Shown here piece by piece: positions 1 to 64,000 of a stretch of 64,000 nucleotides of DNA. A model generated the notes under the pieces. That model worked only from the letters and a program-made list of their open reading frames with translations, ran no database searches and was not told the origin of the DNA. The stretch spans positions 155,971 through 219,970 of the forward strand of contig JAAZNV010000006.1 of the NCBI GenBank assembly GCA_012798115.1. Direction: 5' to 3'. Source of the stretch: a candidate division WWE3 bacterium (GTDB taxonomy: Bacteria; Patescibacteriota; WWE3; UBA101185; UBA10185). The position numbers were made by a program, and so were the translations under genes. The stretch's first letter is position 1, and the number at the start of each line of letters is the position of its first letter.

Positions 1-1007
1 AATTTAGCATTATTATTCCCGTTAGAAAAGTAAATGATTTTGTGAAAGAAAGTATTTCTAAGATTAAGGAGTTGGATTATGGAGATTACGAGGTTTTAAT
101 TGTTTTGGACGAGAAGGAAGAAGGTCTGGTTGATGATGATAAGTTTAAATATATTTTTACTGGTTCTTTAGGTCCTGCAGAAAAAAGAAACATTGCAGCA
201 AAAGAGTCAAGCGGGGACATACTTGCGTTTTTAGATGATGATGCTTATCCAAGACATGACTGGCTGTACATTGCTGAAAGAGAATTTGAAGATGAAAGTG
301 TGTATGCCTTGGCTGGTTCTACTTTAACTCCTGAGAACTGTTCTTTTCTGGAGAAAATGGCTGGAAAGGTTCTTGATACCCCATTTGTTAGTGGTTCCAC
401 CCTCTTGAGGTTTAGACCATTAGAAAGAAAGGTTATTGATGACTCTCCAACGGTAAACTTGTTTGTTAGGAAGAATGTCTTTCTTTCTATTGGAGGGTTT
501 ACTGTAAACTTTTGGCCTGGAGAGGATACTAAGTTATGTTTGGACTTGGTTAATAAGTTCAAAAGAGGTTTTCCATACGAACCTGACTTAATTGTTTATC
601 ATCATAGAAGAGAGCTTCTTCTTCCTCATCTTAAACAAATATCAAGATATGGTAGGCATAGGGGTTGGTTTGCTAGAGCATTTCCTGAAACATCTAGATT
701 TTTTCCTTACTTTATTCCATCTTTATTTGTTCTTGGTCTTTTTTTAGGTCCTTTGGTTTGTAATTTTGTCCCGTACCTTTGGAACATATATTTTTCTGTT
801 ATTAGTGTTTACTTGACTGTTATGTTTTTTGAATGTGTAAAAAAAGCTTCTGAAGAAAAAAGTTTACTTGCAGGATGTTATATGTCAGTAGGAATGCTTT
901 TAACCCATGTTGTTTATGGTTTTAATTTTATTATTGGTTACATTAAAAAACCTGAGCTAAAGCTAAGGAAATTTGATGTAAAAACAGGAAACTACATTGG
1001 TGGGTAA
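1..1007 (+). CDS. Family 2 glycosyltransferase (GT2), 5'-truncated by the window edge, with a C-terminal membrane segment.
   Basis: Motifs 'YEVLIVLDEKEEG' and 'GDILAFLDDDAYP' are typical of the GT2 DxD region. The reading frame stays open back to position 1 (the listed start at 42 is a GTG), so the N-terminus lies outside the window. The C-terminal ~90 aa are hydrophobic. Confidence 0.75.
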   Translation, partial: FSIIIPVRKVNDFVKESISKIKELDYGDYEVLIVLDEKEEGLVDDDKFKYIFTGSLGPAEKRNIAAKESSGDILAFLDDDAYPRHDWLYIAEREFEDESVYALAGSTLTPENCSFLEKMAGKVLDTPFVSGSTLLRFRPLERKVIDDSPTVNLFVRKNVFLSIGGFTVNFWPGEDTKLCLDLVNKFKRGFPYEPDLIVYHHRRELLLPHLKQISRYGRHRGWFARAFPETSRFFPYFIPSLFVLGLFLGPLVCNFVPYLWNIYFSVISVYLTVMFFECVKKASEEKSLLAGCYMSVGMLLTHVVYGFNFIIGYIKKPELKLRKFDVKTGNYIGG

Positions 1008-1014
1008 AGAAAAG

Positions 1015-2577
1015 ATGGTAAGTAAAAGAAAATTTAAGGTTGCTATTTGTTATCCTCCTGTTGAGAGTAAAAAGGGAGTGCCTTTGTTGTCTCAAAACAG
1101 GCAATTTCAATACTTTAACTATTCAACTTTTGTGTATCCAATGATCCCTGCATATGCTGCAACTATGGCAAAGGATAGTGGTTATAATGTTTTATGGATG
1201 GATGGCATTGCAGAAAAAATGTCTTATGAAAAATGGTTTAGTAACTTAAGAAGAGAAAAACCAAACTTAGTGCTTATTGAAACAAAAACTCCAGTTATTA
1301 AAGCTCATTGGAAGATAGTTAAGGAAATAAAAGATAATATTCCAGAGACTGTTGTTGTGCTTGTTGGGGACCATGTTACATATTTGCCAATAGAATCTTT
1401 AGAAAATTGTCCTGTTGATTATATTCTTACTGGAGGGGATTATGATTTCCTTCTTGTTGATCTTCTTGAGTGTTTAAGTGAAGAAAGTAAAGACACAAAT
1501 AAAGAAACTAATGCAAAAAGAAGGCAACTTCCTGGAGGTATATTTGGAAGGAGAGGTGATAGAAGAGTAAAACTAGGTGAGCTTTCCAAGGAGATGGGAA
1601 ATTACTGGTCTTCGGGTCCATTGGAGTTAAGACATAGCTTAGATAGTCTTCCATTTATTGATAGAGATTTAACTAAATGGCAGCTTTATGCTTTTGAGAA
1701 TGGAAATTATAAATATAAACCAGGGACATATATGTATTCTGGAAGAGATTGTTGGTGGGGAAGATGTACATTTTGTATTTGGGATCAAGTTTTATACCCA
1801 CAAGGAACTTACAGAAGATTTTCCCCTAGGAGATTGTTTGAAGAAGTTAAATATGTGGTTGATAAATATGGAGTTAAGGAAATTTTTGATGATGCTGGAA
1901 CTTTTTTTATTGGAGATTCTTTGAAAGAATTTTGTAATCTAATGATTGACTCTGGTTACAATAAAAAGGTAGTTTTAGGTTGTAACATGAGGATAAATGC
2001 ATTGACAAGAGAGTATTGTGAATTGATGAAAAAAGCTAATTTTAGATTTATTCTTTATGGTTTGGAGTCTGCCAATCAAGAAACTTTAGATAAATTAGAA
2101 AAAGGGTTAAAAGTGAAGGAAGTAGAATCTTACTTAAAGACTGCAAAAGAATGTGGCCTTGAGCCTCATATCACAGTTATGCTTGGCTATCCTTGGGAAA
2201 CAGAAGAAATGACGTTAAAGACAATTTCTTTTTCTAAAGAATTGTTTAAGAAAGGTTATGTGGATACAATGCAAGCTACTATTGTTATTCCTTATCCTGG
2301 TTCTAAACTTTATAACCAATGCAAAGAAAATGATTGGTTTGAAGTAGATCCAAGAGATTATGAGGCATTTGATATGAGAGGTCCTGTAATGAAAGTTCCT
2401 TTTTCTAAGGAGAAACTTATGCAACTGACTCGAGAGCTTTATTCATCTTTTTTAACTCCTCAATATATTTTTAGAAGATTAGTAAGTATAAGGAGCATGA
2501 ATGACATTAGGTTTTTAGTTTATTCAGTTAAAAAGTTGATAGGACACTTGCTTGATTTTGATAAGGATCAGATTTAG
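1015..2577 (+). CDS. B12-binding-domain radical SAM protein (class-B-like) with a non-canonical Cys motif.
   Basis: The N-terminal Rossmann-like region ('KVAICYPPV', 'LVLIETKTPV', 'VVLVGDHVTY') resembles a B12-binding domain and is followed by 'DCWWGRCTFC' (CX4CX2C). Start assigned to the ATG at 1015, because the TTG at 997 overlaps the upstream gene. Confidence 0.55.
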   Translation: MVSKRKFKVAICYPPVESKKGVPLLSQNRQFQYFNYSTFVYPMIPAYAATMAKDSGYNVLWMDGIAEKMSYEKWFSNLRREKPNLVLIETKTPVIKAHWKIVKEIKDNIPETVVVLVGDHVTYLPIESLENCPVDYILTGGDYDFLLVDLLECLSEESKDTNKETNAKRRQLPGGIFGRRGDRRVKLGELSKEMGNYWSSGPLELRHSLDSLPFIDRDLTKWQLYAFENGNYKYKPGTYMYSGRDCWWGRCTFCIWDQVLYPQGTYRRFSPRRLFEEVKYVVDKYGVKEIFDDAGTFFIGDSLKEFCNLMIDSGYNKKVVLGCNMRINALTREYCELMKKANFRFILYGLESANQETLDKLEKGLKVKEVESYLKTAKECGLEPHITVMLGYPWETEEMTLKTISFSKELFKKGYVDTMQATIVIPYPGSKLYNQCKENDWFEVDPRDYEAFDMRGPVMKVPFSKEKLMQLTRELYSSFLTPQYIFRRLVSIRSMNDIRFLVYSVKKLIGHLLDFDKDQI

Positions 2578-2588
2578 TTTAAAACTAT

Positions 2589-3746
2589 ATGAAAATAGCA
2601 GTACTTCATAGATATCCCCCAAGACAAGTAATAGGAACAAATGCTTCTTTCATTGATTTCTTAAGGATTTTAAGTGAAAGAAATCATGAGGTTTTTTACC
2701 TTACCTACAAGGATAAAGGAGATTTACCTGCGTTTATGAACTTAAAGTATGTGTTTCTTCCGTTTACTTTTAATAGGGGTAATAATCTTGATAAGGTAAT
2801 AAAGACATACTTATGGATCTTTCTTATTCCAATAGTTGTATTCTTTAAGAATAAAAAGGAAAAATTTGATGTCATTTATTGTGATGATTCTGTTCCTTAC
2901 TTTGCTTTTTTAACTAAAGTTTTAAATCCAAAGACTAAGGTAGTTATAAGATTGGGGGATTTGCAAAGCAGCTATGCACTTGCTGATAAGAGTAAGAAAC
3001 TTTTTGGATTTGTTTTGAATATTGAAACTTTAATGTGGAAAAGGATGGATGGACTGGTGGCAATAAGCAATTCATTTAAGAAGTTCCTCCTTGAAAGAGG
3101 TTTAGAAGAGAAAAAAATTAGTGTAGTAGAAGAAAGTGTTAACTTAAGCAATGATGTTTATACTGAAGGGATAGAAAGAAATAAGCAAGAAGTTGTGTTC
3201 ATGTTTCATGGTGCTTTAGTTAAGTGTAAAGGTACAAATGTATTACTTGATGCTTTTTCAATATTGAACAAGAAATATCCTAATACAAAGTTAATTATTG
3301 CTGGGGGAGGAAATGAAGAAAAAGCACTTAGAAACCAAGCTAAACTTTTAAAATTGAAGAATATTGAGTTTATTGGATGGTATGATCATGCAAAACTTGA
3401 GGAAATAGTGAGAAGAGTTGATATTAGTATTGCTATGAGAAGCCCTAATATGGCTAATAATTTTGTTGTTACCACATGCCTTTTAGAAAATTGGAAGTAT
3501 AAAAAACCTGTAATTGTCCCTGATCTTGACTCTTTTAAAGAAGTTATTAAAGATGGAATAAATGGGATATTTTTTAAGGTTGGAGATAGCAATGACTTGT
3601 TTAAAAAGATGGAGTATTTACTGAATAAAAAAGATGTATGGAATACTTTAGGAGAAAATGGATTTAAAACTAGCAAGGATATTTTTGATTGCAAAAAAAT
3701 AGCGTTTAAGATGGTTTGTGCCTTAGAAGAATATGCAAGACAGTAA
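2589..3746 (+). CDS. GT-B fold glycosyltransferase (GT4-like).
   Basis: The C-terminal half has GT4-like architecture ('KLIIAGGGNEE', 'IEFIGWYDH', 'KPVIVPDLDSFKEVIKDGINGIFF'). Clean ATG start at 2589. Confidence 0.6.
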   Translation: MKIAVLHRYPPRQVIGTNASFIDFLRILSERNHEVFYLTYKDKGDLPAFMNLKYVFLPFTFNRGNNLDKVIKTYLWIFLIPIVVFFKNKKEKFDVIYCDDSVPYFAFLTKVLNPKTKVVIRLGDLQSSYALADKSKKLFGFVLNIETLMWKRMDGLVAISNSFKKFLLERGLEEKKISVVEESVNLSNDVYTEGIERNKQEVVFMFHGALVKCKGTNVLLDAFSILNKKYPNTKLIIAGGGNEEKALRNQAKLLKLKNIEFIGWYDHAKLEEIVRRVDISIAMRSPNMANNFVVTTCLLENWKYKKPVIVPDLDSFKEVIKDGINGIFFKVGDSNDLFKKMEYLLNKKDVWNTLGENGFKTSKDIFDCKKIAFKMVCALEEYARQ

Positions 3747-4710
3747 ATCTAAATTTACAATTGTCATAAACACGTATCCTAATAAGACAAGAAATGAAGA
3801 TTTAACTAAGTGTTTGGATTCTGTGCTTAAACAAACCTTTAAGGATTTCACTATTATTATTGTTGAAAATAATTCAAGTCTTAATGAAATTGTGTTGTTG
3901 CTTAAAAAATATTTTGATTATAGAAATATTATTAAAGTTATAAACAACCCTATTAAAAATCTTCCAACCCTTTTTAATTTAGGGTGGATGTATTCTAGTT
4001 CAGAGTATCTTGTATATATTGCAGATGATGTAGAGATAGAACCTAGTTGGTTGGAAAGTGTTAATAAGGAGCTTAGTAACAGCGATGATGTTGGGGTTGT
4101 TACAGGACCAATTATTTCTGCTTGTTTTCCTGCTGGAGAAATGCATAGACTTTACCTTTTAAGTCAAAGAAATGTTGTAGGTAGAATACTTTCTTGGCCT
4201 TATCTTCATTTTTCTATGGAAGATAAAGTCTTGAAACCTGGAGCATTGTTTGAAAGTGGAGCATATAGTATTGGATCAAGCCTTGAAATATCTAAAGGTT
4301 ATCCTAGACAAGAAATTGATTTGGCTACAACGTCAAGTATGGGCATAAAAAGAAAGGTCTTAAATGAAGTTAATGGTTTTAATACCGTCTTTAATTTTAA
4401 TCATGCTGATGGAGATCTTTTTATTAGGATTAAGAAAGCTGGATATAAAATAATATTTAATCCAAACGTAGTTTCTCATCATAATGTTAGACTTGGACCA
4501 TCAAGAAACGCTTATTTTATTGGAGTTGATACAGGAATTTTTTATAGAAAACATGTGAGACCTAAATCTTTTAAGGGGATTATTGGAGTGTTCCTTAATC
4601 TTTTGGTTTTTAAGCTTTATTGGATATACAATGCATTTAAAACTAAAGATATTAAGCAATTAAGAGGAATATCTGGATTTATAGAAGGTTACTTTGAGAA
4701 AGAAGATTAA
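3733..4710 (+). CDS. Family 2 glycosyltransferase.
   Basis: N-terminal 'FTIVINTYPNK...LDSVLKQTFKDFTIIIVENNS' and 'YIADDVEI' (DxD-like) are GT2 features. Confidence 0.7.
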   Translation: MQDSKSKFTIVINTYPNKTRNEDLTKCLDSVLKQTFKDFTIIIVENNSSLNEIVLLLKKYFDYRNIIKVINNPIKNLPTLFNLGWMYSSSEYLVYIADDVEIEPSWLESVNKELSNSDDVGVVTGPIISACFPAGEMHRLYLLSQRNVVGRILSWPYLHFSMEDKVLKPGALFESGAYSIGSSLEISKGYPRQEIDLATTSSMGIKRKVLNEVNGFNTVFNFNHADGDLFIRIKKAGYKIIFNPNVVSHHNVRLGPSRNAYFIGVDTGIFYRKHVRPKSFKGIIGVFLNLLVFKLYWIYNAFKTKDIKQLRGISGFIEGYFEKED

Positions 4711-4712
4711 GT

Positions 4713-5891
4713 ATGAAGAAGCTTTATGTAGTTTTTAATTCACAAGTTGATAATAACAGCATGGGAGGAGGAGATAAGATAGTAATGAACATATCAAAGG
4801 TATTAGGAGAAAAGAAGTTATATGATTTAAAGTATATTGGATGCCCTGAAGGTTATGAAATGGTTTCAAAGAACATTAAAAATGTAAGTTTTTCTTATTT
4901 GAATAAGTTTAAAGTTAAATCCTTAGGCTTACTTGGAGCTTATTTTTTAAGAATCTTATTTTCTTTTAATATTTTTAAATTAAGGATAAAGAATGAAGAT
5001 GTTGGTTTAAAAGATACTGTATTGTGGTCTTCATCAGACTTTCTTCCGGATACGTTTCCTTGTTTTTTATATAAATTGTTTAACCCAAGTGTTAGATGGG
5101 TTGGCAGTATGTTCTTAAGGTTAAGAAATCCCTTCAAGAAAGAAATTAAATTTAATTACAAGACTTTCTTTTCTTTTGTTTCTCAACAAGTTTCCATTTT
5201 CTTTTTTAAGATGTGTTGCGACCACATATGTGTTTTGTGTAAAGATGATGTTAATTATTTAATAAGGAAAGGAATACCTAAAAGCAGAATTTTTATTACC
5301 TCAGGTGGGGTGAATATTAAAGAATTTAATGAAGTCTCCATAAGTGAAAAGAAATATGATGCTTGCTTTGTTGGTAGATTTCACACCCAAAAAGGTATTG
5401 ATGATTTGATTTACGTTTGGAAAAAGATAGTTGAAGAAGGTAAGAATAAAGGAACGAAAAGGAAGTTAGCTGTTGTTGGATGGGGGGATGAAAAGCAAGT
5501 TAAAACTTTAAATGATTTGATTGAAAATAATGGTATAGGAGAATATGTTGATATGAAGGGATTCTTGGATGGCAAAGATAAGATAAGTGTTATTAAATCT
5601 AGTGGAGTTTTATTGTTTCCAAGTAGTTTTGAAAGCTGGGGAGTAGTTGTAGCAGAAGGAATAGCATCAAAAGTTCCTGTTGTTTCTTATAGACTTCCCA
5701 CTATTTATGAAAATTTCAAGTTTGGAGTAGTGTGGGTTGATCCTTTCGATAAGGAAAAGTATTTTAGTGAAGTTGAAAAATTATTGACTGATGAAGATTA
5801 TAGAAATGGCATTATTAATGAAGCTAAAGATTTTGTTAATGAACTTGATTGGGAGAATGTTGGTATTAAGTTTAGTAAACATATTATCTAA
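4713..5891 (+). CDS. GT4-like glycosyltransferase.
   Basis: 'FVGRFHTQKGIDDLI', 'LAVVGWGDE' and 'ESWGVVVAEGIASKVPVV' (the E-x7-E region) are present. Confidence 0.65.
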   Translation: MKKLYVVFNSQVDNNSMGGGDKIVMNISKVLGEKKLYDLKYIGCPEGYEMVSKNIKNVSFSYLNKFKVKSLGLLGAYFLRILFSFNIFKLRIKNEDVGLKDTVLWSSSDFLPDTFPCFLYKLFNPSVRWVGSMFLRLRNPFKKEIKFNYKTFFSFVSQQVSIFFFKMCCDHICVLCKDDVNYLIRKGIPKSRIFITSGGVNIKEFNEVSISEKKYDACFVGRFHTQKGIDDLIYVWKKIVEEGKNKGTKRKLAVVGWGDEKQVKTLNDLIENNGIGEYVDMKGFLDGKDKISVIKSSGVLLFPSSFESWGVVVAEGIASKVPVVSYRLPTIYENFKFGVVWVDPFDKEKYFSEVEKLLTDEDYRNGIINEAKDFVNELDWENVGIKFSKHII

Positions 5892-7171
5892 TGAATATCC
5901 TTTTTATTAACAGATGGGTGGGCTATAACGAAGGTGGCAACGAAACACATATTAAAGATCTTATGTATCAGTTTTCAAAGAAAGGTCATATCATTACTGT
6001 TATTACTACTCAAGGAGATTCTTTAGATTATCTTAAAGATAAGATAAATATTGAATATGTCAGTGGTATTCATGGTTACTATTCTTATAGATTCTTAGGT
6101 TTTTTATATGCTTTTGTATTTAATCTAAAATGCTTTGTTAAATTTATTGAATTAAATAAAAAGTTAAGAAGAAAAGGAGAAAGATTTGATGTTTTATCTG
6201 TTCATTTTTCTTTAGAAGCCTTTCTAGCTAGGTTTATTAAGCTTTTCTTTGGAGTTCCATATGTTTTAGTTCTTGCTGGAGATACTTTGTTTGAGCTTAT
6301 TGAAGGAAAAAGAGCTGATGGAAAGGTAGCTATTTCTAATTTTATGAATGATCAGTGTAAGAAGTATGGTTATAGTGCAGAAATTATCCCAAAAGGTATA
6401 GATTTAAGCAGGTTTAATCCAAACGTTGATTGCAAAGATTTGTTTGATGAGAATAAGTTAAGTGGGAAGGTCCTTATTTTAACTGTTTGCAGGTTGGATC
6501 CTAGGAAGGATTTAATTACTCTTGTTGAGTGTGCCAATGAAATAATAAATAAGAAGAAAAGAAGAGATTTTATGTTTTTGATTATTGGCGAAGGTGTGGA
6601 AAGGAGAAGATTGGAAGAAAAAATAGAAAATTATGGTTTAAAAGATAATGTTAAGTTAATAGGGAAAGTGTTGAATTCAAGTAATGAACTACCAAAATAT
6701 TATGTAATGTCTAACTTGTTTGTGCTTCCTACTTTGTATGAAGGATTTGGGTGGGTTTATATTGAAGCTATGGCTTCTGGTCTTCCTATTGTAACCACAA
6801 AAGTAGGGTCAAACGAAGAAGTAGTAGGTGATATAGGTGTTCTTATCAAGCCAAGAGACCATGTTTTGCTGGCTGATACTGTTTTAAAGATACTAGATGA
6901 TAAAGAAAATATTGAGAAGATGAGGAAGAGTGGGTTAGAGAAGGTAAAAGCATACTCTTGGGATAACATTATGTTTAATTATGAGGGTTATTACTTAAGT
7001 GTAAGTAGTAAAAAGTGTGATAGCTTAAGTTGTAAATTGTTTGTTTTGTTGAGTATTTTTACGGATATAATATTTGTTGCTTTAAAGTCCTTTGTTAATT
7101 TGTTTATATCAAGAAAAAGAAGATATGTTGGTAGCTGGAGTGGTGTTGGACAAGAGGGGATGAATAAGTAA
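5891..7171 (+). CDS. GT4 glycosyltransferase with a hydrophobic C-terminal tail.
   Basis: 'CRLDPRKDLITLVE', 'LIIGEGVERRRLEE' and 'EGFGWVYIEAMASGLPIVTTKVGSNEEVV' are present. An extra ~60-aa C-terminal segment contains a transmembrane-like stretch. Confidence 0.75.
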   Translation: MNILFINRWVGYNEGGNETHIKDLMYQFSKKGHIITVITTQGDSLDYLKDKINIEYVSGIHGYYSYRFLGFLYAFVFNLKCFVKFIELNKKLRRKGERFDVLSVHFSLEAFLARFIKLFFGVPYVLVLAGDTLFELIEGKRADGKVAISNFMNDQCKKYGYSAEIIPKGIDLSRFNPNVDCKDLFDENKLSGKVLILTVCRLDPRKDLITLVECANEIINKKKRRDFMFLIIGEGVERRRLEEKIENYGLKDNVKLIGKVLNSSNELPKYYVMSNLFVLPTLYEGFGWVYIEAMASGLPIVTTKVGSNEEVVGDIGVLIKPRDHVLLADTVLKILDDKENIEKMRKSGLEKVKAYSWDNIMFNYEGYYLSVSSKKCDSLSCKLFVLLSIFTDIIFVALKSFVNLFISRKRRYVGSWSGVGQEGMNK

Positions 7172-7220
7172 GCTATTTCCTTTATAATGTACGTGAAAGT
7201 TGCTGCTGACTTTTTCTAAA

Positions 7221-8096
7221 ATGAATAAGAAAATAAATAATTTTAGTGAGAATAAACCTTTGGTGTCTGTAATAATGCCTGCTTATAATGCTGAGAAGTA
7301 TATTTCAGAAGCCATTGAGAGTATTTTGAATCAAACTTTCAAAGACTTTGAATTCATTATCTTAGATGATGGCTCTGCTGATATAACTTGGGAGGTTATC
7401 AACTCGTATGCATTAAAAGATTCAAGGATCATATCAGTTAAGAATGAATCCAATTTGGGCATTGTCGCTAGTAGGAATAAGGGTCTAAAAATATCTAGGG
7501 GTAAGTACATAATTTGGGCAGATTCAGATGACATATCTCTCCCTACGAGAATAGAGAAGCAAGTTGGTTTAATGGAGAAGGATGTGAGCATTGGTATTTG
7601 TGGTTCCTACATCCAAAGCTTCTATAACGGTATAAATAAAGGTATAAGGAAGTACTCAACCAGTGATGAACATTTGAGAAAGAACATTTTTAGATACTCT
7701 CCTGTTGCCCAACCAGCAGCAATAATCAGAAAGGAATGCTTTGAAAAGGTTGGTATATATAATACTAAATATGAGGTTTCTCAGGATCTTGATATGTCTT
7801 TTAGAATCGGGGAAAAGTATAAATTTGCTAATGTTCCAGAAGTTCTTTTGAGGTATAGAGAGCATTCGAAGTCAGCGACTTACTCTAATGTTAGAAAGCA
7901 AATAATTAACACTCTGAAAATAAGGAGGAAGTATTCTAAAGGCTATTGTTACAAGATGAACCTTCTTGATAGACTAGCTTATATTTTAACTTGGACAATG
8001 CAGTTCTTACCGGTTGTTTTAGTCTTGCGTCTTTTTAAATTCTTTAGGGATGTAGATAGATTTCTAACTTTGCCTAGTGATAAATCTAATCAATAA
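7221..8096 (+). CDS. Family 2 glycosyltransferase.
   Basis: 'PLVSVIMPAYNAEKYISEAIESILNQTFKDFEFIILDDGSAD' is a classic GT2 N-terminus. Start taken at the internal ATG (7221), because 7200 is a TTG. Confidence 0.8.
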   Translation: MNKKINNFSENKPLVSVIMPAYNAEKYISEAIESILNQTFKDFEFIILDDGSADITWEVINSYALKDSRIISVKNESNLGIVASRNKGLKISRGKYIIWADSDDISLPTRIEKQVGLMEKDVSIGICGSYIQSFYNGINKGIRKYSTSDEHLRKNIFRYSPVAQPAAIIRKECFEKVGIYNTKYEVSQDLDMSFRIGEKYKFANVPEVLLRYREHSKSATYSNVRKQIINTLKIRRKYSKGYCYKMNLLDRLAYILTWTMQFLPVVLVLRLFKFFRDVDRFLTLPSDKSNQ

Positions 8097-8106
8097 TTAT
8101 GCGTAT

Positions 8107-8769
8107 ATGAATGAAAAAGATAATCTAGATAGAATTATTGATTTTGTTTTGAGCGATGATACCGTTGATTATGGATACTATGGTAGCAAGGCTCTTCTTC
8201 CTAAGAGATTTCTGTGGTGGAAGAGGCTGGAGATTGCCCGTGATATTTACGAGAAATATGAGAAAGGTATAGGGAAGAATAGCTTGTTGGATTTTGGATG
8301 TCAATTTGGATTTTTTTCTGTTTTTCTCTCTAAGGAATTTAAAAACGTATATTTAATCGAGACAGCTCAGGAATATTTAGATCTGGGAGTTTACATGCAT
8401 AGTAAGCTTGGTAATGGTAACTACAAAGCAATTATTAATTCTAAGGACAATCCCTCAGAATTTATAGGTAAAATAAGTGAAAAGGTGGATCTATTTTTGT
8501 TCTTTGACGTTTTAGAGCACGTGAGGGATGTGAACCAAATGCTATTGAATTTGAGAAGGATCTCTAAGTCTAACACTTATCTAATAATATCTCTACCAAC
8601 TGAGAATTTAATTTATTTGTTGTTGACTATGTTTAGAAAAGAAAAGGGGCATATCAATAGATACTTTGTAGTTGAGAAAGCACTGAGGGAAAGTGGCTAT
8701 AAACTAGTAGAAAAAAGAAGTCTGTTTATGCTCTTTAATATTTATTTATATAGATGTGGCGAGAATTGA
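8107..8769 (+). CDS. Class I SAM-dependent methyltransferase.
   Basis: Motif I 'LLDFGCQFGFFS' and 'LFLFFDVLEHVRD' are present. Start at ATG 8107 (8077 is a GTG that overlaps the upstream stop). Confidence 0.6.
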   Translation: MNEKDNLDRIIDFVLSDDTVDYGYYGSKALLPKRFLWWKRLEIARDIYEKYEKGIGKNSLLDFGCQFGFFSVFLSKEFKNVYLIETAQEYLDLGVYMHSKLGNGNYKAIINSKDNPSEFIGKISEKVDLFLFFDVLEHVRDVNQMLLNLRRISKSNTYLIISLPTENLIYLLLTMFRKEKGHINRYFVVEKALRESGYKLVEKRSLFMLFNIYLYRCGEN

Positions 8770-9907
8770 TAATAAAATGAGTAACGTAATTGTAATTTCA
8801 CATAAGTCTAACACTCAGCCAGATGATGATCTTGTTTTATACCTAAAAGGCAAAAAAGAAAAGAATGTAATGCACATTACTCATGCTTTTTCTGATTCTC
8901 CTAATAGAGTAAGTACTTGTGTTTGGTATAAAGATGGTACTTCTCATAAAGTATGGAAGTCTGGAGATTATGAAGGCTACCCCGAAGCGACCATTTATCT
9001 TAAAGAGATAATTTTTACCCTCAAGTGTATTTTAAGATCTAAAATTTACTGGGATACATGCGTTTGCATGGACGGTTTATGTGCTTTGTATGGGATGTTA
9101 GGGAGAATTTTTATGCGAGTTAAAAGGATAGTCTATTGGGCAATAGATTTTGTTCCTAGTGGTAGGTTTAAATCAAAGACTAAAAATTTTATATATAAAT
9201 CTATTAATGTACTTGGTTACAAGAAAGCAGATGAGATGTGGGATTTATCCCCAAGAATGGTAGAAGCAAGAAAAAAGTTTCTTGGAATAAAATTGGAAGA
9301 CTACAAGAAACATAAAGTAGTTCCTTATGGGGTGTGGATAGAAAGAATTAAAAAGTATCCCTATGAAGAATGTGAAAAAAATACGTTAGTATTTATGGGT
9401 CATTTAATTGAGAAACAAGGAGTACAACTTGTTCTACAAGCTGTTCCCCAAATTGTTAAAAGAAATCCGAATTTTAAATTTAAGGTAATAGGAAAGGGTA
9501 GGTATAAAGATAGACTTAAACAAATGGTTAGTGATTTGAGAATTGAAAGATATGTTAATTTCATGGAAATAGAAGAAGATACTGTACTTGAAGAAGAGAT
9601 TGCTAAATCATGTGTTGCTATTGCCCCCTACATTAAAAATCTTGATACATGGACCTATTACGCTGATCCTGGCAAGGTAAAGAAGTACTTGGGGTGTGGG
9701 GTTCCAGTTTTGTTGACAGATATTCCATGGAATGCTAGAGAGATAGAAGAAGAAGGGTGCGGTAAAATCATATCCGAAGATCTAAATGTTATCGTTGATA
9801 GTGTGTTAGGTTTGATGGATGGTGATGTAAATCAAAGGTTTAGAGATTCGTCTAATAAGTATGCGAAAAGCTTTGATTATCAGAAAATATTTAGTGAGTT
9901 GATATAA
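8756..9907 (+). CDS. GT-B fold (GT4-like) glycosyltransferase.
   Basis: 'LVFMGHLIEKQGVQL', 'FKVIGKGRYKDRLKQ' and 'GCGVPVLLTDIPWNAREIEEEGCGKII' are present. The start is uncertain: GTG at 8756, with an alternative ATG at 8777. Confidence 0.5.
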   Translation: MARIDNKMSNVIVISHKSNTQPDDDLVLYLKGKKEKNVMHITHAFSDSPNRVSTCVWYKDGTSHKVWKSGDYEGYPEATIYLKEIIFTLKCILRSKIYWDTCVCMDGLCALYGMLGRIFMRVKRIVYWAIDFVPSGRFKSKTKNFIYKSINVLGYKKADEMWDLSPRMVEARKKFLGIKLEDYKKHKVVPYGVWIERIKKYPYEECEKNTLVFMGHLIEKQGVQLVLQAVPQIVKRNPNFKFKVIGKGRYKDRLKQMVSDLRIERYVNFMEIEEDTVLEEEIAKSCVAIAPYIKNLDTWTYYADPGKVKKYLGCGVPVLLTDIPWNAREIEEEGCGKIISEDLNVIVDSVLGLMDGDVNQRFRDSSNKYAKSFDYQKIFSELI

Positions 9908-10620
9908 TGTTTAAAAATATAAAGACACACCTTTTTAAAAAGATACTAAGTGCTCAGGAAGAAAATAGAAAGAATATATTAAGAATGCTTCCTAGTGAGT
10001 TTAATGAAGAAACTAAAATTTTAGATCTTGGTTGTGATGACGGCTCTTGGACTTTGAGTTTAAGTAAAAATTCTCCTAAGGTCTTGTTATTTGGAGTTGA
10101 GGTTGTAGAAGAAAGGAAGAAAATTGCGGTTAATAAAGGAATAAATGTTAAGAGTTTCGATTTAAACAAGTCTTTCTATTTTGAAGATAATACCTTTGAC
10201 ATAGTTCATAGCAATCAAGTTATAGAACACCTGCACGATACAGATAACTTTGTATCAGAAGTTTATAGGGTTTTGAAGCCAGGTGAAATTTTTATAGTCT
10301 CAACGGTAAATTTATCGAGTTGGCATAACATATTTTCTTTGTTGTTGGGTTATCAGCCATTTGACTTGTCAAACATTAGTACGAAAGGCAATATTGGTAA
10401 TCCATTTTCTCTTTGGAACAATGCTGAATCTGAAAACTCCAAGCATAAATCATGGCAACATATGAGGATTTTTACTGTCTACTCCTTGATAGATTTACTC
10501 AAAAAACACGGCTTCACTGTTTTGAATGTTCTAACTTCTGGTTATTACCCACTTCCAAATTTTTTCTCCAAGCTTGATAAAAAACATTCTCATTATTTTG
10601 TTATTAAGGCACAAAAATGA
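9907..10620 (+). CDS. Class I SAM-dependent methyltransferase (Methyltransf_11-like).
   Basis: 'ILDLGCDDGSW', 'FDIVHSNQVIEHLHD' and 'VLKPGEIFIVST' are present. Confidence 0.7.
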   Translation: MFKNIKTHLFKKILSAQEENRKNILRMLPSEFNEETKILDLGCDDGSWTLSLSKNSPKVLLFGVEVVEERKKIAVNKGINVKSFDLNKSFYFEDNTFDIVHSNQVIEHLHDTDNFVSEVYRVLKPGEIFIVSTVNLSSWHNIFSLLLGYQPFDLSNISTKGNIGNPFSLWNNAESENSKHKSWQHMRIFTVYSLIDLLKKHGFTVLNVLTSGYYPLPNFFSKLDKKHSHYFVIKAQK

Positions 10621-11393
10621 AAGTTTTTGATAGTAAATATGAAAATCTAGGTTACTTGTTTTATAGAGTTATTTCACCAGTATTTGATCCTATAAGGTTT
10701 GTTCGCGGGTTATATGGATACACATGGTTCTTGAGGGATTATCTAAAGTTTAAAGGAATGAAAGGAAGTGAATCTTTGAGTGTAATGAATATTTATCCAG
10801 CCTTACATGATAAATCTGTGAGGACTTCGTTAGATGCTCATTATTTCTACCAACAGCTTTGGGTTTTTGAGGAAGTTATGAAGAGTAGGCCAAAGGAACA
10901 TGTAGATGTAGGCTCGACTTATCAAATGAGTGGTTATCTTTCTAAAATAACTAAGGCCACGTTCGTGGATATTAGGCCGTTGGAAGTTGATTTAAAGAAT
11001 CTAACTTCTATACCTGGAGACGTAACAAGTTTGCCTTTTGAGAGTGATTCTATCAATTCCCTTTCTTGCCTTCATGTTCTGGAGCATATTGGACTTGGTA
11101 GATACGGTGATCAGGTGAATCCTGTAGGTTGGAAAATTGCGTGTAAAGAGTTGTCTAGAATTTTATCTGTTAATGGGATTCTGTATTTATCGGTGCCTGT
11201 TGGAAGGTCTAGAGTATGTTTTAATGCTCATAGGGTATTTTCTCCAAATGCTATTCTTAAGGAGTTTTCAAAGCTAAGTTTAAGGGATTTTTCCTTGGTA
11301 GATGATTATGGAAGATACATAACAAACGTTTCTCCTAAAGATTATGGAAATATAAACTATGGTTGTGGAATGTTCACTTTTACTAAAGGTTAA
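10617..11393 (+). CDS. Methyltransferase-like protein with a divergent class I fold.
   Basis: 'HVDVGSTYQMSG', 'LPFESDSINSLSCLHVLEHIGLGRYGD' and 'LSRILSVNGILYLSVPVG' are present. Only a weak family-level match. Confidence 0.45.
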   Translation: MKVFDSKYENLGYLFYRVISPVFDPIRFVRGLYGYTWFLRDYLKFKGMKGSESLSVMNIYPALHDKSVRTSLDAHYFYQQLWVFEEVMKSRPKEHVDVGSTYQMSGYLSKITKATFVDIRPLEVDLKNLTSIPGDVTSLPFESDSINSLSCLHVLEHIGLGRYGDQVNPVGWKIACKELSRILSVNGILYLSVPVGRSRVCFNAHRVFSPNAILKEFSKLSLRDFSLVDDYGRYITNVSPKDYGNINYGCGMFTFTKG

Positions 11394-11401
11394 GTTAATT
11401 T

Positions 11402-12028
11402 ATGAAGTATAATTTTAGTCAATACACCACTGATTTACATAGGAAAATCTCTTTTGATTTTCTTCCAGGGAAAAGATTATTAGATGTTGGGTGTGGCACC
11501 TGTGTTGATTCTTACTTCTTTAAGAATATTCATAATCTTGATGTTTACTCAACGGATGTTTTTAAGCACAAGAATGTTGATACTTTTGGATTAAAATTTA
11601 AAGTGGGATCAATTATTAATCTTCCCTATAAGAGCTCCTGCTTTGATTATGTATTTGTACACGACGTCCTTCATCATATTGATGAAAAACATCAGAAATA
11701 TTCTATGCATGTAAATGCATTAAGGGAATTGAAAAGAGTTGTTAAAAACAATGGTGTCATAGTTATAGTTGAGGCTAACAGATACAATCCTTTGTTTTAT
11801 CCTCATATGGTAAGGTTGCTAAAACATAACCATTTTACTCAAAAATACTTCAAGAGTTTAATCAAATCTGTATTTGAGATTGAAAGCGTTTCTTTTAAAT
11901 ATTTTGAATGCCACGCCTATCCTAAAAGGCTCTATAAGTTCTTCAAAGTCTATGAGTTACTTATGGAAAAATTTGTGCCAGAGAGGTTGTTAGCATACAA
12001 TTGCGCTATTATTCAGGTGAAGAAGTAA
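11402..12028 (+). CDS. Class I SAM-dependent methyltransferase.
   Basis: 'LLDVGCGTCVDSYFF', 'FDYVFVHDVLHHIDE' and 'VVKNNGVIVIVE' are present. Confidence 0.65.
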   Translation: MKYNFSQYTTDLHRKISFDFLPGKRLLDVGCGTCVDSYFFKNIHNLDVYSTDVFKHKNVDTFGLKFKVGSIINLPYKSSCFDYVFVHDVLHHIDEKHQKYSMHVNALRELKRVVKNNGVIVIVEANRYNPLFYPHMVRLLKHNHFTQKYFKSLIKSVFEIESVSFKYFECHAYPKRLYKFFKVYELLMEKFVPERLLAYNCAIIQVKK

Positions 12029-12031
12029 TAT

Positions 12032-14281
12032 TTGACTACTATGTTGCATAAGATACTAGTAAATAATAGAACAAAAAAAAGCTTTCTGTTGCTCTTGTGT
12101 TATTTGTTGGTATCAGTTGCTGTTGCCTTACCGGTTTGTAAAGATGTGAAGTACACTGTGTGGGGTTCAATGGGTGATTACGATTTTTCATTAAATCCGT
12201 CTGAGCAATTAAATATTTCGACTTACGTGGAATCTTATGGTGGGGGATATTATGCACCCTTTAGTATAGCCAAGAAGGTGCCATATCTTTTGGTCCTTGA
12301 TCTGTTTTCTTTACTGAAAGTTTCTCCATTTGTATCAACCTTACTATATGTTATCTTATTAAACACTCTCTCTGGGATCTTCACGTTCATCTCATTTAAC
12401 TATTTTCTTAAAAAAGCTTCCTCCAAGGAGAATGCTGTACTTACTTTTTTATTCTCTCTCATTTATATTTACTCACCTTACTTTTCTACTCTTTATAAAT
12501 CAGGTCATTTTATAATTACTTTTGCTTTTCTTTTCTTTCCGATAGTTCTAATGTATTTCGATAAGGCACTAGAGTCAGATGGTGTTAGTTCGGAAAATTA
12601 CTTAATTCTTTTTTTACTGTTTGCATTACTGCCGAGCTCAATTTCTAACATAGCTTATATAGTGATTTATTTGCTTGTTTTAGGATTGTATCTTGTTGGC
12701 TTCTTATTATATAAGGGTTTTGTACGTGCTAGATATATGGTCACATATGTTGTGACTTGTTTGTTACTTTTTCTTTCAAATTCCTGGTGGCTGCTTTCCA
12801 ATGTTGTGTACTATGTTAAAACCTATTATGCGCAAGTTTCTTATTCTCGCGATACATTGGGGAAGTATATTGAGTTTGCGACAGAAAAAAGTTCCTTGGA
12901 GCACTTATTATTTGGTGGGGGTGTTGTGAAGTATGAGTCGGTTTTAGGAGAAGTTACCACTATCATTACAATTTTTGTTTATTTTATATTACTAGTAAGC
13001 GTATTACTGATGTTTTTAAAAGGCGATAAAAAGCTTGTTCGTTTCTCTATACCTTTTTTGTTTCTTACCTTACTTGGTCTATTTATTGTTAAAGGCCCGA
13101 AGGATCCATACGGAGATATTTTCTCTTATCTTTATGATAAGATACCAGGGTTTCAGATACTTAGAAGACCTAAGAGTAAAGTATATTGGACACATCTCCT
13201 GGGTCTTAGCGTTTTAGCGTTGTTTGGTTTTCAATGGCTTTTTTCTAGATTCAAGTTTAGTTCTCTACATAGGATCTTTGCTTGGTTTACATTGTTTATT
13301 ACTACGACATCGGTTTTGCTTTTATACTCTCTTAATATAGTAATAGTTCCGTTTAACATCCCTAGTGCTTACTATGAAGCAAACGTTGTATTTGTGTCAG
13401 AAGGTGCGAGGAGAATACTCATAATTCCAGATATAGCAGGACTGCCCCCTTATTACGATCAAACACTGAATTCTTTGAGGGGGCATGATTTTGTTCCGCA
13501 GGTTTGGAAGTATGAATTCTTAGGGTATGACTTATATAACAAATTAGCATTAAATGATGATCTGAACAGTAGATTACAAACACTATATAGGGATTTATTT
13601 AATGGGAGTAGTGTATGTTCAGATCTTAAAGATCTTAATATTACTCATGTTGTACTAAAGGAAAATTTAACAAATGATTATGAGAAGTTCTTCAACGGCA
13701 TGTCGATTAAGGATATTCTGTCTAAAAACGAAGATTTTAGCAAGGTTATAAGTTTTACAGAAGGTGCTAACCCGCTGTTTACTATATGGACTGTTGGAAG
13801 TAGTTGTGTATCTAATTCATCCTTTCCCATTGCTGTCAGTAATCCGGAAGTTTTGGTTAGTTATGATAAGGTCTCTCCTACTTTTTATCGAGTTAAACTT
13901 AAAAATCTTTTGGACAGTACCCACCTATCTCTTATGAGAGGTTATGATAAGGATTGGAAATTATATCTATCTACTAGTTCCTACAATAATCCTGAGTTTA
14001 TGATTCCAGTGAGTGCAATTTCCAAGTCGATGAGATTAGTAAAAGGTCCTTACAAGACGTCTGGATATGTTAATGACTGGTTTGTCTCTATGGAGGCGGC
14101 ACATCCTTATGTAAGCAGTCCTAATGAAGTTAATCTTGTCCTTTATTACTCACCGTCTACCTTTTTATATATTGGTGAAGTATTAACCATGTTTGTCTTC
14201 TTGCTACTGTTGTTTATTAACGTTTTACATGTGTATCAAAAGGGACGTGGAAAAACATCTCAATATGCACCTTCTAAGTAG
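12032..14281 (+). CDS. Large polytopic membrane protein (about 14 predicted transmembrane segments) with a C-terminal soluble domain. Possibly a GT-C or YfhO-like glycan polymerase or glycosyltransferase.
   Basis: The N-terminal ~450 aa are strongly hydrophobic and the C-terminal ~300 aa are hydrophilic. The gene sits inside the glycan locus. No family motif was recognised with confidence. Confidence 0.45.
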   Translation: MTTMLHKILVNNRTKKSFLLLLCYLLVSVAVALPVCKDVKYTVWGSMGDYDFSLNPSEQLNISTYVESYGGGYYAPFSIAKKVPYLLVLDLFSLLKVSPFVSTLLYVILLNTLSGIFTFISFNYFLKKASSKENAVLTFLFSLIYIYSPYFSTLYKSGHFIITFAFLFFPIVLMYFDKALESDGVSSENYLILFLLFALLPSSISNIAYIVIYLLVLGLYLVGFLLYKGFVRARYMVTYVVTCLLLFLSNSWWLLSNVVYYVKTYYAQVSYSRDTLGKYIEFATEKSSLEHLLFGGGVVKYESVLGEVTTIITIFVYFILLVSVLLMFLKGDKKLVRFSIPFLFLTLLGLFIVKGPKDPYGDIFSYLYDKIPGFQILRRPKSKVYWTHLLGLSVLALFGFQWLFSRFKFSSLHRIFAWFTLFITTTSVLLLYSLNIVIVPFNIPSAYYEANVVFVSEGARRILIIPDIAGLPPYYDQTLNSLRGHDFVPQVWKYEFLGYDLYNKLALNDDLNSRLQTLYRDLFNGSSVCSDLKDLNITHVVLKENLTNDYEKFFNGMSIKDILSKNEDFSKVISFTEGANPLFTIWTVGSSCVSNSSFPIAVSNPEVLVSYDKVSPTFYRVKLKNLLDSTHLSLMRGYDKDWKLYLSTSSYNNPEFMIPVSAISKSMRLVKGPYKTSGYVNDWFVSMEAAHPYVSSPNEVNLVLYYSPSTFLYIGEVLTMFVFLLLLFINVLHVYQKGRGKTSQYAPSK

Positions 14282-15926
14282 TATTATAATTTATTCTTAC
14301 AACGATCAAGCAAATTCTTTGATTAGAGCTTTGTCAATTTTTACCAAGAAGAATTTTTTACCTGGTGCATTTATGTCATCATCTATGTTCAAGGTCGATC
14401 TCATTACACATGTTTTTGTTAATGTTTGTGCTGCTTTGTTAAATCCAGTGCTTGAGGCCAATATTTTGTTGTTTGTAGCTCTGATTCTGAGCTTTTATTT
14501 CAGCTTTGTACTATTGAATGAGTTGAAGTTGTCAAAAATTCTTTGTCTTAGCATCTCTGTTCTTTTCACTTTCAGTGAGTATTTTGTGTATAGAGTCGTT
14601 TCATATACTACTAACTTATATTCAGTATTTACTTTTCCGTTTGTTGCTTATCTTCTGGTGAAAAAGACGAAAAGTTATTATATGGGATTATTTGTTTCAT
14701 TTCTTACGTATGTTAGTTCTTACTATGGATTTTTTTCACTAATTATAGTAATTTGCTGGTATCTTTTTACATTTTTTACAGATAAAAAGGTAAGAATTAA
14801 AAATGTTCTAAAAGATATGACTTTTGTACTCTTTGTTCTGCTGGCCTGTCTTCTTCCTTTTTATAATTCACATTTAGCAAGTAACCTTCCTGTATTTGGC
14901 AAATATAATAACGTCGTTAGTCCTTTTAATCGTGAAATAGTTTATAGACCAATCCAAGATTTTTATAATCTATCGTTTCGTCCTTGGTATTTCTTCATTC
15001 CTCCAAAATCATCCTTGTTCTTTGGAGATTTATCTAAAAGATTATATAAAAAGATAGAATCCACCAATTACTATCTTGCTGATGACTATATGGAAGAAGA
15101 AATGGGTGGTAGTTATATGGGTTGGCATTTCCTTTTGGGAATGGGATTTGTAGCTGTTTTACTTTTATTAAAGAAGTTTAAGAAAAAAGAATATCCTATC
15201 TTTAAGACAGTATATGAAAACCAGGAAATGATAGTTAGAAGTTTCTTCATAATATTTTGTATTTTGTTAATATCCGGCCCTCCTTCGTTTACGATAAGAG
15301 GAATTACATTTTATACACCTTCTTATCTTCTTTATTATATTGTTCCTGTATTTAGAACTCTTGTTAGATGGGCAGTAGTAATTTATTTATTTGTTTTAAT
15401 AATTAATTCTTATTTAGTACAAGATTTATATGACTTAATGAAAAATACATGGCAGAAAGTACTATTTATAGTTGTGTTTTTATCTCTAAACTTTGTAATC
15501 TTTGCAATAAAAATACCTGTAATAAATGTAAGTAAACCTCCTTTGGAAATATCATATTTGAAGGAAAAGTATCCTGGTAGTGTTCCTTATGCTGTGTATC
15601 CTAAAGGGGACTATTATTCAATATTTTGGATAATTTCTCATGAAGATTTGCTAATTAATCCTGTAAATTTTGTTAATTATGAAACAGGCTTTAATTCAAA
15701 TGAATTTTCCAAGAATTTAATTACAGAAGAAGGGATTGAGGAATTCTTAAGTTTTAATCCGAGGTATTTAATATATTATGAAGAAAAAATATCTGGTAGT
15801 GATTTGGAGAGAATAGCTAAAATCAACTCAAAGATAGTGGTAAAGGAGGATATAACAAGGTTTCTCGAGAAAGAGCTTGATAAGGGTGTAAAGGTAGGGG
15901 AAAGTATTATTTTTGAAATTAAGTAA
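14265..15926 (+). CDS. Polytopic membrane protein of unknown function.
   Basis: The protein is hydrophobic throughout. Start at ATG 14265 (17-nt overlap with the upstream gene), with an alternative ATG at 14373. The listed ORF start at 14193 is unlikely. Confidence 0.45.
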   Translation: MHLLSSIIIYSYNDQANSLIRALSIFTKKNFLPGAFMSSSMFKVDLITHVFVNVCAALLNPVLEANILLFVALILSFYFSFVLLNELKLSKILCLSISVLFTFSEYFVYRVVSYTTNLYSVFTFPFVAYLLVKKTKSYYMGLFVSFLTYVSSYYGFFSLIIVICWYLFTFFTDKKVRIKNVLKDMTFVLFVLLACLLPFYNSHLASNLPVFGKYNNVVSPFNREIVYRPIQDFYNLSFRPWYFFIPPKSSLFFGDLSKRLYKKIESTNYYLADDYMEEEMGGSYMGWHFLLGMGFVAVLLLLKKFKKKEYPIFKTVYENQEMIVRSFFIIFCILLISGPPSFTIRGITFYTPSYLLYYIVPVFRTLVRWAVVIYLFVLIINSYLVQDLYDLMKNTWQKVLFIVVFLSLNFVIFAIKIPVINVSKPPLEISYLKEKYPGSVPYAVYPKGDYYSIFWIISHEDLLINPVNFVNYETGFNSNEFSKNLITEEGIEEFLSFNPRYLIYYEEKISGSDLERIAKINSKIVVKEDITRFLEKELDKGVKVGESIIFEIK

Positions 15927-16021
15927 ATTTAAGCAACTTATAGAACACTTAAAGGTGGAAAAAAACTGAAAAATCAATATAATAACAGTTGCCAGTATGC
16001 CCCGGCAAAGAATGCATCAAT

Positions 16022-16444
16022 ATGTTTAGCTTATTAAAGGATAATGTAGATAGTGTTGTTCTGATTTTTATATTTTTATTGCTCCTTTTCTCTGTGTTGT
16101 TCCCTGTGGAGAAACCTTCATCAAAATTTCTAAAGGTACATCTTTCCAAAGTACATATCCTCTTTATACTCTTGTTTATAGGTGTTTTAACTATAATCAA
16201 AGTAGAACCTCTAGGATTTCTAATTGGCTTTCCGATGATTACTTTCTCGTTCTTTATATTTTTGTTTGGAATGCTGTCTGATAGGAAATACATTTATATC
16301 ATGGCTCTTATTTCTTTAGTAATAACCCCACTTATGCTCGTGCTGAAAGTGGAAAGATTAGCTGAATTTTTTGCGCGGACGGGTTACTTTCTTTTAGTCC
16401 TGGGGTTTTTAAAGGATATTTTTTATGAAAAAATATTTAAGTAA
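16022..16444 (+). CDS. Small membrane protein (hypothetical).
   Basis: About four hydrophobic helices are predicted. Chosen over the overlapping antisense ORF. Weak support. Confidence 0.3.
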   Translation: MFSLLKDNVDSVVLIFIFLLLLFSVLFPVEKPSSKFLKVHLSKVHILFILLFIGVLTIIKVEPLGFLIGFPMITFSFFIFLFGMLSDRKYIYIMALISLVITPLMLVLKVERLAEFFARTGYFLLVLGFLKDIFYEKIFK

Positions 16445-18620
16445 AAAAGAATCTAATATATATAAAATAAAGACTGTTTCATTTTTGGTTCTAATTGGAA
16501 TCTATTTCTCATCGCTAAATGTTTCGGCTCAGTCAAAATTAGAATATTATCAAAAGTTGTTCGCAAAAGATTTCGGGTTTGTTGTTTGTAAGGAAGATGA
16601 AAATAATGAAAATAAGGAAGATCCACAAATGTCTTCCTCATGTTCAAGCAATAGTTACTCTATTTTATTGACATCTTCTATTTCTAGACAGGAACTGCTG
16701 AAAAAATATCTTGTTGAAAGTAAGAAGTTGATAGTAATTTGTGATGAACCTTACTTTTCAAATAGCTCATCAGAGTTTACTTGTGACAAATCAGTATCAT
16801 ATTCTAAAGATTTAGATGCGTTTAATGGTTGTTTAAAGAAGAATGGTATACAAGGTGTAGATTTGTATGTTATACCGGAGAACATTTTAGTGTCTCCAAA
16901 TGAAAGACATACTCTTAGTGAATATTTTAAAGCTTTTAAGAGGTCGGATATGGCACCTGTTGTTTCTGAGGACACGAAAGTTACTGTAGAAGTAATGCGA
17001 AAAGTGGATCAGATAAAAGCTTTGTTGAAGACGACAACATTTGAAATGTTTATAGATGCCATCCTAGTACTGGCTATGGTATCTGTTTGCTTTGGTTTAC
17101 TCAGATATATTGTAAATAATGATAGAAAGAAGTTTAGTTCAAGGGCTTTAGAGAGAATGTTACTTAAAGTAAGAAAAACCCTTATAAATTACAGATGGTT
17201 TATAGCTTATGAAGTTTTTGTGCTTACTCTTATGTATATACCAATCGTAGTTGTACTGGGGGTAAAGGATGGGAGGGGTGTAAATGTTGGATATTTTATA
17301 ACATACTCCTTGGACACATTGAAAATAGCAAATCTAATAGAGTATGTAAACCAAAACAACTACTTCAGAATATTGGTATTCTTTTATAACTTTGCCTTCT
17401 TGATTGCACTTATTACTCTTGTGGCACCATCATTTATGGATATACTCATTACAGCATCATTAAAGATTAAAAATGCGAGGATAAAGAGCAACGTTTTGAA
17501 GTATACAATTCCTTCTGTTTTGTTGCTAACTATAGTAGTATCTTCATTTTGTAACATACATGATTGTTATAGATTTTTAATACTTGCTATTGTAATTTTG
17601 GTTTTTACTGTCATTGGCAGCTTTAAATACAAGACCTTTAGTTGCAACTATTCCTCTAGTGACAGATTATTGTTTTTAGGTGTGGCAGTTCTGGTAGTAT
17701 TTGCTAGTTTCTTAGTGAAGGTTTGGGAAAGAAAAATAGGTCCAGAATACAAAGAAGAAGGATTGATTAGTGTTGGTGATAGCATTGTTACTCTTCCTTA
17801 TTCAAAGCAAATAGGTGAAAATACAATATTTAAGGAATTTTTTATTTCTACCCCAGAACCTGTATTTGTAGATAGGTATTTAGTTTACTTTCCAAATCGT
17901 TCTAGTGTAGAAAACAAGAATGCTCTGGAATTTAAAGATTCTGGTTCATTTTTTATTCAAAACGGTGCATTGGAAGATATGACTTATGCTATTTATGTTA
18001 ATGATGAGTTGTCTAGAACCTTGGTTTCTAGGGTTCCTACCAATTTCTTTAGGGTTAAAAACTTTAGGACTGGCCTTAATCAAGGTGATGCAAACATCCA
18101 AATCACATTTTCATGTGAAAGAGAAGATATTGGAATAAATGAGATAAAATCTGATTTTTATCACCTTTCTTCTTCAAATGAAATAGAAAAAATGGAAAGT
18201 ACTCTCTTATACTTTCCTGGATGCTCAGAAGTAGGCAAACCTGAAACTTTTACAGTAGAGTTTAATCCACCTTATATTGACTCTGAATACTTCTTTATGA
18301 GGTTAGTAAATGTTTCAGGTAAAGATATAAAAGATGTTAGGATAATATCTTTAGATACAGTTATTACACCAACTTACTACTCAAAAGGAAAGGGATATAG
18401 TGTAATTTCTTCTGGTGGACTTACGGATTCATCCAAAACAAAAGTTACAAATTATATATTTGGAGAATCACATGACTTATTGTTCAATATAGATCTTGAT
18501 CTGGAAGGTAAGTTTAATATCTCTCAACCTATAAACGAATTAGTAAAACAAGGAGCTTTGAAAGGTAATACTCTAATATGGTCAACTAAAAAGTATATTC
18601 CTGTTAGAGTTGGGTTCTGA
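16425..18620 (+). CDS. Secreted or membrane protein of 731 aa with an N-terminal signal peptide, a central multi-transmembrane region and a C-terminal soluble domain. Function unknown.
   Basis: 'MKKYLSKK...LVLIGIYFSSLNVSAQS' is signal-peptide-like. About seven transmembrane helices are predicted around residues 200 to 430. Confidence 0.5.
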   Translation: MKKYLSKKESNIYKIKTVSFLVLIGIYFSSLNVSAQSKLEYYQKLFAKDFGFVVCKEDENNENKEDPQMSSSCSSNSYSILLTSSISRQELLKKYLVESKKLIVICDEPYFSNSSSEFTCDKSVSYSKDLDAFNGCLKKNGIQGVDLYVIPENILVSPNERHTLSEYFKAFKRSDMAPVVSEDTKVTVEVMRKVDQIKALLKTTTFEMFIDAILVLAMVSVCFGLLRYIVNNDRKKFSSRALERMLLKVRKTLINYRWFIAYEVFVLTLMYIPIVVVLGVKDGRGVNVGYFITYSLDTLKIANLIEYVNQNNYFRILVFFYNFAFLIALITLVAPSFMDILITASLKIKNARIKSNVLKYTIPSVLLLTIVVSSFCNIHDCYRFLILAIVILVFTVIGSFKYKTFSCNYSSSDRLLFLGVAVLVVFASFLVKVWERKIGPEYKEEGLISVGDSIVTLPYSKQIGENTIFKEFFISTPEPVFVDRYLVYFPNRSSVENKNALEFKDSGSFFIQNGALEDMTYAIYVNDELSRTLVSRVPTNFFRVKNFRTGLNQGDANIQITFSCEREDIGINEIKSDFYHLSSSNEIEKMESTLLYFPGCSEVGKPETFTVEFNPPYIDSEYFFMRLVNVSGKDIKDVRIISLDTVITPTYYSKGKGYSVISSGGLTDSSKTKVTNYIFGESHDLLFNIDLDLEGKFNISQPINELVKQGALKGNTLIWSTKKYIPVRVGF

Positions 18621-18654
18621 TCATTTTGCTACAAGAAGATATAAATTATAGAAT

Positions 18655-20040
18655 TTGAATATGAATTCAAGTGTAAAAAACATCTTCTTTTACTCCTTTT
18701 TAGTATTTTTCTTTTCTTGGGTATTTGTGAATAGATTAGGAATTAATAAATTAGCTATTCAGTCAGAAGATACTATTCCAACTATGTTTTTACCTGTGGC
18801 TATAATAAAAGAAAAGACAATGAATTTAGATTCTTACTATTGGATGATGTTAGGGAAGTATCCTCATCCAGATGACAAAAGCTTTATTAGAGGTCTTACT
18901 CCTTTTTATTTAAAAAAGATAGGTAATCACTACGTATCTGCATTTCCAATAATTACAGCTCTAATATCTCTTCCTATATATTTTCTTCCTTTAAAGCTTG
19001 GGATGCCTATTACTTGGGATAACTTAATAATATTATCTAAGATATCTTCTTCCCTTATAGTTTCATTATCTGGAGTATTTCTTTACATTCTTCTAAGGAA
19101 ACATTTCTTAAATGATGAAAAAAAAGCATCTCTTTTAACATACGTTTATCTTTTTGGGACAGTAAACTATGCAATGATTTCTCAATCTATGTGGCAACAT
19201 GGAACCTTAATGCTCTTTTCTATTCTAGGTTTGTATTTTATTCTAGAGTTTTTAAAAGAAAATAAGTTTAAACCTTCAAATGCTTTTCTTGGAGGATTGT
19301 TTTATGGTCTTGCTATTTTATCAAGACCAACTGCAGCTTTAGCTTTTGCTCTTGTTCTTGTTTTAATGTTAGTGAAGATACGAAACATAAAAAACTATAT
19401 CAAGGCAAATATATTTGTATTTGCTGGAATTGCTTTAAACATATTATTTTTCCTTTGGTATAACAACAAATACTATATAGGTATCCAAAATCAAGGTTAC
19501 TCTAGTCAAATATTTTCTAGTTGGTTATCTCCATTTCCAATAAGTCTTATAGGAGTTTGGTTATCTCCAAGTAAAGGGATACTTGTATATTCTCCAATTT
19601 TTATCTTTTCATTTGTTGGTTTTTATATAGCTATGAAAAAAGGAGTAGAGGAAAATTCTCAATATTTAATTTATTTCTTAGTGGTTGTTTTACATACGCT
19701 AATAATTAGTTTTTGGAAACATTGGTACGGTGGTTATTCCTTTGGTTACAGAATGAGTTCAGATATTATTCCTTACCTTATTCTTCTTATGGTTCCTTTT
19801 CTTAATTCCTCATTTTATGAAAAGTACCAGAAGCTGTTCTTGTTTTTGTTTACCATATCTGTTTTTGTTCAAATATTTGGAATAATTTTCTTTGATGGAA
19901 TATGGCATGCAGCATATGATAGGGGATTTAGAGATACATCCTGGCTTTGGTCGTTAAAAGATTCAGAATTTATGTTTAATATAAGAAGAGTAATGGTGAA
20001 ACTAAAGTTTCTTCAAAGAGCTTGTCCCAAGTGTTTATAA
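18655..20040 (+). CDS. Polytopic membrane protein, putatively a GT-C-type glycosyltransferase.
   Basis: At least ten transmembrane segments are predicted ('LGLYFILEF', 'GLAILSRPTAALAFALVLVLM'). This is the last plus-strand gene before the inserted cassette. Confidence 0.45.
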   Translation: MNMNSSVKNIFFYSFLVFFFSWVFVNRLGINKLAIQSEDTIPTMFLPVAIIKEKTMNLDSYYWMMLGKYPHPDDKSFIRGLTPFYLKKIGNHYVSAFPIITALISLPIYFLPLKLGMPITWDNLIILSKISSSLIVSLSGVFLYILLRKHFLNDEKKASLLTYVYLFGTVNYAMISQSMWQHGTLMLFSILGLYFILEFLKENKFKPSNAFLGGLFYGLAILSRPTAALAFALVLVLMLVKIRNIKNYIKANIFVFAGIALNILFFLWYNNKYYIGIQNQGYSSQIFSSWLSPFPISLIGVWLSPSKGILVYSPIFIFSFVGFYIAMKKGVEENSQYLIYFLVVVLHTLIISFWKHWYGGYSFGYRMSSDIIPYLILLMVPFLNSSFYEKYQKLFLFLFTISVFVQIFGIIFFDGIWHAAYDRGFRDTSWLWSLKDSEFMFNIRRVMVKLKFLQRACPKCL

Positions 20041-20072
20041 TCCTTTAGGGTTGAGCGTACGGATTTTACTCT

Positions 20073-20088
20073 ACGATCTAGAAACGAG
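20073..20088. repeat. Partial third copy of the element ('ACGATCTAGAAACGAG'), 3' of the last cassette gene.
   Basis: It shares the GATCTAGAAMC core with copies 1 and 2. Confidence 0.3.
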
Positions 20089-20123
20089 ACAGTAATGCTC
20101 GCGAATATAACATTAAATATAAT

Positions 20124-20669
20124 TTACTGGTTGCACAGTTCCTGAAATTTCAGCATTTGATAGTAAAGGGATTTTAATGAATTGTAGTATTCTTGGTCGG
20201 GGTTCTGATAGTATGTATCCCTAGAATTTGGCTGTTTCTCTTTGGCAGAGCGCCATCTATAGCATCCATCGGGCAACTTCTTTGGATTGCCACTATTAAT
20301 ATATTTTATTGCACAGCCTGATATACCATTCGCAAACATTTCATCAGCCTTCTCATAGAAAATTTGATACATCCTAACGTACGTTAGGCATGCCCAAAGC
20401 TTATTTTGAAACTCGTCTTTTGTCTTTACAAGGTCAGTATTACTCTGCTCCAATCTCGTAATTCTATTCTGCAAATCTTGGATATGTTCATTTATGGAAT
20501 TATTTGTCTCATTGTAGGACTTGTTATATGTCTTATAAGCTCTAAATGCGTAGTAACTAACTATACAAGTTATACCTACAAGCATTATTGTGATAATAAC
20601 AACTCTAAAAGCCTTGCCCTTAATCAGGTTTGTAATAAAATTTTTAATTTCTGCTAGTTTATTTTTCAT
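20124..20669 (-). CDS. Membrane-anchored coiled-coil protein with a Cys/Tyr-rich C-terminus. Hypothetical.
   Basis: 'FRVVIITIMLVGITCIVSYYAF' forms an N-terminal transmembrane segment. It is followed by the heptad-like 'IQDLQNRITRLEQSNTDLVKTKDEFQNKL' and then 'GCAIKY...DGCYRWR'. Confidence 0.55.
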   Translation of the reverse strand: MKNKLAEIKNFITNLIKGKAFRVVIITIMLVGITCIVSYYAFRAYKTYNKSYNETNNSINEHIQDLQNRITRLEQSNTDLVKTKDEFQNKLWACLTYVRMYQIFYEKADEMFANGISGCAIKYINSGNPKKLPDGCYRWRSAKEKQPNSRDTYYQNPDQEYYNSLKSLYYQMLKFQELCNQ

Positions 20670-20713
20670 ATTATTATCTTACTACTTCTATTTAGGCGGT
20701 GGGTAATAGCACT

Positions 20714-20744
20714 CTCTGGCTGAGCATGTCGGTCTAGAACCAAA
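20714..20744. repeat. Short repeated element, copy 2 ('CTGGCTGAGCATGTCGGTCTAGAACCA'), just 3' of the SEC-C gene.
   Basis: Seen by direct alignment with copy 1. Confidence 0.45.
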
Positions 20745-20758
20745 ATGAAATTATTCTT

Positions 20759-21571
20759 CTAATGTGCCTTACCGTGGCATCTCTTATACTTTTTCCCGCT
20801 ACCACATGGGCAAGGTTTATTACGTCCAACCTCAATAATATCGCTGCCAGTCGGTTTTTTAGCTTGTTCTAGGAAAATTCCAGCTGCGCCAATCATGAGA
20901 CCACTTTGATTAGTAATCTTCTTTGTAGGATAAGATGGAATCAACGTCCATAGTAATTCATGACCAATCTGTCGTATGCTCGCTAACTCGGCGCCAGTTA
21001 GATCAGTCCAATTTCTGCCATCATTACTAACTTTCCAACCCAGAGAATTCTGTCGAGTGAGCTCAATGTACTTCTTTTCAAGCTCTGGGTCGACATGAGC
21101 ACCTCCGTCCTGGTTTGCCACATATAGCACAATATCTTTTCTGGTAAAGCTGTTGCTATTAGCGTCAGTAAATATTTCCTCATGCCAATAATCATCGAAA
21201 TTGAGCATCCTGGTTTGGCCAAATGGTAGATCATCCAAATATGGAGTATATCCGCTTTTACTACCCGAAGCTATTGCTAGGAGAGCAGAGTAACTACCGA
21301 CTCGAACCATATTTGGTTTGTCTTCTTTTGGCACAGCAGTACTTAAAAATTTACCAGATTTCAATCCAAGCTGACTAAGTAAAGAATGGGATTTTAGTGT
21401 GTCATGGACGAGAATGCGTATGCATGTAGCCATTGGCTTGGCCATTAGGGTATTCCCAGTATCGTATGCATCAGCCAAACGACTTAATAACTCGAGCTGT
21501 TCATCTAAATTTCTCTTTAATTCGACTTGTGTCTGCCTAATATTAGTCATACTATACCTGGCTGAGTACAT
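20759..21571 (-). CDS. Protein with a C-terminal SEC-C zinc-binding motif and an uncharacterised N-terminal domain.
   Basis: The C-terminal '[16 protein letters not shown]' matches the SEC-C motif (as in the SecA C-terminus and YecA). The N-terminal ~240 aa match no family I recognise. An alternative start is the ATG at 21550. Confidence 0.6.
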
Positions 21572-21585
21572 AGATCTAGAACCAC
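21557..21585. repeat. Short repeated element, copy 1 ('CTGGCTGAG...TAGATCTAGAACCA'), just 3' of the STAS-like gene.
   Basis: It shares about 22 of 27 nt with the copy at 20716-20744 and contains the palindromes TAGATCTA and TCTAGA. Confidence 0.45.
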
Positions 21586-21601
21586 GCTGACTGCTGATAA
21601 A

Positions 21602-21889
21602 TCAATGTCTGGGATTTCCAAGTCTCAGCTTTTTAAGTAGTTCAAGAGTAGTTTTAACTGATAGGTTTTCGTCGTTTACAAAATGAACACGATTGCCAAA
21701 TCTGTCGATCAGATTAGTAATGAATTCATCTGCCCAGGAAGGTGTGAAAGTGGTAACACCTTCAAAATCAATATCCAATACTTCGTTTTCAGACATATTT
21801 CTCAACAATGGTTCTATGGCTGCAAGTGCCTCACGCCCATCCTGTCTTGATGTTAGAAGATCTCCAAATTTTTTAAGTTCTATTTTCAT
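21602..21889 (-). CDS. Small STAS-like protein (anti-sigma-factor-antagonist-like). It resembles the DUF4325 family from memory.
   Basis: It is 95 aa, and 'EVLDIDFEGVTTFTPSWADEFITNLIDRFG' resembles the conserved core of DUF4325/STAS-like partners of GHKL kinases. It sits 9 nt downstream of the ATPase gene. Confidence 0.55.
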   Translation of the reverse strand: MKIELKKFGDLLTSRQDGREALAAIEPLLRNMSENEVLDIDFEGVTTFTPSWADEFITNLIDRFGNRVHFVNDENLSVKTTLELLKKLRLGNPRH

Positions 21890-21898
21890 ATTTTTTAC

Positions 21899-22627
21899 TT
21901 AAAATTTAATTAATGCTAAACAGCCACTATAATACAACTCAGTTTTGTATATCTCCATCTTTTTAACTTCGTTATTATCGTTATTAATAGAAACTTTAGC
22001 GCCACCACTGTAGAAGTTTATTTCAATAGCTTTGTTTAATGCTACCTCTAGCACAAATTTAAGCCCATTTCCCCTTGCCTCAGGAGATCTACCTGAGATA
22101 ACTTCAGTAAATGCAACATGCAAAGCATCTTCATCATTTCTAACATCTGGCTTTACTCTCTTTAGCGTCCTTAAGATGCCCTGTCCTCTGTCTGCTAGGG
22201 CTATTTGTCTTTTGTTTGTGTCATACGAAAAGAATACTCCTGAAATATCCGGCCAGTTTCCTAGATTATGATCAAATGAATTATTTCCTATCTCTCCCGC
22301 TATGGCAACAATAAGTGGGTAATACTCTTTTAGATCCTGTAACTTTTCTAGAGCACTTTGTAGTTTTGAAAGTCTTCCTTTGAATTCTGAGCTAGTTGGA
22401 CAATAAAATGTGTTTTCTGGTTCTATTGCAGGACCTAACACCCACTCTGTTGCTAAAGCAAATATATCCTTCTTAAATAATTCTAAATCTGTCTGGGAAT
22501 AGTAACGGTGGCCACCTACACTCTTTTTAGCGGGTAGTTTTCCACTTTTATCCCAGCGTCTAAGTGTAGCGATTGATATACTTAGTTGTTTAGCAGCTTT
22601 GCTTATTGTTAGGTTGTCGTTTGTCAT
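21899..22627 (-). CDS. MerR-type HTH fused to a GHKL (HATPase_c, RsbW/SpoIIAB-like) kinase/ATPase domain.
   Basis: The N-terminal 'ISKAAKQLSISIATLRRWDKSGKL' is a MerR-like HTH. The N-box 'AGEIGNNSFDH', G1 'ADRGQGI' and G2 'ARGNGLKFV' are arranged as in anti-sigma-factor kinases. Start taken at ATG 22627, because the listed start at 22639 is a TTG. Confidence 0.65.
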   Translation of the reverse strand: MTNDNLTISKAAKQLSISIATLRRWDKSGKLPAKKSVGGHRYYSQTDLELFKKDIFALATEWVLGPAIEPENTFYCPTSSEFKGRLSKLQSALEKLQDLKEYYPLIVAIAGEIGNNSFDHNLGNWPDISGVFFSYDTNKRQIALADRGQGILRTLKRVKPDVRNDEDALHVAFTEVISGRSPEARGNGLKFVLEVALNKAIEINFYSGGAKVSINNDNNEVKKMEIYKTELYYSGCLALIKF

Positions 22628-22689
22628 AAATCTATACAATATTTATATCACAATGGATAAATCTATGCAATATTCGTCAAATCTATGCA
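22628..22689. promoter_or_regulatory. Three direct repeats 'AAATCTAT(A/G)CA' in the leader/promoter of the HTH-GHKL gene. Putative operator.
   Basis: Copies lie at 22628-22638, 22659-22669 and 22679-22689, spaced 31 and 20 bp apart. The first abuts the start codon. Confidence 0.4.
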
Positions 22690-22968
22690 TGTTTCTGTCT
22701 TTGTCTATCAACAAAATGTGTTTCAGACTACACAGCACCGTAAGCCTTCGATATAGTTGGGTCTTAAAGACTAGGACTTATATACCTTCTATAACTCTTA
22801 TGATCGTTCCCTTAATATTCTTTGGAAACTTTGAGGAAATCTCTATAATTAACAAAAATGTTAACTTTGACGGAACATGTTTCTATGTTTTACCTATAGG
22901 TAAAAAGTTCTATATTTAGATAAAAACAGGCAATTTTCCCTGATATACTCTATAATTAAGAAGTAGTC

Positions 22969-24186
22969 ATGTCTAAAAGTATGCAGAATTACAATATAAT
23001 CTGCCTGTCCAACCAACTTTGGGATTTTCCTTTATGGACGAATAAACGTCATGTTATGGGTAGAATGCCAAAATTTGGAAATAATGTTCTTTTTGTAGAT
23101 CCTCCAATTAGAATTGGAAGAGTTTTCTTTAAGTATTTGTTGAAGGGGAAGTGGCCTTTATCCAGAATACTGACAAAAAGAATGAAAACAAAAGAAGGCG
23201 TAGTTGTGTTTACTCCTTTAAGCCTTTCTTTATCAAAATTTACATCCTTAAAACATGCTAAGGATATAAATAAAATATCATCAAAAGTATTTGATAAAAA
23301 CAAAAAGACTATCCTTTGGGTATACCATGTTGAAATTCCAGGTCTTGAAAATTACTTAAGAAACATCAAACATGACTTCTTAGTTTATGATTGTGTTGAT
23401 AATTATGAAGCCTTTCCAAAGTATAATACTCCTGAAAAAAGAAAATTTATTGCAAGTCAAGAAAAGCTTTTAGCATCTCGTGCAAATATTGTTTTTGCTA
23501 CAACTCCTGGTCTTGTTGATAAACTTAAGAAATATAATTTAAACTCTCACTTTGCTCCTAATGTTGGAGACTATGAAAGATACTTTGGCCTAAAAGATAA
23601 GAAGTTTAGCACGCCTGAAGATTTAAATGGTATAAAACATCCAATAATTGGCTTTACTGGTGCTGTTGATGAGTATAAATTTGATAAGGAGTTGTTCAAG
23701 AAAGTTGCTCTTGATTATCCGACGTACTCATTTGTAATTGTTGGTCCAATGGCATTAAAAGATAAATCCTCCTCTAAAAAGGATTTAGGTTTAGATTGTA
23801 TTAAGAATGTATATTTCCTAGGAGCAAAAGAATATCCAGAACTCCCAAGATACATAGCTTCGTTTGATGAAATGATCATTCCATATCAGCTTAATAGTTA
23901 TACTGTTGCTGGTTGTTTTCCTGTAAAGTTTTGGGATTATCTTGCTGCAGGTCTTCCTGTTGTTGTTACAGATCTTCCAGCATATACACCTTTTGCAAAC
24001 GTTTGTTACATCTCTAGAAATTCAAATGAATTTTCACAGAATATTAGGAGAGCCTTAGAAGAAGATAATCTAGAAAGAATAAAGCAAAGACAGATTATTG
24101 CTAAAGAAAACACATGGGAAGGTAAGGTGTTAAAAATGTTATCTTTAGTAGAAGATTCTATGCATGTGAAAAATACAACGAAATGA
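22969..24186 (+). CDS. GT-B fold glycosyltransferase (GT1/GT4-like).
   Basis: 'IIGFTGAVDEYKFDKELF', 'FVIVGP' and 'VAGCFPVKFWDYLAAGLPVVVTDLPAY' are present. Confidence 0.5.
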   Translation: MSKSMQNYNIICLSNQLWDFPLWTNKRHVMGRMPKFGNNVLFVDPPIRIGRVFFKYLLKGKWPLSRILTKRMKTKEGVVVFTPLSLSLSKFTSLKHAKDINKISSKVFDKNKKTILWVYHVEIPGLENYLRNIKHDFLVYDCVDNYEAFPKYNTPEKRKFIASQEKLLASRANIVFATTPGLVDKLKKYNLNSHFAPNVGDYERYFGLKDKKFSTPEDLNGIKHPIIGFTGAVDEYKFDKELFKKVALDYPTYSFVIVGPMALKDKSSSKKDLGLDCIKNVYFLGAKEYPELPRYIASFDEMIIPYQLNSYTVAGCFPVKFWDYLAAGLPVVVTDLPAYTPFANVCYISRNSNEFSQNIRRALEEDNLERIKQRQIIAKENTWEGKVLKMLSLVEDSMHVKNTTK

Positions 24187-25349
24187 AGATACTTTACGTT
24201 TTAAATTCAAGTAAATATGGTGGGATGGAATGGCATGTTTATGATCTTATTAAAGGAATGATTCAAAAAGGCCATGAAGTTTTTGTATGGTGTCCTGGAG
24301 GTGTAATGAGTGATGCTTATTCTAGTTTAGGGGCAAAAACTTTTAATAAGGAAATATTAAAAGATATTGATTTAAAGTATATTAGTGAGTTGTCTTTGTT
24401 TATTAAAGAAAATAACATTGATATTGTTCATGCTCATGAGCTAAAAGCAGCCTCAAATGCTCTTCTTGCAGGGAACAAAGCAAAAGTTAAAGTTTTGATT
24501 ACTCACACTCACACTCCAATATCAGAATGGAAAATACCTGAATTTAAGAAGAAGATAAATGAAAAAGTTTACAGTTACTTAGTTAATAGGTACTCAAGCT
24601 CTGAGATAGCTCTTACTAAATCTAAGAAAAAGGCAAAAATGAAAGAAGGAATAAAAGAAAACAAACTTACTGTTATTCCAAATGGTCTTGAGACCTTAAA
24701 GTTTAACGTTAGTCCCAACCAAAGAGCAGATTATGCAGAAGAAATTAGGAGTAAATACAATATCCCCAAGACAGCATTTGTTTTTGGTAATGTTGGAAGG
24801 CTTACCGAGGAAAAAGGAATAGATGTTTTGATTAAAGCTTTTAGCAAATTTTTAAAATCTGATTTATTTCATCAAAGAGACTTTTATCTTTTAATTGCTG
24901 GGGGAGGTAAACTTGAAGAATCTTTAAAACAATTAACACAAGAACTTAATCTTGATGGAAAAGTTTTTATTACTGGTGCTTTTGATGATCACGATAAGGT
25001 AAAATATTATTGTTCTTTTGATGCATTTGTGTTTCCTTCTCTTGCAGAAGGATTTGGAATTGTTCTTCTTGAAGCTTTGTATATGGGCCTTCCTACTGTT
25101 TGTTCTAATCTTGAAGTGTTAGAAGAAGTTGGGGGTGATAGTGTAAAGTACTTTGAAGCTGGAAATGATATCTTGTTGTCTAAGGCCATGATTGATGAAT
25201 ATGAAATATCAAGTAAAGATGGAAAATCCGTATCTGATAGATCTAAACTACGAGTTGAATCTTTGTACTCCATGGAAAAGTTTGTTAGTAATTACTTAAA
25301 TTTATATACAAAGTTAATGGAGGAAGCTGCAGCTAAGAGGAAGAAATAA
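24183..25349 (+). CDS. GT4 glycosyltransferase.
   Basis: 'FGNVGRLTEEKGIDVLIKAF', 'LLIAGGGKLEE' and 'FPSLAEGFGIVLLEALYMGLPTVCS' are present. Confidence 0.8.
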   Translation: MKILYVLNSSKYGGMEWHVYDLIKGMIQKGHEVFVWCPGGVMSDAYSSLGAKTFNKEILKDIDLKYISELSLFIKENNIDIVHAHELKAASNALLAGNKAKVKVLITHTHTPISEWKIPEFKKKINEKVYSYLVNRYSSSEIALTKSKKKAKMKEGIKENKLTVIPNGLETLKFNVSPNQRADYAEEIRSKYNIPKTAFVFGNVGRLTEEKGIDVLIKAFSKFLKSDLFHQRDFYLLIAGGGKLEESLKQLTQELNLDGKVFITGAFDDHDKVKYYCSFDAFVFPSLAEGFGIVLLEALYMGLPTVCSNLEVLEEVGGDSVKYFEAGNDILLSKAMIDEYEISSKDGKSVSDRSKLRVESLYSMEKFVSNYLNLYTKLMEEAAAKRKK

Positions 25350-25352
25350 CTT

Positions 25353-26489
25353 ATGAAAGGTATGAAGGTATTAATGTTAGGAAGAATAGGCTTAATGAAG
25401 GCAAGAGGAGGGGATAGAATTCAAGTTGAAAATACTGCTTCTGAGCTTAGAAAACTTGGCGTTGATGTAGATATTAAAACAAATATGAAGTTTAACCCTT
25501 GGGAATATGATCTAGTACATATTTTTCAGCTTGATTGGACACCTGAAACTTATCTTTATGCTAAGAAAGTTAAAAAATACAATAAACCTATTGTTCTTTC
25601 TCCTATTCATCATAGTGTTGAAGAAGTAAAGAAATTTGATGATGAATTTGTTTTTGATTTTAGGAGATTATCTAAAGTTTTGTTTAAAGATCAATTCAGA
25701 AGAGATACTTTTAAAAATATATACAGATCTTTTTTTAATCCAAGAATGATTGTTCCAACGCTTTATAGTATCTTTATTGGATTTAAAAATATGCAAAAAA
25801 GAACCTTGAATATGGTAGATGTTGTGCTGGTTCAAACCGTAAAAGAAGCTGAAGATTTGAAGAAAACATTTAATGTGGATTTTAAGTGGCATAAAGTGCT
25901 AAATGGTGTAGGAAAAGCTTTTATTGATTCAAAGGAGTATAAAAATAAATTTAGTTTTGAAGACTATATTATATGTGTAGGAAGGATAGAGCCTAGAAAG
26001 AATCAGTTAAGTGTGATAGAAGCAGTAAAAAGATTTAGGGAGGAAGAGAAGAAAGATGTGCAGCTTGTCCTTATAGGTCAAATGAGCTTAATTAAACATT
26101 TTGAATTTAACTACTTAATTAAGAAGTGCTTTAAGAAGTATAGATGGATTCATCATGTTAACGGTGTTTCTTATTCTGATATGCCTTCTTATTATCACTT
26201 TGCAAAGGTTTGTGTATCAGCAAGTTGGTTTGAAACAACAGGGTTAACTAGCCTTGAAGCTTTATATTGTGGAACAAATTCTGTGGCTGCAGGACTGCGA
26301 GCTAAAGAATATCTTGGAGGGTATGCTTCATTTTGCAAGCCTGATGATGTTAATTCCATTAAAGATGCTATTAAGAAAGAATACTATGCCTCAAGACCTG
26401 TAATTAATGACAAAATTAAGGAAGAATATACTTGGAGCAACGCAGCAAAGAAGACTTTTGAGGTTTATAATGAAGTTCTAAAGATGTAA
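25353..26489 (+). CDS. GT4-like glycosyltransferase.
   Basis: 'ICVGRIEPRKNQLSVIEAV', 'LVLIGQMS' and 'WFETTGLTSLEALYCGTNSVAA' are present. Confidence 0.55.
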   Translation: MKGMKVLMLGRIGLMKARGGDRIQVENTASELRKLGVDVDIKTNMKFNPWEYDLVHIFQLDWTPETYLYAKKVKKYNKPIVLSPIHHSVEEVKKFDDEFVFDFRRLSKVLFKDQFRRDTFKNIYRSFFNPRMIVPTLYSIFIGFKNMQKRTLNMVDVVLVQTVKEAEDLKKTFNVDFKWHKVLNGVGKAFIDSKEYKNKFSFEDYIICVGRIEPRKNQLSVIEAVKRFREEEKKDVQLVLIGQMSLIKHFEFNYLIKKCFKKYRWIHHVNGVSYSDMPSYYHFAKVCVSASWFETTGLTSLEALYCGTNSVAAGLRAKEYLGGYASFCKPDDVNSIKDAIKKEYYASRPVINDKIKEEYTWSNAAKKTFEVYNEVLKM

Positions 26490-26490
26490 T

Positions 26491-29346
26491 ATGCTTGAAA
26501 TTGGAGTTTTAATACTTATTTTTATACTTTCTTACATTTTGATCTTACGAAACTTCAAATTATCTTTGTATGTTTTGATTATATTGTCTGTCTTAATGCA
26601 CAAAGAGCTTTTTAGCTTTTATACATGGGACTTAATGCCAATTAGAGTTTTCATGCTTGCCATTTTTTGTGCTGGAATAACACAAATGTTTTTGTGTTTA
26701 AAGAGAACAAAAAGTTTGAAGCCACTTTTTTCTTACCTTAAAGATCCTTTTGTTTTAATCCTTTTTCTTTTGTGGCTTGTTAGAGGTATTTCGATTTTTA
26801 ATACAAAAAATTTCCAAGCAAGTATCTCTTTATATGCTTTTTTTACAACAGTAGTAGCTTTAGGAATATACATTTATTTGACTTTTAAAGATAAACCTCA
26901 AGAACTATTAAGATATATAAGGTTTTATTCCTATGTTGTGTTTATATTAACTTTATTTGGGTTGTTTCAATTAGCTTTGTACTACAAAACAGGAAAGGTA
27001 GTTGGAGCTATGTGGCCTGTTCCAGGAAAAGTTCCAAGAGTGGGTAGTTTGTTTTGGGACGTCAATCATTATGGATCCTTACTTGCAGCTATTCTCCCTG
27101 TGCTTGGGGTGTTTATTCTTACTGACAAAGGAGCTAAGAAAAAGCTGTTAGATATTATAATGTTTGGTTCTGTTTCCTTTGCTCTCTTGTTAACTAATTC
27201 CAGGTCTGCATGGATGCTTGGAGGTTTTGCACTTCTTTCTTTTATTACTTTTCTTCTCTTAAAGAAATTTGGTTTTAAAGGTATCGTCTATATAGTTTTA
27301 GCTGTTGTTTTAGTGGCTACCCCCATGCTTGCTGAATATAGCAACAAAAAAAGCCCTTTTAGACAAAAAGTAAGAGATGCCTTTCATTATAGAATAGATT
27401 CTTTTGACTCTCATCTTATGCTTTTAACAGGAGCTTATCAGATATTTGAAGATTATCCTGTATTAGGTGGAGGTTATGGGTCGTTCTTTGAGCATTTTAG
27501 TAAAACTGAAATTGCTCCAACCTTTTTTAGTAGAGATCCTGCAGCTTTAAATACTAGAGTTCCTGCTCACACTATTTGGGGTGAAGCTTTATCAGAAACT
27601 GGAATGGTTGGCACTTCTGTGTTGATTGTATTAGCATTTCTATTTTTACTTGCTCCTTTGTACGTGTTTTTTAATAGTGATTACAAGAATGTGTCATTAT
27701 TAGGTTCTGCTATGTCATCTGTGTTTATTGGTTGGTATATTGCTGGTATCTTTTATTCTTATAACTCTGAATTCTTTTGGATTATCTCATTTCTTTATCT
27801 TGTGTGGTCCGTTGGACATATTGGTAGTGGCTACTTTAAAAAGATAATTAACTACTTCTTTGGTAAGTCAGGATTCCTTTTAACAATAATATGTTTGTTA
27901 GCTTTCTTTTTAATATTCTTTAAACTTGGAGCAAATCACTTGATTCCTTGGGATGAAGCTATATATGCAAAGGTTGCAAAGAATATGGTTGAAAATAATC
28001 AGTATTTTGTTCTCCATTGGGATAATTTAATCAAAGGATGGTTTGAAAAACCTCCTCTTTATATGTGGATGATGTCTGGCTTTATGAAAGTATTAGGGTT
28101 TACGTCTCTTGCTGCTAGGCTTCCAAGTGCAGTGTTTGGATTCTTAACTGTGATTCTAGTTTTTACTTTTGCAAATAAACTATTTAACAGAAAAACTGTT
28201 GCATTCATATCATCCTTATCTATTTTGACTACAGTTCATTTTTTGTACTATTCAAGAGCTTCTATGCTTGATGTTACTACAACTTTCTTTATCACTCTTG
28301 CTTTGTATTTTTATTGGTGTGCTAAAACAAATGAAAAGAAACCTATGTGGATGTTATCAGGTGTTTCTGTAGGATTGGCTATTATGACTAAAGGCTTTGT
28401 GGGCCTTTTGCCTCTTTTAGTGATCAGTTTATATGAAACTTATCTTTTCATATTTGAGAGACAAAAACTAGATAAGAAGCTGTTCTTAAATTATCTAAGC
28501 TTATTTGGATTTGGTTTGTTGGTTTCTGCTCCTTGGCATATTGCTATGTATAAGATGTTTGGTCAGGAGTTCATAAATAAATACTTCATTTATCACGTTT
28601 GGGATAGGGCAACTATGGCAATAGAAGATAAAGGCAATCCTTTTTTCTGGTATATTGTTGTTCTTAAGGTTAGTATGAGGATTTGGTTTATTGCACTCCT
28701 TGGAGCTTTGCCATTGGGTTTGTACTTGTCAATTAAAAAAGATAAACGATTTGTATTTTTATCCATATGGTCACTAAGTATCTTTTTCTTTTTTTCTTTA
28801 GCAAAATCCAAACTTACTTGGTATATTATTCCAATCTATCCGCCTCTTTGTATTCTCGTAGGTTATTTTATAGAAAGATGCTTGAACTTTGTTATGAATA
28901 GGTTTAAGTCTTTTAACAACGAAACGTTTAAATTTTCATCTTTATATATTTTTGTAATCCTTTCCTTGTTTTATTTGTTCTTGAATAGAAGTTTGGTGTA
29001 TACAGATGATTTGAATGGTTCAAAAGCTAAGCTCTTGGAAATGGAAAGTGAGTATTTTGGTACCAGTTACACTGTTTATATGTCAAGAATGGAAGAACCA
29101 ACTCCTCTTTTCTATCTAAAAAGCCCTTATAAAATCGTTGATTTTAGGGCAGATAAAGAAGATAGGGTTCCAAGTGTTCCTGACAATGAGCCTTTAATTT
29201 TAATCACTAAAAAGGGCAGATATTCTGAATATGTAGCTGGGTATTCTGTGCCATCAAAAATTGTTATGGAAGATGGAGATTGGGTTTTGTGGTACTTGCC
29301 TCCTAAGACAGGGGTGTTTAATCTCCTTAAGAAACCAAATAATTAA
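26491..29346 (+). CDS. Fusion membrane protein with an N-terminal O-antigen-ligase-like (Wzy_C/WaaL-like) domain and an ArnT/PMT-type GT-C glycosyltransferase domain, plus a C-terminal soluble region.
   Basis: The N-terminal domain has 'LLLTNSRSAWMLGGFALLS', 'YPVLGGGYGSF' and 'AHTIWGEALSETGMVG', which are O-antigen-ligase signatures. From about aa 470, 'PWDEAIYAKVAKNMVENNQYF...WFEKPPLYMWMMSGF' is a PMT_2/ArnT-like GT-C signature. Confidence 0.65.
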   Translation: MLEIGVLILIFILSYILILRNFKLSLYVLIILSVLMHKELFSFYTWDLMPIRVFMLAIFCAGITQMFLCLKRTKSLKPLFSYLKDPFVLILFLLWLVRGISIFNTKNFQASISLYAFFTTVVALGIYIYLTFKDKPQELLRYIRFYSYVVFILTLFGLFQLALYYKTGKVVGAMWPVPGKVPRVGSLFWDVNHYGSLLAAILPVLGVFILTDKGAKKKLLDIIMFGSVSFALLLTNSRSAWMLGGFALLSFITFLLLKKFGFKGIVYIVLAVVLVATPMLAEYSNKKSPFRQKVRDAFHYRIDSFDSHLMLLTGAYQIFEDYPVLGGGYGSFFEHFSKTEIAPTFFSRDPAALNTRVPAHTIWGEALSETGMVGTSVLIVLAFLFLLAPLYVFFNSDYKNVSLLGSAMSSVFIGWYIAGIFYSYNSEFFWIISFLYLVWSVGHIGSGYFKKIINYFFGKSGFLLTIICLLAFFLIFFKLGANHLIPWDEAIYAKVAKNMVENNQYFVLHWDNLIKGWFEKPPLYMWMMSGFMKVLGFTSLAARLPSAVFGFLTVILVFTFANKLFNRKTVAFISSLSILTTVHFLYYSRASMLDVTTTFFITLALYFYWCAKTNEKKPMWMLSGVSVGLAIMTKGFVGLLPLLVISLYETYLFIFERQKLDKKLFLNYLSLFGFGLLVSAPWHIAMYKMFGQEFINKYFIYHVWDRATMAIEDKGNPFFWYIVVLKVSMRIWFIALLGALPLGLYLSIKKDKRFVFLSIWSLSIFFFFSLAKSKLTWYIIPIYPPLCILVGYFIERCLNFVMNRFKSFNNETFKFSSLYIFVILSLFYLFLNRSLVYTDDLNGSKAKLLEMESEYFGTSYTVYMSRMEEPTPLFYLKSPYKIVDFRADKEDRVPSVPDNEPLILITKKGRYSEYVAGYSVPSKIVMEDGDWVLWYLPPKTGVFNLLKKPNN

Positions 29347-30563
29347 GGTTGAGTTAAGATTGCTTTCTTCTTTCCTTGGTGTTTCCATATTAATATCATT
29401 GTTGAAAACAAAGCTATTAAGGCTCCAACTAAGTTGGAGATTGCTATACCTTGAAGTGATAGGATTGGAGTAAGCACTATTGAAAGAATTAAAAAGACAA
29501 TAAGTTTTCCTAAGCTTATATACATAATATATTTTGTTTTTTCTTCTATGAAAAAGTAGTGTTCCATAAATGTATGAATTGATGTGAATGCAGAAGCAAA
29601 AATTAAAAGACCAAGAAGTGGTATTGATTGAGAAAATTTTTCCCCAAGAAATCTTGAGATGAATATTTCTGATGCAAATGTTCCAATAAATGCCATCACT
29701 ATTATTAAGGTTGATATGCTTAAGATTTCTTTAAAATCATACTCCATATGTTGTTTCTTTCTATATGCATTTTTTGGAAGAAGGACAGTAAACACAGATA
29801 CTGATGCTAAAGTTAGGATATTTGTTACCTTTTCTGCTATTGAAAATATTCCAACACTAGAGAAGTCTTTTGCTATTTTAGCAATAGAATTAGCTATTGA
29901 TGGCCACCCTTCATAAATTAGTTGAGATATGCCTGCTGGATATGATTCTTTTAGTAAATTTAATGTTTGCAAAGCACTAAACTTGAATTGCTTGTACTTT
30001 CTTGGAAGAAAAGTAATCATAAGTGTGCTTGATAGAATGGATAAAGAAAATACTTCAAATGTTTGAGTTAAGCTTGGGTTTATAGATTTAGTAAACATTA
30101 AAATAGCAAATGTTCCTTTTATTAATGCAGGAAATGTGTTTAAAAGTACTAAGTTAAAGAACTTTTCTTCTTTTTGAAAAATTGGATTTAGTGTGTAATT
30201 TATAGAGTAAGCAGCAAGTCCCAAGACAAAGTATAGAATTATTTTTAAATCATTGAACTTAAATAATAGTAGTACACCAACTGATATTGGGATGGATATT
30301 AAAAGAAGAATTATTTTTAATGTATAAAATGTATTCAAGAGAGACTTATCTTCTGTTGATATTGATTTAGCTACGTATACAGAATTTGTACCAAAGTCTA
30401 TTAATTTTGATGTTGCTACAAGTAGTGTTGCTAGGAGGGCATATTTTCCAAATGAATCTAGGTCTAAAGTTTTTGCTGCTGCTGATATGAAGGCAAAACC
30501 AAGTACAGCATTGAATATATTTCCAATTCCTACAAGTACTATCTTTTGGATGGATTTGTTCAT
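29343..30563 (-). CDS. Polysaccharide flippase of the Wzx/MOP superfamily.
   Basis: About 12 transmembrane segments are predicted and the layout fits a flippase in a polysaccharide locus. Start at the internal ATG 30563 avoids a 55-nt overlap with rmlD. Confidence 0.6.
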   Translation of the reverse strand: MNKSIQKIVLVGIGNIFNAVLGFAFISAAAKTLDLDSFGKYALLATLLVATSKLIDFGTNSVYVAKSISTEDKSLLNTFYTLKIILLLISIPISVGVLLLFKFNDLKIILYFVLGLAAYSINYTLNPIFQKEEKFFNLVLLNTFPALIKGTFAILMFTKSINPSLTQTFEVFSLSILSSTLMITFLPRKYKQFKFSALQTLNLLKESYPAGISQLIYEGWPSIANSIAKIAKDFSSVGIFSIAEKVTNILTLASVSVFTVLLPKNAYRKKQHMEYDFKEILSISTLIIVMAFIGTFASEIFISRFLGEKFSQSIPLLGLLIFASAFTSIHTFMEHYFFIEEKTKYIMYISLGKLIVFLILSIVLTPILSLQGIAISNLVGALIALFSTMILIWKHQGKKKAILTQP

Positions 30564-30583
30564 TATGTATATGTTAGCAGAAT

Positions 30584-31480
30584 TTAATATCCAGGTGTTT
30601 TTAACTGATATAAAAAGGAGTTTGCGCTTTCTTGCCATGTTTTAAGCTTTATGCCTAAGGATCTTTGTGTAATGTCATTTCTAAGAGTTGAATATAAAGC
30701 CCTTGGAATTTTGGATGTTTTAATAAATTCTGACATTGATGCAGCCTCAATCTTATTAGTGTCTCTGCCAGTCTTTCCAATGATGTATTTAGCAAATTCA
30801 TAGTGTGATGTTGAGTTAGTTGACGTAACATGAAACACTCCTTCTTTTTCAGTTTTTATTATTATGTTTATAACTTCGCAAAGTTCATCAATAAAAGTAG
30901 GGCATATTGTATTATCTGAGAACAAGGGATACATTGTGTTTGAGTCATACATTTGAAGAAAGAGCCTTGCAAAGTCCACTTTTTTTTCATATTTAGCTCT
31001 GTATGGGTATGCAATTCTAATTATTGTGTACTGAGTTAATGTTTTAACCATCTCCTCTGCCTTAAGTTTTGTGTATCCATACCAACTTAGTTTGTTTGCA
31101 TTATCTTCAGGTGTTGAGTTTTCATCGTAGTATTCTTCTCTTTTTTCTGTTCCAGGAAATACTAGGTCCGTACTTATGTGTATAAAGCGTATATTATTGG
31201 TTCTTGCTACATTTACTAAGTTCTTGGTTCCTTCTACATTTACCCTCCATGTTAAAGCATCTGTGTTTCCTCTTTCTGTTTCAGACTTTTTAACATCAGT
31301 GACAGCAGCAAAGTGAATTATTAAGTTTGGTTTATATGTCTGTATGTAAGACTCTACAGCCTTTTTATCTGTAATGTTAAGCTCAAGCTCAGTTGGGTCT
31401 AATATTGTTAAAACCTCAAGCGAAAGTTCTAAATACCTCGACCCTACAAGACCAGATGATCCTGTGATTAATACTTTCAT
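30584..31480 (-). CDS. rmlD: dTDP-4-dehydrorhamnose reductase.
   Basis: 'MKVLITGSSGLVGS' is a Rossmann motif. Length and gene context fit RmlD, and the gene overlaps rmlC by 4 nt. Confidence 0.8.
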   Translation of the reverse strand: MKVLITGSSGLVGSRYLELSLEVLTILDPTELELNITDKKAVESYIQTYKPNLIIHFAAVTDVKKSETERGNTDALTWRVNVEGTKNLVNVARTNNIRFIHISTDLVFPGTEKREEYYDENSTPEDNANKLSWYGYTKLKAEEMVKTLTQYTIIRIAYPYRAKYEKKVDFARLFLQMYDSNTMYPLFSDNTICPTFIDELCEVINIIIKTEKEGVFHVTSTNSTSHYEFAKYIIGKTGRDTNKIEAASMSEFIKTSKIPRALYSTLRNDITQRSLGIKLKTWQESANSFLYQLKTPGY

Positions 31481-32049
31481 ATTTTAAATTTCTCCGGAAA
31501 TAGTTGCCTTAAAGTAGGGTTATTTTCGTCTCTTTTAGATACAATTGGATTGTTGATTGGGTATTTTATATTAACATCAACATCATTCCAAATAAGGCCC
31601 TTTTGTTTAATCTGATCGTACTCTTTATCCATTAAGTACATAAACTCAAAAGGTGTTTCTCCAGTTGCTAAAGCTACTATTCCCATCCCTTCATCTTTAA
31701 ATATTGTTATTTGTTCTTTTTCTCCTGTTTCAAAGGTCTCATACCTTCCAAAGGTTTTTGATTCTGGTCTCATGTCCACTATTGCAATAAAGCCCTTTCC
31801 ATGAATGGGGTAGATAAGTTTGGAAGCAGTTTCAGAGTGTATACCTCTTAGAACACCTGGATTGGATACTGCATAATTCCATGTTTTGATGTGAAACTTT
31901 TTTCCTATCTTTTTTTCTAATAAACTAAGCTTTAAAGCTTCACGAAAGTACCCTCTAAAATCTTCAAAAGGTACTTTGTATATCACCCACAAACCATCTA
32001 TAGAAGTGCTTTTTATTACGCTTTCTGAGTAGTTGGGATCATTTTTCAT
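31477..32049 (-). CDS. rmlC: dTDP-4-dehydrorhamnose 3,5-epimerase.
   Basis: Cupin fold with 'RGIHSETASKLIYPIHGKGFIAIVDMR' and 'FEFMYLMDKEYD', lying between rmlB and rmlD. Start at internal ATG 32049. Confidence 0.8.
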   Translation of the reverse strand: MKNDPNYSESVIKSTSIDGLWVIYKVPFEDFRGYFREALKLSLLEKKIGKKFHIKTWNYAVSNPGVLRGIHSETASKLIYPIHGKGFIAIVDMRPESKTFGRYETFETGEKEQITIFKDEGMGIVALATGETPFEFMYLMDKEYDQIKQKGLIWNDVDVNIKYPINNPIVSKRDENNPTLRQLFPEKFKI

Positions 32050-32051
32050 GT

Positions 32052-33065
32052 TTATTCTTCGCCAGGCACATTTAAGAACAACCATTCCTTATGATTCATA
32101 GTCCAGTCCACAGTCTTTTTTAATCTGTCTTCAAATGGTTTTTTGAAGTCCCAACCCATCTCATGTAGCTTTGATCCGTCTAAGGAGTACCTTAAGTCAT
32201 GACCAGGTCTACTGCTATGAAAATCCACTAATTTGTATTTTAATTGCATGCCCATCATATCTGCTACCATTTGGGCAAAATCTAGGTTATTTATTTCCTT
32301 TTGACCCCTAATGTTATATTTATCGCCATTAGTTGTTTGATTGTTTATTAAAAACAACACGGCGTCAGATATATCTCTAGCGTGAATATAGAACCTGGAC
32401 CCAGGTTTTGTCTTTGTTTTATCTGTGTGGATTAACACTTCCTCTCCACGTAGTATCTTTTTCATTATCTTAGGTAGAAACTTTTCTGGATGTTGTCTTT
32501 CGCCTACAGCATTCATGCAATGTGTGATAACAATTGGAAGTTTATAAGTATTTTCATATGCTATACAAAGTTCTTCTCCCCCAGCTTTTGTTGCTGAATA
32601 AGGGTTGCTGGCCTTATATCTATCCCACTCCTTATAATCCACACCTTCTGGTGCTGGTCCAAATACTTCATCTGTGGAGAAGTATACAAATTTTTGTAAA
32701 CCTTCTACTTTCCTAGCATAATCAAGTATGTTGGCGGTACCTACTACATTATCCATTACAAATTCCATCGGGTATGTAATGGATCTATCTACATGACTAC
32801 TTGCAGCAAGGTGTGCGATATAGTCGACTTGACCAATAAAATTAATAGTAAGGTCATTTAAAGGTGCCTTGAGGTCGTGCCATACGTCTTTCACCCTAGG
32901 TTTAAATTCATCCCATCTGTCTATAGAAGCTATTCTGTTACAGGTTCCGGAAACATCCAACCTATCTAATGTGACTATATCCCAATCTGTGTTTTTTAAT
33001 ATGTGTTCTACAAAATGAGAGCCGATAAAGCCATGTGCTCCCGTAATTAATATTTTCTTTGGCAT
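32052..33065 (-). CDS. rmlB: dTDP-glucose 4,6-dehydratase.
   Basis: 'KKILITGAHGFIGSHFVEH' plus the catalytic 'YSATKAGGE' (YxxxK) are present, and the protein is 337 aa. Confidence 0.9.
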   Translation of the reverse strand: MPKKILITGAHGFIGSHFVEHILKNTDWDIVTLDRLDVSGTCNRIASIDRWDEFKPRVKDVWHDLKAPLNDLTINFIGQVDYIAHLAASSHVDRSITYPMEFVMDNVVGTANILDYARKVEGLQKFVYFSTDEVFGPAPEGVDYKEWDRYKASNPYSATKAGGEELCIAYENTYKLPIVITHCMNAVGERQHPEKFLPKIMKKILRGEEVLIHTDKTKTKPGSRFYIHARDISDAVLFLINNQTTNGDKYNIRGQKEINNLDFAQMVADMMGMQLKYKLVDFHSSRPGHDLRYSLDGSKLHEMGWDFKKPFEDRLKKTVDWTMNHKEWLFLNVPGEE

Positions 33066-33131
33066 CGTGGAACCTCCTTGTAAGAAACATTTTACAATGA
33101 CGTAATTATAACATAGTATAGGATCACGAAT

Positions 33132-34094
33132 ATGAAAAAGGTATCTGTTTTAATATCAAATACAAACACTTGTGATGTAATGCGGTTGTGTCTGCAAAAC
33201 TTAAAGAAGATAAAGAAGGAAGAATATCCGGAATTGGAAGTGATTGTAGTTGACACTTCCTCTAGAGATGACTCTGTAAGTATGGTAGAAAAAGAGTTTT
33301 CATGGGTAAATGTAATAGTAGCTCCAAATAACGGTCTTGCTGCTAGTTTAAATATTGCTTTAAAATTAGCTACAGGGGATTACATTTTGTATTTAGGGAC
33401 AGATGGGTTTCCAAAGGAAGGAACTATCAAAGGTTTGGTTGACTACTTTGAGAATATTGATAATTCTAAAGTTGGGGCTGCTACTGTTAAATTGTTAACA
33501 AGAGATGGTAGACAGGATATGGATGGTCATAGGGGACTCATAACTCCTTGGACGGCATTTACACATTTTACAAAATTAGAACTTGTTTTTCCAAAGAGTA
33601 AATTATTCGGTGGTTACTTCTTAACTTATAAAGACTTAAATAAAGAGCATGAGATAGATGCTTGTATAACCCACTTTCTTTTTGTAAGGAGGGGCGTTCA
33701 AGATCAAGTTGGTAGCTGGGACGAAGATTTTGTAGTTTATGGAGAAGATATAGATATGTGTTATAGAATAAAGGAATTAGGATGGAAGATAATGTACTTG
33801 CCTCAGTTTTTAGCAGAACACTGGAAAGGTGTTTCTGTTGGAAGAAAAATAACTTCAGACGTCAAAACCTCCAATGCGGGTATAACTCTCAAAGGTGTTG
33901 ACTATACAAAAGGTGAGCTTAGGGTTCAGATGAGAATATTGTCTACAGGAGCAATGAAGATTTTTTATGATAAGCATTTGAGAAAAAAGTATCCATTTTT
34001 TATTACATGTGTTGTTATGTTTGTGATAAAGTTTATGACCATCTTGAGGATAAAGGCTCAAGAGATAACTAATAAGAAGATGGGTATAAAGTGA
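33132..34094 (+). CDS. Family 2 glycosyltransferase.
   Basis: 'VSVLISNTNTCDVMRLCLQNL', 'VIVVDTSSRDDS' and 'YILYLGTDGFP' are present. Confidence 0.7.
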   Translation: MKKVSVLISNTNTCDVMRLCLQNLKKIKKEEYPELEVIVVDTSSRDDSVSMVEKEFSWVNVIVAPNNGLAASLNIALKLATGDYILYLGTDGFPKEGTIKGLVDYFENIDNSKVGAATVKLLTRDGRQDMDGHRGLITPWTAFTHFTKLELVFPKSKLFGGYFLTYKDLNKEHEIDACITHFLFVRRGVQDQVGSWDEDFVVYGEDIDMCYRIKELGWKIMYLPQFLAEHWKGVSVGRKITSDVKTSNAGITLKGVDYTKGELRVQMRILSTGAMKIFYDKHLRKKYPFFITCVVMFVIKFMTILRIKAQEITNKKMGIK

Positions 34095-34095
34095 T

Positions 34096-35271
34096 ATGCC
34101 AAATAAGAGTGGAGAATACATTATTGGAATAGATGCTCGTTTCTACGGTGAAGCTGGTCCTGGAAGATATGCTAAGAATATAGTTACACACTTAGAAAAA
34201 ATAGATCACAAGAATAAATATGTAATCTTCTTGAGAAAAAAAGGATTTGATTTATATAACCCAACTAATCCCAACTTCACTAAAGCTCTTGCGGAATATA
34301 ACTGGTACTCTTTTGGGGAACAGCTTGGGTTTCTTTTTAAAATATTAAAGTACAAACTTGATTTATTTTATGTGCCTCATTTTAACATTCCAATTTTGTA
34401 TCCAAAAAAGATAGTTACAGCTATACCGGATTTAATAATGCACTCATTCAGCACGGAAAAGGGAACTACTTTATGGAAGCCCTATTATAAAGTGAAGAAA
34501 TTTGTTTATAAAATAGTATTTTGGTGGGCGATAGTAAGATCAAAAAAAGTGATAGTTCCAGCAAATACTGTATTGGAAGATTTTCTTAAATATTATCCAA
34601 ACATATCCAAAGATAAATATGTAATTGCAGAAGAAGGAATAGACCCAGATCTTAAAGGTGTAGATACATCAAATAGCGAGGAAGTATTAGATAAATATGG
34701 AATCAAAAAACCATTTATTCTTTATCTTAGTAGTATGTATGAGCATAAAAATGTTCCTAGACTCGTTGAAGCTTTTATAATTCTTATCAACAAGTATGGT
34801 TACACTGGTCAGCTAGTTTTAGTAGGTAAAAAAGATAAATTCTCTAAAGAAATAGGGGAGAAAGTATCAAACATGGGTTTAAGCAATAAGATAATTCTTC
34901 CTGGTCTTCAAAGCTATGTGGATGATAAAGATGCTTGTTGTTTAAGGAAAGAGTCAAGTATATATATATTTCCTTCCCTTAAGGAAGGGTTTTCGTTAAC
35001 TCCAATGGAAGCTCAGTATTTTGGAAAACCTTGTGTAATATCAGATATATCTATTCATAAGGAAGTATATGGAGATTCTGTACTTTATTTTAATCCTTTA
35101 AGTATTGATGATATAGCTGAGAAAATGAATAAAATACTGCATGATAAGGACTTACAGCAGGAATTAATAGATAAAGGCTATAAACTAACTGAAAAATATA
35201 GCTGGGATAAAACTGCAGAAGTTACTTTAACTGTTTTTAACAACATACTGAAAAACACCCAAAGTTTTTAA
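34096..35271 (+). CDS. GT4 glycosyltransferase.
   Basis: 'ILYLSSMYEHKNVPRLVEAF', 'LVLVGKKD' and 'FPSLKEGFSLTPMEAQYFGKPCVISD' are present. Confidence 0.75.
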   Translation: MPNKSGEYIIGIDARFYGEAGPGRYAKNIVTHLEKIDHKNKYVIFLRKKGFDLYNPTNPNFTKALAEYNWYSFGEQLGFLFKILKYKLDLFYVPHFNIPILYPKKIVTAIPDLIMHSFSTEKGTTLWKPYYKVKKFVYKIVFWWAIVRSKKVIVPANTVLEDFLKYYPNISKDKYVIAEEGIDPDLKGVDTSNSEEVLDKYGIKKPFILYLSSMYEHKNVPRLVEAFIILINKYGYTGQLVLVGKKDKFSKEIGEKVSNMGLSNKIILPGLQSYVDDKDACCLRKESSIYIFPSLKEGFSLTPMEAQYFGKPCVISDISIHKEVYGDSVLYFNPLSIDDIAEKMNKILHDKDLQQELIDKGYKLTEKYSWDKTAEVTLTVFNNILKNTQSF

Positions 35272-36363
35272 GGCTGTATTTTCCCACGTAAACTCGGAAG
35301 ATATATCTTTAGCTTTTTTTATTCTTTCAAGGTCATAATTTCTGCTTATCAAGTTCACTATTCCATCTTTTATACTGTTGCTGTCCTTAGGATTAATGTA
35401 GATGGGAATATCTTTTCCAATCTCTTTAAACGCTGGAATGTTTGAAACCATACATGGTGTTTCACATGTCATTGCTTCAAGAAGTGGGAGACCAAATCCT
35501 TCTTCAAAAGAGCAATTAACAAAACCAACCGATCCAGAGAAAAGAACTGGTAGGTCTTCATCAGAAACTCTTCCTATGAAATTAACATTATTCTCAACCC
35601 CAAACTTTCTTGGTGATTCCAAAGATTCTTCAAAATCCCACCCGTTTTTTCCTGCAATCAGAAGTTTGGTATCTTGAGGTATTTTCTTTTCCTTTAGTGC
35701 TAAACTAAATCCTTCTACCATCCCTGGAATGTTTTTTCTTGGTTGTATTGTGGATACAAAAAAAAGATATGGGTTAAGTTCAACATTAAACTTCTTTCTT
35801 ATTGTTTTTATTTCTTCTTCAGACCTTTTATAGAAATTGTTTCCAACACCTTCATGTACTATTTCAATATCATCTTCTTTTCTCCATTTCCTTCTTAATA
35901 TTTCATCTTTTGTAGCTTTTGTTGGAACTATTATTTTATCTGAATGTTTTATGGCATACTTAATAGGTCTATCAATCTTTAATCTTAAAAGTGGATTGTT
36001 GTATCCGGATGTGAACCGGTATTCTAGTCCATGAATCATGGTAACAAATTTAGTTTTTCTAGTTCTTATCATGGGAATTGTATGAACAGGTGTAAAAAAC
36101 ACATCTACAGGGTTTCTAAGAAGCTTTAAGGCAATTCCTAACTGAGTCCACATAACTGGGCACTTTATTACTTTATAATTGAAATTAGGATTACCTTGTG
36201 TCAGCTCACGGAAGTATTCTTCCTTTGGTTTTGTGCTGAAGTAAATAGTATATGTACTGTTCTCATCGATCTTACTTAATGCTTTATATAAGTTAAAAGT
36301 ATATTTTTCTGGTCCAGCAGGGTTTTCTATTAGTAGCTTTTGGCCATTTAGTCCTATCTTCAT
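35227..36363 (-). CDS. GT4 glycosyltransferase.
   Basis: 'FVSTIQPRKNIPGMVEGF', 'LLIAGKNGW' and 'SFEEGFGLPLLEAMTCETPCMVSN' are present. Its 3' end overlaps the upstream plus-strand gene by 45 nt in convergent orientation. Confidence 0.75.
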   Translation of the reverse strand: MKIGLNGQKLLIENPAGPEKYTFNLYKALSKIDENSTYTIYFSTKPKEEYFRELTQGNPNFNYKVIKCPVMWTQLGIALKLLRNPVDVFFTPVHTIPMIRTRKTKFVTMIHGLEYRFTSGYNNPLLRLKIDRPIKYAIKHSDKIIVPTKATKDEILRRKWRKEDDIEIVHEGVGNNFYKRSEEEIKTIRKKFNVELNPYLFFVSTIQPRKNIPGMVEGFSLALKEKKIPQDTKLLIAGKNGWDFEESLESPRKFGVENNVNFIGRVSDEDLPVLFSGSVGFVNCSFEEGFGLPLLEAMTCETPCMVSNIPAFKEIGKDIPIYINPKDSNSIKDGIVNLISRNYDLERIKKAKDISSEFTWENTALKTLGVFQYVVKNS

Positions 36364-36405
36364 TACTTTTACATTATAACCTAAGTTCTTCTTTTAAAAG
36401 GTATA

Positions 36406-37548
36406 ATGTCTTTAATGAAAGTAGCTATAGTATGTGATGATTTAATACAATTTGGTGGAGCTGAAAGGATAGTAGAAGCTCTTTCAGATATGTTTCCAGA
36501 AGCTCCAATTTATACTAGTGTTGCTTCCAAAAAATGGATTAAAAAATTCAAAGAAAAAGGAAGAGTGATAATAACATCGTTTCTTCAAAAATTTCCTTTA
36601 GCAGTAAAAATAAACAGATACTATTCTCCTTTTCTTCTCCATGTCTTAGCATTTGAAAGTTTTGATTTCTCAAATTTCGACCTGGTAATATCTTCTTCAT
36701 CTAGGTATGCTCACTTCATAATCACAAAACCTTCCACAAAGCATATTTGCTATATGCATTCTCCGGGTAGAATGATTTGGGAGTCTCTTGATTACTTTGA
36801 AAATGAAAATTATGGGATATTTAAACCCATTAAGAAATTTGCAAAACCTTTTCTTAAGATGCCTCTTCTTTATTTACGAGTTGTAGATTTTACCGTTTCA
36901 AGAAAAGTAGATAAGTTTATTGCAAACTCGGTAACTACTCAAAGAAGAATTAAGAAATATTACGGCAGAGACTCAGAAATAGTTAATCCTTTTGTAGATG
37001 CAAGTGAGTTTTATAATTTAAAAGATGACATAAAATCAGGAAACTACTTCTTGGTTTTAACTAGACTTTCTCCTTGGAAAAAGGTGGATATTGCAGTTAA
37101 AGCTTGTGAGTCATTCAATTTAAAATTGAAAATCATTGGTGATGGTCCTGATAAGAGAAGACTGCAAAAACTTTGTTCATCTAATAACATAGAATTTCTT
37201 GGGTATCTTAGTGATAAAGAAAAAGTAAATGTATTAAGGAGATGCAAGGCTGTAATAATTACACAAAAAGAAGATTTTGGAATAGTTCCTCTTGAAGCAA
37301 TGCTTTGTGGCAAACCTGTAATAGCCTATAAATCTGGGGGAGTCCTAGAGACTGTAGTAGAAGGTGTTACAGGAATTTTCTTTGAAGAACAAACACCAGA
37401 ATCGTTAGCGAAAGTGTTAAAAGAATTTAATCCTAGCAAATACAGATCCAAAGATTGCATAGAAAGGGCCTTAAACTTTAGAAAAGAAGTATTCTCTGAT
37501 AGAATTATGAACATAGTTCTCAACAACTCCAGCAATTTGGAAAACTAA
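36406..37548 (+). CDS. GT4 glycosyltransferase.
   Basis: 'FLVLTRLSPWKKVDIAVKAC', 'LKIIGDGPDKRRL' and 'EDFGIVPLEAMLCGKPVIAYKSGGVLETV' are present. Confidence 0.75.
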   Translation: MSLMKVAIVCDDLIQFGGAERIVEALSDMFPEAPIYTSVASKKWIKKFKEKGRVIITSFLQKFPLAVKINRYYSPFLLHVLAFESFDFSNFDLVISSSSRYAHFIITKPSTKHICYMHSPGRMIWESLDYFENENYGIFKPIKKFAKPFLKMPLLYLRVVDFTVSRKVDKFIANSVTTQRRIKKYYGRDSEIVNPFVDASEFYNLKDDIKSGNYFLVLTRLSPWKKVDIAVKACESFNLKLKIIGDGPDKRRLQKLCSSNNIEFLGYLSDKEKVNVLRRCKAVIITQKEDFGIVPLEAMLCGKPVIAYKSGGVLETVVEGVTGIFFEEQTPESLAKVLKEFNPSKYRSKDCIERALNFRKEVFSDRIMNIVLNNSSNLEN

Positions 37549-37572
37549 ATATGAGTTGTTGTATACTAATAA

Positions 37573-38226
37573 ATGATTATGAAATTTGACTCGTACGAGT
37601 TTGGAAAAAGAATAATGGATGTGTTTGGTGCTTTAGTTGGAATTATCTTTTTTTCACCTGTTATGATTCTTGCTGCTTTGTGGGTGAAAGTAGTTTCTCC
37701 GTCTGGTGGTGTGTTTGCTGATATTCCAAATAGAGTAGGTAAAGATAAGAAACCCTTTAGATTTCTTAAATTTAGGTCTATGGTTCCTGATGCTCATAAT
37801 TTTATGTTAAACAACCCAGAATTGTATAAGAAATATGTGGAGAATAATTACAAGATAAACCCTGATGAGGATCCAAGATTTTTACCAGGAGCAAAATTTG
37901 TTAGAAAGTATAGTATTGATGAACTCCCTCAATTTTTTAATGTTTTAAAAGGAGATATGAGTATAGTAGGTCCAAGAGCTTATTTTTTTTCTGAGATTCA
38001 AGAGCAAGGAGAAAAGTATTCAGAAGTAAAGCCTTTGCTAGATACTGTGTTTAGTGTAAAGCCAGGAATAACAGGATTATGGCAGGTAAGTGGCAGATCA
38101 GAAATAGGATTCCCAGACAGGGTTAGGCTTGATGCTACTTATGCTAAGAAAAGATCATTGCTTTATGATTTGCTTTTAATTCTTAAAACGCCGTATGTAG
38201 TTATTACAGGAAAGGGAGCTTTCTAA
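37573..38226 (+). CDS. Priming sugar-phosphate transferase of the bacterial sugar transferase family (small PglC/WbaP C-terminal-domain type).
   Basis: A single N-terminal transmembrane segment is followed by 'RFLKFRSMV', 'DELPQFFNVLKGDMSIVGPRA' and 'GITGLWQVSGRS'. Confidence 0.85.
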   Translation: MIMKFDSYEFGKRIMDVFGALVGIIFFSPVMILAALWVKVVSPSGGVFADIPNRVGKDKKPFRFLKFRSMVPDAHNFMLNNPELYKKYVENNYKINPDEDPRFLPGAKFVRKYSIDELPQFFNVLKGDMSIVGPRAYFFSEIQEQGEKYSEVKPLLDTVFSVKPGITGLWQVSGRSEIGFPDRVRLDATYAKKRSLLYDLLLILKTPYVVITGKGAF

Positions 38227-40334
38227 TGGCAAATACAAGATTCTGGGGGTCTAAACCTTCCAATAACGGTAAGATAAAAGGTCTTAGTAATGATTCAGCT
38301 AACAACAATGGTGGCAATACCAATAGTGTTAATAATATTAATATTAACAGTGTTAGTGACAATTCATTAGCATCTAATAAAGTTGGTTTAAGACCATCAC
38401 AAGCTATATCAAGTTTATCTAATCCACCTAAAATTAAATTTCCAAAAGTGGAGAATAAAAAAAATATGAAAAATGCTAAAAAAGCTGGGGCTATTGCCTT
38501 AGGAATAATTATTTCTCTTCTCTTATTTCTTTACTTATTGGTAGCTAAACCTGCTTTAGCTGTTTATTCAACTGCAAAGGTATTGAAAACTGATTTTGTA
38601 AAAGTTAGTGAAGCAATGAAAAACAGGGATCTTGTTGCGTTAAACAATGAGCTTGATAACACGGAAAAAGATTTGAATAACTTAAGAAGTGCAAAAGAAA
38701 AGAAATTTGGGTGGGCTAAGAATCTTAAATTATTTAAAGCAAATGAGTTTTATTCAGACTTAGATAGATTTATTAATGCAGGAATATATGCAATAGATGC
38801 TTTAAGGGAAACGTCTACAATAATTACCCCTTTTGCATCTGCAGCAGGACTTAAAGTATCCCCTGATCAAGAACTACCTGAAGCAGAAGGGTTAATGGAA
38901 GCATTTCAAGGTTGGATTTCTGTAATGCCTCAAGTGGCTGATCAAATGGATGGTGTAATTGAAAAGGTTGCAAAAATAGGAGATGAACTAAAATCTATAA
39001 ATGTAGATAAATATCCAAAAAAGATTGGAAAGTTTGCAATTAGATCAAATGTTGAATTCTTAAAGAACAACCTAGCAAAGGCAGATGATTACGCTCCGGA
39101 TATTAAGAAAGCTTTAACAATTATACCTGAGATGCTTGCCGTGGGAACTCCCACTAAAAGATACATGATTATCATGCAAAATGATAAAGAAATAAGACCA
39201 ACTGGAGGTTTTATGACTAATTATGCAACATTTAAGATCACTAACGGTCTTCTTGATTCAGATTTTACTTCAAAAGATATGTACAGCATTGATTTGGCTT
39301 TACAACCTTTAGATGATGCTGGATATGACTTTCCAGATGCTCCTGTTGCTTATATGAAGCTTTTGAAGGTAGAAAGGTGGTTTGTTAGAGATATGAATGC
39401 CTCACCAGACTTTGTGACTTCTATGGATCAGTTTATGCAATACTACAATATGGCTGGAAGATATAATCCTTATGAAATAAAACCTATTGATGGGATATTT
39501 TCCATTGATACGTTTGTGATACAAGAACTTTTAGATGTTACAGGTCCTGTTACTGTAAATGGCGTAACTTATGCAAAGGACAATGTTGTCTTAGAACTTG
39601 AAAAGATTGCTTCTCTTGCTTTAGCTGAGCAAGCAAACAGAAAGAAAGTACTCGGTGATCTAATGCAAGGTATGTTAATAAATGTGTTTGAGTCTGATAG
39701 TAGTATTTGGCCAAAATTACTAGAAAAAGGAGCAGATTTAGCGGCTAGAAAGCATATTCAGGTTTATATCTTTGATGCAGAAGCTCAGTCTTTAATAGAT
39801 AGTTATGGTTTTGGAGGAAGAATAACAGAGCAAGTTGATGGTGATTACTTAGCTGTAATTTCTACTAACCTTGGGGGAGACAAGACAAACTGGTTTACTT
39901 CAAAGGAAGTAACTCACACTCTTGAAAAAAGCAATAATAAATGGATGGATACAGTAAAGATAAAATACACATATACTCAACCAAGTGATGATTATATTGC
40001 CCTTGTTAAAAGGTTTAGAGATTGGGTAAGAGTTTATGTTCCTATAGGATCAGAGTTGATATCCGTTGAAGGCTCAGAAGATTCTACTCTTAATCTTACT
40101 GACCAAGAAAGGAATAAGGTATGGTATAGTGGCTATCTTGAATTAGGCCCTGGCGAATCAAAAGAAATCACTTTCAAGTATTACCTTCCTTCTGATGTTA
40201 AGATAGATACAGTCTATAATTTGACCATTCAAAAGCAGGGTGGAACAGATAAAGAAAAGTATATTATTATCTATGGAAATACTAAGAAGGAAATAAACTT
40301 GGATAAGGATACAAAAGTTAGCATAGATTTATAA
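38226..40334 (+). CDS. Membrane-anchored 702-aa protein with an N/S-rich low-complexity N-terminus, one transmembrane segment and a large extracytoplasmic domain. Function unknown; possibly DUF4012-like.
   Basis: 'NNNGGNTNSVNNININSVSDNS' is followed by the transmembrane segment 'AIALGIIISLLLFLYLLVA'. The gene lies directly downstream of the priming transferase. Confidence 0.5.
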   Translation: MANTRFWGSKPSNNGKIKGLSNDSANNNGGNTNSVNNININSVSDNSLASNKVGLRPSQAISSLSNPPKIKFPKVENKKNMKNAKKAGAIALGIIISLLLFLYLLVAKPALAVYSTAKVLKTDFVKVSEAMKNRDLVALNNELDNTEKDLNNLRSAKEKKFGWAKNLKLFKANEFYSDLDRFINAGIYAIDALRETSTIITPFASAAGLKVSPDQELPEAEGLMEAFQGWISVMPQVADQMDGVIEKVAKIGDELKSINVDKYPKKIGKFAIRSNVEFLKNNLAKADDYAPDIKKALTIIPEMLAVGTPTKRYMIIMQNDKEIRPTGGFMTNYATFKITNGLLDSDFTSKDMYSIDLALQPLDDAGYDFPDAPVAYMKLLKVERWFVRDMNASPDFVTSMDQFMQYYNMAGRYNPYEIKPIDGIFSIDTFVIQELLDVTGPVTVNGVTYAKDNVVLELEKIASLALAEQANRKKVLGDLMQGMLINVFESDSSIWPKLLEKGADLAARKHIQVYIFDAEAQSLIDSYGFGGRITEQVDGDYLAVISTNLGGDKTNWFTSKEVTHTLEKSNNKWMDTVKIKYTYTQPSDDYIALVKRFRDWVRVYVPIGSELISVEGSEDSTLNLTDQERNKVWYSGYLELGPGESKEITFKYYLPSDVKIDTVYNLTIQKQGGTDKEKYIIIYGNTKKEINLDKDTKVSIDL

Positions 40335-40407
40335 CTGCACTTGATTTTGTTTTAGATGATTAATTACCCCGCTTTAAGCGGGGTAATTTGAAAGTTAAAT
40401 GTAAAGA

Positions 40408-41136
40408 ATGAAAAGGTATAACACTCAAGCAATTGTCTTGAAAAGCATTAAGTATAAGGATAGTGATAAAATATTTACACTTTTAACCAAAGACTATGGA
40501 AAGGTTTCTGCTATTGCAAGAGGTGTTAGGAAAATTAATTCAAGAAGATCTGGTAATCTTGATACCTTAAATTTGATTTCAATCAGCTTTTATGAAGACT
40601 CTCATGATATGAGAAGTATAGAAGAAGTTAAGACTATTAAGTCCTTTAGAAATCTTAAAAAAGACCTTGAGAAATCTACAAAGGCTTATTATATTGTTGA
40701 ACTTATCCATAAATCTGTAGAAGAAAATGAGAAAGTGGAAGATATATTTAACTTAGCTTTACAAAGCTTAAAGACTCTTGATGAAAATAAGTATTCAGGA
40801 GGTTTAATCATTAACTTTTTTGAGTTGAATCTTATGAAAATTCTTGGATACCAGTTAACTTTAAATAAATGTAGGAAGTGTGAAAGGGTTTTAGATAATA
40901 GTTGGAAGAAATACTTTTTCAATGTAGATAATGGAAGCTTTGAATGTGAAGATTGTACAAAATATGGAATTGAAGTATCAAAAGGAGCTGCAATAGAATT
41001 TTTAAATGTCTTTAATGGTAAGTTAACTAAAGAGTCCCAAGAAGTGGATAAAGAAATAGACAAAATACTTAAAATTTATATAAGCAGGAAGCTTGAGAGT
41101 AAGTTTAAAAGCTTAGAGATTGGTTCAATGATTTGA
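40408..41136 (+). CDS. recO: DNA repair protein RecO.
   Basis: 'QAIVLKSIKYKDSDKIFTLLTKDYGKVSAIARGVRK' is present, with a C-terminal zinc finger 'CRKCERV...CEDC'. Confidence 0.8.
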   Translation: MKRYNTQAIVLKSIKYKDSDKIFTLLTKDYGKVSAIARGVRKINSRRSGNLDTLNLISISFYEDSHDMRSIEEVKTIKSFRNLKKDLEKSTKAYYIVELIHKSVEENEKVEDIFNLALQSLKTLDENKYSGGLIINFFELNLMKILGYQLTLNKCRKCERVLDNSWKKYFFNVDNGSFECEDCTKYGIEVSKGAAIEFLNVFNGKLTKESQEVDKEIDKILKIYISRKLESKFKSLEIGSMI

Positions 41137-41148
41137 TATACTTCCTTT

Positions 41149-42525
41149 ATGAAAGAAACTGAGAATTTACAACAAAAAGTAGTTGCCTTGTGCAAGAGAC
41201 GTGGTTTTGTGTTTCCAGGGTCAGAAATATATGGAGGACTTGCTAATACTTATGATTATGGGCCTTTAGGGGTTTTAATGATGCGAAACATTCAAAATCT
41301 TTGGTGGGAGAATTTTATTACTAAAAGATCAGATATGTATGGTTTAGACACAGCAATTTTCATGGCTCCTGATGTGTGGGTTGCATCTGGACATACTGCT
41401 AATTTTAATGAGGTGTTAATAGATTGCAAGAAATGCAAGAGTCGAACTGGAGCAGAAAAGATGATTGAAGCTTACTTAGAAAGTAAAGGAGATTTTACTA
41501 AAGTTGAGGGTTTACCTGTTGAAGAATTGGAAAAAATAATAAATGAGAATAAAATCTCTTGCCCTGAATGTGGAGAGTTTGATTGGACTAAACCTAGGAA
41601 GTTTAACAATCTTTTTGAAACTCACATAGGTATTGTTCCTGAAAACAAGTCTTTAACTTACTTAAGAGGTGAGCTTGCTCAAGGGATGTTTGTTAACTTT
41701 AAGAATGTTACAGATTCTTTAAGATGTAAAATCCCATTTGGGCTTGGGCAAGTTGGTAAGGTATTTAGAAATGAAATAACCAAGGGTAATTTTATTTTTA
41801 GAACCCTTGAATTTACCTTAATGGAATTTGAATACTTTTTTAACCCTAGTAAGCAAAAGTGGAATGATTTATTTGAATACTGGAAAGAAGAGATGAAAAA
41901 GTGGATTATATCTCTTGGTATTTCGGAGTCTAAGATTAGATGGAGAATTCACACAGATGAGGAACGAGCACATTATTCGACAAAAACAGAAGATTTAGAC
42001 TTTGAATTTGCTGTTGGTTTTAAAGAAATGCTTGGAATTGCTTATAGAACCGACTTTGATTTAAAAAACCACATGGAAAAATCCAGCGTAGATTTAAGGT
42101 TCACTGATCCAGAAAGTGGAGAAAGATATGTTCCTCATGTGATAGAACCAACATTTGGTTCATCGAGGATATTCTTAGCTCTTCTTACCAATGGGTATAC
42201 TGAAGAAAAAGATAGGGTATTTTTAAAATTAAATAAATTAGTAGCTCCTTATAGGGTTGCAGTATTTCCGCTTGTTAAGAACAAGGAAGAAATTGTTGAA
42301 AGAGCAAGGAAAGTTTATGAAATGATTCAAAATAAAGGATTGTCTGTTGATTGGGATGATAGGGGAAACATTGGAAAAAGATACTTTGCTCAAGATGAAA
42401 TAGGAACACCTTGTTGTATCACTATTGATTATCAAACGCTTGAAGATAATACAGTTACAATAAGAGATAGGGATACTATGAATCAACAAAGGGTTAAGAT
42501 TGAAGATATTTTTTCTAAAATCTAA
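41149..42525 (+). CDS. glyQS: Glycine--tRNA ligase of the dimeric GlyQS type.
   Basis: 'CKRRGFVFPGSEIYGGLANTYDYGPLG' and the class II aaRS motifs are present, and the protein is 458 aa. Confidence 0.9.
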   Translation: MKETENLQQKVVALCKRRGFVFPGSEIYGGLANTYDYGPLGVLMMRNIQNLWWENFITKRSDMYGLDTAIFMAPDVWVASGHTANFNEVLIDCKKCKSRTGAEKMIEAYLESKGDFTKVEGLPVEELEKIINENKISCPECGEFDWTKPRKFNNLFETHIGIVPENKSLTYLRGELAQGMFVNFKNVTDSLRCKIPFGLGQVGKVFRNEITKGNFIFRTLEFTLMEFEYFFNPSKQKWNDLFEYWKEEMKKWIISLGISESKIRWRIHTDEERAHYSTKTEDLDFEFAVGFKEMLGIAYRTDFDLKNHMEKSSVDLRFTDPESGERYVPHVIEPTFGSSRIFLALLTNGYTEEKDRVFLKLNKLVAPYRVAVFPLVKNKEEIVERARKVYEMIQNKGLSVDWDDRGNIGKRYFAQDEIGTPCCITIDYQTLEDNTVTIRDRDTMNQQRVKIEDIFSKI

Positions 42526-42554
42526 AAATTACTTTAAGCTTTGATATAAAATTT

Positions 42555-42603
42555 GGGAGTTAATAATTTTCATTAATTAACTCCCGCTTTGTTTTTCTTT
42601 TCT
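42555..42603 (+). terminator. Rho-independent terminator after glyQS, possibly bidirectional.
   Basis: A 10-bp stem 'GGGAGTTAAT'/'ATTAACTCCC' with an 11-nt loop is followed by 'GCTTTGTTTTTCTTTT'. Confidence 0.55.
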
Positions 42604-42890
42604 AAGAATTGTTCAAATGTAAGAGCTTCCAAACCTCTTTCATTAAGAGTTCTTAGTTGACAAGCTCTAGCATTAACCATAGTTAGTACTTCCCTGGCGC
42701 TACTCTCTAAGTAAAACGGGCCCATTATTCCACTTGATATATTTACACCTTTGAGGGTATCTTTAAAGACTTTGCTGTTTATTACTTCCTTAGCAGCTGC
42801 CATATCAAAATGGTTTTGTAGGTCTATTACCCAAGGCTTAGCTCCTTCCCAAGGTTTCATCGGGTTAAAGGCTTTTTTTAATTTTCCCAT
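42573..42890 (-). CDS. Hypothetical protein of about 105 aa.
   Basis: The ATG at 42890 is preceded by 'AAAGGAGAG'. Composition is non-repetitive. The 3' end overlaps the terminator stem, so confidence is modest. Confidence 0.4.
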   Translation of the reverse strand: MGKLKKAFNPMKPWEGAKPWVIDLQNHFDMAAAKEVINSKVFKDTLKGVNISSGIMGPFYLESSAREVLTMVNARACQLRTLNERGLEALTFEQFLEKKNKAGVN

Positions 42891-42985
42891 TTCTCTCCTT
42901 TTTATTAGTGCAAATAGAAAGTATACAAAATTATTTTCTATATTCAATACTTCGGGTTTTGTTTGTATTGACAATGGATATCAAA

Positions 42986-43022
42986 TGGTGGAATATGGAT
43001 ACATTACGGTGAAAGATGGTGA
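42986..43022 (+). promoter_or_regulatory. MraZ-box-like direct repeats (TGGTG / TGGAT / CGGTG / TGGTG) at about 10-bp periodicity upstream of mraZ.
   Basis: Repeats lie at 42986, 42996, 43007 and 43018. TTGACA at 42968 is a possible -35. Confidence 0.45.
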
Positions 43023-43033
43023 AATATATGAGA

Positions 43034-43438
43034 ATGTTTCTTGGGGAATATCAACCTAATATTACCGAAGGATCAAGACTAGCTTTGCCCAAGAAACTTC
43101 GGGAACAAATACGAGGGGATGAGCTTGTCCTCTCAAAGGGTTTTGAGAAGTGTATTTTTGTTTATGATAAAGAAGATTGGGTAGTTGAAGCAAATAAGCA
43201 GGTTGAAAACCCAATAAGTGACTCAAAGACAAGAGATCTTAAGAGGTATATGTATGCAGGAGCAGTTGAATCAACAATAGATGCACAAGGGAGGATAGTT
43301 TTACCCAACAGTTTAAGGGAATATGCAGATATTAGTAAAAGAACTTCAGTAATTGGAGCAGGAGATCATATAGAAATATGGGATTTGAATAATTGGAAGG
43401 AAAGATTAGAAAAAATTTCACGAGAGATATCTGCTTAG
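43034..43438 (+). CDS. mraZ: Transcriptional regulator MraZ.
   Basis: 'MFLGEYQPNITEGSRLALPKKLREQ' is present, and the duplicated SpoVT/AbrB-like halves are visible. Start at ATG 43034 rather than the listed 43016. Confidence 0.85.
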   Translation: MFLGEYQPNITEGSRLALPKKLREQIRGDELVLSKGFEKCIFVYDKEDWVVEANKQVENPISDSKTRDLKRYMYAGAVESTIDAQGRIVLPNSLREYADISKRTSVIGAGDHIEIWDLNNWKERLEKISREISA

Positions 43439-43442
43439 AAAG

Positions 43443-44324
43443 ATGATTTATCATACACCTGTTCTTTTAAAAGAAGCACTAGAAAATCTAAGAGTGAAAA
43501 AAGGTGGAAAGTACATAGATGCTACTCTTGGAGATGCAGGGCACACTATAGAAATATTAAAAAAGGGTGGAAGTGTGTTGGGAATTGAAATAAACGAAGG
43601 AGCACTTGTAAGAGCAAGGAAAAGAATTGAGGAAGAAAATCTAAGTCAAAACTTTATTGGGATATTAGGGAACTTTAAAAATATAGAAGAAATTGCAAAT
43701 GATAATGATTTTAACGAAGTAAGTGGAGTTCTTTATGATCTTGGTTATAGTTCTTTTGAATTAGATTACGGAGGGTTTGGTTTAAGTTTTCAGAAAGATG
43801 AGCCACTTGATATGAGATTAGATAAAAGCTTAGGAGTAACTGCTGAAGATTTAATAAACTCTCTTAGTGAAAAAGAGCTTTCTAATCTAATTTTTAATTA
43901 TTCAGATGAAAGAATGGCGAGAAAGTTTGCAAGAGCTATCGTTAAAGCTCGTAATTTGAAGAAGATTCAGACTACACTACAGCTTGCTGAGGTAATAAAG
44001 TCTGTTTCTTCCCCAGGTTATGAACGAGGTAGGATTCATCCTGCCACACGAACCTTCCAGGCACTTCGAATCGCAGTAAACGATGAGATAACTAACCTGG
44101 AGAAATCACTGCCTCGGGCCGCGCACTTATTGCTGCCTGGTAGTGTGATCGTATTGATCACCTTCCATTCATTGGAAGATAAAGTGGCCAAGGATTTTGG
44201 TCGAAGTGCGCGGTCCAGTGTAAAAGAAATATTTGAAAAACCAATAACTGCTTCTTATGAAGAGTTAGAAGCTAACACTAAAAGTAGAAGTGCAAAGCTT
44301 AGGGTTTTTGAAAAGATAAAGTAA
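43443..44324 (+). CDS. rsmH: 16S rRNA (cytosine1402-N4)-methyltransferase RsmH (MraW).
   Basis: 'MIYHTPVLLKEALENL', 'DATLGDAGHT' and 'HPATRTFQALRIAVNDE' are present. Confidence 0.9.
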   Translation: MIYHTPVLLKEALENLRVKKGGKYIDATLGDAGHTIEILKKGGSVLGIEINEGALVRARKRIEEENLSQNFIGILGNFKNIEEIANDNDFNEVSGVLYDLGYSSFELDYGGFGLSFQKDEPLDMRLDKSLGVTAEDLINSLSEKELSNLIFNYSDERMARKFARAIVKARNLKKIQTTLQLAEVIKSVSSPGYERGRIHPATRTFQALRIAVNDEITNLEKSLPRAAHLLLPGSVIVLITFHSLEDKVAKDFGRSARSSVKEIFEKPITASYEELEANTKSRSAKLRVFEKIK

Positions 44325-44326
44325 GT

Positions 44327-44638
44327 ATGTTTAAACAAAAGAAAAATATATTTAAGTTAAGTTTTGTGTTTGCAACTTTTTTATTTTTGTCCTGTGTTGT
44401 TTGCAAGCTTTACTTATGTAGTAGCTTGGCTATTAAGAATAGTGAGTTAGAAAATACTATTAATGCTAAAAAACAGCTTGAGAAGGAGATATCCAAGCTC
44501 AGTTTTGAAAATTCTACTCTTTCTTCAATAGATGCTGTTGAAAAAAAAGCTAGAGAAATGGGTTTTATTGATATGTCAGAAAGACTTTCATCGATAGATC
44601 CAAATGCTCCTGTTCAAGTTGCTGTGCTAAAGCAATAG
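44327..44638 (+). CDS. FtsL-like cell-division protein with an N-terminal transmembrane segment and a coiled coil.
   Basis: Its position between rsmH and ftsI, the transmembrane segment 'FVFATFLFLSCVVCKLYL' and the heptad-rich 'NTINAKKQLEKEISKLSFEN' support this call. Confidence 0.5.
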   Translation: MFKQKKNIFKLSFVFATFLFLSCVVCKLYLCSSLAIKNSELENTINAKKQLEKEISKLSFENSTLSSIDAVEKKAREMGFIDMSERLSSIDPNAPVQVAVLKQ

Positions 44639-44686
44639 GTCAATCAATAGGTTTTACCTCGTAAAACGTTCTTGTACAATTAAGGT

Positions 44687-46513
44687 ATGATTTCAAGGAG
44701 AAAAAAGAAGTTACCGCTTGAAGATTGGAGGATTAATATCATTTTTGTATGTTTCATTCTCTTCTTTTTCTTGATAATTCTTAGGCTTTTTACCATTCAA
44801 ATTTTAAATCATGAAAAATATTCGGATTTAGCTCAAGACCAATATTGGGATCAAACAACAATTTCTGCTAAGAGAGGTGATATTTTAAGTTCTGATGGGT
44901 ATGTCCTTGCAGGAACTCAGACTTATTACTTAATGTTTGGGGAGCCAAAGAAGATAAAAGATCCTTACCAAGTTGCAGATGATCTTGCTAGTATTTTAGT
45001 TGATCTAAGGTATAAAGAAACAGAAAAATCTGGAGATTCTGCTCAATGGAAAACTAAAGAAGACGTGAAAAAAGATTATTTTAACTCGATATATAAAGCT
45101 CTTTCTTTAGATTTGCTTTGGGTTCCTCTCCAAAAGGAGATTACTCCTGTAGAAAAGGAGATAATTGAAGGGAAAGATATTAAAGGTATTGGCTTTGATG
45201 ATATGCCAATCAGGTATTACCCGGAAGGTTCTCTTGCTAGCCATGTGCTTGGTTTTGTTGCTAGTAATGATAAAGGAGAAAAGACTGGTTATTATGGCAT
45301 AGAAGGTGGCTTAAACAATGATTTGAAAGGAAAACCTGGAAAGCTTTTTGAGGAAACAGATGCTGTGGGGTTACCAATTTTAATGGGTAGTTATAAAAAA
45401 GTTGAACCCGTACAAGGCAGGAATGTAGTTTTAACAATAAATAGATCTATTCAATACATTGTAGAAAAAAGACTAAAAGAAGCCGTAGAAAAATATGATG
45501 CTGTTTCAGGAAGTATTATTGTTATGAACCCTTTTACAGGTGAAGTTTTGGCTATGGCTAACTATCCAACTTACTATCCTTTTGATTTTACTGCTGAAGA
45601 AAAAACCAGTGAAGATCAAAGAAGAAAAGATGTAGAAAGAAAAAATTTAACAATATCTGATACCTATGAACCAGGATCTGTAATTAAACCTTTGACTATA
45701 TCTGCAGCTATTGATCTAGGCATAGTTACTCCAACTACTACATATCAAGATAGTGGTCCTACAAGATACTCTGATTATGTTATAGATAATTGGGATGGCA
45801 AGCATTATGGACTGATGAATATAATTGAACTTCTCCAAAAATCAAATAACATTGGAGCAGCTTGGGTTGGTCATCAAGTTGGAAGGGAAGACCTTTATAA
45901 ATACTTTTCTAACTTTGGATTAGGAGTAAAGACAAATATTGATCTTGAAGGAGAAGATAGTGGAATACTTAGAGACTTTAAAGAATGGACAGATATAGAC
46001 ACAGCAACAGCTTCTTTTGGACAAGGGTTGTCAGCAACACCTCTTCAAGTTCTAAATGCTTTTAACGTCATTGCAAATGGAGGATACCTTCTACAACCTA
46101 AAATAATATCCAAATTAATTGATGAAAAAGGATCTGCAGATATCCCAGTAAAAGTTATTAGACAAGTAATGTCTAAGGAAACGTCAAATACTATGATAGA
46201 TCTTCTGGAAAAGGCTGCAGAAGGGGGAGAAGCTAAGTATTTTATTCTAAAGGATTATAGAGTTTCTGGTAAAACAGGAACAGCTCAGATACCAGAAGGA
46301 GGAAAATACTCTCCTGATAGGACAAATGCTACTTTTGTAGGTTTTATGACCGGCTCTAAAGCTTTTTCTATGATAGTAAAGTTTGAAGAACCAGAAACTT
46401 CTATATATGCTGCTGAGACGGCAGCACCTGTTTGGATGCAAATTGCTTTGGATTTAGTTAACTTTTTTGGAATACCTCCGGATAAAGTTATTAATCCAGC
46501 AACGAAAAATTAA
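44687..46513 (+). CDS. ftsI: Penicillin-binding protein, a transpeptidase of the FtsI/PBP2 class.
   Basis: An N-terminal transmembrane segment, the SxxK motif 'GSVIKP' and the KTG motif 'SGKTGTA' are present. Confidence 0.85.
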   Translation: MISRRKKKLPLEDWRINIIFVCFILFFFLIILRLFTIQILNHEKYSDLAQDQYWDQTTISAKRGDILSSDGYVLAGTQTYYLMFGEPKKIKDPYQVADDLASILVDLRYKETEKSGDSAQWKTKEDVKKDYFNSIYKALSLDLLWVPLQKEITPVEKEIIEGKDIKGIGFDDMPIRYYPEGSLASHVLGFVASNDKGEKTGYYGIEGGLNNDLKGKPGKLFEETDAVGLPILMGSYKKVEPVQGRNVVLTINRSIQYIVEKRLKEAVEKYDAVSGSIIVMNPFTGEVLAMANYPTYYPFDFTAEEKTSEDQRRKDVERKNLTISDTYEPGSVIKPLTISAAIDLGIVTPTTTYQDSGPTRYSDYVIDNWDGKHYGLMNIIELLQKSNNIGAAWVGHQVGREDLYKYFSNFGLGVKTNIDLEGEDSGILRDFKEWTDIDTATASFGQGLSATPLQVLNAFNVIANGGYLLQPKIISKLIDEKGSADIPVKVIRQVMSKETSNTMIDLLEKAAEGGEAKYFILKDYRVSGKTGTAQIPEGGKYSPDRTNATFVGFMTGSKAFSMIVKFEEPETSIYAAETAAPVWMQIALDLVNFFGIPPDKVINPATKN

Positions 46514-46631
46514 TTCATCTATTTTTACTAGATAATCACTACTTTTCAAAGATGCAGAAAGCTGTATCTTTGTATTTAGAAGAAGAGAACTAACAAGAGT
46601 TAAGAGTAGGAACAAAGGTAAGGTTGCAACA

Positions 46632-46683
46632 AAGCTGGGGAAGGAATTCATTTCCTTTAAACCCCAGCTTTTTGTTTTCTTAA
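46632..46683 (+). terminator. Rho-independent terminator after ftsI.
   Basis: A stem 'AAAGCTGGGG'/'CCCCAGCTTT' with a 21-nt loop is followed by 'TTTGTTTTCTT'. Confidence 0.55.
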
Positions 46684-46743
46684 GTACTTCTTTAATCTTT
46701 ATTCATTGTTTACTTATTTACTCCTATTTTGTAGTATTTATTT

Positions 46744-47148
46744 ATGCCTAAGAAAATATTATTTATTGAAGATGATGAAGGTTTTTTTAATATATTCTCT
46801 GTTCCACTAAAAATGAAAGGTTATGATATTGTTCATGTTTCTGATGGGTCCCTTGCCGTTGAAAAGGTGATTTCAGAGAAGCCTGATTTGGTTCTTCTTG
46901 ATATAGTTCTACCAGGGACAAGTGGCTTAGATGTCTTAAAAGAACTAAGGGAAAGGGAAGAGACTAAGTTAACTAAGATAGTGATGCTGACCAATTTTGG
47001 AAGTGATGACAACATTGCAAGAGCCATGGAGTACGGAGCAAGTGATTACTTAATGAAGTACAACATTGTCCCTTCTGAACTCCCAAGTAAAATAGCTGGG
47101 TTTTTAGGTGAAACACAGGAATCTGTGGTAAAAGTAACTGAGTCTTAA
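46744..47148 (+). CDS. Stand-alone response regulator receiver (CheY-like).
   Basis: 'KILFIEDDE' and 'DLVLLDIVLPGTSGLDVLKELR' are present. There is no output domain. Confidence 0.8.
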   Translation: MPKKILFIEDDEGFFNIFSVPLKMKGYDIVHVSDGSLAVEKVISEKPDLVLLDIVLPGTSGLDVLKELREREETKLTKIVMLTNFGSDDNIARAMEYGASDYLMKYNIVPSELPSKIAGFLGETQESVVKVTES

Positions 47149-47157
47149 ACTGCCCAA

Positions 47158-47988
47158 ATGCAAGTATATATTTTAAATATATTAGTAATAGTAGAGTCTA
47201 TCCTTTTGCTTATCACTTCTCTTATTCTTTTTTCCAAAACGAGAAATTTAACAAATCTAAAAAAATATGAAGAAGCTTTAATTAATGCACAAGCTGAGCA
47301 ACAAGCAAAGGAAAATGACTTTTTTCCAATGTTAGTTCATGAACTAAGAGCACCTCTGTCTGTAATTCAAGGTGCAGCAGATCTTCTTATTAAAAGCACA
47401 GAAGATTTAAACGCGGAACAAATTCATACTCTTTTAAACCAAATAAAAATATCTTCTTCAAGTTTACTTGAAATGGTTGGAGAGATTTTAGATGTCTCTA
47501 AAATGGAAGGTGGAAAATTTCAGATTAATAAAACCTATGGATCCATAGAAGATGTATTAAAAGAACAATGTAGCTACTTTGAACCTGTTGCAAAAGTTAG
47601 AAAAGTTACATTATCTTGCCCGAAGTTAGAAGATCTTCCTAGTTTTAGTTTTGACCCAGAAAGGATAAAGCAAGTATTAAATAATTTAATATCAAATGCC
47701 ATTAAATTTAGCTTAGAAGGCGGCTCCATTGTTATAACATCAAAGAAAGATTATGGTTTTGTTAGAATTGAAGTTGTTGATAATGGCGTTGGGGTGGCTG
47801 ATAAAGATAAGCCTCTTCTTTTTCAAAAGTTTTTTCAAGCATCAAACCATAAAGATATAAAAGAGAAGGGCACTGGTTTAGGACTTGTCATTGCAAAAGG
47901 TATAGTTGAAGCTCATGGTGGAAAAATATGGGTGGAAGACAATAAACCTAAAGGCTCTAAGTTTATATTTACGATTCCTTTAAGGTAG
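47158..47988 (+). CDS. Sensor histidine kinase (HisKA plus HATPase_c) with one N-terminal transmembrane segment.
   Basis: The H-box 'HELRAPLSVIQG', N-box 'NLISNAIKF', 'VVDNGVGV' and 'GTGLGLVIAKGIVEAHGG' are present. Confidence 0.8.
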   Translation: MQVYILNILVIVESILLLITSLILFSKTRNLTNLKKYEEALINAQAEQQAKENDFFPMLVHELRAPLSVIQGAADLLIKSTEDLNAEQIHTLLNQIKISSSSLLEMVGEILDVSKMEGGKFQINKTYGSIEDVLKEQCSYFEPVAKVRKVTLSCPKLEDLPSFSFDPERIKQVLNNLISNAIKFSLEGGSIVITSKKDYGFVRIEVVDNGVGVADKDKPLLFQKFFQASNHKDIKEKGTGLGLVIAKGIVEAHGGKIWVEDNKPKGSKFIFTIPLR

Positions 47989-48044
47989 ATTTAAACATTT
48001 AAATTAGTATTGTTCCTAAATTTTTTCAATGTTACTATTTTTAT

Positions 48045-50330
48045 ATGAATAAACAAACTGCTCATATACTTTGGTTTAAGGATATTAGAAAAACAGATAT
48101 CCCGTTAGTTGGAGGAAAAGGAGCTAATTTAGGTGAAATGGTAAGTATAGGAATACCTGTCCCCGATGGCTTTGTGGTTACTGCTAAAGCTTACTTTGAT
48201 TTTATTAATTCCACTTCAATTAGGAAAAAAATATTAACAGAGTTAAATGATCTTGATGTAGATGACCAAGATAAGTTAATGAGAGCTTCTGTAAATATTA
48301 AAACAGCTATTCTTCAAGCTGAAATGCCTAGGGAGCTATCTGAAGAGATAAAGAAATACTACTTGGAACTTTGCGGGGAAACAGACAAGTTAGTAGCAGT
48401 GAGATCATCAGCAACAGCGGAAGATCTTCCTGAAGCTTCCTTTGCAGGTCAACAAGCATCATTTCTTGAAATAAAAGGATGGCAAAATGTAGTTAAACAT
48501 GTTCAAAAGTGTTGGGCATCTTTATTTGAAGCTAGAGCTATCTTTTACAGGGTGACTAATAAGTTTTCACATATGAAGGTAGGAATTGCAGTTCCTGTGC
48601 AGTTAATGGTCCAATCTGATGTATCTGGGATAATGTTTACGGTGAATCCTGTAACCAACAACAGAGATGAAGTGTCTGTGGAGGCAGGATTTGGTCTTGG
48701 GGAACCAATTGTGCTTGGAGAGTTTACCCCTGATCAATACATTGTAAACAAAAAAGCAAGGAAGATAGTGTCAAGATTTATAGCTACTCAAACTTGGCAG
48801 ACCACAATAGCTGGAAAGAAAGTTCCTGTATCTAAGAAGTATCAAAAAGTGCAAAAACTCACTAACAAGCAAATAATAGACCTTACTGAATTTGGTATAA
48901 AGTTAGAGGAGCATTATGATCATCCTCAAGATATTGAGTACGGTATAGAAGATGGAAGGATAAGAATAGTTCAAACAAGGCCAGTTACTACCCTTGTTAA
49001 TAAGACTGCAAATGTTGTAATTAAAGAAAAGGAAGGTACAAAAGCTATTCTTGAAGGTTTAGCAGCTTCGCCAGGAGTAGCATCTGGGAAAGTTAGGATA
49101 GTTAAAGAGCCTAAAGAGATAAGCAAGGTAAGAGAAGGAGATATTTTAGTAGCTGAAATGACTAATCCTGATTATGTGCCTGCTATGAAAAGAGCAGTAG
49201 CTATTGTTACTGATTTAGGGGGAAGAACTAGCCATGCTGCAATAGTTAGTAGAGAGCTTGGGGTTCCAGCAATTGTTGGGACTTTAAACGCCACTAAAAT
49301 GCTTTCTAATGGAGAAGTAATAACAGTAGATGGTAGATCAGGGAAAGTTTATGAGGGTGATATCACTAAGGTTGTTGAGGAAACTAGTAAATCAAAGATA
49401 GATTTATCAAAAGTTAAAACAGCTACAAAGATATATGTAAATCTTGCTGAGCCAGAACTTGCATCAGAAATGGCAGTAAGAAATACAGATGGTGTTGGAC
49501 TTTTAAGAGCTGAGTTTATCATGGCAAACATTGGAACACATCCAAAGAAATTCATTAAAGATGGGAAGAAAAAAGAATTTATTATAAAGCTAGCAGAAGG
49601 AATTGAAAAATTTGCAGAAGCTTTTAATCCCAGGCCAGTTGTTTACAGATTTAATGATTTTAAGTCAAATGAGTATGCAAATCTCAAGGGTGGCAAAGAG
49701 TTTGAGCAAGATGAGCCGAATCCAATGATAGGTTATAGAGGAGTGTCTAGGTATATAAAAGATGCTGACGTATTTGAAATGGAGCTTGAGGCCATAAAAA
49801 TAGTAAGGAACAAGAAAGGATTAAAAAATCTTTGGGTTATGATGCCTTTTGTTAGAACAGTAGGAGAACTACGAGAGGTTAAAAGAATAGTTTCTGCTTC
49901 GGGTTTAAGAAGAGGAGGTACGTTTAAATTTTGGATGATGATCGAAATTCCTTCAAATGTAATTTTACTTGATGAATTTATTGACGAAGGAATAGATGGT
50001 GTTTCTATTGGAACAAATGATTTAACAATGTTGACCTTAGGGCTTGATAGGGACAATGAGAAGATTGCTGATATTTACAATGAAATGGACCCTGCTGTTT
50101 TATGGTCTTTAGAAAGAATAGTAACTACATGTAAAAAAAGAAAAATAACATGTTCTGTGTGTGGACAAGCCCCATCAGTATTTCCTGAGCTAGTAGAAAT
50201 GCTTGTTGATTGGGGTGTTACGTCTGTATCAGTAAGCCCTGACGTCATTGAGAAAACAAGAAGTGTTGTATATGAAGCAGAAAAGAAAGTTTTATCTAAA
50301 AAAGGTAAAGATAACAAGGATAAGAGGTAG
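48045..50330 (+). CDS. ppsA: Phosphoenolpyruvate synthase (pyruvate, water dikinase).
   Basis: 'VGGKGANLGEM', the phospho-His domain 'GGRTSHAAIVSRELGVPAIVG' and a C-terminal PEP-utilising TIM barrel are present. Length is 761 aa. Confidence 0.8.
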   Translation: MNKQTAHILWFKDIRKTDIPLVGGKGANLGEMVSIGIPVPDGFVVTAKAYFDFINSTSIRKKILTELNDLDVDDQDKLMRASVNIKTAILQAEMPRELSEEIKKYYLELCGETDKLVAVRSSATAEDLPEASFAGQQASFLEIKGWQNVVKHVQKCWASLFEARAIFYRVTNKFSHMKVGIAVPVQLMVQSDVSGIMFTVNPVTNNRDEVSVEAGFGLGEPIVLGEFTPDQYIVNKKARKIVSRFIATQTWQTTIAGKKVPVSKKYQKVQKLTNKQIIDLTEFGIKLEEHYDHPQDIEYGIEDGRIRIVQTRPVTTLVNKTANVVIKEKEGTKAILEGLAASPGVASGKVRIVKEPKEISKVREGDILVAEMTNPDYVPAMKRAVAIVTDLGGRTSHAAIVSRELGVPAIVGTLNATKMLSNGEVITVDGRSGKVYEGDITKVVEETSKSKIDLSKVKTATKIYVNLAEPELASEMAVRNTDGVGLLRAEFIMANIGTHPKKFIKDGKKKEFIIKLAEGIEKFAEAFNPRPVVYRFNDFKSNEYANLKGGKEFEQDEPNPMIGYRGVSRYIKDADVFEMELEAIKIVRNKKGLKNLWVMMPFVRTVGELREVKRIVSASGLRRGGTFKFWMMIEIPSNVILLDEFIDEGIDGVSIGTNDLTMLTLGLDRDNEKIADIYNEMDPAVLWSLERIVTTCKKRKITCSVCGQAPSVFPELVEMLVDWGVTSVSVSPDVIEKTRSVVYEAEKKVLSKKGKDNKDKR

Positions 50331-50338
50331 TAACTTGT

Positions 50339-51565
50339 ATGCCTAGGATAGAAAATATTAGATGCCAAAAGATTCTTGATTCAAGAGGAAATTGGACGAT
50401 AGAAACAAAGGTTGTTTTGGATGATGGTACTGTTGCTGTTCAACCGGTTCCGTCTGGTGCTTCTGTTGGAGAAAATGAAGCAGTGTATATTGATGAAGAA
50501 AAAGCGTCTGATTTTGTTTCCACATCAATAAATGATGTTCTTCAAGGAAAGGATCCTAGCAATCAAGTTTTAGTAGATGAAACTTTAATAAAAATGGATG
50601 GTACCCACAACAAAAGTAAATTAGGAGCAAATAGCATTTTATCCGTGTCATTGGCAGTAGCCAAGGCTTCTGCTTTGTCTCAAGGTAAAGAACTTTATGA
50701 GCATATTAGTGTTCTTTACTCTGGGAAAGAAAAGAATAATGGAGACTTAAGGTTTCCAAGTCCAATCTTTAACATTATAAATGGTGGAAAACATGCTAGG
50801 AATAATCTTTCATTTCAAGAGTTTATACTTATTCCAGCCCTTAACATTCCTTTAAATAAAGCTATTGAGATGGGGGCTAGTGTTTATAAAGATTTAAAGC
50901 AAATATTATCTAATGAAGACTTTGAGACTGGAGTAGGTGATGAAGGTGGCTTTGAGCCTCATGGCTTATCTTGTGATACTGCCTTGGATTTCCTACAACG
51001 GGCAGTAAGTAAACAATATGAAGCTGGAAGAGATTTCTTCTTTGGCGTAGACGTAGCTGCTGGTTCATTTTATGAAGATAATAAATATCATATTAATGAA
51101 GAACATCTTGAGCTTTCTTCAAATGAACTAATTGATTACTATATAAAATTATTGTCTAAGTATGAACTTATATATCTTGAGGACCCACTATTTGAAAAAG
51201 ATGATACTTCTTGGAAGGAAATTTACAAAAAGCTTTCAAGCAAATTAATGATTGTTGGAGATGATCTTGTTGCAACTAATCCTAAAATACTTGAGAAAGT
51301 AATTAAAGAAAAAATATTAAATTCAGTGATTGTAAAACCCAATCAAATAGGAACATTAACTGAAACCTTAGAGTTTATAAGAACAGCAAAAAAGGCAAAG
51401 TTGAGTGTTATCGTTTCCCACAGAAGTGGAGAAAACCCAAATGATACCTTTATATCAGATCTTGCTGTTGCAGTTAATGCTGATTTTATTAAGTCAGGAG
51501 CTCCAGCAAGAGGGGAGAGGGTAGCAAAGTATAACAGGCTTCTTGAGATATTTTACGGATTTTAA
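50339..51565 (+). CDS. eno: Enolase.
   Basis: 'ILDSRGNWTIETKV' and 'SHRSGE' are present, and the protein is 408 aa. Confidence 0.9.
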   Translation: MPRIENIRCQKILDSRGNWTIETKVVLDDGTVAVQPVPSGASVGENEAVYIDEEKASDFVSTSINDVLQGKDPSNQVLVDETLIKMDGTHNKSKLGANSILSVSLAVAKASALSQGKELYEHISVLYSGKEKNNGDLRFPSPIFNIINGGKHARNNLSFQEFILIPALNIPLNKAIEMGASVYKDLKQILSNEDFETGVGDEGGFEPHGLSCDTALDFLQRAVSKQYEAGRDFFFGVDVAAGSFYEDNKYHINEEHLELSSNELIDYYIKLLSKYELIYLEDPLFEKDDTSWKEIYKKLSSKLMIVGDDLVATNPKILEKVIKEKILNSVIVKPNQIGTLTETLEFIRTAKKAKLSVIVSHRSGENPNDTFISDLAVAVNADFIKSGAPARGERVAKYNRLLEIFYGF

Positions 51566-52884
51566 TTCTTTATCACATACGCTGCGTAGTCTTGTCCTAA
51601 TGGAGTTTCTATCCTTGCTGTTTCTTCATTGCTTAAATGCTCAAAATGTTTTCTAAACCCTCTTATTGAGTTGCCATGACAAGAAATAGCGATTTTAACT
51701 TTTGTTCCTTTAACTTGTTTTATTAAGTCATCGCAAAAGCTAGCTACTCTTTCACACACCATTTCTATGCTTTCTCCACTTGGTGGGGTGTAATCATAGG
51801 CTCTTCTTATCTTTTTTAGTTCTTCTGGATCTTTAAGTTGAATTTCAAGTTTGCTCTTACCGGTGAAGTCTCCATAAGATCTTTCTTTTATTCTTTCATC
51901 AGTTTCTATTTCAAGGTCTTTTGCAAACTTATTTAAGGACATAGCTATTTTCATCGTTTCTATAGCTCTTAACTGTGGGGATGATATTAACTTGTCAAAT
52001 TTTATACCTTTTAACTTCTTTGCAAGTACCTTTGCTTGTTTCTCACCTTCTTTGGTTAGTTTTGATTCTCTCCACCCACTAAATATAAAGTCTTTATTGT
52101 CCTGAGTTTGTCCATGTCTAAATATGTAAATGGTTGGGTAATCATCAGATTCTTCTTTAGGTAGTTCATCTACCTTTTTGTAATTAAGTAAATCTTTTGC
52201 TTCTTGTTCTTTATTACTATTCCCTAAATTATTTTCTCCATTGGTCATTAGTTTTGATCTTTGTTTATAACCCCAGAATAAGAGAGCAAGAATTCCAATC
52301 ACGATAATTATTTGCATTATTGTTTCTGATTTATTCAAACCATTTACTAAGGACTCAGATGCTGAAAGTCCGGTGTACCCAAGGTATAAAAAGAATAAGC
52401 TTCTAATTATTGTTCCAAAGAATGTAGATACAATAAAGTTCTTTTTGTTTAGTTTAATAAATCCACAGGTTATAGATATTGGAGAACTAGGTATTATTGG
52501 AATTGATCTTAAAGCGAAAAGCACTAACCAATCTCTTTTTGTTCCATTGAAGTATTTTCCAATCTTTTCAATGTTTTCATGTTTTATTCCAAAGAATTTA
52601 CCAAATTTAGGAATAAATACATCCTCCAATTTATCAGTAATTATGTATAAAAACCATGCTCCTAAAGTTTTTGATACAGATGCAAGAAGAGCAACCATTA
52701 GAATATAGATTAAAGCTTTGTCTTGAGCTCTTGTTATAGATCCTGCGGTAGTTAGTACAAAAGGAGATGGTATTGGAGCTACAACTTCCTCAAGAAAGGA
52801 ACCAATGACAGTAAATATCTCAAGAGGTACTTTTGTAGCTAAGGCCTCTAAATATGTAAGTATTGGTTGAATTAAGTTAGTCAT
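51562..52884 (-). CDS. Fusion of a DedA/TVP38-family membrane domain with a C-terminal histidine phosphatase domain (phosphoglycerate-mutase family).
   Basis: The N-terminal ~190 aa are DedA-like. After a transmembrane segment and linker comes 'TIYIFRHGQTQDN...SGWRE' (the RHG motif), then 'ISCHGNSIRG'. Confidence 0.6.
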   Translation of the reverse strand: MTNLIQPILTYLEALATKVPLEIFTVIGSFLEEVVAPIPSPFVLTTAGSITRAQDKALIYILMVALLASVSKTLGAWFLYIITDKLEDVFIPKFGKFFGIKHENIEKIGKYFNGTKRDWLVLFALRSIPIIPSSPISITCGFIKLNKKNFIVSTFFGTIIRSLFFLYLGYTGLSASESLVNGLNKSETIMQIIIVIGILALLFWGYKQRSKLMTNGENNLGNSNKEQEAKDLLNYKKVDELPKEESDDYPTIYIFRHGQTQDNKDFIFSGWRESKLTKEGEKQAKVLAKKLKGIKFDKLISSPQLRAIETMKIAMSLNKFAKDLEIETDERIKERSYGDFTGKSKLEIQLKDPEELKKIRRAYDYTPPSGESIEMVCERVASFCDDLIKQVKGTKVKIAISCHGNSIRGFRKHFEHLSNEETARIETPLGQDYAAYVIKN

Positions 52885-52983
52885 ACTGTAAGCAAGTTTA
52901 AGTTTACAGTACCGAGTTTAGTTAGTAAATCTAAATATTGGTAAGAAATAGCAGCTTAAAGTGCTTTACTTAATCCTATAGCC

Positions 52984-53012
52984 TTGACTGTGTGCTATCG
53001 ATATGCTAAGAT
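52984..53012 (+). promoter_or_regulatory. Sigma70-like promoter with TTGACT, a 17-nt spacer and TAAGAT.
   Basis: It lies 40 nt upstream of the strong Shine-Dalgarno 'AAAGGAGG' of the gene at 53053. Confidence 0.35.
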
Positions 53013-53052
53013 GATCGCAATCTTACGATAGAAAAATAAAAAGGAGGAAAGT

Positions 53053-53436
53053 ATGCCGTTTCCAATTGTATTTGGGATTCCGGAAGGGACATCCAAGGAG
53101 ACGTTGTCTGAGTTGCGCAAAGGTATTGTGTCATCAATTGTTACTACAATGGAAGTTCCTACTAATTGGGTTCATCCATTATTTGTCAGCGACCTGTTAG
53201 GTGAGGAACCTAAGGAAGAAACTGAAGGTTCTAATACCATCTATGTTCGTTTGGACACTGCAATGTTGCATGGAAAGACAGATGCAGATGATCTAGCTGT
53301 ACTGATAACAAGTGATTTGGCGCACGTGGTTCAGCAAACCTTTGGTGGAAAGTACGAGGTAGAGGTTTTTATCGGGGATCTAAACATCAAGTGGAGAACC
53401 CTTTTAAAACCTAACATGAAATCAACCGAAACTTAA
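53053..53436 (+). CDS. Tautomerase-superfamily-like protein with tandem beta-alpha-beta halves. Hypothetical.
   Basis: It begins 'MPFPIVFGIPEG...', a Pro-1 arrangement like 4-oxalocrotonate tautomerase. The second half 'IYVRLDTAMLHGKTDADDLAVLITSDLAHVV' repeats the pattern. It has a strong Shine-Dalgarno and about 43% GC. Confidence 0.4.
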   Translation: MPFPIVFGIPEGTSKETLSELRKGIVSSIVTTMEVPTNWVHPLFVSDLLGEEPKEETEGSNTIYVRLDTAMLHGKTDADDLAVLITSDLAHVVQQTFGGKYEVEVFIGDLNIKWRTLLKPNMKSTET

Positions 53437-53491
53437 CATTAGAGTGTACTCTTTAAAAGGGCCTTTGCTAAACACACTGGCCCTTTTCTTA

Positions 53492-54124
53492 TTAGTGATT
53501 GTATCTTCTAACAATTCCTGTTACCACACCCTGAACCTTAACTTGATTTGCATCAACAATGATTGGATCCATATTATCGTTGGCAGGTTGAAGTCTTATC
53601 TTTCCATTTTTTTCTTTATAAAAACTTTTTAAGGTAGCAAAACCATCATCAATTAAAGCTACAACTATTTGACCGTTTTCTGCAGTTTCTTGTTGTTTTA
53701 AAACAACATAATCTCCATCCATTATTCCTTCATTTATCATTGAAGAACCTTTGACTTGAAGAACAAAGCATCTTTTTGATTTAGAAACCATGTCGGGGGA
53801 TACCATTACTGTAGAAAGAGGATTTTCTATAGCTTCTATTGGCTCTCCAGCTGCAATATATCCAACTAATGGAAGCTCTATTGCACTTAAGTTTGCATTT
53901 ACAGACACATCAACAATTTCAATTCCTCTTACTGCTCCTTCGTATCTTTTAATAACACCTTTTCTTTCTAATGCTTGAAGATGTTCATGAACAGTTGCAA
54001 GAGAAGATAAGTCCATAGAATCTGCTATTTCTTGCAGAGTAGGTGAGTACCCATTAATCTGAATATACTGAGAAATAAAATCTAAAATTTGTTTTTGTTT
54101 TTTATAAAGAGTTACGGGGCTCAT
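53492..54124 (-). CDS. lexA: LexA repressor, an S24 peptidase.
   Basis: There is a winged HTH ('LQEIADSMDLSSLATVHEHLQALERKGVI'), a cleavage-site region 'IAAGEPIEA', Ser 'KGSSM' and Lys in 'KSF...'. The Shine-Dalgarno 'GGAGT' precedes ATG 54124. Confidence 0.85.
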   Translation of the reverse strand: MSPVTLYKKQKQILDFISQYIQINGYSPTLQEIADSMDLSSLATVHEHLQALERKGVIKRYEGAVRGIEIVDVSVNANLSAIELPLVGYIAAGEPIEAIENPLSTVMVSPDMVSKSKRCFVLQVKGSSMINEGIMDGDYVVLKQQETAENGQIVVALIDDGFATLKSFYKEKNGKIRLQPANDNMDPIIVDANQVKVQGVVTGIVRRYNH

Positions 54125-54162
54125 TTTTACTCCTTTTAGAAGAATAAACTTACGGATTTTCT

Positions 54163-54176
54163 TCGTATTTATACGA
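54163..54176. promoter_or_regulatory. Palindrome TCGTAT-TT-ATACGA in the lexA promoter region. Candidate operator.
   Basis: 6-bp inverted arms lie 39 to 52 nt upstream of the lexA start. It does not match any LexA box I know. Confidence 0.25.
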
Positions 54177-54203
54177 TACCGAATCTTATACGAATATGTC
54201 AAG

Positions 54204-54246
54204 AGGTAAAAAATTAGCACCTAGAAAGTTTTTTTATTCTAGGTGC
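54204..54246 (-). terminator. Rho-independent terminator on the minus strand, between the small gene at 54268 and lexA.
   Basis: A perfect 10-bp stem 'GCACCTAGAA'/'TTCTAGGTGC' with a 10-nt loop is followed on the minus strand by 'TAATTTTTTA'. Confidence 0.5.
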
Positions 54247-54267
54247 TATGTAAAAACGAAGTGCCTT

Positions 54268-54519
54268 TTAGCTTTTTTCTTTTACCATGCCAACATCACT
54301 TGGTTTCAGATTCTCTCTTAGGTAAATAAAAAGACCCTTATGTACACCTGAATCGATCTGAAAGCATTGAGGGAGTGCAGAAACGTTGCAGTTACAACAC
54401 CTAATTTTTGCTCCTTTTTCTATGGTGATAGTCCCACCAACTAACGCAGAAAAGTTTTCAGTATTTCTTTCTGCTACATAGGTTGAATCAACCTCCCACT
54501 CGTCTAACTTCTTATTCAA
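54268..54519 (-). CDS. Small Cys-containing hypothetical protein of 83 aa.
   Basis: The strong Shine-Dalgarno 'AAGGAGG' lies 5 nt before a TTG start. The protein contains 'RCCNCNVSALPQC'. Confidence 0.4.
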   Translation of the reverse strand: MNKKLDEWEVDSTYVAERNTENFSALVGGTITIEKGAKIRCCNCNVSALPQCFQIDSGVHKGLFIYLRENLKPSDVGMVKEKS

Positions 54520-54537
54520 TCTTTCCTCCTTTTTGTT

Positions 54538-54783
54538 TTAGCTTAGGGATTTCCTTAGCTCACTCAAATCTGGATAGGTTAAAACTCCTACTGAACCATA
54601 AGAAAAGGGACCGCTCTTATAGTACACTGCAACAAGCGGTAGCTCCTCGGAAGGTGAATCCTCAGGAATTACTAACACCACTTTTTTCATAAATGGAGGA
54701 AATATTGTTGATCCCCCTACCACCAAAAATTTTTTGGTTACTATCTTCTCCACTAACACCTTCTCCATCATTATTGCCTCCAT
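54538..54783 (-). CDS. Small hypothetical protein of 81 aa.
   Basis: The ORF is divergent from uvrB and matches no known family. Confidence 0.4.
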   Translation of the reverse strand: MEAIMMEKVLVEKIVTKKFLVVGGSTIFPPFMKKVVLVIPEDSPSEELPLVAVYYKSGPFSYGSVGVLTYPDLSELRKSLS

Positions 54784-54871
54784 GTTATTGTAGAATTATA
54801 TTATAGGTCATTAACGTGTTTGTGTCAAGCAATTATGCAAATAATACCCGAAACTATGTTATTATTTTTCT

Positions 54872-56887
54872 ATGTTTAAAATATCTTCTCCTTTCAAACC
54901 AACTGGAGATCAACCACAAGCAATAGAAAAACTAACTAAAAACTTAGAAAAAGAAATTAAAGATCAAGTTTTATTAGGTGTAACCGGTAGTGGTAAGACA
55001 TTTGTAATGGCAAATGTAGTACAAAATATTCAAAAGCCAACTCTTGTAATCTCTCATAACAAAACTCTTGCAGCACAGCTCTACCAGGAATTTAGAGAGT
55101 TCTTTCCGAACAATGCTGTTGAGTACTTTGTTAGTTATTATGATTACTATCAACCAGAAAGTTATATTCCTTCAACTGATACATATATAGAAAAGGATTC
55201 TGCAATAAATGAAAAAATAGATAAACTAAGATTATCTACAACAACATCACTCATGACAAGAAAAGATGTAATTGTTGTATCTTCTGTTTCTTGCATTTAT
55301 AACTTAGGGTCTCCAGCAGAATATAGCAAAGTAGCAATTGAGCTGAGGAAAGGAATGAAGTTAAGACTTAATGATTTGCTTATGAGGTTATCTCAAACAC
55401 ATTATGATAGAGCTGATTACGATTTTAAAAGAGGAACATATAGAGTAACTGGTGATGTTATTGATATTTTTCCAGCTTATCAAGATCAAGCAATAAGACT
55501 TGAAATATTTAATGATGTACTTGTAAATGTTTCTTATTTTGATCCCTTAACTGGAAATGAAACTAGGAATACATATGGTGTAGATACTGGGATGATTGTA
55601 ATTTACCCGGCAAAACACTATATAACTGCTCAAGAGAGATTCAAAGATTCAGTAGAAGATATAAGGAAGGACTTACAGCTTAGGTTAAAGGAATTAAGGG
55701 ACAATGGAAAGCAGTTAGAAGCATATAGGCTTGGACAAAGAACAAATTATGACTTGGAGATGATGCAAGAGCTTGGATATTGCAAAGGAATTGAAAACTA
55801 CTCTAGATATTTTGATGGCAGAAATCCAGGAGATGCACCATATACTCTTCTTGATTTCTTTCCTAAAGATTACTTGGTGATAATAGATGAGTCTCACATG
55901 ACGGTTCCTCAAGTAAGAGGAATGTTCAATGGTGATAGATCAAGAAAGGAAACTCTGATAAACTATGGTTTTAGACTTCCATCCGCTCTTGATAATAGAC
56001 CTTTAAATTTTAATGAGTTTTTAAGTAGAACAAATAGAAAAGTTTACGTAAGTGCTACGCCAGATGATTGGGAAATAGAAAGATCTAAGGGTGAAATCGT
56101 TGAACTTTTGCTTAGACCAACAGGAATTGTTGATCCTAAAGTTACCATTCTTCCCACTAAAGGACAGATTGATGATCTTGTAGAAAGAATAGAAGAAAAG
56201 GTATCAAGTAGACAAAGGGTTCTTGTTACCACTCTTACTAAGAGAATGGCAGAAGAGTTGTCCTCTTATCTTAAAGAAAAGAACATAAAAGTTACATATC
56301 TTCACTCTGATGTAGACACTCTTGAAAGAACAGATATTTTAGATGATTTAAGAAAGGGAGAATATGATGTTCTTGTTGGAATAAATTTGTTAAGAGAAGG
56401 GCTTGATCTTCCTGAAGTGTCTTTAGTTGCAATACTTGATGCAGATAAAGAAGGCTTTTTAAGATCAGAGACATCTTTAATTCAAGTTATGGGTAGAGCT
56501 GCAAGACATGTTCAAGGAGAGGTTGTTATGTATGCTGATAATGTTACTGGAAGTATGAAAAGAGCAATTAATGAAGTAGAAAGGAGAAGGGATATACAAC
56601 TTGAATACAACAAGGAACATGAGATAACACCTCAGCAGATTACTAAGCCAATAAGAGAAAAGTTAATAGATCAACAGTTAGAAGAAGAACTAGAAGGAAA
56701 GAAAAAAGACGCATTTATAGATGTAGATTTCAGACAACTTCCACCTTATGAACTGAGGAAAGTAGTGAGAAACTTAGAGAAAGAGATGAAGTATGAAGCT
56801 GAAATATTAAATTTTGAAAGGGCTGCTGTTTTAAGAGATAAAATTAGAGATTTGAGGAAGTTATTTAATGATGTTAGTGGTTGTTGA
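54872..56887 (+). CDS. uvrB: Excinuclease ABC subunit B.
   Basis: 'GVTGSGKTF' (Walker A), the beta-hairpin region and the C-terminal UVR domain '[14 protein letters not shown]' are present. Confidence 0.92.
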
Positions 56888-56945
56888 CTACACTTTTAAT
56901 TAGGTGTGTAATTTTAATGTAAGTATTTTGTGAAAGGATAGGCTT

Positions 56946-57644
56946 ATGGAAAAAACCGAACTTTTAAGTGTGAAAGAAATGAGCGAAATTGCTGAAAGAT
57001 CTGGAGAAAAAAGAGCTGAAAGAATAGGTGAATCTGTAGAAAAAGCGCTTGGAGGTATAAGGGAAAAAGCTTCTTCTATTGGTAAGAAAATTTTAGGGGC
57101 ACCTGAAGCTATACAAGCTCAAAGCGAAAAGATTGGAGCAAGAGTTTCGGATATTGTTAGAGATACATCTGATAAAGTAATTGATAGGTATAATAACTTT
57201 GTTGAAAGAACTACCGAGGCTAGGGATAGTTTTTTGGAAAGATGGAGGAGTAATAAAGAGAAAGCAATGGAAAAATCAGAGGCTCTTTGTGTGAGAGTTA
57301 CAAAGTTAGGGTTGTCTCCAGTGGCTTGGGTGGAAGAAAAAGTAAGTTTAGTATATGAAATTCCTGCAAAGATTCAAGAAAGAAAAGTTGCTGTTCAAAG
57401 TCAAAAGTTAAATGAGGAAAAGCTAAGGTCAGCTAAAACCATAGAGGAGTATGAAGGTTATATTAAGCAGTTGAGAGAAGAAATGAGAAATATAAAAGCT
57501 GCAGAGTTAGAAGAGGTAGAAGCGTCAAGTGGAATAAGAAGTGAAATAATAGCTGAAAGGAAAAAACATCAGTTAGAAGTTAAGAAGTATAGGGCTGCTA
57601 GAGATTCCTTTAGAAGGATAGGAAGGTTTATTGAAACTTTATAA
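56946..57644 (+). CDS. Charged alpha-helical, coiled-coil hypothetical protein.
   Basis: It is 232 aa and rich in E, K and R. There are no enzymatic motifs. Confidence 0.45.
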   Translation: MEKTELLSVKEMSEIAERSGEKRAERIGESVEKALGGIREKASSIGKKILGAPEAIQAQSEKIGARVSDIVRDTSDKVIDRYNNFVERTTEARDSFLERWRSNKEKAMEKSEALCVRVTKLGLSPVAWVEEKVSLVYEIPAKIQERKVAVQSQKLNEEKLRSAKTIEEYEGYIKQLREEMRNIKAAELEEVEASSGIRSEIIAERKKHQLEVKKYRAARDSFRRIGRFIETL

Positions 57645-57694
57645 AAGTAAACTATAATGCGTAGTAATTTAAAGAAAAGGAGAACTAAAACTAA

Positions 57695-58009
57695 ATGGAT
57701 AAATTATTAGAACTCAAAAAAATGATTGAAGAATCTCCAGTGGATAGTGTCTACAAAGAAAAAGCACTTCAAATTGTTAATGATGCTGTGTCAAGAGGAA
57801 GTATTACCGAAGAAGAAAAGACCATGTTAAGGGAAATGATGTCTCTTGGGGAAGATATCTCAGAGTTCTTGGAGAATGAACATGCTAAGGCAGCAGATGC
57901 CTTGGGTTCTTATGTTCAAGGTCTTGATCAAACTGAAGTCGAAACATCTAACGACGTTGAGCAGGTGTTAAGTGAAGGTGAAAAGCAGCTGGATGATTTA
58001 ACTCCATAA
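57695..58009 (+). CDS. Acidic small hypothetical protein.
   Basis: It is 104 aa and is followed by a terminator. Confidence 0.4.
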   Translation: MDKLLELKKMIEESPVDSVYKEKALQIVNDAVSRGSITEEEKTMLREMMSLGEDISEFLENEHAKAADALGSYVQGLDQTEVETSNDVEQVLSEGEKQLDDLTP

Positions 58010-58041
58010 TGATGATCTTGTTTCGTTTTGTTAGTGTATTT

Positions 58042-58076
58042 AAACCCTGATTAGTTACTTCAGGGTTTTTGTTTTC
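58042..58076 (+). terminator. Rho-independent terminator.
   Basis: A stem 'AAACCCTGA'/'TCAGGGTTT' with a 9-nt loop is followed by 'TTGTTTTCG'. Confidence 0.55.
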
Positions 58077-58097
58077 GTAACAATAGGACTTATAGTG

Positions 58098-58126
58098 TTG
58101 ACAAAATGTTGATTTAGCATTATAAT
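58098..58126 (+). promoter_or_regulatory. Consensus sigma70 promoter, TTGACA-17 nt-TATAAT.
   Basis: It has perfect -35 and -10 hexamers with a 17-nt spacer. The predicted transcription start is near 58133, giving a leader of about 220 nt before the CDS at 58353. Confidence 0.5.
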
Positions 58127-58352
58127 CTACATGTCTTTAAAAGAAAGAGAGTGCTACTAAAGGCTGTGTTCTCGGTCTTTTCTTGTTCTTTGACAATTTG
58201 TTGGAAGTCTCAGGCAGTTTGAATTTAAGTAGATTGAATTCAGATTGCCTGCGATTTCCATTGGCGGATGGATAAACGTAGAGTACCGTGCTCATATGGA
58301 TATATTCCTTCCAAGCACGTAAAAATAAAAGGTCTTGTACCTAAGGAGAAAA

Positions 58353-58937
58353 GTGAAAAAGAGTTTTGAGTGTACGTGGCTTGTTGGGGTTTTTAGTGTT
58401 GTTTTTGGGGAGGGGGTCTTGTTGGAGGCTTTGCTGTGGAGGAAGGGCTTAGACCCGGCGTCAATGATATTGGTTGTGGAGTTGTTTGTTTTAGCAGCAT
58501 GGTGTTTGTGGAAGGTGTTAAAAGTGGATAAGGGTCTTGTAAAACAGAAGCGGGAGTTTGATGAAGAAAATTTTAGAGCCCTAGAGTCAAGACTGTTCGA
58601 TGAAGCTCTAGAGGTGTACAAAACGCTGTTCAAAGGGCACAATCCCAACGCACCTGCCAAAAAGCTCCTTTGCACTCTCTGTGTTTCCATGTCTTTGAAG
58701 GAAAAACATGGGAATGAAGAGAGCTCAGTGATCTCGTTAGCAAACGAGATTTTACTTGGTATAAGGAATAATTCCTTCCCAGACTCAGATTGTGTGGAAG
58801 TAAAAGAAACTGACGATGGGATAGAGTTAAAAGCAGGGTTGTACTCTGTTACTAAAAAATATAATCAATATAGTAACAGTTTGGGTTCAGGTGCACGTAT
58901 TGTAGTGTATCCTAAACCTAGGTACAAAAAAAGTTAG
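58353..58937 (+). CDS. Hypothetical membrane protein with two N-terminal transmembrane segments and a soluble domain.
   Basis: A GTG start is preceded by 'AAGGAG' (the listed start at 58335 is a TTG). The first ~200 nt are G/T-rich and atypical of the flanks. Confidence 0.4.
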   Translation: MKKSFECTWLVGVFSVVFGEGVLLEALLWRKGLDPASMILVVELFVLAAWCLWKVLKVDKGLVKQKREFDEENFRALESRLFDEALEVYKTLFKGHNPNAPAKKLLCTLCVSMSLKEKHGNEESSVISLANEILLGIRNNSFPDSDCVEVKETDDGIELKAGLYSVTKKYNQYSNSLGSGARIVVYPKPRYKKS

Positions 58938-58976
58938 TAGTATAGCAAAATTGAGCCGCCACTCAATTAAATATTT

Positions 58977-59023
58977 CGGACCATTGTTGTTTAAAACACC
59001 TTGGTCCGTTTTTATTCTTTTAT
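58977..59023 (+). terminator. Rho-independent terminator.
   Basis: A stem 'CGGACCA'/'TGGTCCG' with an 18-nt loop is followed by 'TTTTTATTCTTTT'. Confidence 0.5.
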
Positions 59024-59049
59024 ATACCCAAATAAAACCCGTAGACAAT

Positions 59050-59073
59050 CTATTGACTATTCTAGTACAATAG
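59050..59073. promoter_or_regulatory. Near-palindrome 'CTATTGACTA-TTC-TAGTACAATAG' immediately upstream of uvrA. Candidate operator.
   Basis: It lies 8 to 31 nt upstream of the uvrA ATG. Related half-sites 'TTGTAGAAT' occur upstream of uvrB. Confidence 0.25.
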
Positions 59074-59080
59074 TTAAGTC

Positions 59081-62059
59081 ATGAAAGATGCTTTATCTCA
59101 CATCATAGTTAGAGGTGCTAGACAGCATAATTTAAAAAACGTTGATTTAGATATTCCTAAAAACAAAATGGTTGTTTTTACTGGCGTATCTGGATCTGGA
59201 AAATCTTCCCTTGCAATGGACACTATTTATGCAGAAGGGCAGAGAAGATATGTGGAAAGCTTATCTGCTTATGCAAGGCAATTTCTAGGTGTGATGGACA
59301 AACCAGATGTAGAGAAAATAGAAGGTTTGTCTCCAGCTATTGCCATAGACCAAAAAACAACATCCAAAAATCCAAGATCTACAGTAGGAACAATTACAGA
59401 AATATATGACTTCTTAAGACTTCTTTTTGCAAGAGTAGGACATCCTCATTGTCCAAACTGTGGTAGGGAGATACAAAGACAATCATCTGAAGAAATAACT
59501 CAAAAAGTGATGGAGTTGGTATCACAAGAGGCTGACTTCAAGACAGAAAGGGGAGTAAGATTTTTTATCTTTTCTCCTGTAATTAAAGATAGAAAAGGAG
59601 AATATTCAGCTTTATTTGAAAATCTTAAGAAACAAGGAATTATTAGAGCAAGAGTAGATGGTGATATTAGAGAACTTAGCGAGGAATTTCAGTTAATAAA
59701 AACAAATAAACATTCCATTGATGGTTTAATTGCCAGATATGTATTAAGTAGTAAGAAAATAAAAGATGAAAAAAGTAGAAAAGAGAACGAAAGCTTAATA
59801 TTTCAATCTATTGAGACAGCATTAAGACTTAGCAATGGTAGTGTAGTGATAACCATTGTTAAAGATAAAACATTTGACTTCAATGAAAATCCTAAAAATT
59901 TTAAAGATCATCTTTTTTCTGAAAATTTTGCATGCCCAGTTTGTAATATATCTCTTCCTGACATAGAACCTAGAACATTCTCGTTTAACTCTCCTCATGG
60001 AGCTTGCTTAGGGTGTGATGGAATAGGAACTCAGTTAAGAGTGGCAGAAGAATTGGTTATTAACCCTAGATTATCTGTAAATGAAGGAGGGGTTCTTCCG
60101 TGGACTAAGTTGTTTGAACACACCAGTTGGACTGGAAAAGTGGTAGAAGCAGTATCAAAAGAATATGGAATATCTTTAGATACACCAATTGGAGAGCTCA
60201 AAAAGGAATATAAAGATATCTTGATGTATGGAGTTAAAGAAAGAAGATTTAAGGTTACTTATATAGGCCAAGATGGTGCAAGAAGAAGTTTTGAAGCACA
60301 ATATGAAGGGGTAATTCCAAATCTTGCAAGAAGATATAAAGAAACCGAATCAGACTTTATTAGGAGCGAAATAGAAAAGTATATGATCAAGGAATTGTGT
60401 CCTGTGTGTAAAGGGGCACGATTAAAAAAAGAGTCTCTTTCTGTTGTTATTAATGAACAGCCTATTACTGAGATTACATCATTGTCTATAATAGATACTC
60501 AAGAATGGTGTAAGAAACTTCCTAATCTTTTAACAGATAGAGAAAATAAAATTGCTGGGACTCTTCTAAAAGAAATAAGTTACAGATTGAAGTTTCTTGT
60601 TGACGTAGGTCTTGGTTACTTGACGTTAAGTAGAGCATCATCAGAACTGTCTGGAGGAGAAGCTCAAAGGATAAGGTTGGCTTCTCAAATTGGATCAGGA
60701 TTATCTGGTGTTTTATACGTTCTTGATGAACCGTCTTTAGGGCTTCATCAGAGAGATCAAGGAAAACTAATAAAAACGCTTCATCAGCTAAGAGATCTTG
60801 GAAACACAGTTCTTGTAGTTGAACATGATGCAGAAACAATGCTTGAGAGTGACTATATCTTTGATTTTGGTCCAGGAGCTGGAGAACATGGCGGAAAGAT
60901 AATCGCAGAAGGTACACCAGAAGAGATTATGAAAGATCCCAATTCCTTGACCGGTAAATACTTGTCGAAAAAATTAATTGTAGGAAAGAATGGGACTTAT
61001 GAACCACTGAAGTTGGATGAACTCTTAGAAGAAGAAACAAACCACAAGATAAAAAAGAAAGTTGACGGAAGATTTTTAACACTAAAGAAAGCTTCAGGAA
61101 GGAACTTAAAGAATATTGATTTAAACATTCCTTTGGGAAAGTTTACATGTGTTACAGGAGTTTCAGGGTCTGGTAAATCTACTTTAATAATGGATACTCT
61201 TTATCTTGCTTTAAGACAAGAATTTGGCTTGAAAATTGAACAAAAACCTGAGCCTAATGAAGGATTAATGGGAGTTGAAAATATTTCAAATGTTATTGCT
61301 ATTGATCAAAGTCCCATTGGAAGAACTCCTAAATCCAACCCTGCTACATATACAAAAGTTTTTGATTTCATTAGAGATTTGTATTCACAAACTCAAGATG
61401 CAAGATTAAGAGGCTATAAACAAGGAAGATTTAGCTTTAATGTTAAAGGTGGTAGATGTGAAGCTTGTAGCGGAGAAGGACAAATAAAAATTGAAATGCA
61501 ATTCATGCCGGATGTTTATGTTACTTGTGAAGTATGTGGTGGTAAAAGGTACAATAGAGAAGCTTTAGAAATTGAGTATAAAGGCAAAAATATTGCTGAT
61601 GTGTTAGATATGACTGTAGAAGAAGGATTGAAGTTTTTTGAACACATTCCTCAGATTAGGAGGAAATTACAAACCTTATATGATGTGGGTCTTGGTTATA
61701 TAAAACTAGGTCAGCCTGCCCCAACTCTTTCTGGAGGAGAAGCTCAAAGGGTAAAGTTAGCGTTGGAATTATCAAAAAAATCTACAGGTAGTACCCTTTA
61801 TATATTAGATGAACCTACAACAGGTCTTCACTTTGCAGATTTGGAAAATTTAATTGCAATTTGTAAGAGATTAACTGCAAGAGGAAATACTATTGTTATG
61901 ATAGAACATAATCTTGATGTCATTAAAAACTGTGATTGGGTTATTGATCTTGGTCCTGATGGAGGAGAAAACGGGGGAATGATTCTTTTTGAAGGAACGC
62001 TTAAAGATTTAATGAATTGTAAACAATCATATACATCTCAGGCCTTAAAAGACTCGTAA
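59081..62059 (+). CDS. uvrA: Excinuclease ABC subunit A.
   Basis: Two ABC modules ('GVSGSGKSSLA' and 'GVSGSGKSTLI') are present. Zinc fingers 'CPNCGRE' and 'CEACSGEG...CEVCGGKR' are present. Length is 992 aa. Confidence 0.92.
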   Translation: MKDALSHIIVRGARQHNLKNVDLDIPKNKMVVFTGVSGSGKSSLAMDTIYAEGQRRYVESLSAYARQFLGVMDKPDVEKIEGLSPAIAIDQKTTSKNPRSTVGTITEIYDFLRLLFARVGHPHCPNCGREIQRQSSEEITQKVMELVSQEADFKTERGVRFFIFSPVIKDRKGEYSALFENLKKQGIIRARVDGDIRELSEEFQLIKTNKHSIDGLIARYVLSSKKIKDEKSRKENESLIFQSIETALRLSNGSVVITIVKDKTFDFNENPKNFKDHLFSENFACPVCNISLPDIEPRTFSFNSPHGACLGCDGIGTQLRVAEELVINPRLSVNEGGVLPWTKLFEHTSWTGKVVEAVSKEYGISLDTPIGELKKEYKDILMYGVKERRFKVTYIGQDGARRSFEAQYEGVIPNLARRYKETESDFIRSEIEKYMIKELCPVCKGARLKKESLSVVINEQPITEITSLSIIDTQEWCKKLPNLLTDRENKIAGTLLKEISYRLKFLVDVGLGYLTLSRASSELSGGEAQRIRLASQIGSGLSGVLYVLDEPSLGLHQRDQGKLIKTLHQLRDLGNTVLVVEHDAETMLESDYIFDFGPGAGEHGGKIIAEGTPEEIMKDPNSLTGKYLSKKLIVGKNGTYEPLKLDELLEEETNHKIKKKVDGRFLTLKKASGRNLKNIDLNIPLGKFTCVTGVSGSGKSTLIMDTLYLALRQEFGLKIEQKPEPNEGLMGVENISNVIAIDQSPIGRTPKSNPATYTKVFDFIRDLYSQTQDARLRGYKQGRFSFNVKGGRCEACSGEGQIKIEMQFMPDVYVTCEVCGGKRYNREALEIEYKGKNIADVLDMTVEEGLKFFEHIPQIRRKLQTLYDVGLGYIKLGQPAPTLSGGEAQRVKLALELSKKSTGSTLYILDEPTTGLHFADLENLIAICKRLTARGNTIVMIEHNLDVIKNCDWVIDLGPDGGENGGMILFEGTLKDLMNCKQSYTSQALKDS

Positions 62060-62066
62060 GAAAAAG

Positions 62067-62098
62067 AAAGCAGCTTACTTTAGTGAATAAGCTGCTTT
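62067..62098. terminator. Hairpin terminator between convergent uvrA and the gene at 62104. Probably bidirectional.
   Basis: An 11-bp stem 'AAAGCAGCTTA'/'TAAGCTGCTTT' is flanked by T-rich sequence on the minus strand. Confidence 0.5.
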
Positions 62099-62103
62099 AT
62101 ATA

Positions 62104-62412
62104 TTACAAAAATAAATCTTCACAATTGAACTCAATCCTTGGTTTTGAGTTGCACACCATAATAGTTCGTAATTGACTGTTCCACTTGACAAGAACCAAC
62201 TCATGTGAAGATGTTATCTTATGTACTAGATCCTCAATATTTATTTGCTCCTCAGGTTCTACAGAAAACTCAATTGCTTTTTGAGTACCTCCACAAATGT
62301 TAGACATCAACCTTATCTTATTTGAAATTCTCTTATTCATCTTGTTTTGCATGCGTTTTGATAGTAGTGGCTTTTTAGGTCTTTTACCCTTTTCCTCCTG
62401 ATGCTTTTTCAT
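62104..62412 (-). CDS. Small hypothetical protein with a basic N-terminus.
   Basis: It is 102 aa and begins 'KKHQEEKGKRPKKPLLSKRMQNKMNKR'. It lies downstream of the transglutaminase-like gene. Confidence 0.4.
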   Translation of the reverse strand: MKKHQEEKGKRPKKPLLSKRMQNKMNKRISNKIRLMSNICGGTQKAIEFSVEPEEQINIEDLVHKITSSHELVLVKWNSQLRTIMVCNSKPRIEFNCEDLFL

Positions 62413-62466
62413 TTTCCTCTCCCATCTTGCTTGCTTTGTTCTTATTTTAACACTGTAGAAGTCCTT

Positions 62467-64000
62467 TTATAAAGATTCTAAACCTTGAGAGTATTTGTTA
62501 CCATTTATATCTTCAAAGTTTATTTCTTTTTGATTTCTTCTAATATATATGGTTGTTGAAGATTTAATTGGGAGTGTTTTGTCATTAAGTTTATATACAA
62601 ACACATCTCCAATGTTGGTAACTTTTACTTTTGAGTACCCTTTTAAAGTTCTTATTACGTTTAAGTTCAAGATCTTTTTGACTTCAATTTTTGGCTTAAA
62701 ATCATCTTCTACTATGCTTTGAGAAAGAGCTGATTCTATCAACTTTTCATTATCAGAAAATCTATATGCTCCTGCAGGAAATGGATACTCTGAACTTAAT
62801 CCTTTAACTACAAAACTAAAATGATTTGTATCCAGCTTTGTAAAATAGTCAATCCCTGATGTTGTGCCCCATGTTGGATCTACTTGGATCCACCCATAAT
62901 AAGGGTCATAAAATTCTGCCCATGCATGAAGTAAATCTCCACCCTTTAAATTTATAGATACAGGTTTATTGCTTTCTTCTGATGTAAAAGCATAACCATT
63001 TACTTCTCTTGCAGGTATACCCATTGCTCTTGCTGTGGCGATAAAAAGATCTGTAAATTCCATGCAAGTCCAACTTCCTTTTTGAGTTAATGCTGCTTCA
63101 GCTCCTTTTCTTTCTACTAATCCTTGTTCTGAGGCATTGAAATCATAAGTTAAATTTTGAGTAATAAATTGATAAATTTTTTGTGCATTTTTGATAACAT
63201 TTAAATTTTCATCCTTTAATTGTTGAGACAGCTTTTGAACATAAGGAGAGTTAACCTCCCAGTACTTTTGTTCTTTTGTATATTTATTAGCTAGATCTTT
63301 TGGTATTTCAGAAAAGCTCCTTCCAAAGTCAGGATTAATTTGCTTTCCAAATAACTTTGCAGTTCCCATTACTTCTATCCTTAATTCTTTAAGCGGTGGT
63401 GTGATATAAGTAGCAATTACATTTCCATCTTTATCTAGCTTGATGCGAAAAGGTTTAGGATTAATGCTTTTATAACTTACGCTTTGCATGCTAATTATAT
63501 CCGAAGGTAATGCAATCTCCTTTAACAAAGGCAAAATTGAAGAGTTTTTAAGTTGATACTTAAGTTTAAAATTTAATGGTTGGTATTCCCCAAAAGCAGC
63601 ACTAATACCGTTTGTTTTGAATATTTCTTTAGTAAAGTAAAAAGTGTTATTGCTTCCTTCTTTTTTTTCTATGACAGGAGTAGGGGATAAGTAAATTTTT
63701 GATCCAAATGATATGGGGATCAAAAGTTTAACATCATATTTTGTAGTAGTATCAGGTATTTGTATCTTTGGAACATATATATTCCAGATTTTTCCCGTCT
63801 TAGTTGCAATGTTTTTTGTTTTGTAGCTTAACTTAATTTCATTTTGTCTTCCTTCTCCAATTGCATAATTGCTTATTGTTACTGATATTAAAGTTTCGCC
63901 ATTTTTATCCTCTGTTCTTACTTGAGAGCTTTTATTATTTGTTTCTGCTTCAACATCGTAAATCTCAAGTTGTTTAGTGGCAAATGTATAAGTAGTTGGG
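62467..64000 (-). CDS. Transglutaminase-like cysteine-protease-fold protein, partial (the N-terminus lies beyond the window end).
   Basis: 'GSWTCMEFTDLFIATARAMGIPAR' (catalytic Cys) and '...HAWAEFYDPYYGWIQVDPT' (His/Asp) are present. The listed start at 63723 is a TTG and the frame stays open to position 64000. Confidence 0.6.
   Translation of the reverse strand, partial: PTTYTFATKQLEIYDVEAETNNKSSQVRTEDKNGETLISVTISNYAIGEGRQNEIKLSYKTKNIATKTGKIWNIYVPKIQIPDTTTKYDVKLLIPISFGSKIYLSPTPVIEKKEGSNNTFYFTKEIFKTNGISAAFGEYQPLNFKLKYQLKNSSILPLLKEIALPSDIISMQSVSYKSINPKPFRIKLDKDGNVIATYITPPLKELRIEVMGTAKLFGKQINPDFGRSFSEIPKDLANKYTKEQKYWEVNSPYVQKLSQQLKDENLNVIKNAQKIYQFITQNLTYDFNASEQGLVERKGAEAALTQKGSWTCMEFTDLFIATARAMGIPAREVNGYAFTSEESNKPVSINLKGGDLLHAWAEFYDPYYGWIQVDPTWGTTSGIDYFTKLDTNHFSFVVKGLSSEYPFPAGAYRFSDNEKLIESALSQSIVEDDFKPKIEVKKILNLNVIRTLKGYSKVKVTNIGDVFVYKLNDKTLPIKSSTTIYIRRNQKEINFEDINGNKYSQGLESL

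Follow-up and report, generated by a model that had tools for sequence, protein, structure and literature searches.

A gene pair distantly related to CapK-CapS and VapK-VapS, in a probable mosaic insertion among the sugar-coat genes of a candidate division WWE3 bacterium

Four genes interrupt the glycan gene cluster of a candidate division WWE3 bacterium, and we consider it probable that they entered it as a mosaic, in which a re-wired two-gene module resembling CapK-CapS and VapK-VapS is accompanied by two single-gene passengers. Patescibacteria commonly carry genes 1 and 2 as a strict, self-contained module. The unrelated passengers, genes 3 and 4, are each bounded by a ~27-nt repeat (R). 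In architecture, the pair is an undescribed cousin of the CapK-CapS immune-operon regulators. Coordinates refer to the window, the whole 64-kb stretch of DNA that was analysed, and the features are as follows.

20041..22844, minus strand: inserted block, delimited by comparison with syntenic relatives in which the flank genes abut
22628..22689, minus strand: putative operator, three direct repeats TGYATAG(A)TTT (22689-22679, 22669-22659, 22638-22628)
21899..22627, minus strand: gene 1, 242 aa from the probable ATG at 22627 (ORF listed from the TTG at 22639), BldC/excisionase-type HTH and predicted GHKL domain
21602..21889, minus strand: gene 2, 95 aa, DUF4325 STAS-like protein, presumed kinase substrate or partner, assigned from Pfam and the pairing
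20759..21550, minus strand: gene 3, 263 aa from the probable start M8, N-terminal domain without known fold, C-terminal SEC-C zinc motif
20124..20669, minus strand: gene 4, 181 aa, membrane anchor and coiled coil, near-orphan
21558..21584, no strand assigned: repeat R, copy A, between genes 2 and 3
20716..20742, no strand assigned: repeat R, copy B, between genes 3 and 4
20048..20085, no strand assigned: repeat R, copy C, degenerate, directly next to the stop codon of the left-flank gene

Comparison with relatives bears out that the block was inserted, in an accessory context and with raised GC. In ~30 syntenic metagenome loci, the flank genes directly abut. Only 2 of 44 related contigs carry the pair at this site, which is thus polymorphic for the insertion. 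The left edge falls immediately past the stop of a gene for a 461-aa membrane protein, and the right edge precedes the first gene of the glycosyltransferase run by ~125 nt; similarity to the window resumes at 22845 in one relative (L098), while in another (L099) it runs to 20040 and resumes at 22927. The insertion measures 2.8 kb, and its host belongs to candidate division WWE3 (Patescibacteria).

As had been read from the sequence at the outset, four minus-strand ORFs (listed as 21899-22639, 21602-21889, 20759-21571, and 20124-20669 for genes 1 to 4) break a plus-strand run of genes that extends from 42 to 29346. No terminator-like site was found on the minus strand between the four genes. 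The glycosyltransferase context described earlier holds for the right flank, a glycosyltransferase run with rhamnose-synthesis genes close by. In the left flank, Pfam gave no match for the 461-aa membrane protein. GC content is 36.7% in the block, 33.0% in the window, and 30 to 31% in the immediate flanks. Among stretches of 2.9 kb, the block has the highest GC in the window and ranks within the top 0.7%, but the 40 to 45% estimated previously was too high; gene 3 alone among the block genes attains 41%.

In 79 of 80 genome loci, gene 1 and gene 2 are direct neighbours; the lone exception is truncated by a contig end. The pairing also holds in 9 metagenome loci. The gap between them is 9 nt here, as reported before, and mostly 4 to 14 nt across loci. 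The pair occurs in more than 530 species-level genomes, almost all from Patescibacteria, with strong conservation (47 to 90% identity) and mostly a single copy per fetched locus. One locus (L237) encodes an HTH-less form of the kinase in the same kinase-then-STAS arrangement. No conserved third gene accompanies the pair: 377 neighbour proteins fell into 313 clusters, the largest of which was present in 6 loci, and the Pfam content of the neighbours was heterogeneous. No sigma factor accompanies the pair, contrary to the possibility, named in the earlier note, that an adjacent one is the real target. A PP2C phosphatase is not linked to it either, and the lack of any phosphatase partner counts against a kinase-substrate switch.

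Upstream of gene 1 we identified a putative operator. Direct repeats of the form TTGYATAGnTT precede gene 1 homologues in 65 of 78 loci, with 139 sites in the forward orientation versus 7 in reverse and a background of 0.007 per 160 nt. The arrays comprise 1 to 4 same-strand repeats, at spacings (mostly 21, 20, 10, 31, 41, and 52 nt) that correspond to helical turns. In the window, where the cluster is unique, the first repeat overlaps the −10-like hexamer of a promoter-like match at 22707-22680, and the last stops 1 nt short of the gene 1 ATG. The sole other cluster in 875 kb of loci sits before a solo DUF4325 paralogue. BldC is known to bind direct repeats head to tail, in variable number (PMC5859096), and by analogy we infer that the gene 1 HTH may be the binder of these repeats. 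No operator motif was found in front of gene 3 or gene 4. Control of these two genes would thus be possible only via read-through, because the operator lies solely upstream of gene 1, and the direct control proposed by the earlier note is not borne out.

What lies downstream of the pair bears on a possible alternative, which we favour less than a mosaic insertion but take seriously: that the pair is a CapKS-like controller, and that any downstream insert becomes stress-induced cargo through read-through from an autoregulated promoter. Cargo at this very site differs within one lineage, being absent in the close relative L136, a different gene in L141, and genes 3 and 4 in the window and L016; insertion of genes 3 and 4 downstream of gene 2 is confined to this strain. 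Of the 72 loci that could be scored, 43 have a co-directional gene within 250 nt after the pair, and at least 5 of these 43 genes are defence genes or defence candidates: a CBASS cyclase 6 nt downstream of gene 2 (L047), PDC-S01 (L076), a SIR2/pAgo-like gene (L039), an ABC ATPase (L033), and a RecD-like gene (L097). CapKS-type pairs likewise control adjacent operons, and their downstream operons are variable (PMC13373217). However, most downstream genes elsewhere are housekeeping genes (YchF, TatC, transporters, ribosomal proteins), roughly one locus in three has a convergent gene next to the pair, and the operator motif lies solely in front of gene 1.

These housekeeping neighbours, together with the breadth and conservation of the pair and its usual occurrence as one copy per locus, could also indicate that it serves Patescibacteria as a transcriptional switch for housekeeping, perhaps one that senses energy or ATP in the manner of RsbW-RsbV, with no link to defence and simply located at a permissive site. 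We regard this as unlikely. The pair is polymorphic at this site and lies in DNA of raised GC, and its context differs in nearly every genome. In addition, neither the 875 kb of flanks nor the window contains a second regulon-like operator cluster, and the characterised systems closest to the pair act in immune regulation or as toxin-antitoxin (PMC13373217).

We return to the module itself as part of a mosaic insertion. The probable start of gene 1 is M5 (ATG at 22627) and that of gene 3 is M8 (21550), because these agree with homologue lengths. Gene 1 consists of a BldC/excisionase-type winged HTH of the MerR superfamily, a linker of ~50 aa (two helices in the model), and a predicted CapK/VapK-like GHKL kinase domain. 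The HTH matches Pfam MerR (3.2e-11) and HTH_17 (1.7e-9) at about aa 10 to 56, and the best matches in a PDB sequence search were the BldC structures 6ama and 6amk. The MerR-type HTH proposed earlier is therefore correct at the level of Pfam, but it is of the BldC/excisionase type and its associated sites form direct repeats rather than a palindrome.

The GHKL domain was recognised by none of the Pfam, NCBIfam, or PDB sequence searches, in which the earlier GHKL call finds no echo. The call does agree with the predicted fold: in the AlphaFold model (pLDDT 86.5), the C-terminal ~160 aa matched the ATPase domains of GyrB, ParE, TopoII, and Hsp90 in Foldseek (probability 0.99 to 1.0, E about 1e-4). 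It also agrees with invariant N-box, G1, and G2 residues (E116, N119, N120, D123, H124, D150, G152, G154, and G190-L193), which include the ATP-lid features D150xGxG and G190NGL. Because this fold, these motifs, and profile similarity to CapK and VapK coincide, the assignment of gene 1 as an HTH-fused GHKL protein is supported, albeit by modelling and sequence comparison.

Profile comparison with hhalign placed gene 1 closest to VapK (E 3.9e-4, over the entire GHKL domain) and CapK (4.7e-4), although the probability against these single sequences was only 33 to 36%. Values for GyrB (E 0.085) and SpoIIAB (E 0.14) were poorer. Scores with a gene 1 HMM were 15.5 bits for VapK, 6.4 for CapK, and −1.7 for SpoIIAB, whose comparison sequence may be inexact in both tests. 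The alignments to CapK and VapK begin at the GHKL domain. With CapK, the N-box, G1, and G2 motifs align at 34% identity over 96 columns, and N120 aligns with the catalytic Asn218.

These matches bear on a further alternative, that the domain is no protein kinase but works as an ATPase clamp like those of GyrB/MutL/Hsp90/MORC and that gene 2 encodes a regulator or adaptor rather than a substrate. The best Foldseek matches are indeed ATPases and not kinases, the N-box has the E-x3-N-x2-D pattern of GHL ATPases, and the kinase-type HATPase models of Pfam did not match. Nevertheless, we think this quite improbable: at ~165 aa the domain is small, a transducer domain is missing, its profile is nearer to VapK and CapK than to GyrB, and gene 2 shares a Pfam family with the VapS phospho-substrate and has an invariant serine at the equivalent spot. 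We presume a kinase activity of gene 1.

Gene 2 matches Pfam DUF4325 with 33.5 bits (cutoff, 23; E 3.3e-8), in accordance with the first reading of the sequence, and Pfam found no other domain and no wHTH. VapS belongs to the same family (2.7e-17) and was the top PDB sequence match of the gene 2 profile, with an hhalign probability of 89% (E 2.1e-6). The profile also aligned with CapS (E 1.2e-4), which has no DUF4325 match and has HTH_24 at aa 119 to 159. Ser51 of gene 2 is retained in 79 of 79 sequences; it falls opposite phospho-Ser54 of CapS and, with an offset of one residue, VapS S48. By analogy, Ser51 is a candidate phospho-site.

[quoted passage not shown] CapK has an internal STAS domain that forms an ssDNA-binding groove with W68, and ssDNA-activated phosphorylation lifts CapS repression (PMC13373217). 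We postulate that the gene 1 HTH would bind the direct-repeat array head to tail, over its own promoter and leader, and would autoregulate the operon from there. Gene 2 would dock on the GHKL domain, and a stress signal, which is ssDNA in the case of CapK, would lead to phosphorylation of Ser51. Phosphorylation would alter the kinase-substrate complex and hence its DNA binding, thereby changing transcription of the operon and of anything co-transcribed downstream. The direction of regulation through the putative operator could be either of the two.

Genes 3 and 4 behave independently of the pair and of each other. Gene 3 ends in the SEC-C tail read previously, [15 protein letters not shown], which Pfam confirms. 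Its family is the phage-associated phrog_7805, with a partial match to the defence candidate PDC-S12; no fold match was obtained. Gene 4 has no family at significance, and 5.8 billion clusters yielded no more than 4 proteins for it, one of which, GYA37_01400 of a candidate division WWE3 bacterium, is identical. Its 3 relatives occur in unrelated neighbourhoods, where neither gene 3 nor R is present.

Copies A and B of R share 22 of 27 nt, a value reached in 0 of 2,000 shuffles (maximum, 19), and the core KTTCTAGAYC occurs three times in the window, always in the block and on one strand. Sequence orthologous to copy A follows gene 2 in L136 and L141. Copy C is a weak match alone (P about 0.09), but it stands where L136 has its single copy, beside the same gene end. 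No hairpin or fold beyond shuffles and no Rfam match was found for R.

It is very improbable that the four genes form a dedicated system for defence or stress whose fixed effectors, genes 3 and 4, are under direct control of the HTH-kinase and STAS pair: one strand, short gaps without a terminator-like site, the phage association and PDC-S12 match of gene 3, and the government of adjacent operons by CapKS-type pairs would suit it, but genes 3 and 4 are missing within 8 kb of the pair in all 89 other loci, each is found alone elsewhere, L136 and L141 have the pair at this site with nothing or another gene behind it, neither gene has an operator motif of its own, and gene 4 has only its 3 relatives. 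The four-gene cassette of the earlier note thus reduces to genes 1 and 2, which alone travel together. Genes 3 and 4 may, at most, be read-through cargo.

Among known systems, integron cassettes resemble the passengers as promoterless single-gene units, each followed by a short related repeat, behind one promoter and with content that varies between close relatives. R is not an attC array, being only ~27 nt in 2 to 3 copies, with no hairpin and no RYYYAAC/GTTRRRY cores, and neither an integrase nor any other recombinase turned up among those window genes that were scanned. The block is also not a MADS system: only the gene 1 HTH matches mad1, and the block lacks the other mad genes (mad2-mad8). 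In the detection model of the MADS paper, mad1 is accessory because it is a widespread regulator that would otherwise yield false positives.

Gene 1 is not a classical MerR protein, since the MerR match covers only aa 11 to 56 and is followed by the linker and GHKL domain, not by a coiled-coil dimerisation helix and effector domain, and the motif found with it is repeated directly along one strand, where a classical MerR regulator has a palindrome in a long-spacer promoter. BldC is the closest solved HTH, and its head-to-tail binding fits same-strand arrays at helical-turn spacing. However, BldC is a stand-alone domain of 68 residues, and its repeat consensus (AATT-N4-C) is unrelated.

SpoIIAB-SpoIIAA and RsbW-RsbV, whose partner-switching logic the earlier note had proposed here, likewise combine a small Ser kinase of the GHKL type with a STAS partner that consists of a single domain and has a conserved serine. 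The pair differs in having no linked sigma factor or PP2C and in carrying its output domain covalently fused, and we do not place it in that group: Pfam STAS and HATPase_c_2 did not match, and similarity to SpoIIAB was at noise level.

VapKSC is nearer, as VapS and gene 2 both exceed the Pfam DUF4325 cutoff and VapK is the best match to the gene 1 GHKL profile. An older note coupled PIN.4 VapC genes to DUF4325 genes (PMC5499597), but no VapC/PIN gene accompanies our pair, and PIN is not among its top neighbour families. Unlike gene 1, VapK contains a STAS domain but lacks an HTH, and gene 2 ends at residue 95, without the C-terminal inhibitory helix of VapS (residues 94 to 116).

CapK-CapS differs from the pair at several points. 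Gene 1 lacks the internal STAS domain that is the ssDNA sensor of CapK, so the signal may differ entirely, and its HTH is of the MerR/BldC/excisionase type rather than the CapK type. CapS is a DNA-binding repressor with a C-terminal wHTH; gene 2 has none, and the DNA-binding domain is therefore confined to the kinase. The putative operator consists of direct repeats, in contrast to the palindromes of CapK-CapS, and the hosts are Patescibacteria, in which neighbours of the pair are mostly not immune genes. Yet both systems place the gene of a STAS protein immediately after that of an HTH-bearing GHKL kinase, conserve a STAS serine absolutely at the start of the second helix (S51 in gene 2, S54 in CapS), have variable downstream genes that at times include CBASS, and have operator sites at their own promoter, with autoregulation that we propose for gene 1 and gene 2 as well. 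The kinase and STAS partner recognised by the earlier note are thus related, to judge from profile similarity, to CapK-CapS and VapK-VapS, as a remote and re-wired branch.

The object of interest in the block at positions 20041 to 22844 is a two-gene module, in which a gene for an HTH-GHKL protein is followed by a gene for a DUF4325 protein behind a putative direct-repeat operator, and this module is abundant in Patescibacteria. An earlier note had described four minus-strand genes interrupting a plus-strand run and had read them as one system; the observation was largely right, and the four-gene interpretation is wrong. All four open reading frames (ORFs) were found, within a plus-strand run spanning 42 to 29346.

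Open reading frames called in the block
21899-22639, minus strand: gene 1, HTH-GHKL protein
21602-21889, minus strand: gene 2, 95-aa DUF4325 STAS-like protein
20759-21571, minus strand: gene 3, SEC-C-tailed protein
20124-20669, minus strand: gene 4, membrane anchor and coiled coil

Two of the listed starts should probably be moved. For gene 1, the TTG "start" (22628-22639) falls within the third operator repeat, and the ATG at 22627 is probably the true start; gene 3 probably begins not within 21551-21571 but at M8 (21550), right behind a copy of R, a repeat of about 27 nt.

Gene 1 has about 5,000 database matches, mostly in Patescibacteria, with relatives in more than 530 species-level genomes. 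Gene 2 lies directly 3′ of it in 79 of 80 fetched loci, usually after a gap of 4 to 14 nt, and the single exception is a locus cut by a contig end. Genes 3 and 4 were absent within 8 kb of the pair in the other loci fetched, and homologues of each occur without the other, which removes the four-gene system; the lesson for annotation is that this "four-gene cassette" should be split into a two-gene module and passengers particular to the strain. The 377 proteins neighboring the pair fell into 313 clusters, the largest covering only 6 loci, and the Pfam matches of its immediate neighbors mixed housekeeping with mobile or defense genes. Neither these clusters nor the Pfam matches revealed a conserved third gene, phosphatase, or sigma factor beside the pair; the earlier note had allowed for an adjacent sigma factor as the real target. 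A tblastn search of plasmids and phages with the GHKL domain returned zero matches, and only one viral contig encoded a relative.

The block lies in a glycan locus, flanked on the right by three GT4-type glycosyltransferases and a Wzy_C/PMT_2 protein, with a flippase and the rhamnose genes rmlBCD farther out, and on the left by a 461-aa polytopic protein without a match in Pfam. A metagenome scan using the downstream glycosyltransferase as the query yielded 44 loci (L numbers denote other genome or metagenome loci used for comparison). About 30 of these are syntenic over the whole neighborhood, with the 461-aa gene followed by the glycosyltransferase across gaps of mostly about 25 to 170 nt; L099 matches the window to 20040 and resumes at 22927, and in L098 the match resumes at 22845. 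The flanking genes thus adjoin in these relatives, and the block is an insertion. The scan placed genes 1 and 2 at the same junction only in L136 and L141, and the window's arrangement was reproduced in Logan contig L016 at 99.96% identity. Related genomes carry other inserts between the 461-aa gene and the first glycosyltransferase, which makes this junction a place of recurrent variation.

Other inserts at the same junction
L126:2628-3068: PIN-like gene
L120:6858-7892, L122:4384-5355, L131:6920-7891, and L134:6985-7911: protein of about 320 aa
L111:6462-7364: apparent split sulfotransferase gene

A tRNA integration site was ruled out by the absence of tRNAs from the window. The GC content of the block is 36.7%, against 33.0% for the window and 30 to 31% for the immediate flanks; gene 3 by itself reaches 41.4%. 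The compositional shift is therefore real, and the block is the most GC-rich 2.9-kb stretch in the window (top 0.7%), but the shift is milder than had been claimed.

In gene 1, Pfam detected only the HTH (MerR, 3.2e-11; HTH_17, 1.7e-9; aa 10 to 56), for which the BldC structures 6ama and 6amk are the nearest solved sequences. The C-terminal GHKL domain was missed by Pfam, NCBIfam, and phmmer/hmmsearch against the PDB, and of the two domains proposed earlier these searches recovered only the MerR HTH; the GHKL assignment came through Foldseek, invariant motifs, and profile similarity to CapK and VapK. The AlphaFold model (pLDDT, 86.5) matched the GHKL ATPase domains of TopoII, GyrB/ParE, and Hsp90 (E about 1e-4; probability, 0.99 to 1.0), and an alignment of 48 sequences showed an invariant N-box (E116, N119, N120, D123, and H124), G1 (D150xG152xG154), and G2 (G190-N-G-L193). 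Exhaustive HMMER searching with this domain found 304 cluster representatives at E ≤ 0.001 among 1.84 billion proteins, in two architectures, about 240 aa with the HTH and about 195 aa without it. The HTH-less form occurs in L237:1503-2383 and L235:4001-4588, on contigs whose GC contents (52% and 65%, respectively) are far above the window's 33%; in L237, near AbiEii and rplJ/rplL, it overlaps by 4 nt a 95-aa DUF4325 gene that follows it. Gene 2 was confirmed as DUF4325/STAS-like (Pfam, 3.3e-8), with a conserved motif, DFxGVxTF(S/T)PSWxDEF, and an invariant Ser51 in 79 sequences. Part of DUF4325 thereby likely gains a role, as does a GHKL clade invisible to Pfam.

Upstream of gene 1 in the window are three same-strand copies of TGYATAGATTT, from 22689, 22669, and 22638, the third ending 1 nt short of the ATG. 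Among 78 divergent genomes, in the 160 nt before the gene 1 start, at least one copy was found in 65 and at least two in 52, with 139 forward and 7 reverse sites against a background of 0.007 per 160 nt; the consensus could be extended to TTGYATAGnTTt. Spacings were multiples of the helical turn (21 nt in 34 cases, 20 in 11, and 10 in 9, and also 31, 41, and 52 to 53 nt). The motif was absent upstream of the HTH-less genes in L237 and L235, and elsewhere in the window, including before genes 3 and 4, there was no cluster, only single scattered sites at chance level. BldC binds direct repeats, variable in number, head to tail (PMC5859096). The gene 1 HTH would likewise bind the repeat array upstream of its own gene, autoregulating the operon; the first repeat coincides in part with a −10-like hexamer, which would fit repression.

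The 875 kb of flanking DNA held one other operator cluster, before a solo DUF4325 paralogue without a kinase gene (L090:14041-14379), which lies between two paralogous Cys-rich genes of about 585 aa; a complete module is 5 kb away. The paralogue seems to be either what is left of a module whose kinase was lost or an additional substrate.

To our knowledge, regulation and phage defense are almost unstudied in Patescibacteria, which are not culturable alone; the TTGYATAGnTT direct-repeat operator and the invariant Ser51 provide handles for direct tests in a heterologous host.

The two passengers were rejected as a pair, since their homologues never co-occur. Gene 3 (20759-21550) has about 600 homologues, which are solitary and whose neighbors are a methyltransferase, a NERD protein, or a HigB/HTH-M78 pair, and about 19 viral contigs encode members. 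The family corresponds to phrog_7805; the SEC-C tail is missing from some of its proteins. The N-domain was modeled with a pLDDT of 88.8 and had no convincing match among solved structures; D155-G-G-x-H159, R200-Q201, and E205 are invariant and H204 is present in at least 90%, a pattern that suggests an active site. Gene 4 (20124-20669), identical to GYA37_01400 of a candidate division WWE3 bacterium, is a near-orphan, one of four proteins in a database of 5.8 billion clusters, and its three relatives lie in unrelated contexts.

GHKL-kinase/STAS pairs were shown to be modular stress sensors only in 2026 (Chambers et al., EMBO J 2026, PMC13373217). In that study, ssDNA-activated CapK (HTH-STAS-GHKL) phosphorylates Ser54 of CapS, a STAS-wHTH repressor, which derepresses adjacent immune operons, and VapK phosphorylates the STAS antitoxin VapS, freeing the toxin VapC. 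By analogy with CapKS, the variable genes downstream of the pair could be its cargo. The next gene was codirectional and within 250 nt in 43 of 72 scorable loci; these 43 genes were for the most part housekeeping, and at least 5 were defense genes or candidates.

Defense or candidate genes downstream of the pair
L047: CBASS cyclase, 6 nt 3′ of gene 2
L076: PDC-S01
L039: SIR2/pAgo-like protein
L033: ABC ATPase
L097: RecD-like helicase

The first of these (L047:8001-9905, Candidatus Peregrinibacteria chromosome OY970195.1; oligonucleotide cyclase, PADLOC E 6.7e-100) resembles CapKS-CBASS loci, here in a candidate-phyla genome. No terminator-like site was found between genes 2, 3, and 4 in the window, and by the same analogy genes 3 and 4 might be under read-through control from the pair's promoter, a possibility that we favor less than its converse.

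Repeat R reads CTGGCTGAG-N7-GGTCTAGAACCA on the plus strand and includes the near-palindrome GGTTCTAGA(A)CC.

Copies of R
21558-21584: copy A, after gene 2, on one side of gene 3
20716-20742: copy B, after gene 3
20048-20085: copy C, degenerate, after gene 4
L136:26-52: copy in L136
L141:157-183: copy in L141

Copies A and B form a direct repeat around gene 3 (22 of 27 nt identical, equaled in none of 2,000 shuffles). Three matches to the core KTTCTAGAYC exist in the 64 kb, all of them in the block and on a single strand, 16 to 38 nt beyond the stop codons of genes 2, 3, and 4. In the remaining loci, 1.47 Mb altogether, R was not found, and the degenerate core pattern had 11 exact matches in viral contigs. 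A hairpin or attC (no structure beyond that of shuffles), a terminator (no terminator-like site), and a known RNA (no Rfam match) were ruled out. A one-off duplication may have produced the copies, of which there are only two or three. Three close relatives differ in their cargo at R: in L136 a single R separates gene 2 from the 461-aa gene's stop codon and there are no passengers, L141 has R and then another gene, neither gene 3 nor gene 4, and the window has genes 3 and 4. That one lineage shows three cargo states at a single repeat suggests site-specific capture. As had been noted, the block lacks an integrase or transposase, and no recombinase was among the window genes scanned. We entertain as a long shot that the R copy 3′ of gene 2 serves for site-specific capture, with promoterless single-gene cassettes stacked behind the pair's stress-switched promoter and a recombinase acting in trans; if so, R and the pair would act in Patescibacteria as a platform for cargo that resembles an integron but has a signaling module in place of the constitutive promoter.

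The pair was compared with CapK, CapS, VapK, and VapS sequences from the source data of PMC13373217 and with SpoIIAB and GyrB sequences entered by hand rather than drawn from a database.

Profile comparisons
VapS versus Pfam: DUF4325, 2.7e-17
Gene 2 profile versus VapS: hhalign probability 89%, E 2.1e-6
Gene 2 profile versus CapS: hhalign E 1.2e-4, S51 aligned to S54
Gene 2 profile versus all PDB sequences: top match VapS (9z7o_A), E 0.044
Gene 1 profile versus VapK: hhalign E 3.9e-4 over 128 columns, the whole GHKL domain; hmmsearch 15.5 bits
Gene 1 profile versus CapK: hhalign E 4.7e-4, 96 columns; hmmsearch 6.4 bits
Gene 1 profile versus SpoIIAB (entered by hand): hhalign E 0.14, 38 columns; hmmsearch −1.7 bits
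Gene 1 profile versus GyrB (entered by hand): hhalign E 0.085, 41 columns

The matches to CapK, CapS, VapK, and VapS therefore place the pair, as a remote member, among kinase/substrate pairs of this kind. Membership in MADS was rejected, as mad1 was matched by the HTH alone. CapK activation in E. coli requires ssDNA made by UvrA/UvrB, which makes it relevant that the window encodes a LexA repressor (53492-54220) and UvrB (54872-56887), so that the host has SOS and nucleotide excision repair components. PMC13373217 makes no mention of Patescibacteria, MerR-type fusions, or DUF4325. Within the CapKS/VapKSC kind the pair stands as a variant with a new architecture: CapK and VapK carry an internal STAS sensor, whereas gene 1 has no such domain; CapS has a wHTH and VapS an inhibitory tail, whereas gene 2 has neither; and the VapC toxin of VapKSC has no counterpart in the pair. 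The clade would represent a third wiring of the GHKL/STAS pair, with the DNA-binding domain on the kinase, a bare STAS substrate, and no sensor domain.

Follow-up and report, generated by a model that had tools for sequence, protein, structure and literature searches.

A conserved fusion of WaaL-like and ArnT/PMT-type membrane modules in a predicted surface-glycan gene cluster of WWE3 bacteria

Results

The fusion gene and its surroundings

We analysed a stretch of 64,000 nucleotides, hereafter the window, from an uncultured WWE3/Patescibacteria bacterium; all coordinates follow the numbering of the window (Table 1). The gene under study starts 1 nt past the stop codon of the last of three GT4 genes, and its 3' end shares 4 nt with the convergent gene of a Wzx-type flippase. 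A GT4 homologue stands immediately upstream of the fusion in 64 of 67 related genomes, and Wzx immediately downstream in 52 of 65. The conserved order of the cluster is three GT4 genes, the fusion, Wzx, further GT4 genes, the initiating phosphoglycosyl transferase and a DUF4012 gene, which is the conserved final gene and lies directly ahead of recO. The rml genes form a variable insert, present in L001 and absent from L004. The DUF4012 protein found no match among PDB sequences, and the window contains no tRNA genes.

Table 1 Features of the fusion gene and its cluster (window numbering; residue numbers refer to the fusion protein)
Feature	Position (nt)	Strand	Remarks
Three consecutive GT4 genes	22969-24186, 24183-25349, 25353-26489	+	tightly packed with the fusion gene
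Fusion ORF	26491..29346	+	951 aa, ATG start, internal stops 0
N-terminal module, residues 1-444	26491..27822	+	12 TM helices, GT-C_B fold, WaaL-like (predicted)
Outer-loop motif PRVGSLFWDVNH, residues 182-193	27034..27069	+	family-specific
Wzy_C match, residues 228-378	27172..27624	+	holds R238, H308, GGGYG loop (326-330) and H360
R238 codon	27202-27204	+	
H308 codon	27412-27414	+	
H360 codon	27568-27570	+	
Linker, residues 445-459	27823..27867	+	K-rich, predicted cytoplasmic
C-terminal membrane module, residues 460-836	27868..28998	+	ArnT-like GT-C_A fold (predicted)
D488/E489 codons	27952-27957	+	
E519/K520 codons	28045-28050	+	
D594 codon	28270-28272	+	
R706 codon	28606-28608	+	
Y778 codon	28822-28824	+	
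Alpha/beta domain, residues 837-951	28999..29343	+	predicted extracytoplasmic, ~115 aa after last TM helix
Wzx-type flippase (Pfam Polysacc_synt)	29343..30638	-	convergent with the fusion gene
rmlD, rmlC, rmlB	30584..33065	-	dTDP-rhamnose synthesis; variable insert
GT2	33132-34094	+	
GT4	34096-35271	+	
GT4	35227-36363	-	
GT4	36406-37548	+	
Bac_transf phosphoglycosyl transferase	37573..38226	+	small, WbaP C-terminal type; predicted to initiate a polyprenyl-PP-linked glycan
DUF4012 protein	38226..40334	+	702 aa; one N-terminal TM helix, large external domain (in part after PMC6744442)

The initial annotation had read this gene as one 951-aa protein in which a WaaL-like part, extending to about residue 440, is followed from about residue 470 by an ArnT/PMT-type part and a soluble C-terminal domain. 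That description stands. The frame is uninterrupted and holds every motif quoted at the time, namely TNSRSAWMLGGFALL (residues 235-249), GGGYGSF (326-332) and AHTIWGEALSETGMVG (359-374) in the N half, and DEAIYAKVAKNMVENN (488-503) and WFEKPPLYMWMMSGF (517-531) in the C half. The halves also agree with the structural model, which gives an N domain at 1-444, a linker and a C domain from 460, with the alpha/beta domain following the last TM helix. Domain HMMs did not place the whole protein in one family but returned separate matches: Wzy_C at residues 228-378 (E 3.8e-11; 43.4 bits against a cut-off of 31.7), and PMT at 466-670 (E 2.9e-18; 66.8 bits) and PMT_2 at 520-682 (E 2.6e-21; 76.9 bits), the latter two above their curated cut-offs. 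Taken together, matches from Pfam, NCBIfam, a PDB profile search and Foldseek support the joining of the two types of module.

The fusion is genuine and conserved

A homologue search found 311 proteins, of which the best 120 are all full-length collinear fusions from many independent assemblies and sources; these 120 carry all three Pfam domains, except for one that lacks only the PMT match. The fusions fill dozens of 50%-identity clusters, reaching down to ~27% identity, and the linker is weakly conserved and varies in length between homologues. Across the junction, we found a single intact ORF in 73 of 76 species-level Patescibacteria/WWE3 genome assemblies, the complete genome CP006914.1 among them. 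The three broken cases come from assemblies of low quality, in which frameshifts or Ns are scattered outside the junction. A strict continuity test had flagged seven genomes, comprising these three and four false alarms in which the alignment ran past the stop codon.

The initial annotation had asked for a check for a frameshift or assembly join near nt 27850-27900; a sequencing error or join of this kind might have merged two neighbouring genes. Split versions do exist in other lineages, which would favour such an artefact: separate, adjacent Wzy_C and PMT_2 genes, in the same order as in the fusion, lie on the metagenomic contigs L010, L011/L012 and L013. Against it, the reading frame is open throughout while across nt 27780-27930 both alternative frames are crowded with stops, the best 120 of 311 homologues are collinear fusions of independent origin, and the damage in the few broken genomes lies elsewhere. 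This answers the worry; the artefact reading is effectively refuted, its remaining probability being negligible, and the fusion of a WaaL-like with an ArnT/PMT-type GT-C module is genuine and conserved.

The N half resembles WaaL and differs at one key residue

We compared the N half with the key residues of WaaL as given in PMC10920833. R238 corresponds to WaaL R191 (E. coli R215), the first Und-PP-binding arginine, and H360 to the catalytic, acceptor-activating H313 (E. coli H338); both are invariant. The second Und-PP-binding arginine, R265 (E. coli R288), is not kept. Its aligned residue is H308, and this histidine is invariant in fusions and stand-alone relatives alike, which sets the N half apart from canonical ligases. 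Seven residues before H308 lies R301, which is conserved only inside the WWE3 group. R183, D190 and H193 of the outer-loop motif PRVGSLFWDVNH are invariant, stand-alone and distant relatives included.

The mapping was obtained from profiles. Aligned by hhalign with the fragment of Cupriavidus WaaL, the N-domain profile gave a probability of 94.7%, pairing R238 with R191 and H360 with H313, and Pfam coordinates in E. coli WaaL agree with this assignment. A 35-sequence N-domain profile produced no hhalign match to E. coli WaaL, WbbH (Wzy), WzyE or RodA, and a 161-sequence profile gave a weak full-length alignment with E. coli WaaL (E 0.008). By phmmer, the N half had no match in the PDB at E <= 10.

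A histidine at the position of H360 is a mark of ligases, whereas in the related families of inverting polymerases and SEDS proteins Asp or Glu takes its place (PMC10920833); the same histidine also marks O-oligosaccharyltransferases, such as PglS with H324 (PMC12800693). Since Pfam Wzy_C also covers beta-linking Wzy polymerases, being present in 82% of them (PMC12502699), the ligase label for the N half rests on this catalytic histidine, and the Asp/Glu of the inverting polymerases is absent at residue 360. The ligase claim of the initial annotation is therefore upheld in part: the histidine signature and R238 speak for it, while the change at one of WaaL's three key residues and the breadth of Wzy_C speak against it.

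The C half is ArnT-like

In the C half, D488/E489 form the DE motif of the first outer loop and correspond to D55 of ArnT; E519/K520, D594, R706 and Y778 correspond to E84/K85, D158, R270 and Y345. In the ArnT alignment, all six ArnT-equivalent residues are invariant across 35 homologues. ArnT was also the sole PDB sequence match of the whole-protein profile (E 3.5e-39, residues 466-796). The score against the NCBIfam ArnT equivalog was 132.3 bits against a cut-off of 567, and the C half is therefore ArnT-like but not ArnT. The C half likewise shows the PMT/PMT_2 Pfam matches and DE motif of GT39. It is nevertheless closer to ArnT than to PMTs (GT39) proper: ArnT is the only PDB sequence match and the best Foldseek match, and Pfam finds in the fusion no MIR domain, which eukaryotic PMTs have. 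No arn genes lie near the fusion. The window holds no ArnC-like GT2 (the top score is 32 bits, the cut-off 529), and none of its four GT2 enzymes resembles a polyprenyl-phosphate sugar synthase of the ArnC, GtrB or PpgS type.

Both conserved sites are predicted on the outer face

The AF2 model of the fusion has a pLDDT of 86.9 and a pTM of 0.86. By Foldseek, the N half matched WaaL (7tpg_B, E 7.9e-5, TMt 0.56) and RodA (6pl5_A, E 0.08), and the C half matched ArnT best (5f15, E 9.5e-13), with Pmt4 and Pmt1/2 ranked lower. Its Wzy_C score, WaaL/RodA-like fold and long outer loop place the N half within GT-C_B and CAZy clan GT-C1. In a topology count with 12 TM helices, 44 invariant loop residues of the N half fall outside and 0 inside; the 77-residue loop 285-361 contains 24 invariant residues. 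With the linker in the cytoplasm, the DE loop and the C-terminal domain come to lie outside, as in ArnT, whose periplasmic domain is placed like the alpha/beta domain here. The topology prediction, which the initial annotation had proposed as a check, thus gives a 12-TM N half, a cytoplasmic linker and the conserved residues of either half on the outer face, where both active sites are predicted to lie on the cytoplasmic membrane.

Discussion

Comparison with known systems

The N half shares with WaaL (GT121; 7TPG, Cupriavidus metallidurans) the Wzy_C domain, a 12-TM GT-C_B fold, a large outer loop before TM10, R191 and H313 (as R238 and H360) and a predicted Und-PP-oligosaccharide donor. It differs in that the similarity is seen by profile only, with phmmer blank against PDB sequences, in the invariant H308 in place of R265, in an extra invariant outer-loop motif, RVGSxFWDxNH, and in being joined to a second GT-C module. 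Unlike that of WaaL, moreover, its acceptor is probably not the lipid A-core, because the host is probably without LPS. For the C half, ArnT (GT83; 5EZM/5F15) is the best match in sequence and structure, with the six key residues, the C-terminal external domain and the topology in common. ArnT, however, is a lipid A aminoarabinose transferase, whereas no lipid A acceptor is expected for the fusion, and the Zn-site histidines of ArnT have no aligned counterparts.

The nearest precedent for two such activities in one chain is WadA of Brucella and Mesorhizobium, a bifunctional O-antigen ligase combining GT25 and GT121 (PMC9938171, PMC10920833). Here too a ligase-type module is joined to a glycosyltransferase of the same pathway; the GT25 part of WadA adds the last core sugar, which is the acceptor of the ligase. 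In WadA the partner, a GT25, is soluble and works in the cytoplasm with a nucleotide sugar, which places the two sites of the enzyme on either side of the membrane. In contrast, the partner in the fusion is a polytopic GT-C_A module predicted to use a lipid-phosphate sugar, and both sites are predicted on the outer face. The ligase is C-terminal in WadA and the ligase-like module N-terminal in the fusion. WadA and the fusion are alike in their logic without belonging to the same family.

PglL, PglS and WsaB, which are protein O-oligosaccharyltransferases, likewise have the GT-C_B fold, Wzy_C, the Arg residues and the catalytic His; they transfer glycans en bloc from Und-PP and belong to organisms and pathways in which LPS plays no part. 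The fusion, however, lacks a match to the PglL-specific domain, and none of these known enzymes is fused to an ArnT/PMT-type module. The inverting Wzy polymerases (GT125-129) belong to the same clan GT-C1, and the fusion gene adjoins Wzx in a repeat-unit-type cluster; these polymerases carry Asp/Glu where the fusion has the ligase-type His (PMC10920833).

Proposed function

We propose, from the domain matches, the model and analogy, that the protein is a bifunctional integral-membrane enzyme with two lipid-carrier-dependent glycosyltransferase modules, acting at the end of a conserved Wzx-dependent surface-glycan pathway of WWE3-type Patescibacteria; we give this reading a probability of about 0.5. 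Going by what is known of the families, the neighbouring transferases would assemble an oligosaccharide on polyprenyl diphosphate for Wzx to flip outward. The WaaL/PglL-like N module (R238, H308, H360) would move the flipped oligosaccharide en bloc onto an acceptor, and the ArnT-like C module (D488/E489, E519/K520, D594, R706, Y778) would transfer a single sugar from a polyprenyl-monophosphate donor. By analogy, the most likely order of steps, which is also the weakest step of the proposal, is 'prime and ligate': a sugar would first be placed on the acceptor by the ArnT-like module, and to this sugar the ligase module would attach the glycan.

Given its conservation across the lineage in a cluster of surface-sugar genes, what the fusion protein makes and attaches is probably a cell-surface glycan. 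Likely acceptors are a polymer of the cell wall, a glycolipid in the membrane or a surface protein. The CPR envelope has been described as Gram-positive-like (PMC6744442), and since an outer membrane is probably missing from CPR bacteria, the acceptor is probably something other than lipid A; the window holds no LPS genes. The coupled transfer suggested by the initial annotation gains from the adjacent split genes, the lineage-wide conservation and the WadA precedent (PMC10920833, PMC9938171), and its weaker parts are the ligase identity of the N half and the acceptor. A protein or S-layer acceptor, as suggested there, would be plausible in a host that has no LPS, but the window showed no gene for an S-layer protein, a pilin or another acceptor candidate. 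Our literature search found no paper naming both Wzy_C and PMT_2, nor any account of the fusion in work on GT121 or on O-antigen ligases and glycosyltransferases of WWE3/Patescibacteria. A bolder version is that this would be the first described tandem of a GT-C_B ligase and a GT-C_A polyprenyl-phosphate-sugar transferase, and that in the whole class of ultra-small WWE3 bacteria, which would have no LPS, it would anchor the main surface glycan to an acceptor other than lipid A, with no LCP-type ligase involved; we put this forward tentatively, as a possibility that is somewhat doubtful.

Alternative readings

The N half could instead be a Wzy-type inverting, beta-linking repeat-unit polymerase, with the ArnT-like half adding a side-branch sugar from a polyprenyl-phosphate donor to the growing polymer and another enzyme, encoded elsewhere in the genome, attaching the product to the wall. 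We regard this as unlikely, although it deserves real weight. Wall glycans of monoderm bacteria are usually attached by LCP enzymes and not by WaaL-type ligases, and GtrC-/GacL-type GT-C enzymes add side-branch sugars in three-component glycosylation systems; GtrA/GtrB-like partners, however, are absent beside the C half. Within a Wzx-containing cluster, the usual seat of the polymerase, the N half provides the sole Wzy_C domain, beside an initiating transferase and many glycosyltransferases, and Wzy_C is found in 82% of beta-linking Wzy proteins (PMC12502699). Five unannotated upstream membrane proteins were searched for a polymerase and showed no remote likeness to either half, apart from a weak signal linking u461 to the C half; the modelled protein u577 is OST/ArnT-like and not Wzy-like, so that no other polymerase candidate was found among them. 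The two Wzy_C paralogues of L011 could be divided between polymerase and ligase, but both have the R/H/H signature. The acceptor-activating site also speaks against a polymerase, being an invariant His and not the Asp/Glu of inverting polymerases and SEDS, and no Wzz/PCP chain-length regulator domain was detected in the window.

Less probable still, in our judgement, is an enzyme of protein O-glycosylation, the example given in the initial annotation, in which a PglL/PglS/WsaB-type N half would place the flipped oligosaccharide on Ser/Thr of surface proteins such as S-layer proteins or pilins and a PMT-like C half would act on the same proteins. General O-glycosylation loci have an initiating transferase, a few glycosyltransferases and Wzx, without a chain-length regulator, and the conserved cluster resembles them; the GT-C_B fold, Arg residues and catalytic His are common to O-OTases, CPR bacteria probably lack an outer membrane, and the C half matches Pfam PMT/PMT_2 and, structurally, Pmt4 and Pmt1/2. 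Yet the C-half sequence is far nearer ArnT than the PMTs and has no MIR domain, the window encodes neither an S-layer protein nor a pilin nor another candidate substrate, and, as an O-OTase needs no priming sugar, the tightly kept fusion would go unexplained. We consider it very improbable that the protein has a single enzymatic activity, one of its halves being catalytically dead and serving as a scaffold or for substrate binding. The change of WaaL R265 to His and the loss of the DE-motif Asp in a distant fusion clade (P0208, P0234) would fit it, but in the WWE3 family the active-site positions expected in each half are densely set with invariant polar residues, and the same residues are kept in stand-alone versions of each half.

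Significance

The coexistence of fused and split forms is a 'Rosetta stone' link between one Wzy_C family and one PMT_2 family, which can serve as a guide when thousands of orphan proteins labelled 'GT39 family' or 'O-antigen ligase family' are annotated. The first reports of bifunctional O-antigen ligases, on WadA, date from 2023. If our proposal of two active modules is true, a ligase would be joined to a second lipid-carrier GT-C module with both sites on one side of the membrane, a new coupling architecture for two extracytoplasmic transfer steps; there is also practical interest in en bloc transferases for glycoconjugate engineering. Because the fusion is near-universal and syntenic among the WWE3 genomes examined, and these genomes are tiny, it probably makes a core envelope glycoconjugate, and this surface glycoconjugate likely matters for the attached or symbiotic lifestyle of WWE3 bacteria.

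A single open reading frame joins a WaaL-like and an ArnT-like half

The initial annotation had read a single 951-aa protein here, and the ORF bears this out: it begins with ATG, runs for 951 codons, and across the suspected junction (nt 27780-27930) its frame alone is open, the other two being closed. Every motif quoted in that annotation was found at its given position. With Pfam, Wzy_C matched residues 228-378 (E 3.8e-11) in the N half, and PMT (466-670, E 2.9e-18) and PMT_2 (520-682, E 2.6e-21) matched the C half, all above the curated cut-offs. NCBIfam matches were confined to the C half and included the Agl23 model at 44 bits. Since the Pfam and NCBIfam matches divide between the halves, the protein comprises two distinct halves, not one family across 951 residues.

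A search of 5.8 billion proteins recovered 311 relatives. The best 120 of these 311 (894-1033 aa; 99% down to 47% identity) share the architecture, with Wzy_C and PMT_2 in all and PMT in all but one; the source entries, labelled 'glycosyltransferase family 39 protein' or 'hypothetical protein', are assigned to Patescibacteria or candidate division WWE3. Among 50%-identity representatives, an exhaustive search yielded dozens of full-length fusion clusters (845-1160 aa) down to ~27% identity, together with N-half-only (428-460 aa) and C-half-only (~460-500 aa) proteins. Scanning species-representative genomes gave 80 loci, all in Patescibacteria and most labelled WWE3, the complete genome RAAC2_WWE3_1 (CP006914.1) among them. 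One uninterrupted ORF is present at 73 of the 76 loci where both halves were detected, and the remaining three have scattered frameshifts or Ns off the domain boundary, so that an assembly or frameshift artefact is effectively excluded. These sequence comparisons point to a genuine and old fusion that extends across the lineage.

Both halves keep active-site residues, predicted to lie on the same face

We modelled the fusion with AlphaFold2 from a 35-sequence alignment (mean pLDDT 86.9, pTM 0.86) and compared the model with the PDB by Foldseek. The top match was ArnT (5f15; E 9.5e-13, TM 0.64 on target), followed by the other GT-C_A enzymes ALG12, Pmt4 and PglB/STT3/AglB. The N half matched the O-antigen ligase WaaL (7tpg_B; E 7.9e-5, TM 0.56) and, weakly, RodA.

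A 161-sequence N-half profile aligned with Cupriavidus WaaL residues 177-366, a fragment taken from the alignment of E. coli WaaL with 7TPG, at 94.7% probability (E 6e-8), and paired R238/H308/H360 of the fusion with R191/R265/H313 of WaaL. The Pfam Wzy_C coordinates give the same mapping (E. coli WaaL 205-354, profile 6-146; fusion 228-378, profile 6-148). Meitil et al. (2024, PMC10920833) assign the binding of the Und-PP phosphates to WaaL R191 and R265 and, in ligases, acceptor activation to H313; in the related inverting polymerases and SEDS proteins, Asp or Glu takes the place of this His. Protein O-oligosaccharyltransferases (O-OTases) also use His, PglS H324A being inactive (PMC12800693). 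The fusion thus keeps the R191 and H313 equivalents, whereas the second Arg is replaced by an invariant His, as also in stand-alone relatives. H360 aligns with the catalytic His of ligases and O-OTases, in contrast to the Asp/Glu of polymerases and SEDS proteins, which gives the N half the sequence signature shared by en bloc transferases, whether ligases or O-OTases. An invariant outer-loop motif, RVGSxFWDxNH (183-193), is particular to the fusion family. The N half belongs to the GT-C_B/Wzy_C superfamily and is not a canonical WaaL.

For the C half, the family profile aligned with Cupriavidus ArnT at E 3.5e-39, pairing ArnT D55, E84, K85, D158, R270 and Y345 (PDB chain numbering offset by +3) with D488, E519, K520, D594, R706 and Y778, all six invariant in the 35-sequence alignment. 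In the ArnT structure, these are reported as catalytic and UndP-binding residues. The C half shares these key residues and the DE-loop-out topology with ArnT, but scores only 132 bits (residues 466-838) against the 567-bit cut-off of the NCBIfam ArnT equivalog model; it belongs to the GT-C_A/ArnT-PMT superfamily and is not a canonical ArnT. The proposed union of a ligase-type with an ArnT/PMT-type enzyme is therefore upheld by Pfam, Foldseek and conserved residues alike.

With helices taken from the model, we count 12 TM helices in the N half, whose two termini are cytoplasmic and whose short inside loops are rich in K/R; all 44 invariant loop residues belong to loops placed on the outer face, none to the inner. 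The K-rich, 15-residue linker (445-459) runs into the first C-half helix, so that the DE loop comes to lie outside, as it does in ArnT. If helix 617-655 is a hairpin, as we read it, the R706 loop, the Y778 loop and an alpha/beta domain (837-951), which corresponds to the soluble C-terminal domain noted initially, would all be outside. Since the invariant N-half loops, the DE loop and the R706/Y778 loops are all assigned outside, both active sites are predicted to lie on the same, outer face.

Shorter fusions of a distant clade (P0208, P0234, P0238 and P0266; 845-852 aa, ~27-30% identity) keep the N-half R/H/H residues but have lost the DE-motif Asp of the C half (TES/EEE for WDE). At the P0208 locus, the fusion lies amid two DUF2079 and two further PMT_2 membrane proteins.

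The fusion lies in a conserved glycan cluster

The fusion is the fourth, tightly packed gene after three GT4 genes and is followed by a convergent Wzx-type flippase gene, rmlD, rmlC, rmlB, GT2, three GT4s, a small Bac_transf phosphoglycosyl transferase and a DUF4012 protein, beyond which lie recO and ordinary housekeeping genes. The same arrangement is seen in WWE3 genomes at 49-52% identity, with a GT4 homologue directly upstream of the fusion in 64/67 genome loci and the convergent Wzx directly downstream in 52/65. The rml/GT2/GT4 block is a variable insert in this conserved core, since three related loci (L001-L003) have it and L004 lacks it wholly. The L001-L003 version includes rmlA and differs in gene orientation; the scanned ORFs of the window included no rmlA.

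Features of the window and of related loci
Feature	Position	Strand	Remarks
Second glycan block	42-12028	+	GT2, B12-binding radical SAM (997-2577), GT4, GT2, GT4, GT4, GT2, methyltransferase, GT4, three methyltransferases (one DUF268-like)
Five membrane proteins	12032-20040	+	no Pfam match; 8-kb stretch upstream
749-aa polytopic membrane protein	12032-14281	+	no family match
u577, 577-aa polytopic membrane protein	14193-15926	+	no Pfam match
151-aa polytopic membrane protein	15989-16444	+	no family match
731-aa polytopic membrane protein	16425-18620	+	no family match
u461, 461-aa membrane protein	18655-20040	+	no Pfam match in window copy
SEC-C-motif protein (270 aa), DUF4325/STAS-like (95 aa), MerR-type regulator (246 aa)	20759-22639	-	between glycan blocks
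Fusion	26491-29346	+	951 aa
rmlD/C/B, GT2, GT4 block	30584-35271		between Wzx and downstream GT4s
DUF4012 protein	38226-40334	+	702 aa; last cluster gene, after initiating transferase, before recO (also L001, L004)
PMT_2-carrying WWE3 protein (L001)	5066-6439		57% identical to u461
Split locus (L011; also L012)	10001-16911		GT4, Wzy_C (460 aa), PMT_2 (497 aa), GT4, second Wzy_C (428 aa, P0182), Wzx

Neither an LCP ligase nor a Wzz-type regulator, S-layer protein or pilin is encoded in the window. Its four GT2 enzymes show no resemblance to polyprenyl-phosphate sugar synthases of the ArnC/GtrB type; the C-half donor must be made elsewhere in the genome. The DUF4012 protein comprises an N/S-rich cytoplasmic tail, a single TM helix (~88-107) and a large domain outside the cell, without a sequence relative in the PDB. 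This CPR-enriched, Gram-positive-associated family occurs in a Bifidobacterium capsule locus (PMC6744442); possible roles are auxiliary envelope protein, chain-length control or acceptor.

Upstream, the glycan block points to a glycan with heavy methylation or other modifications, and the minus-strand trio may together regulate the cluster downstream. The u577 family is specific to Patescibacteria/WWE3 (85 'hypothetical' relatives, a few matching DUF6311). Its AlphaFold model (pLDDT 83.6) has a GT-C_A fold and best matches the oligosaccharyltransferase catalytic subunits STT3, AglB and PglB (E ~1e-4), with ArnT behind them; its first loop carries a nearly invariant N37-D38. We regard u577 as a candidate en bloc or lipid-phosphate-sugar transferase that annotation has missed. 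By its sequence matches, to the orthologous PMT_2-carrying protein of L001 and weakly to the NCBIfam LA_3751/LA_3752 putative glycosyltransferase family, u461 is a third GT-C_A-type enzyme of the island. Both are syntenic with the fusion cluster in L001 and L004, and the island is unusually rich in extracytoplasmic GT-C enzymes. With its four TM helices, the 151-aa protein is about as large as a GtrA-type lipid-sugar flippase, although its sequence matched nothing; the 749- and 731-aa proteins bear large soluble domains.

Split counterparts and the proposed mechanism

In three independent metagenomic contexts (L010, L011/L012 and L013), a stand-alone Wzy_C gene (431-460 aa; 30-33% identical to the fusion N half in a multiple alignment) directly precedes a separate same-strand PMT/PMT_2 gene, whose product in two of the three is 483-497 aa long and 31-33% identical to the C half. 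GT4 genes adjoin these pairs too, and the R/H/H signature is common to both L011 Wzy_C paralogues. Three more PMT-type genes lie ~8 kb upstream of the L011 split locus. Fusion in some lineages and adjacency in others argues that the two activities work together. The coupling suggested initially gains from this pattern, while the order of steps is drawn by analogy with WadA, the Brucella/Mesorhizobium bifunctional O-antigen ligase, whose fused GT25 attaches the final core sugar used by the ligase domain of the same protein (PMC9938171; PMC10920833).

To the two-module anatomy, conserved active-site residues, predicted outer-face topology and pathway context documented here, family knowledge would add the following steps. 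The phosphoglycosyl transferase and GT4s would build an oligosaccharide on polyprenyl diphosphate, Wzx would flip it, and the WaaL-like module would move it en bloc, while the ArnT-like module would move one sugar from a polyprenyl-monophosphate donor. We favour a 'prime and ligate' order, in which the sugar placed by the ArnT-like module would then be used by the ligase module, because WadA, the only characterised fused ligase, works so, because the N half has a ligase-type His, and because GtrA/GtrB, with which decorating GT-C enzymes are usually paired, do not lie next to it. The main rival, a beta-linking Wzy polymerase of the pathway in the N half with a C half that adds a side branch, runs against these last two points and seems less likely; Wzy_C alone cannot tell the two apart, since 82% of beta-linking Wzy proteins have it (PMC12502699). 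The protein-targeted version offered as an example initially, an O-OTase with a PMT-like enzyme, is less probable still: it agrees with the His signature and with a lack of LPS, yet found no specific support in this analysis. CPR bacteria have been argued to have no Gram-negative envelope (PMC6744442).

Our literature search found no published description of the fusion, although its sequences are already public, labelled only 'GT39 family' or 'hypothetical'. The closest published concept is WadA, whose partner is a cytoplasmic GT25, whereas the fusion has a second membrane GT-C predicted on the same face. Made of familiar parts and putative in function, the fusion is real, conserved and functionally suggestive.
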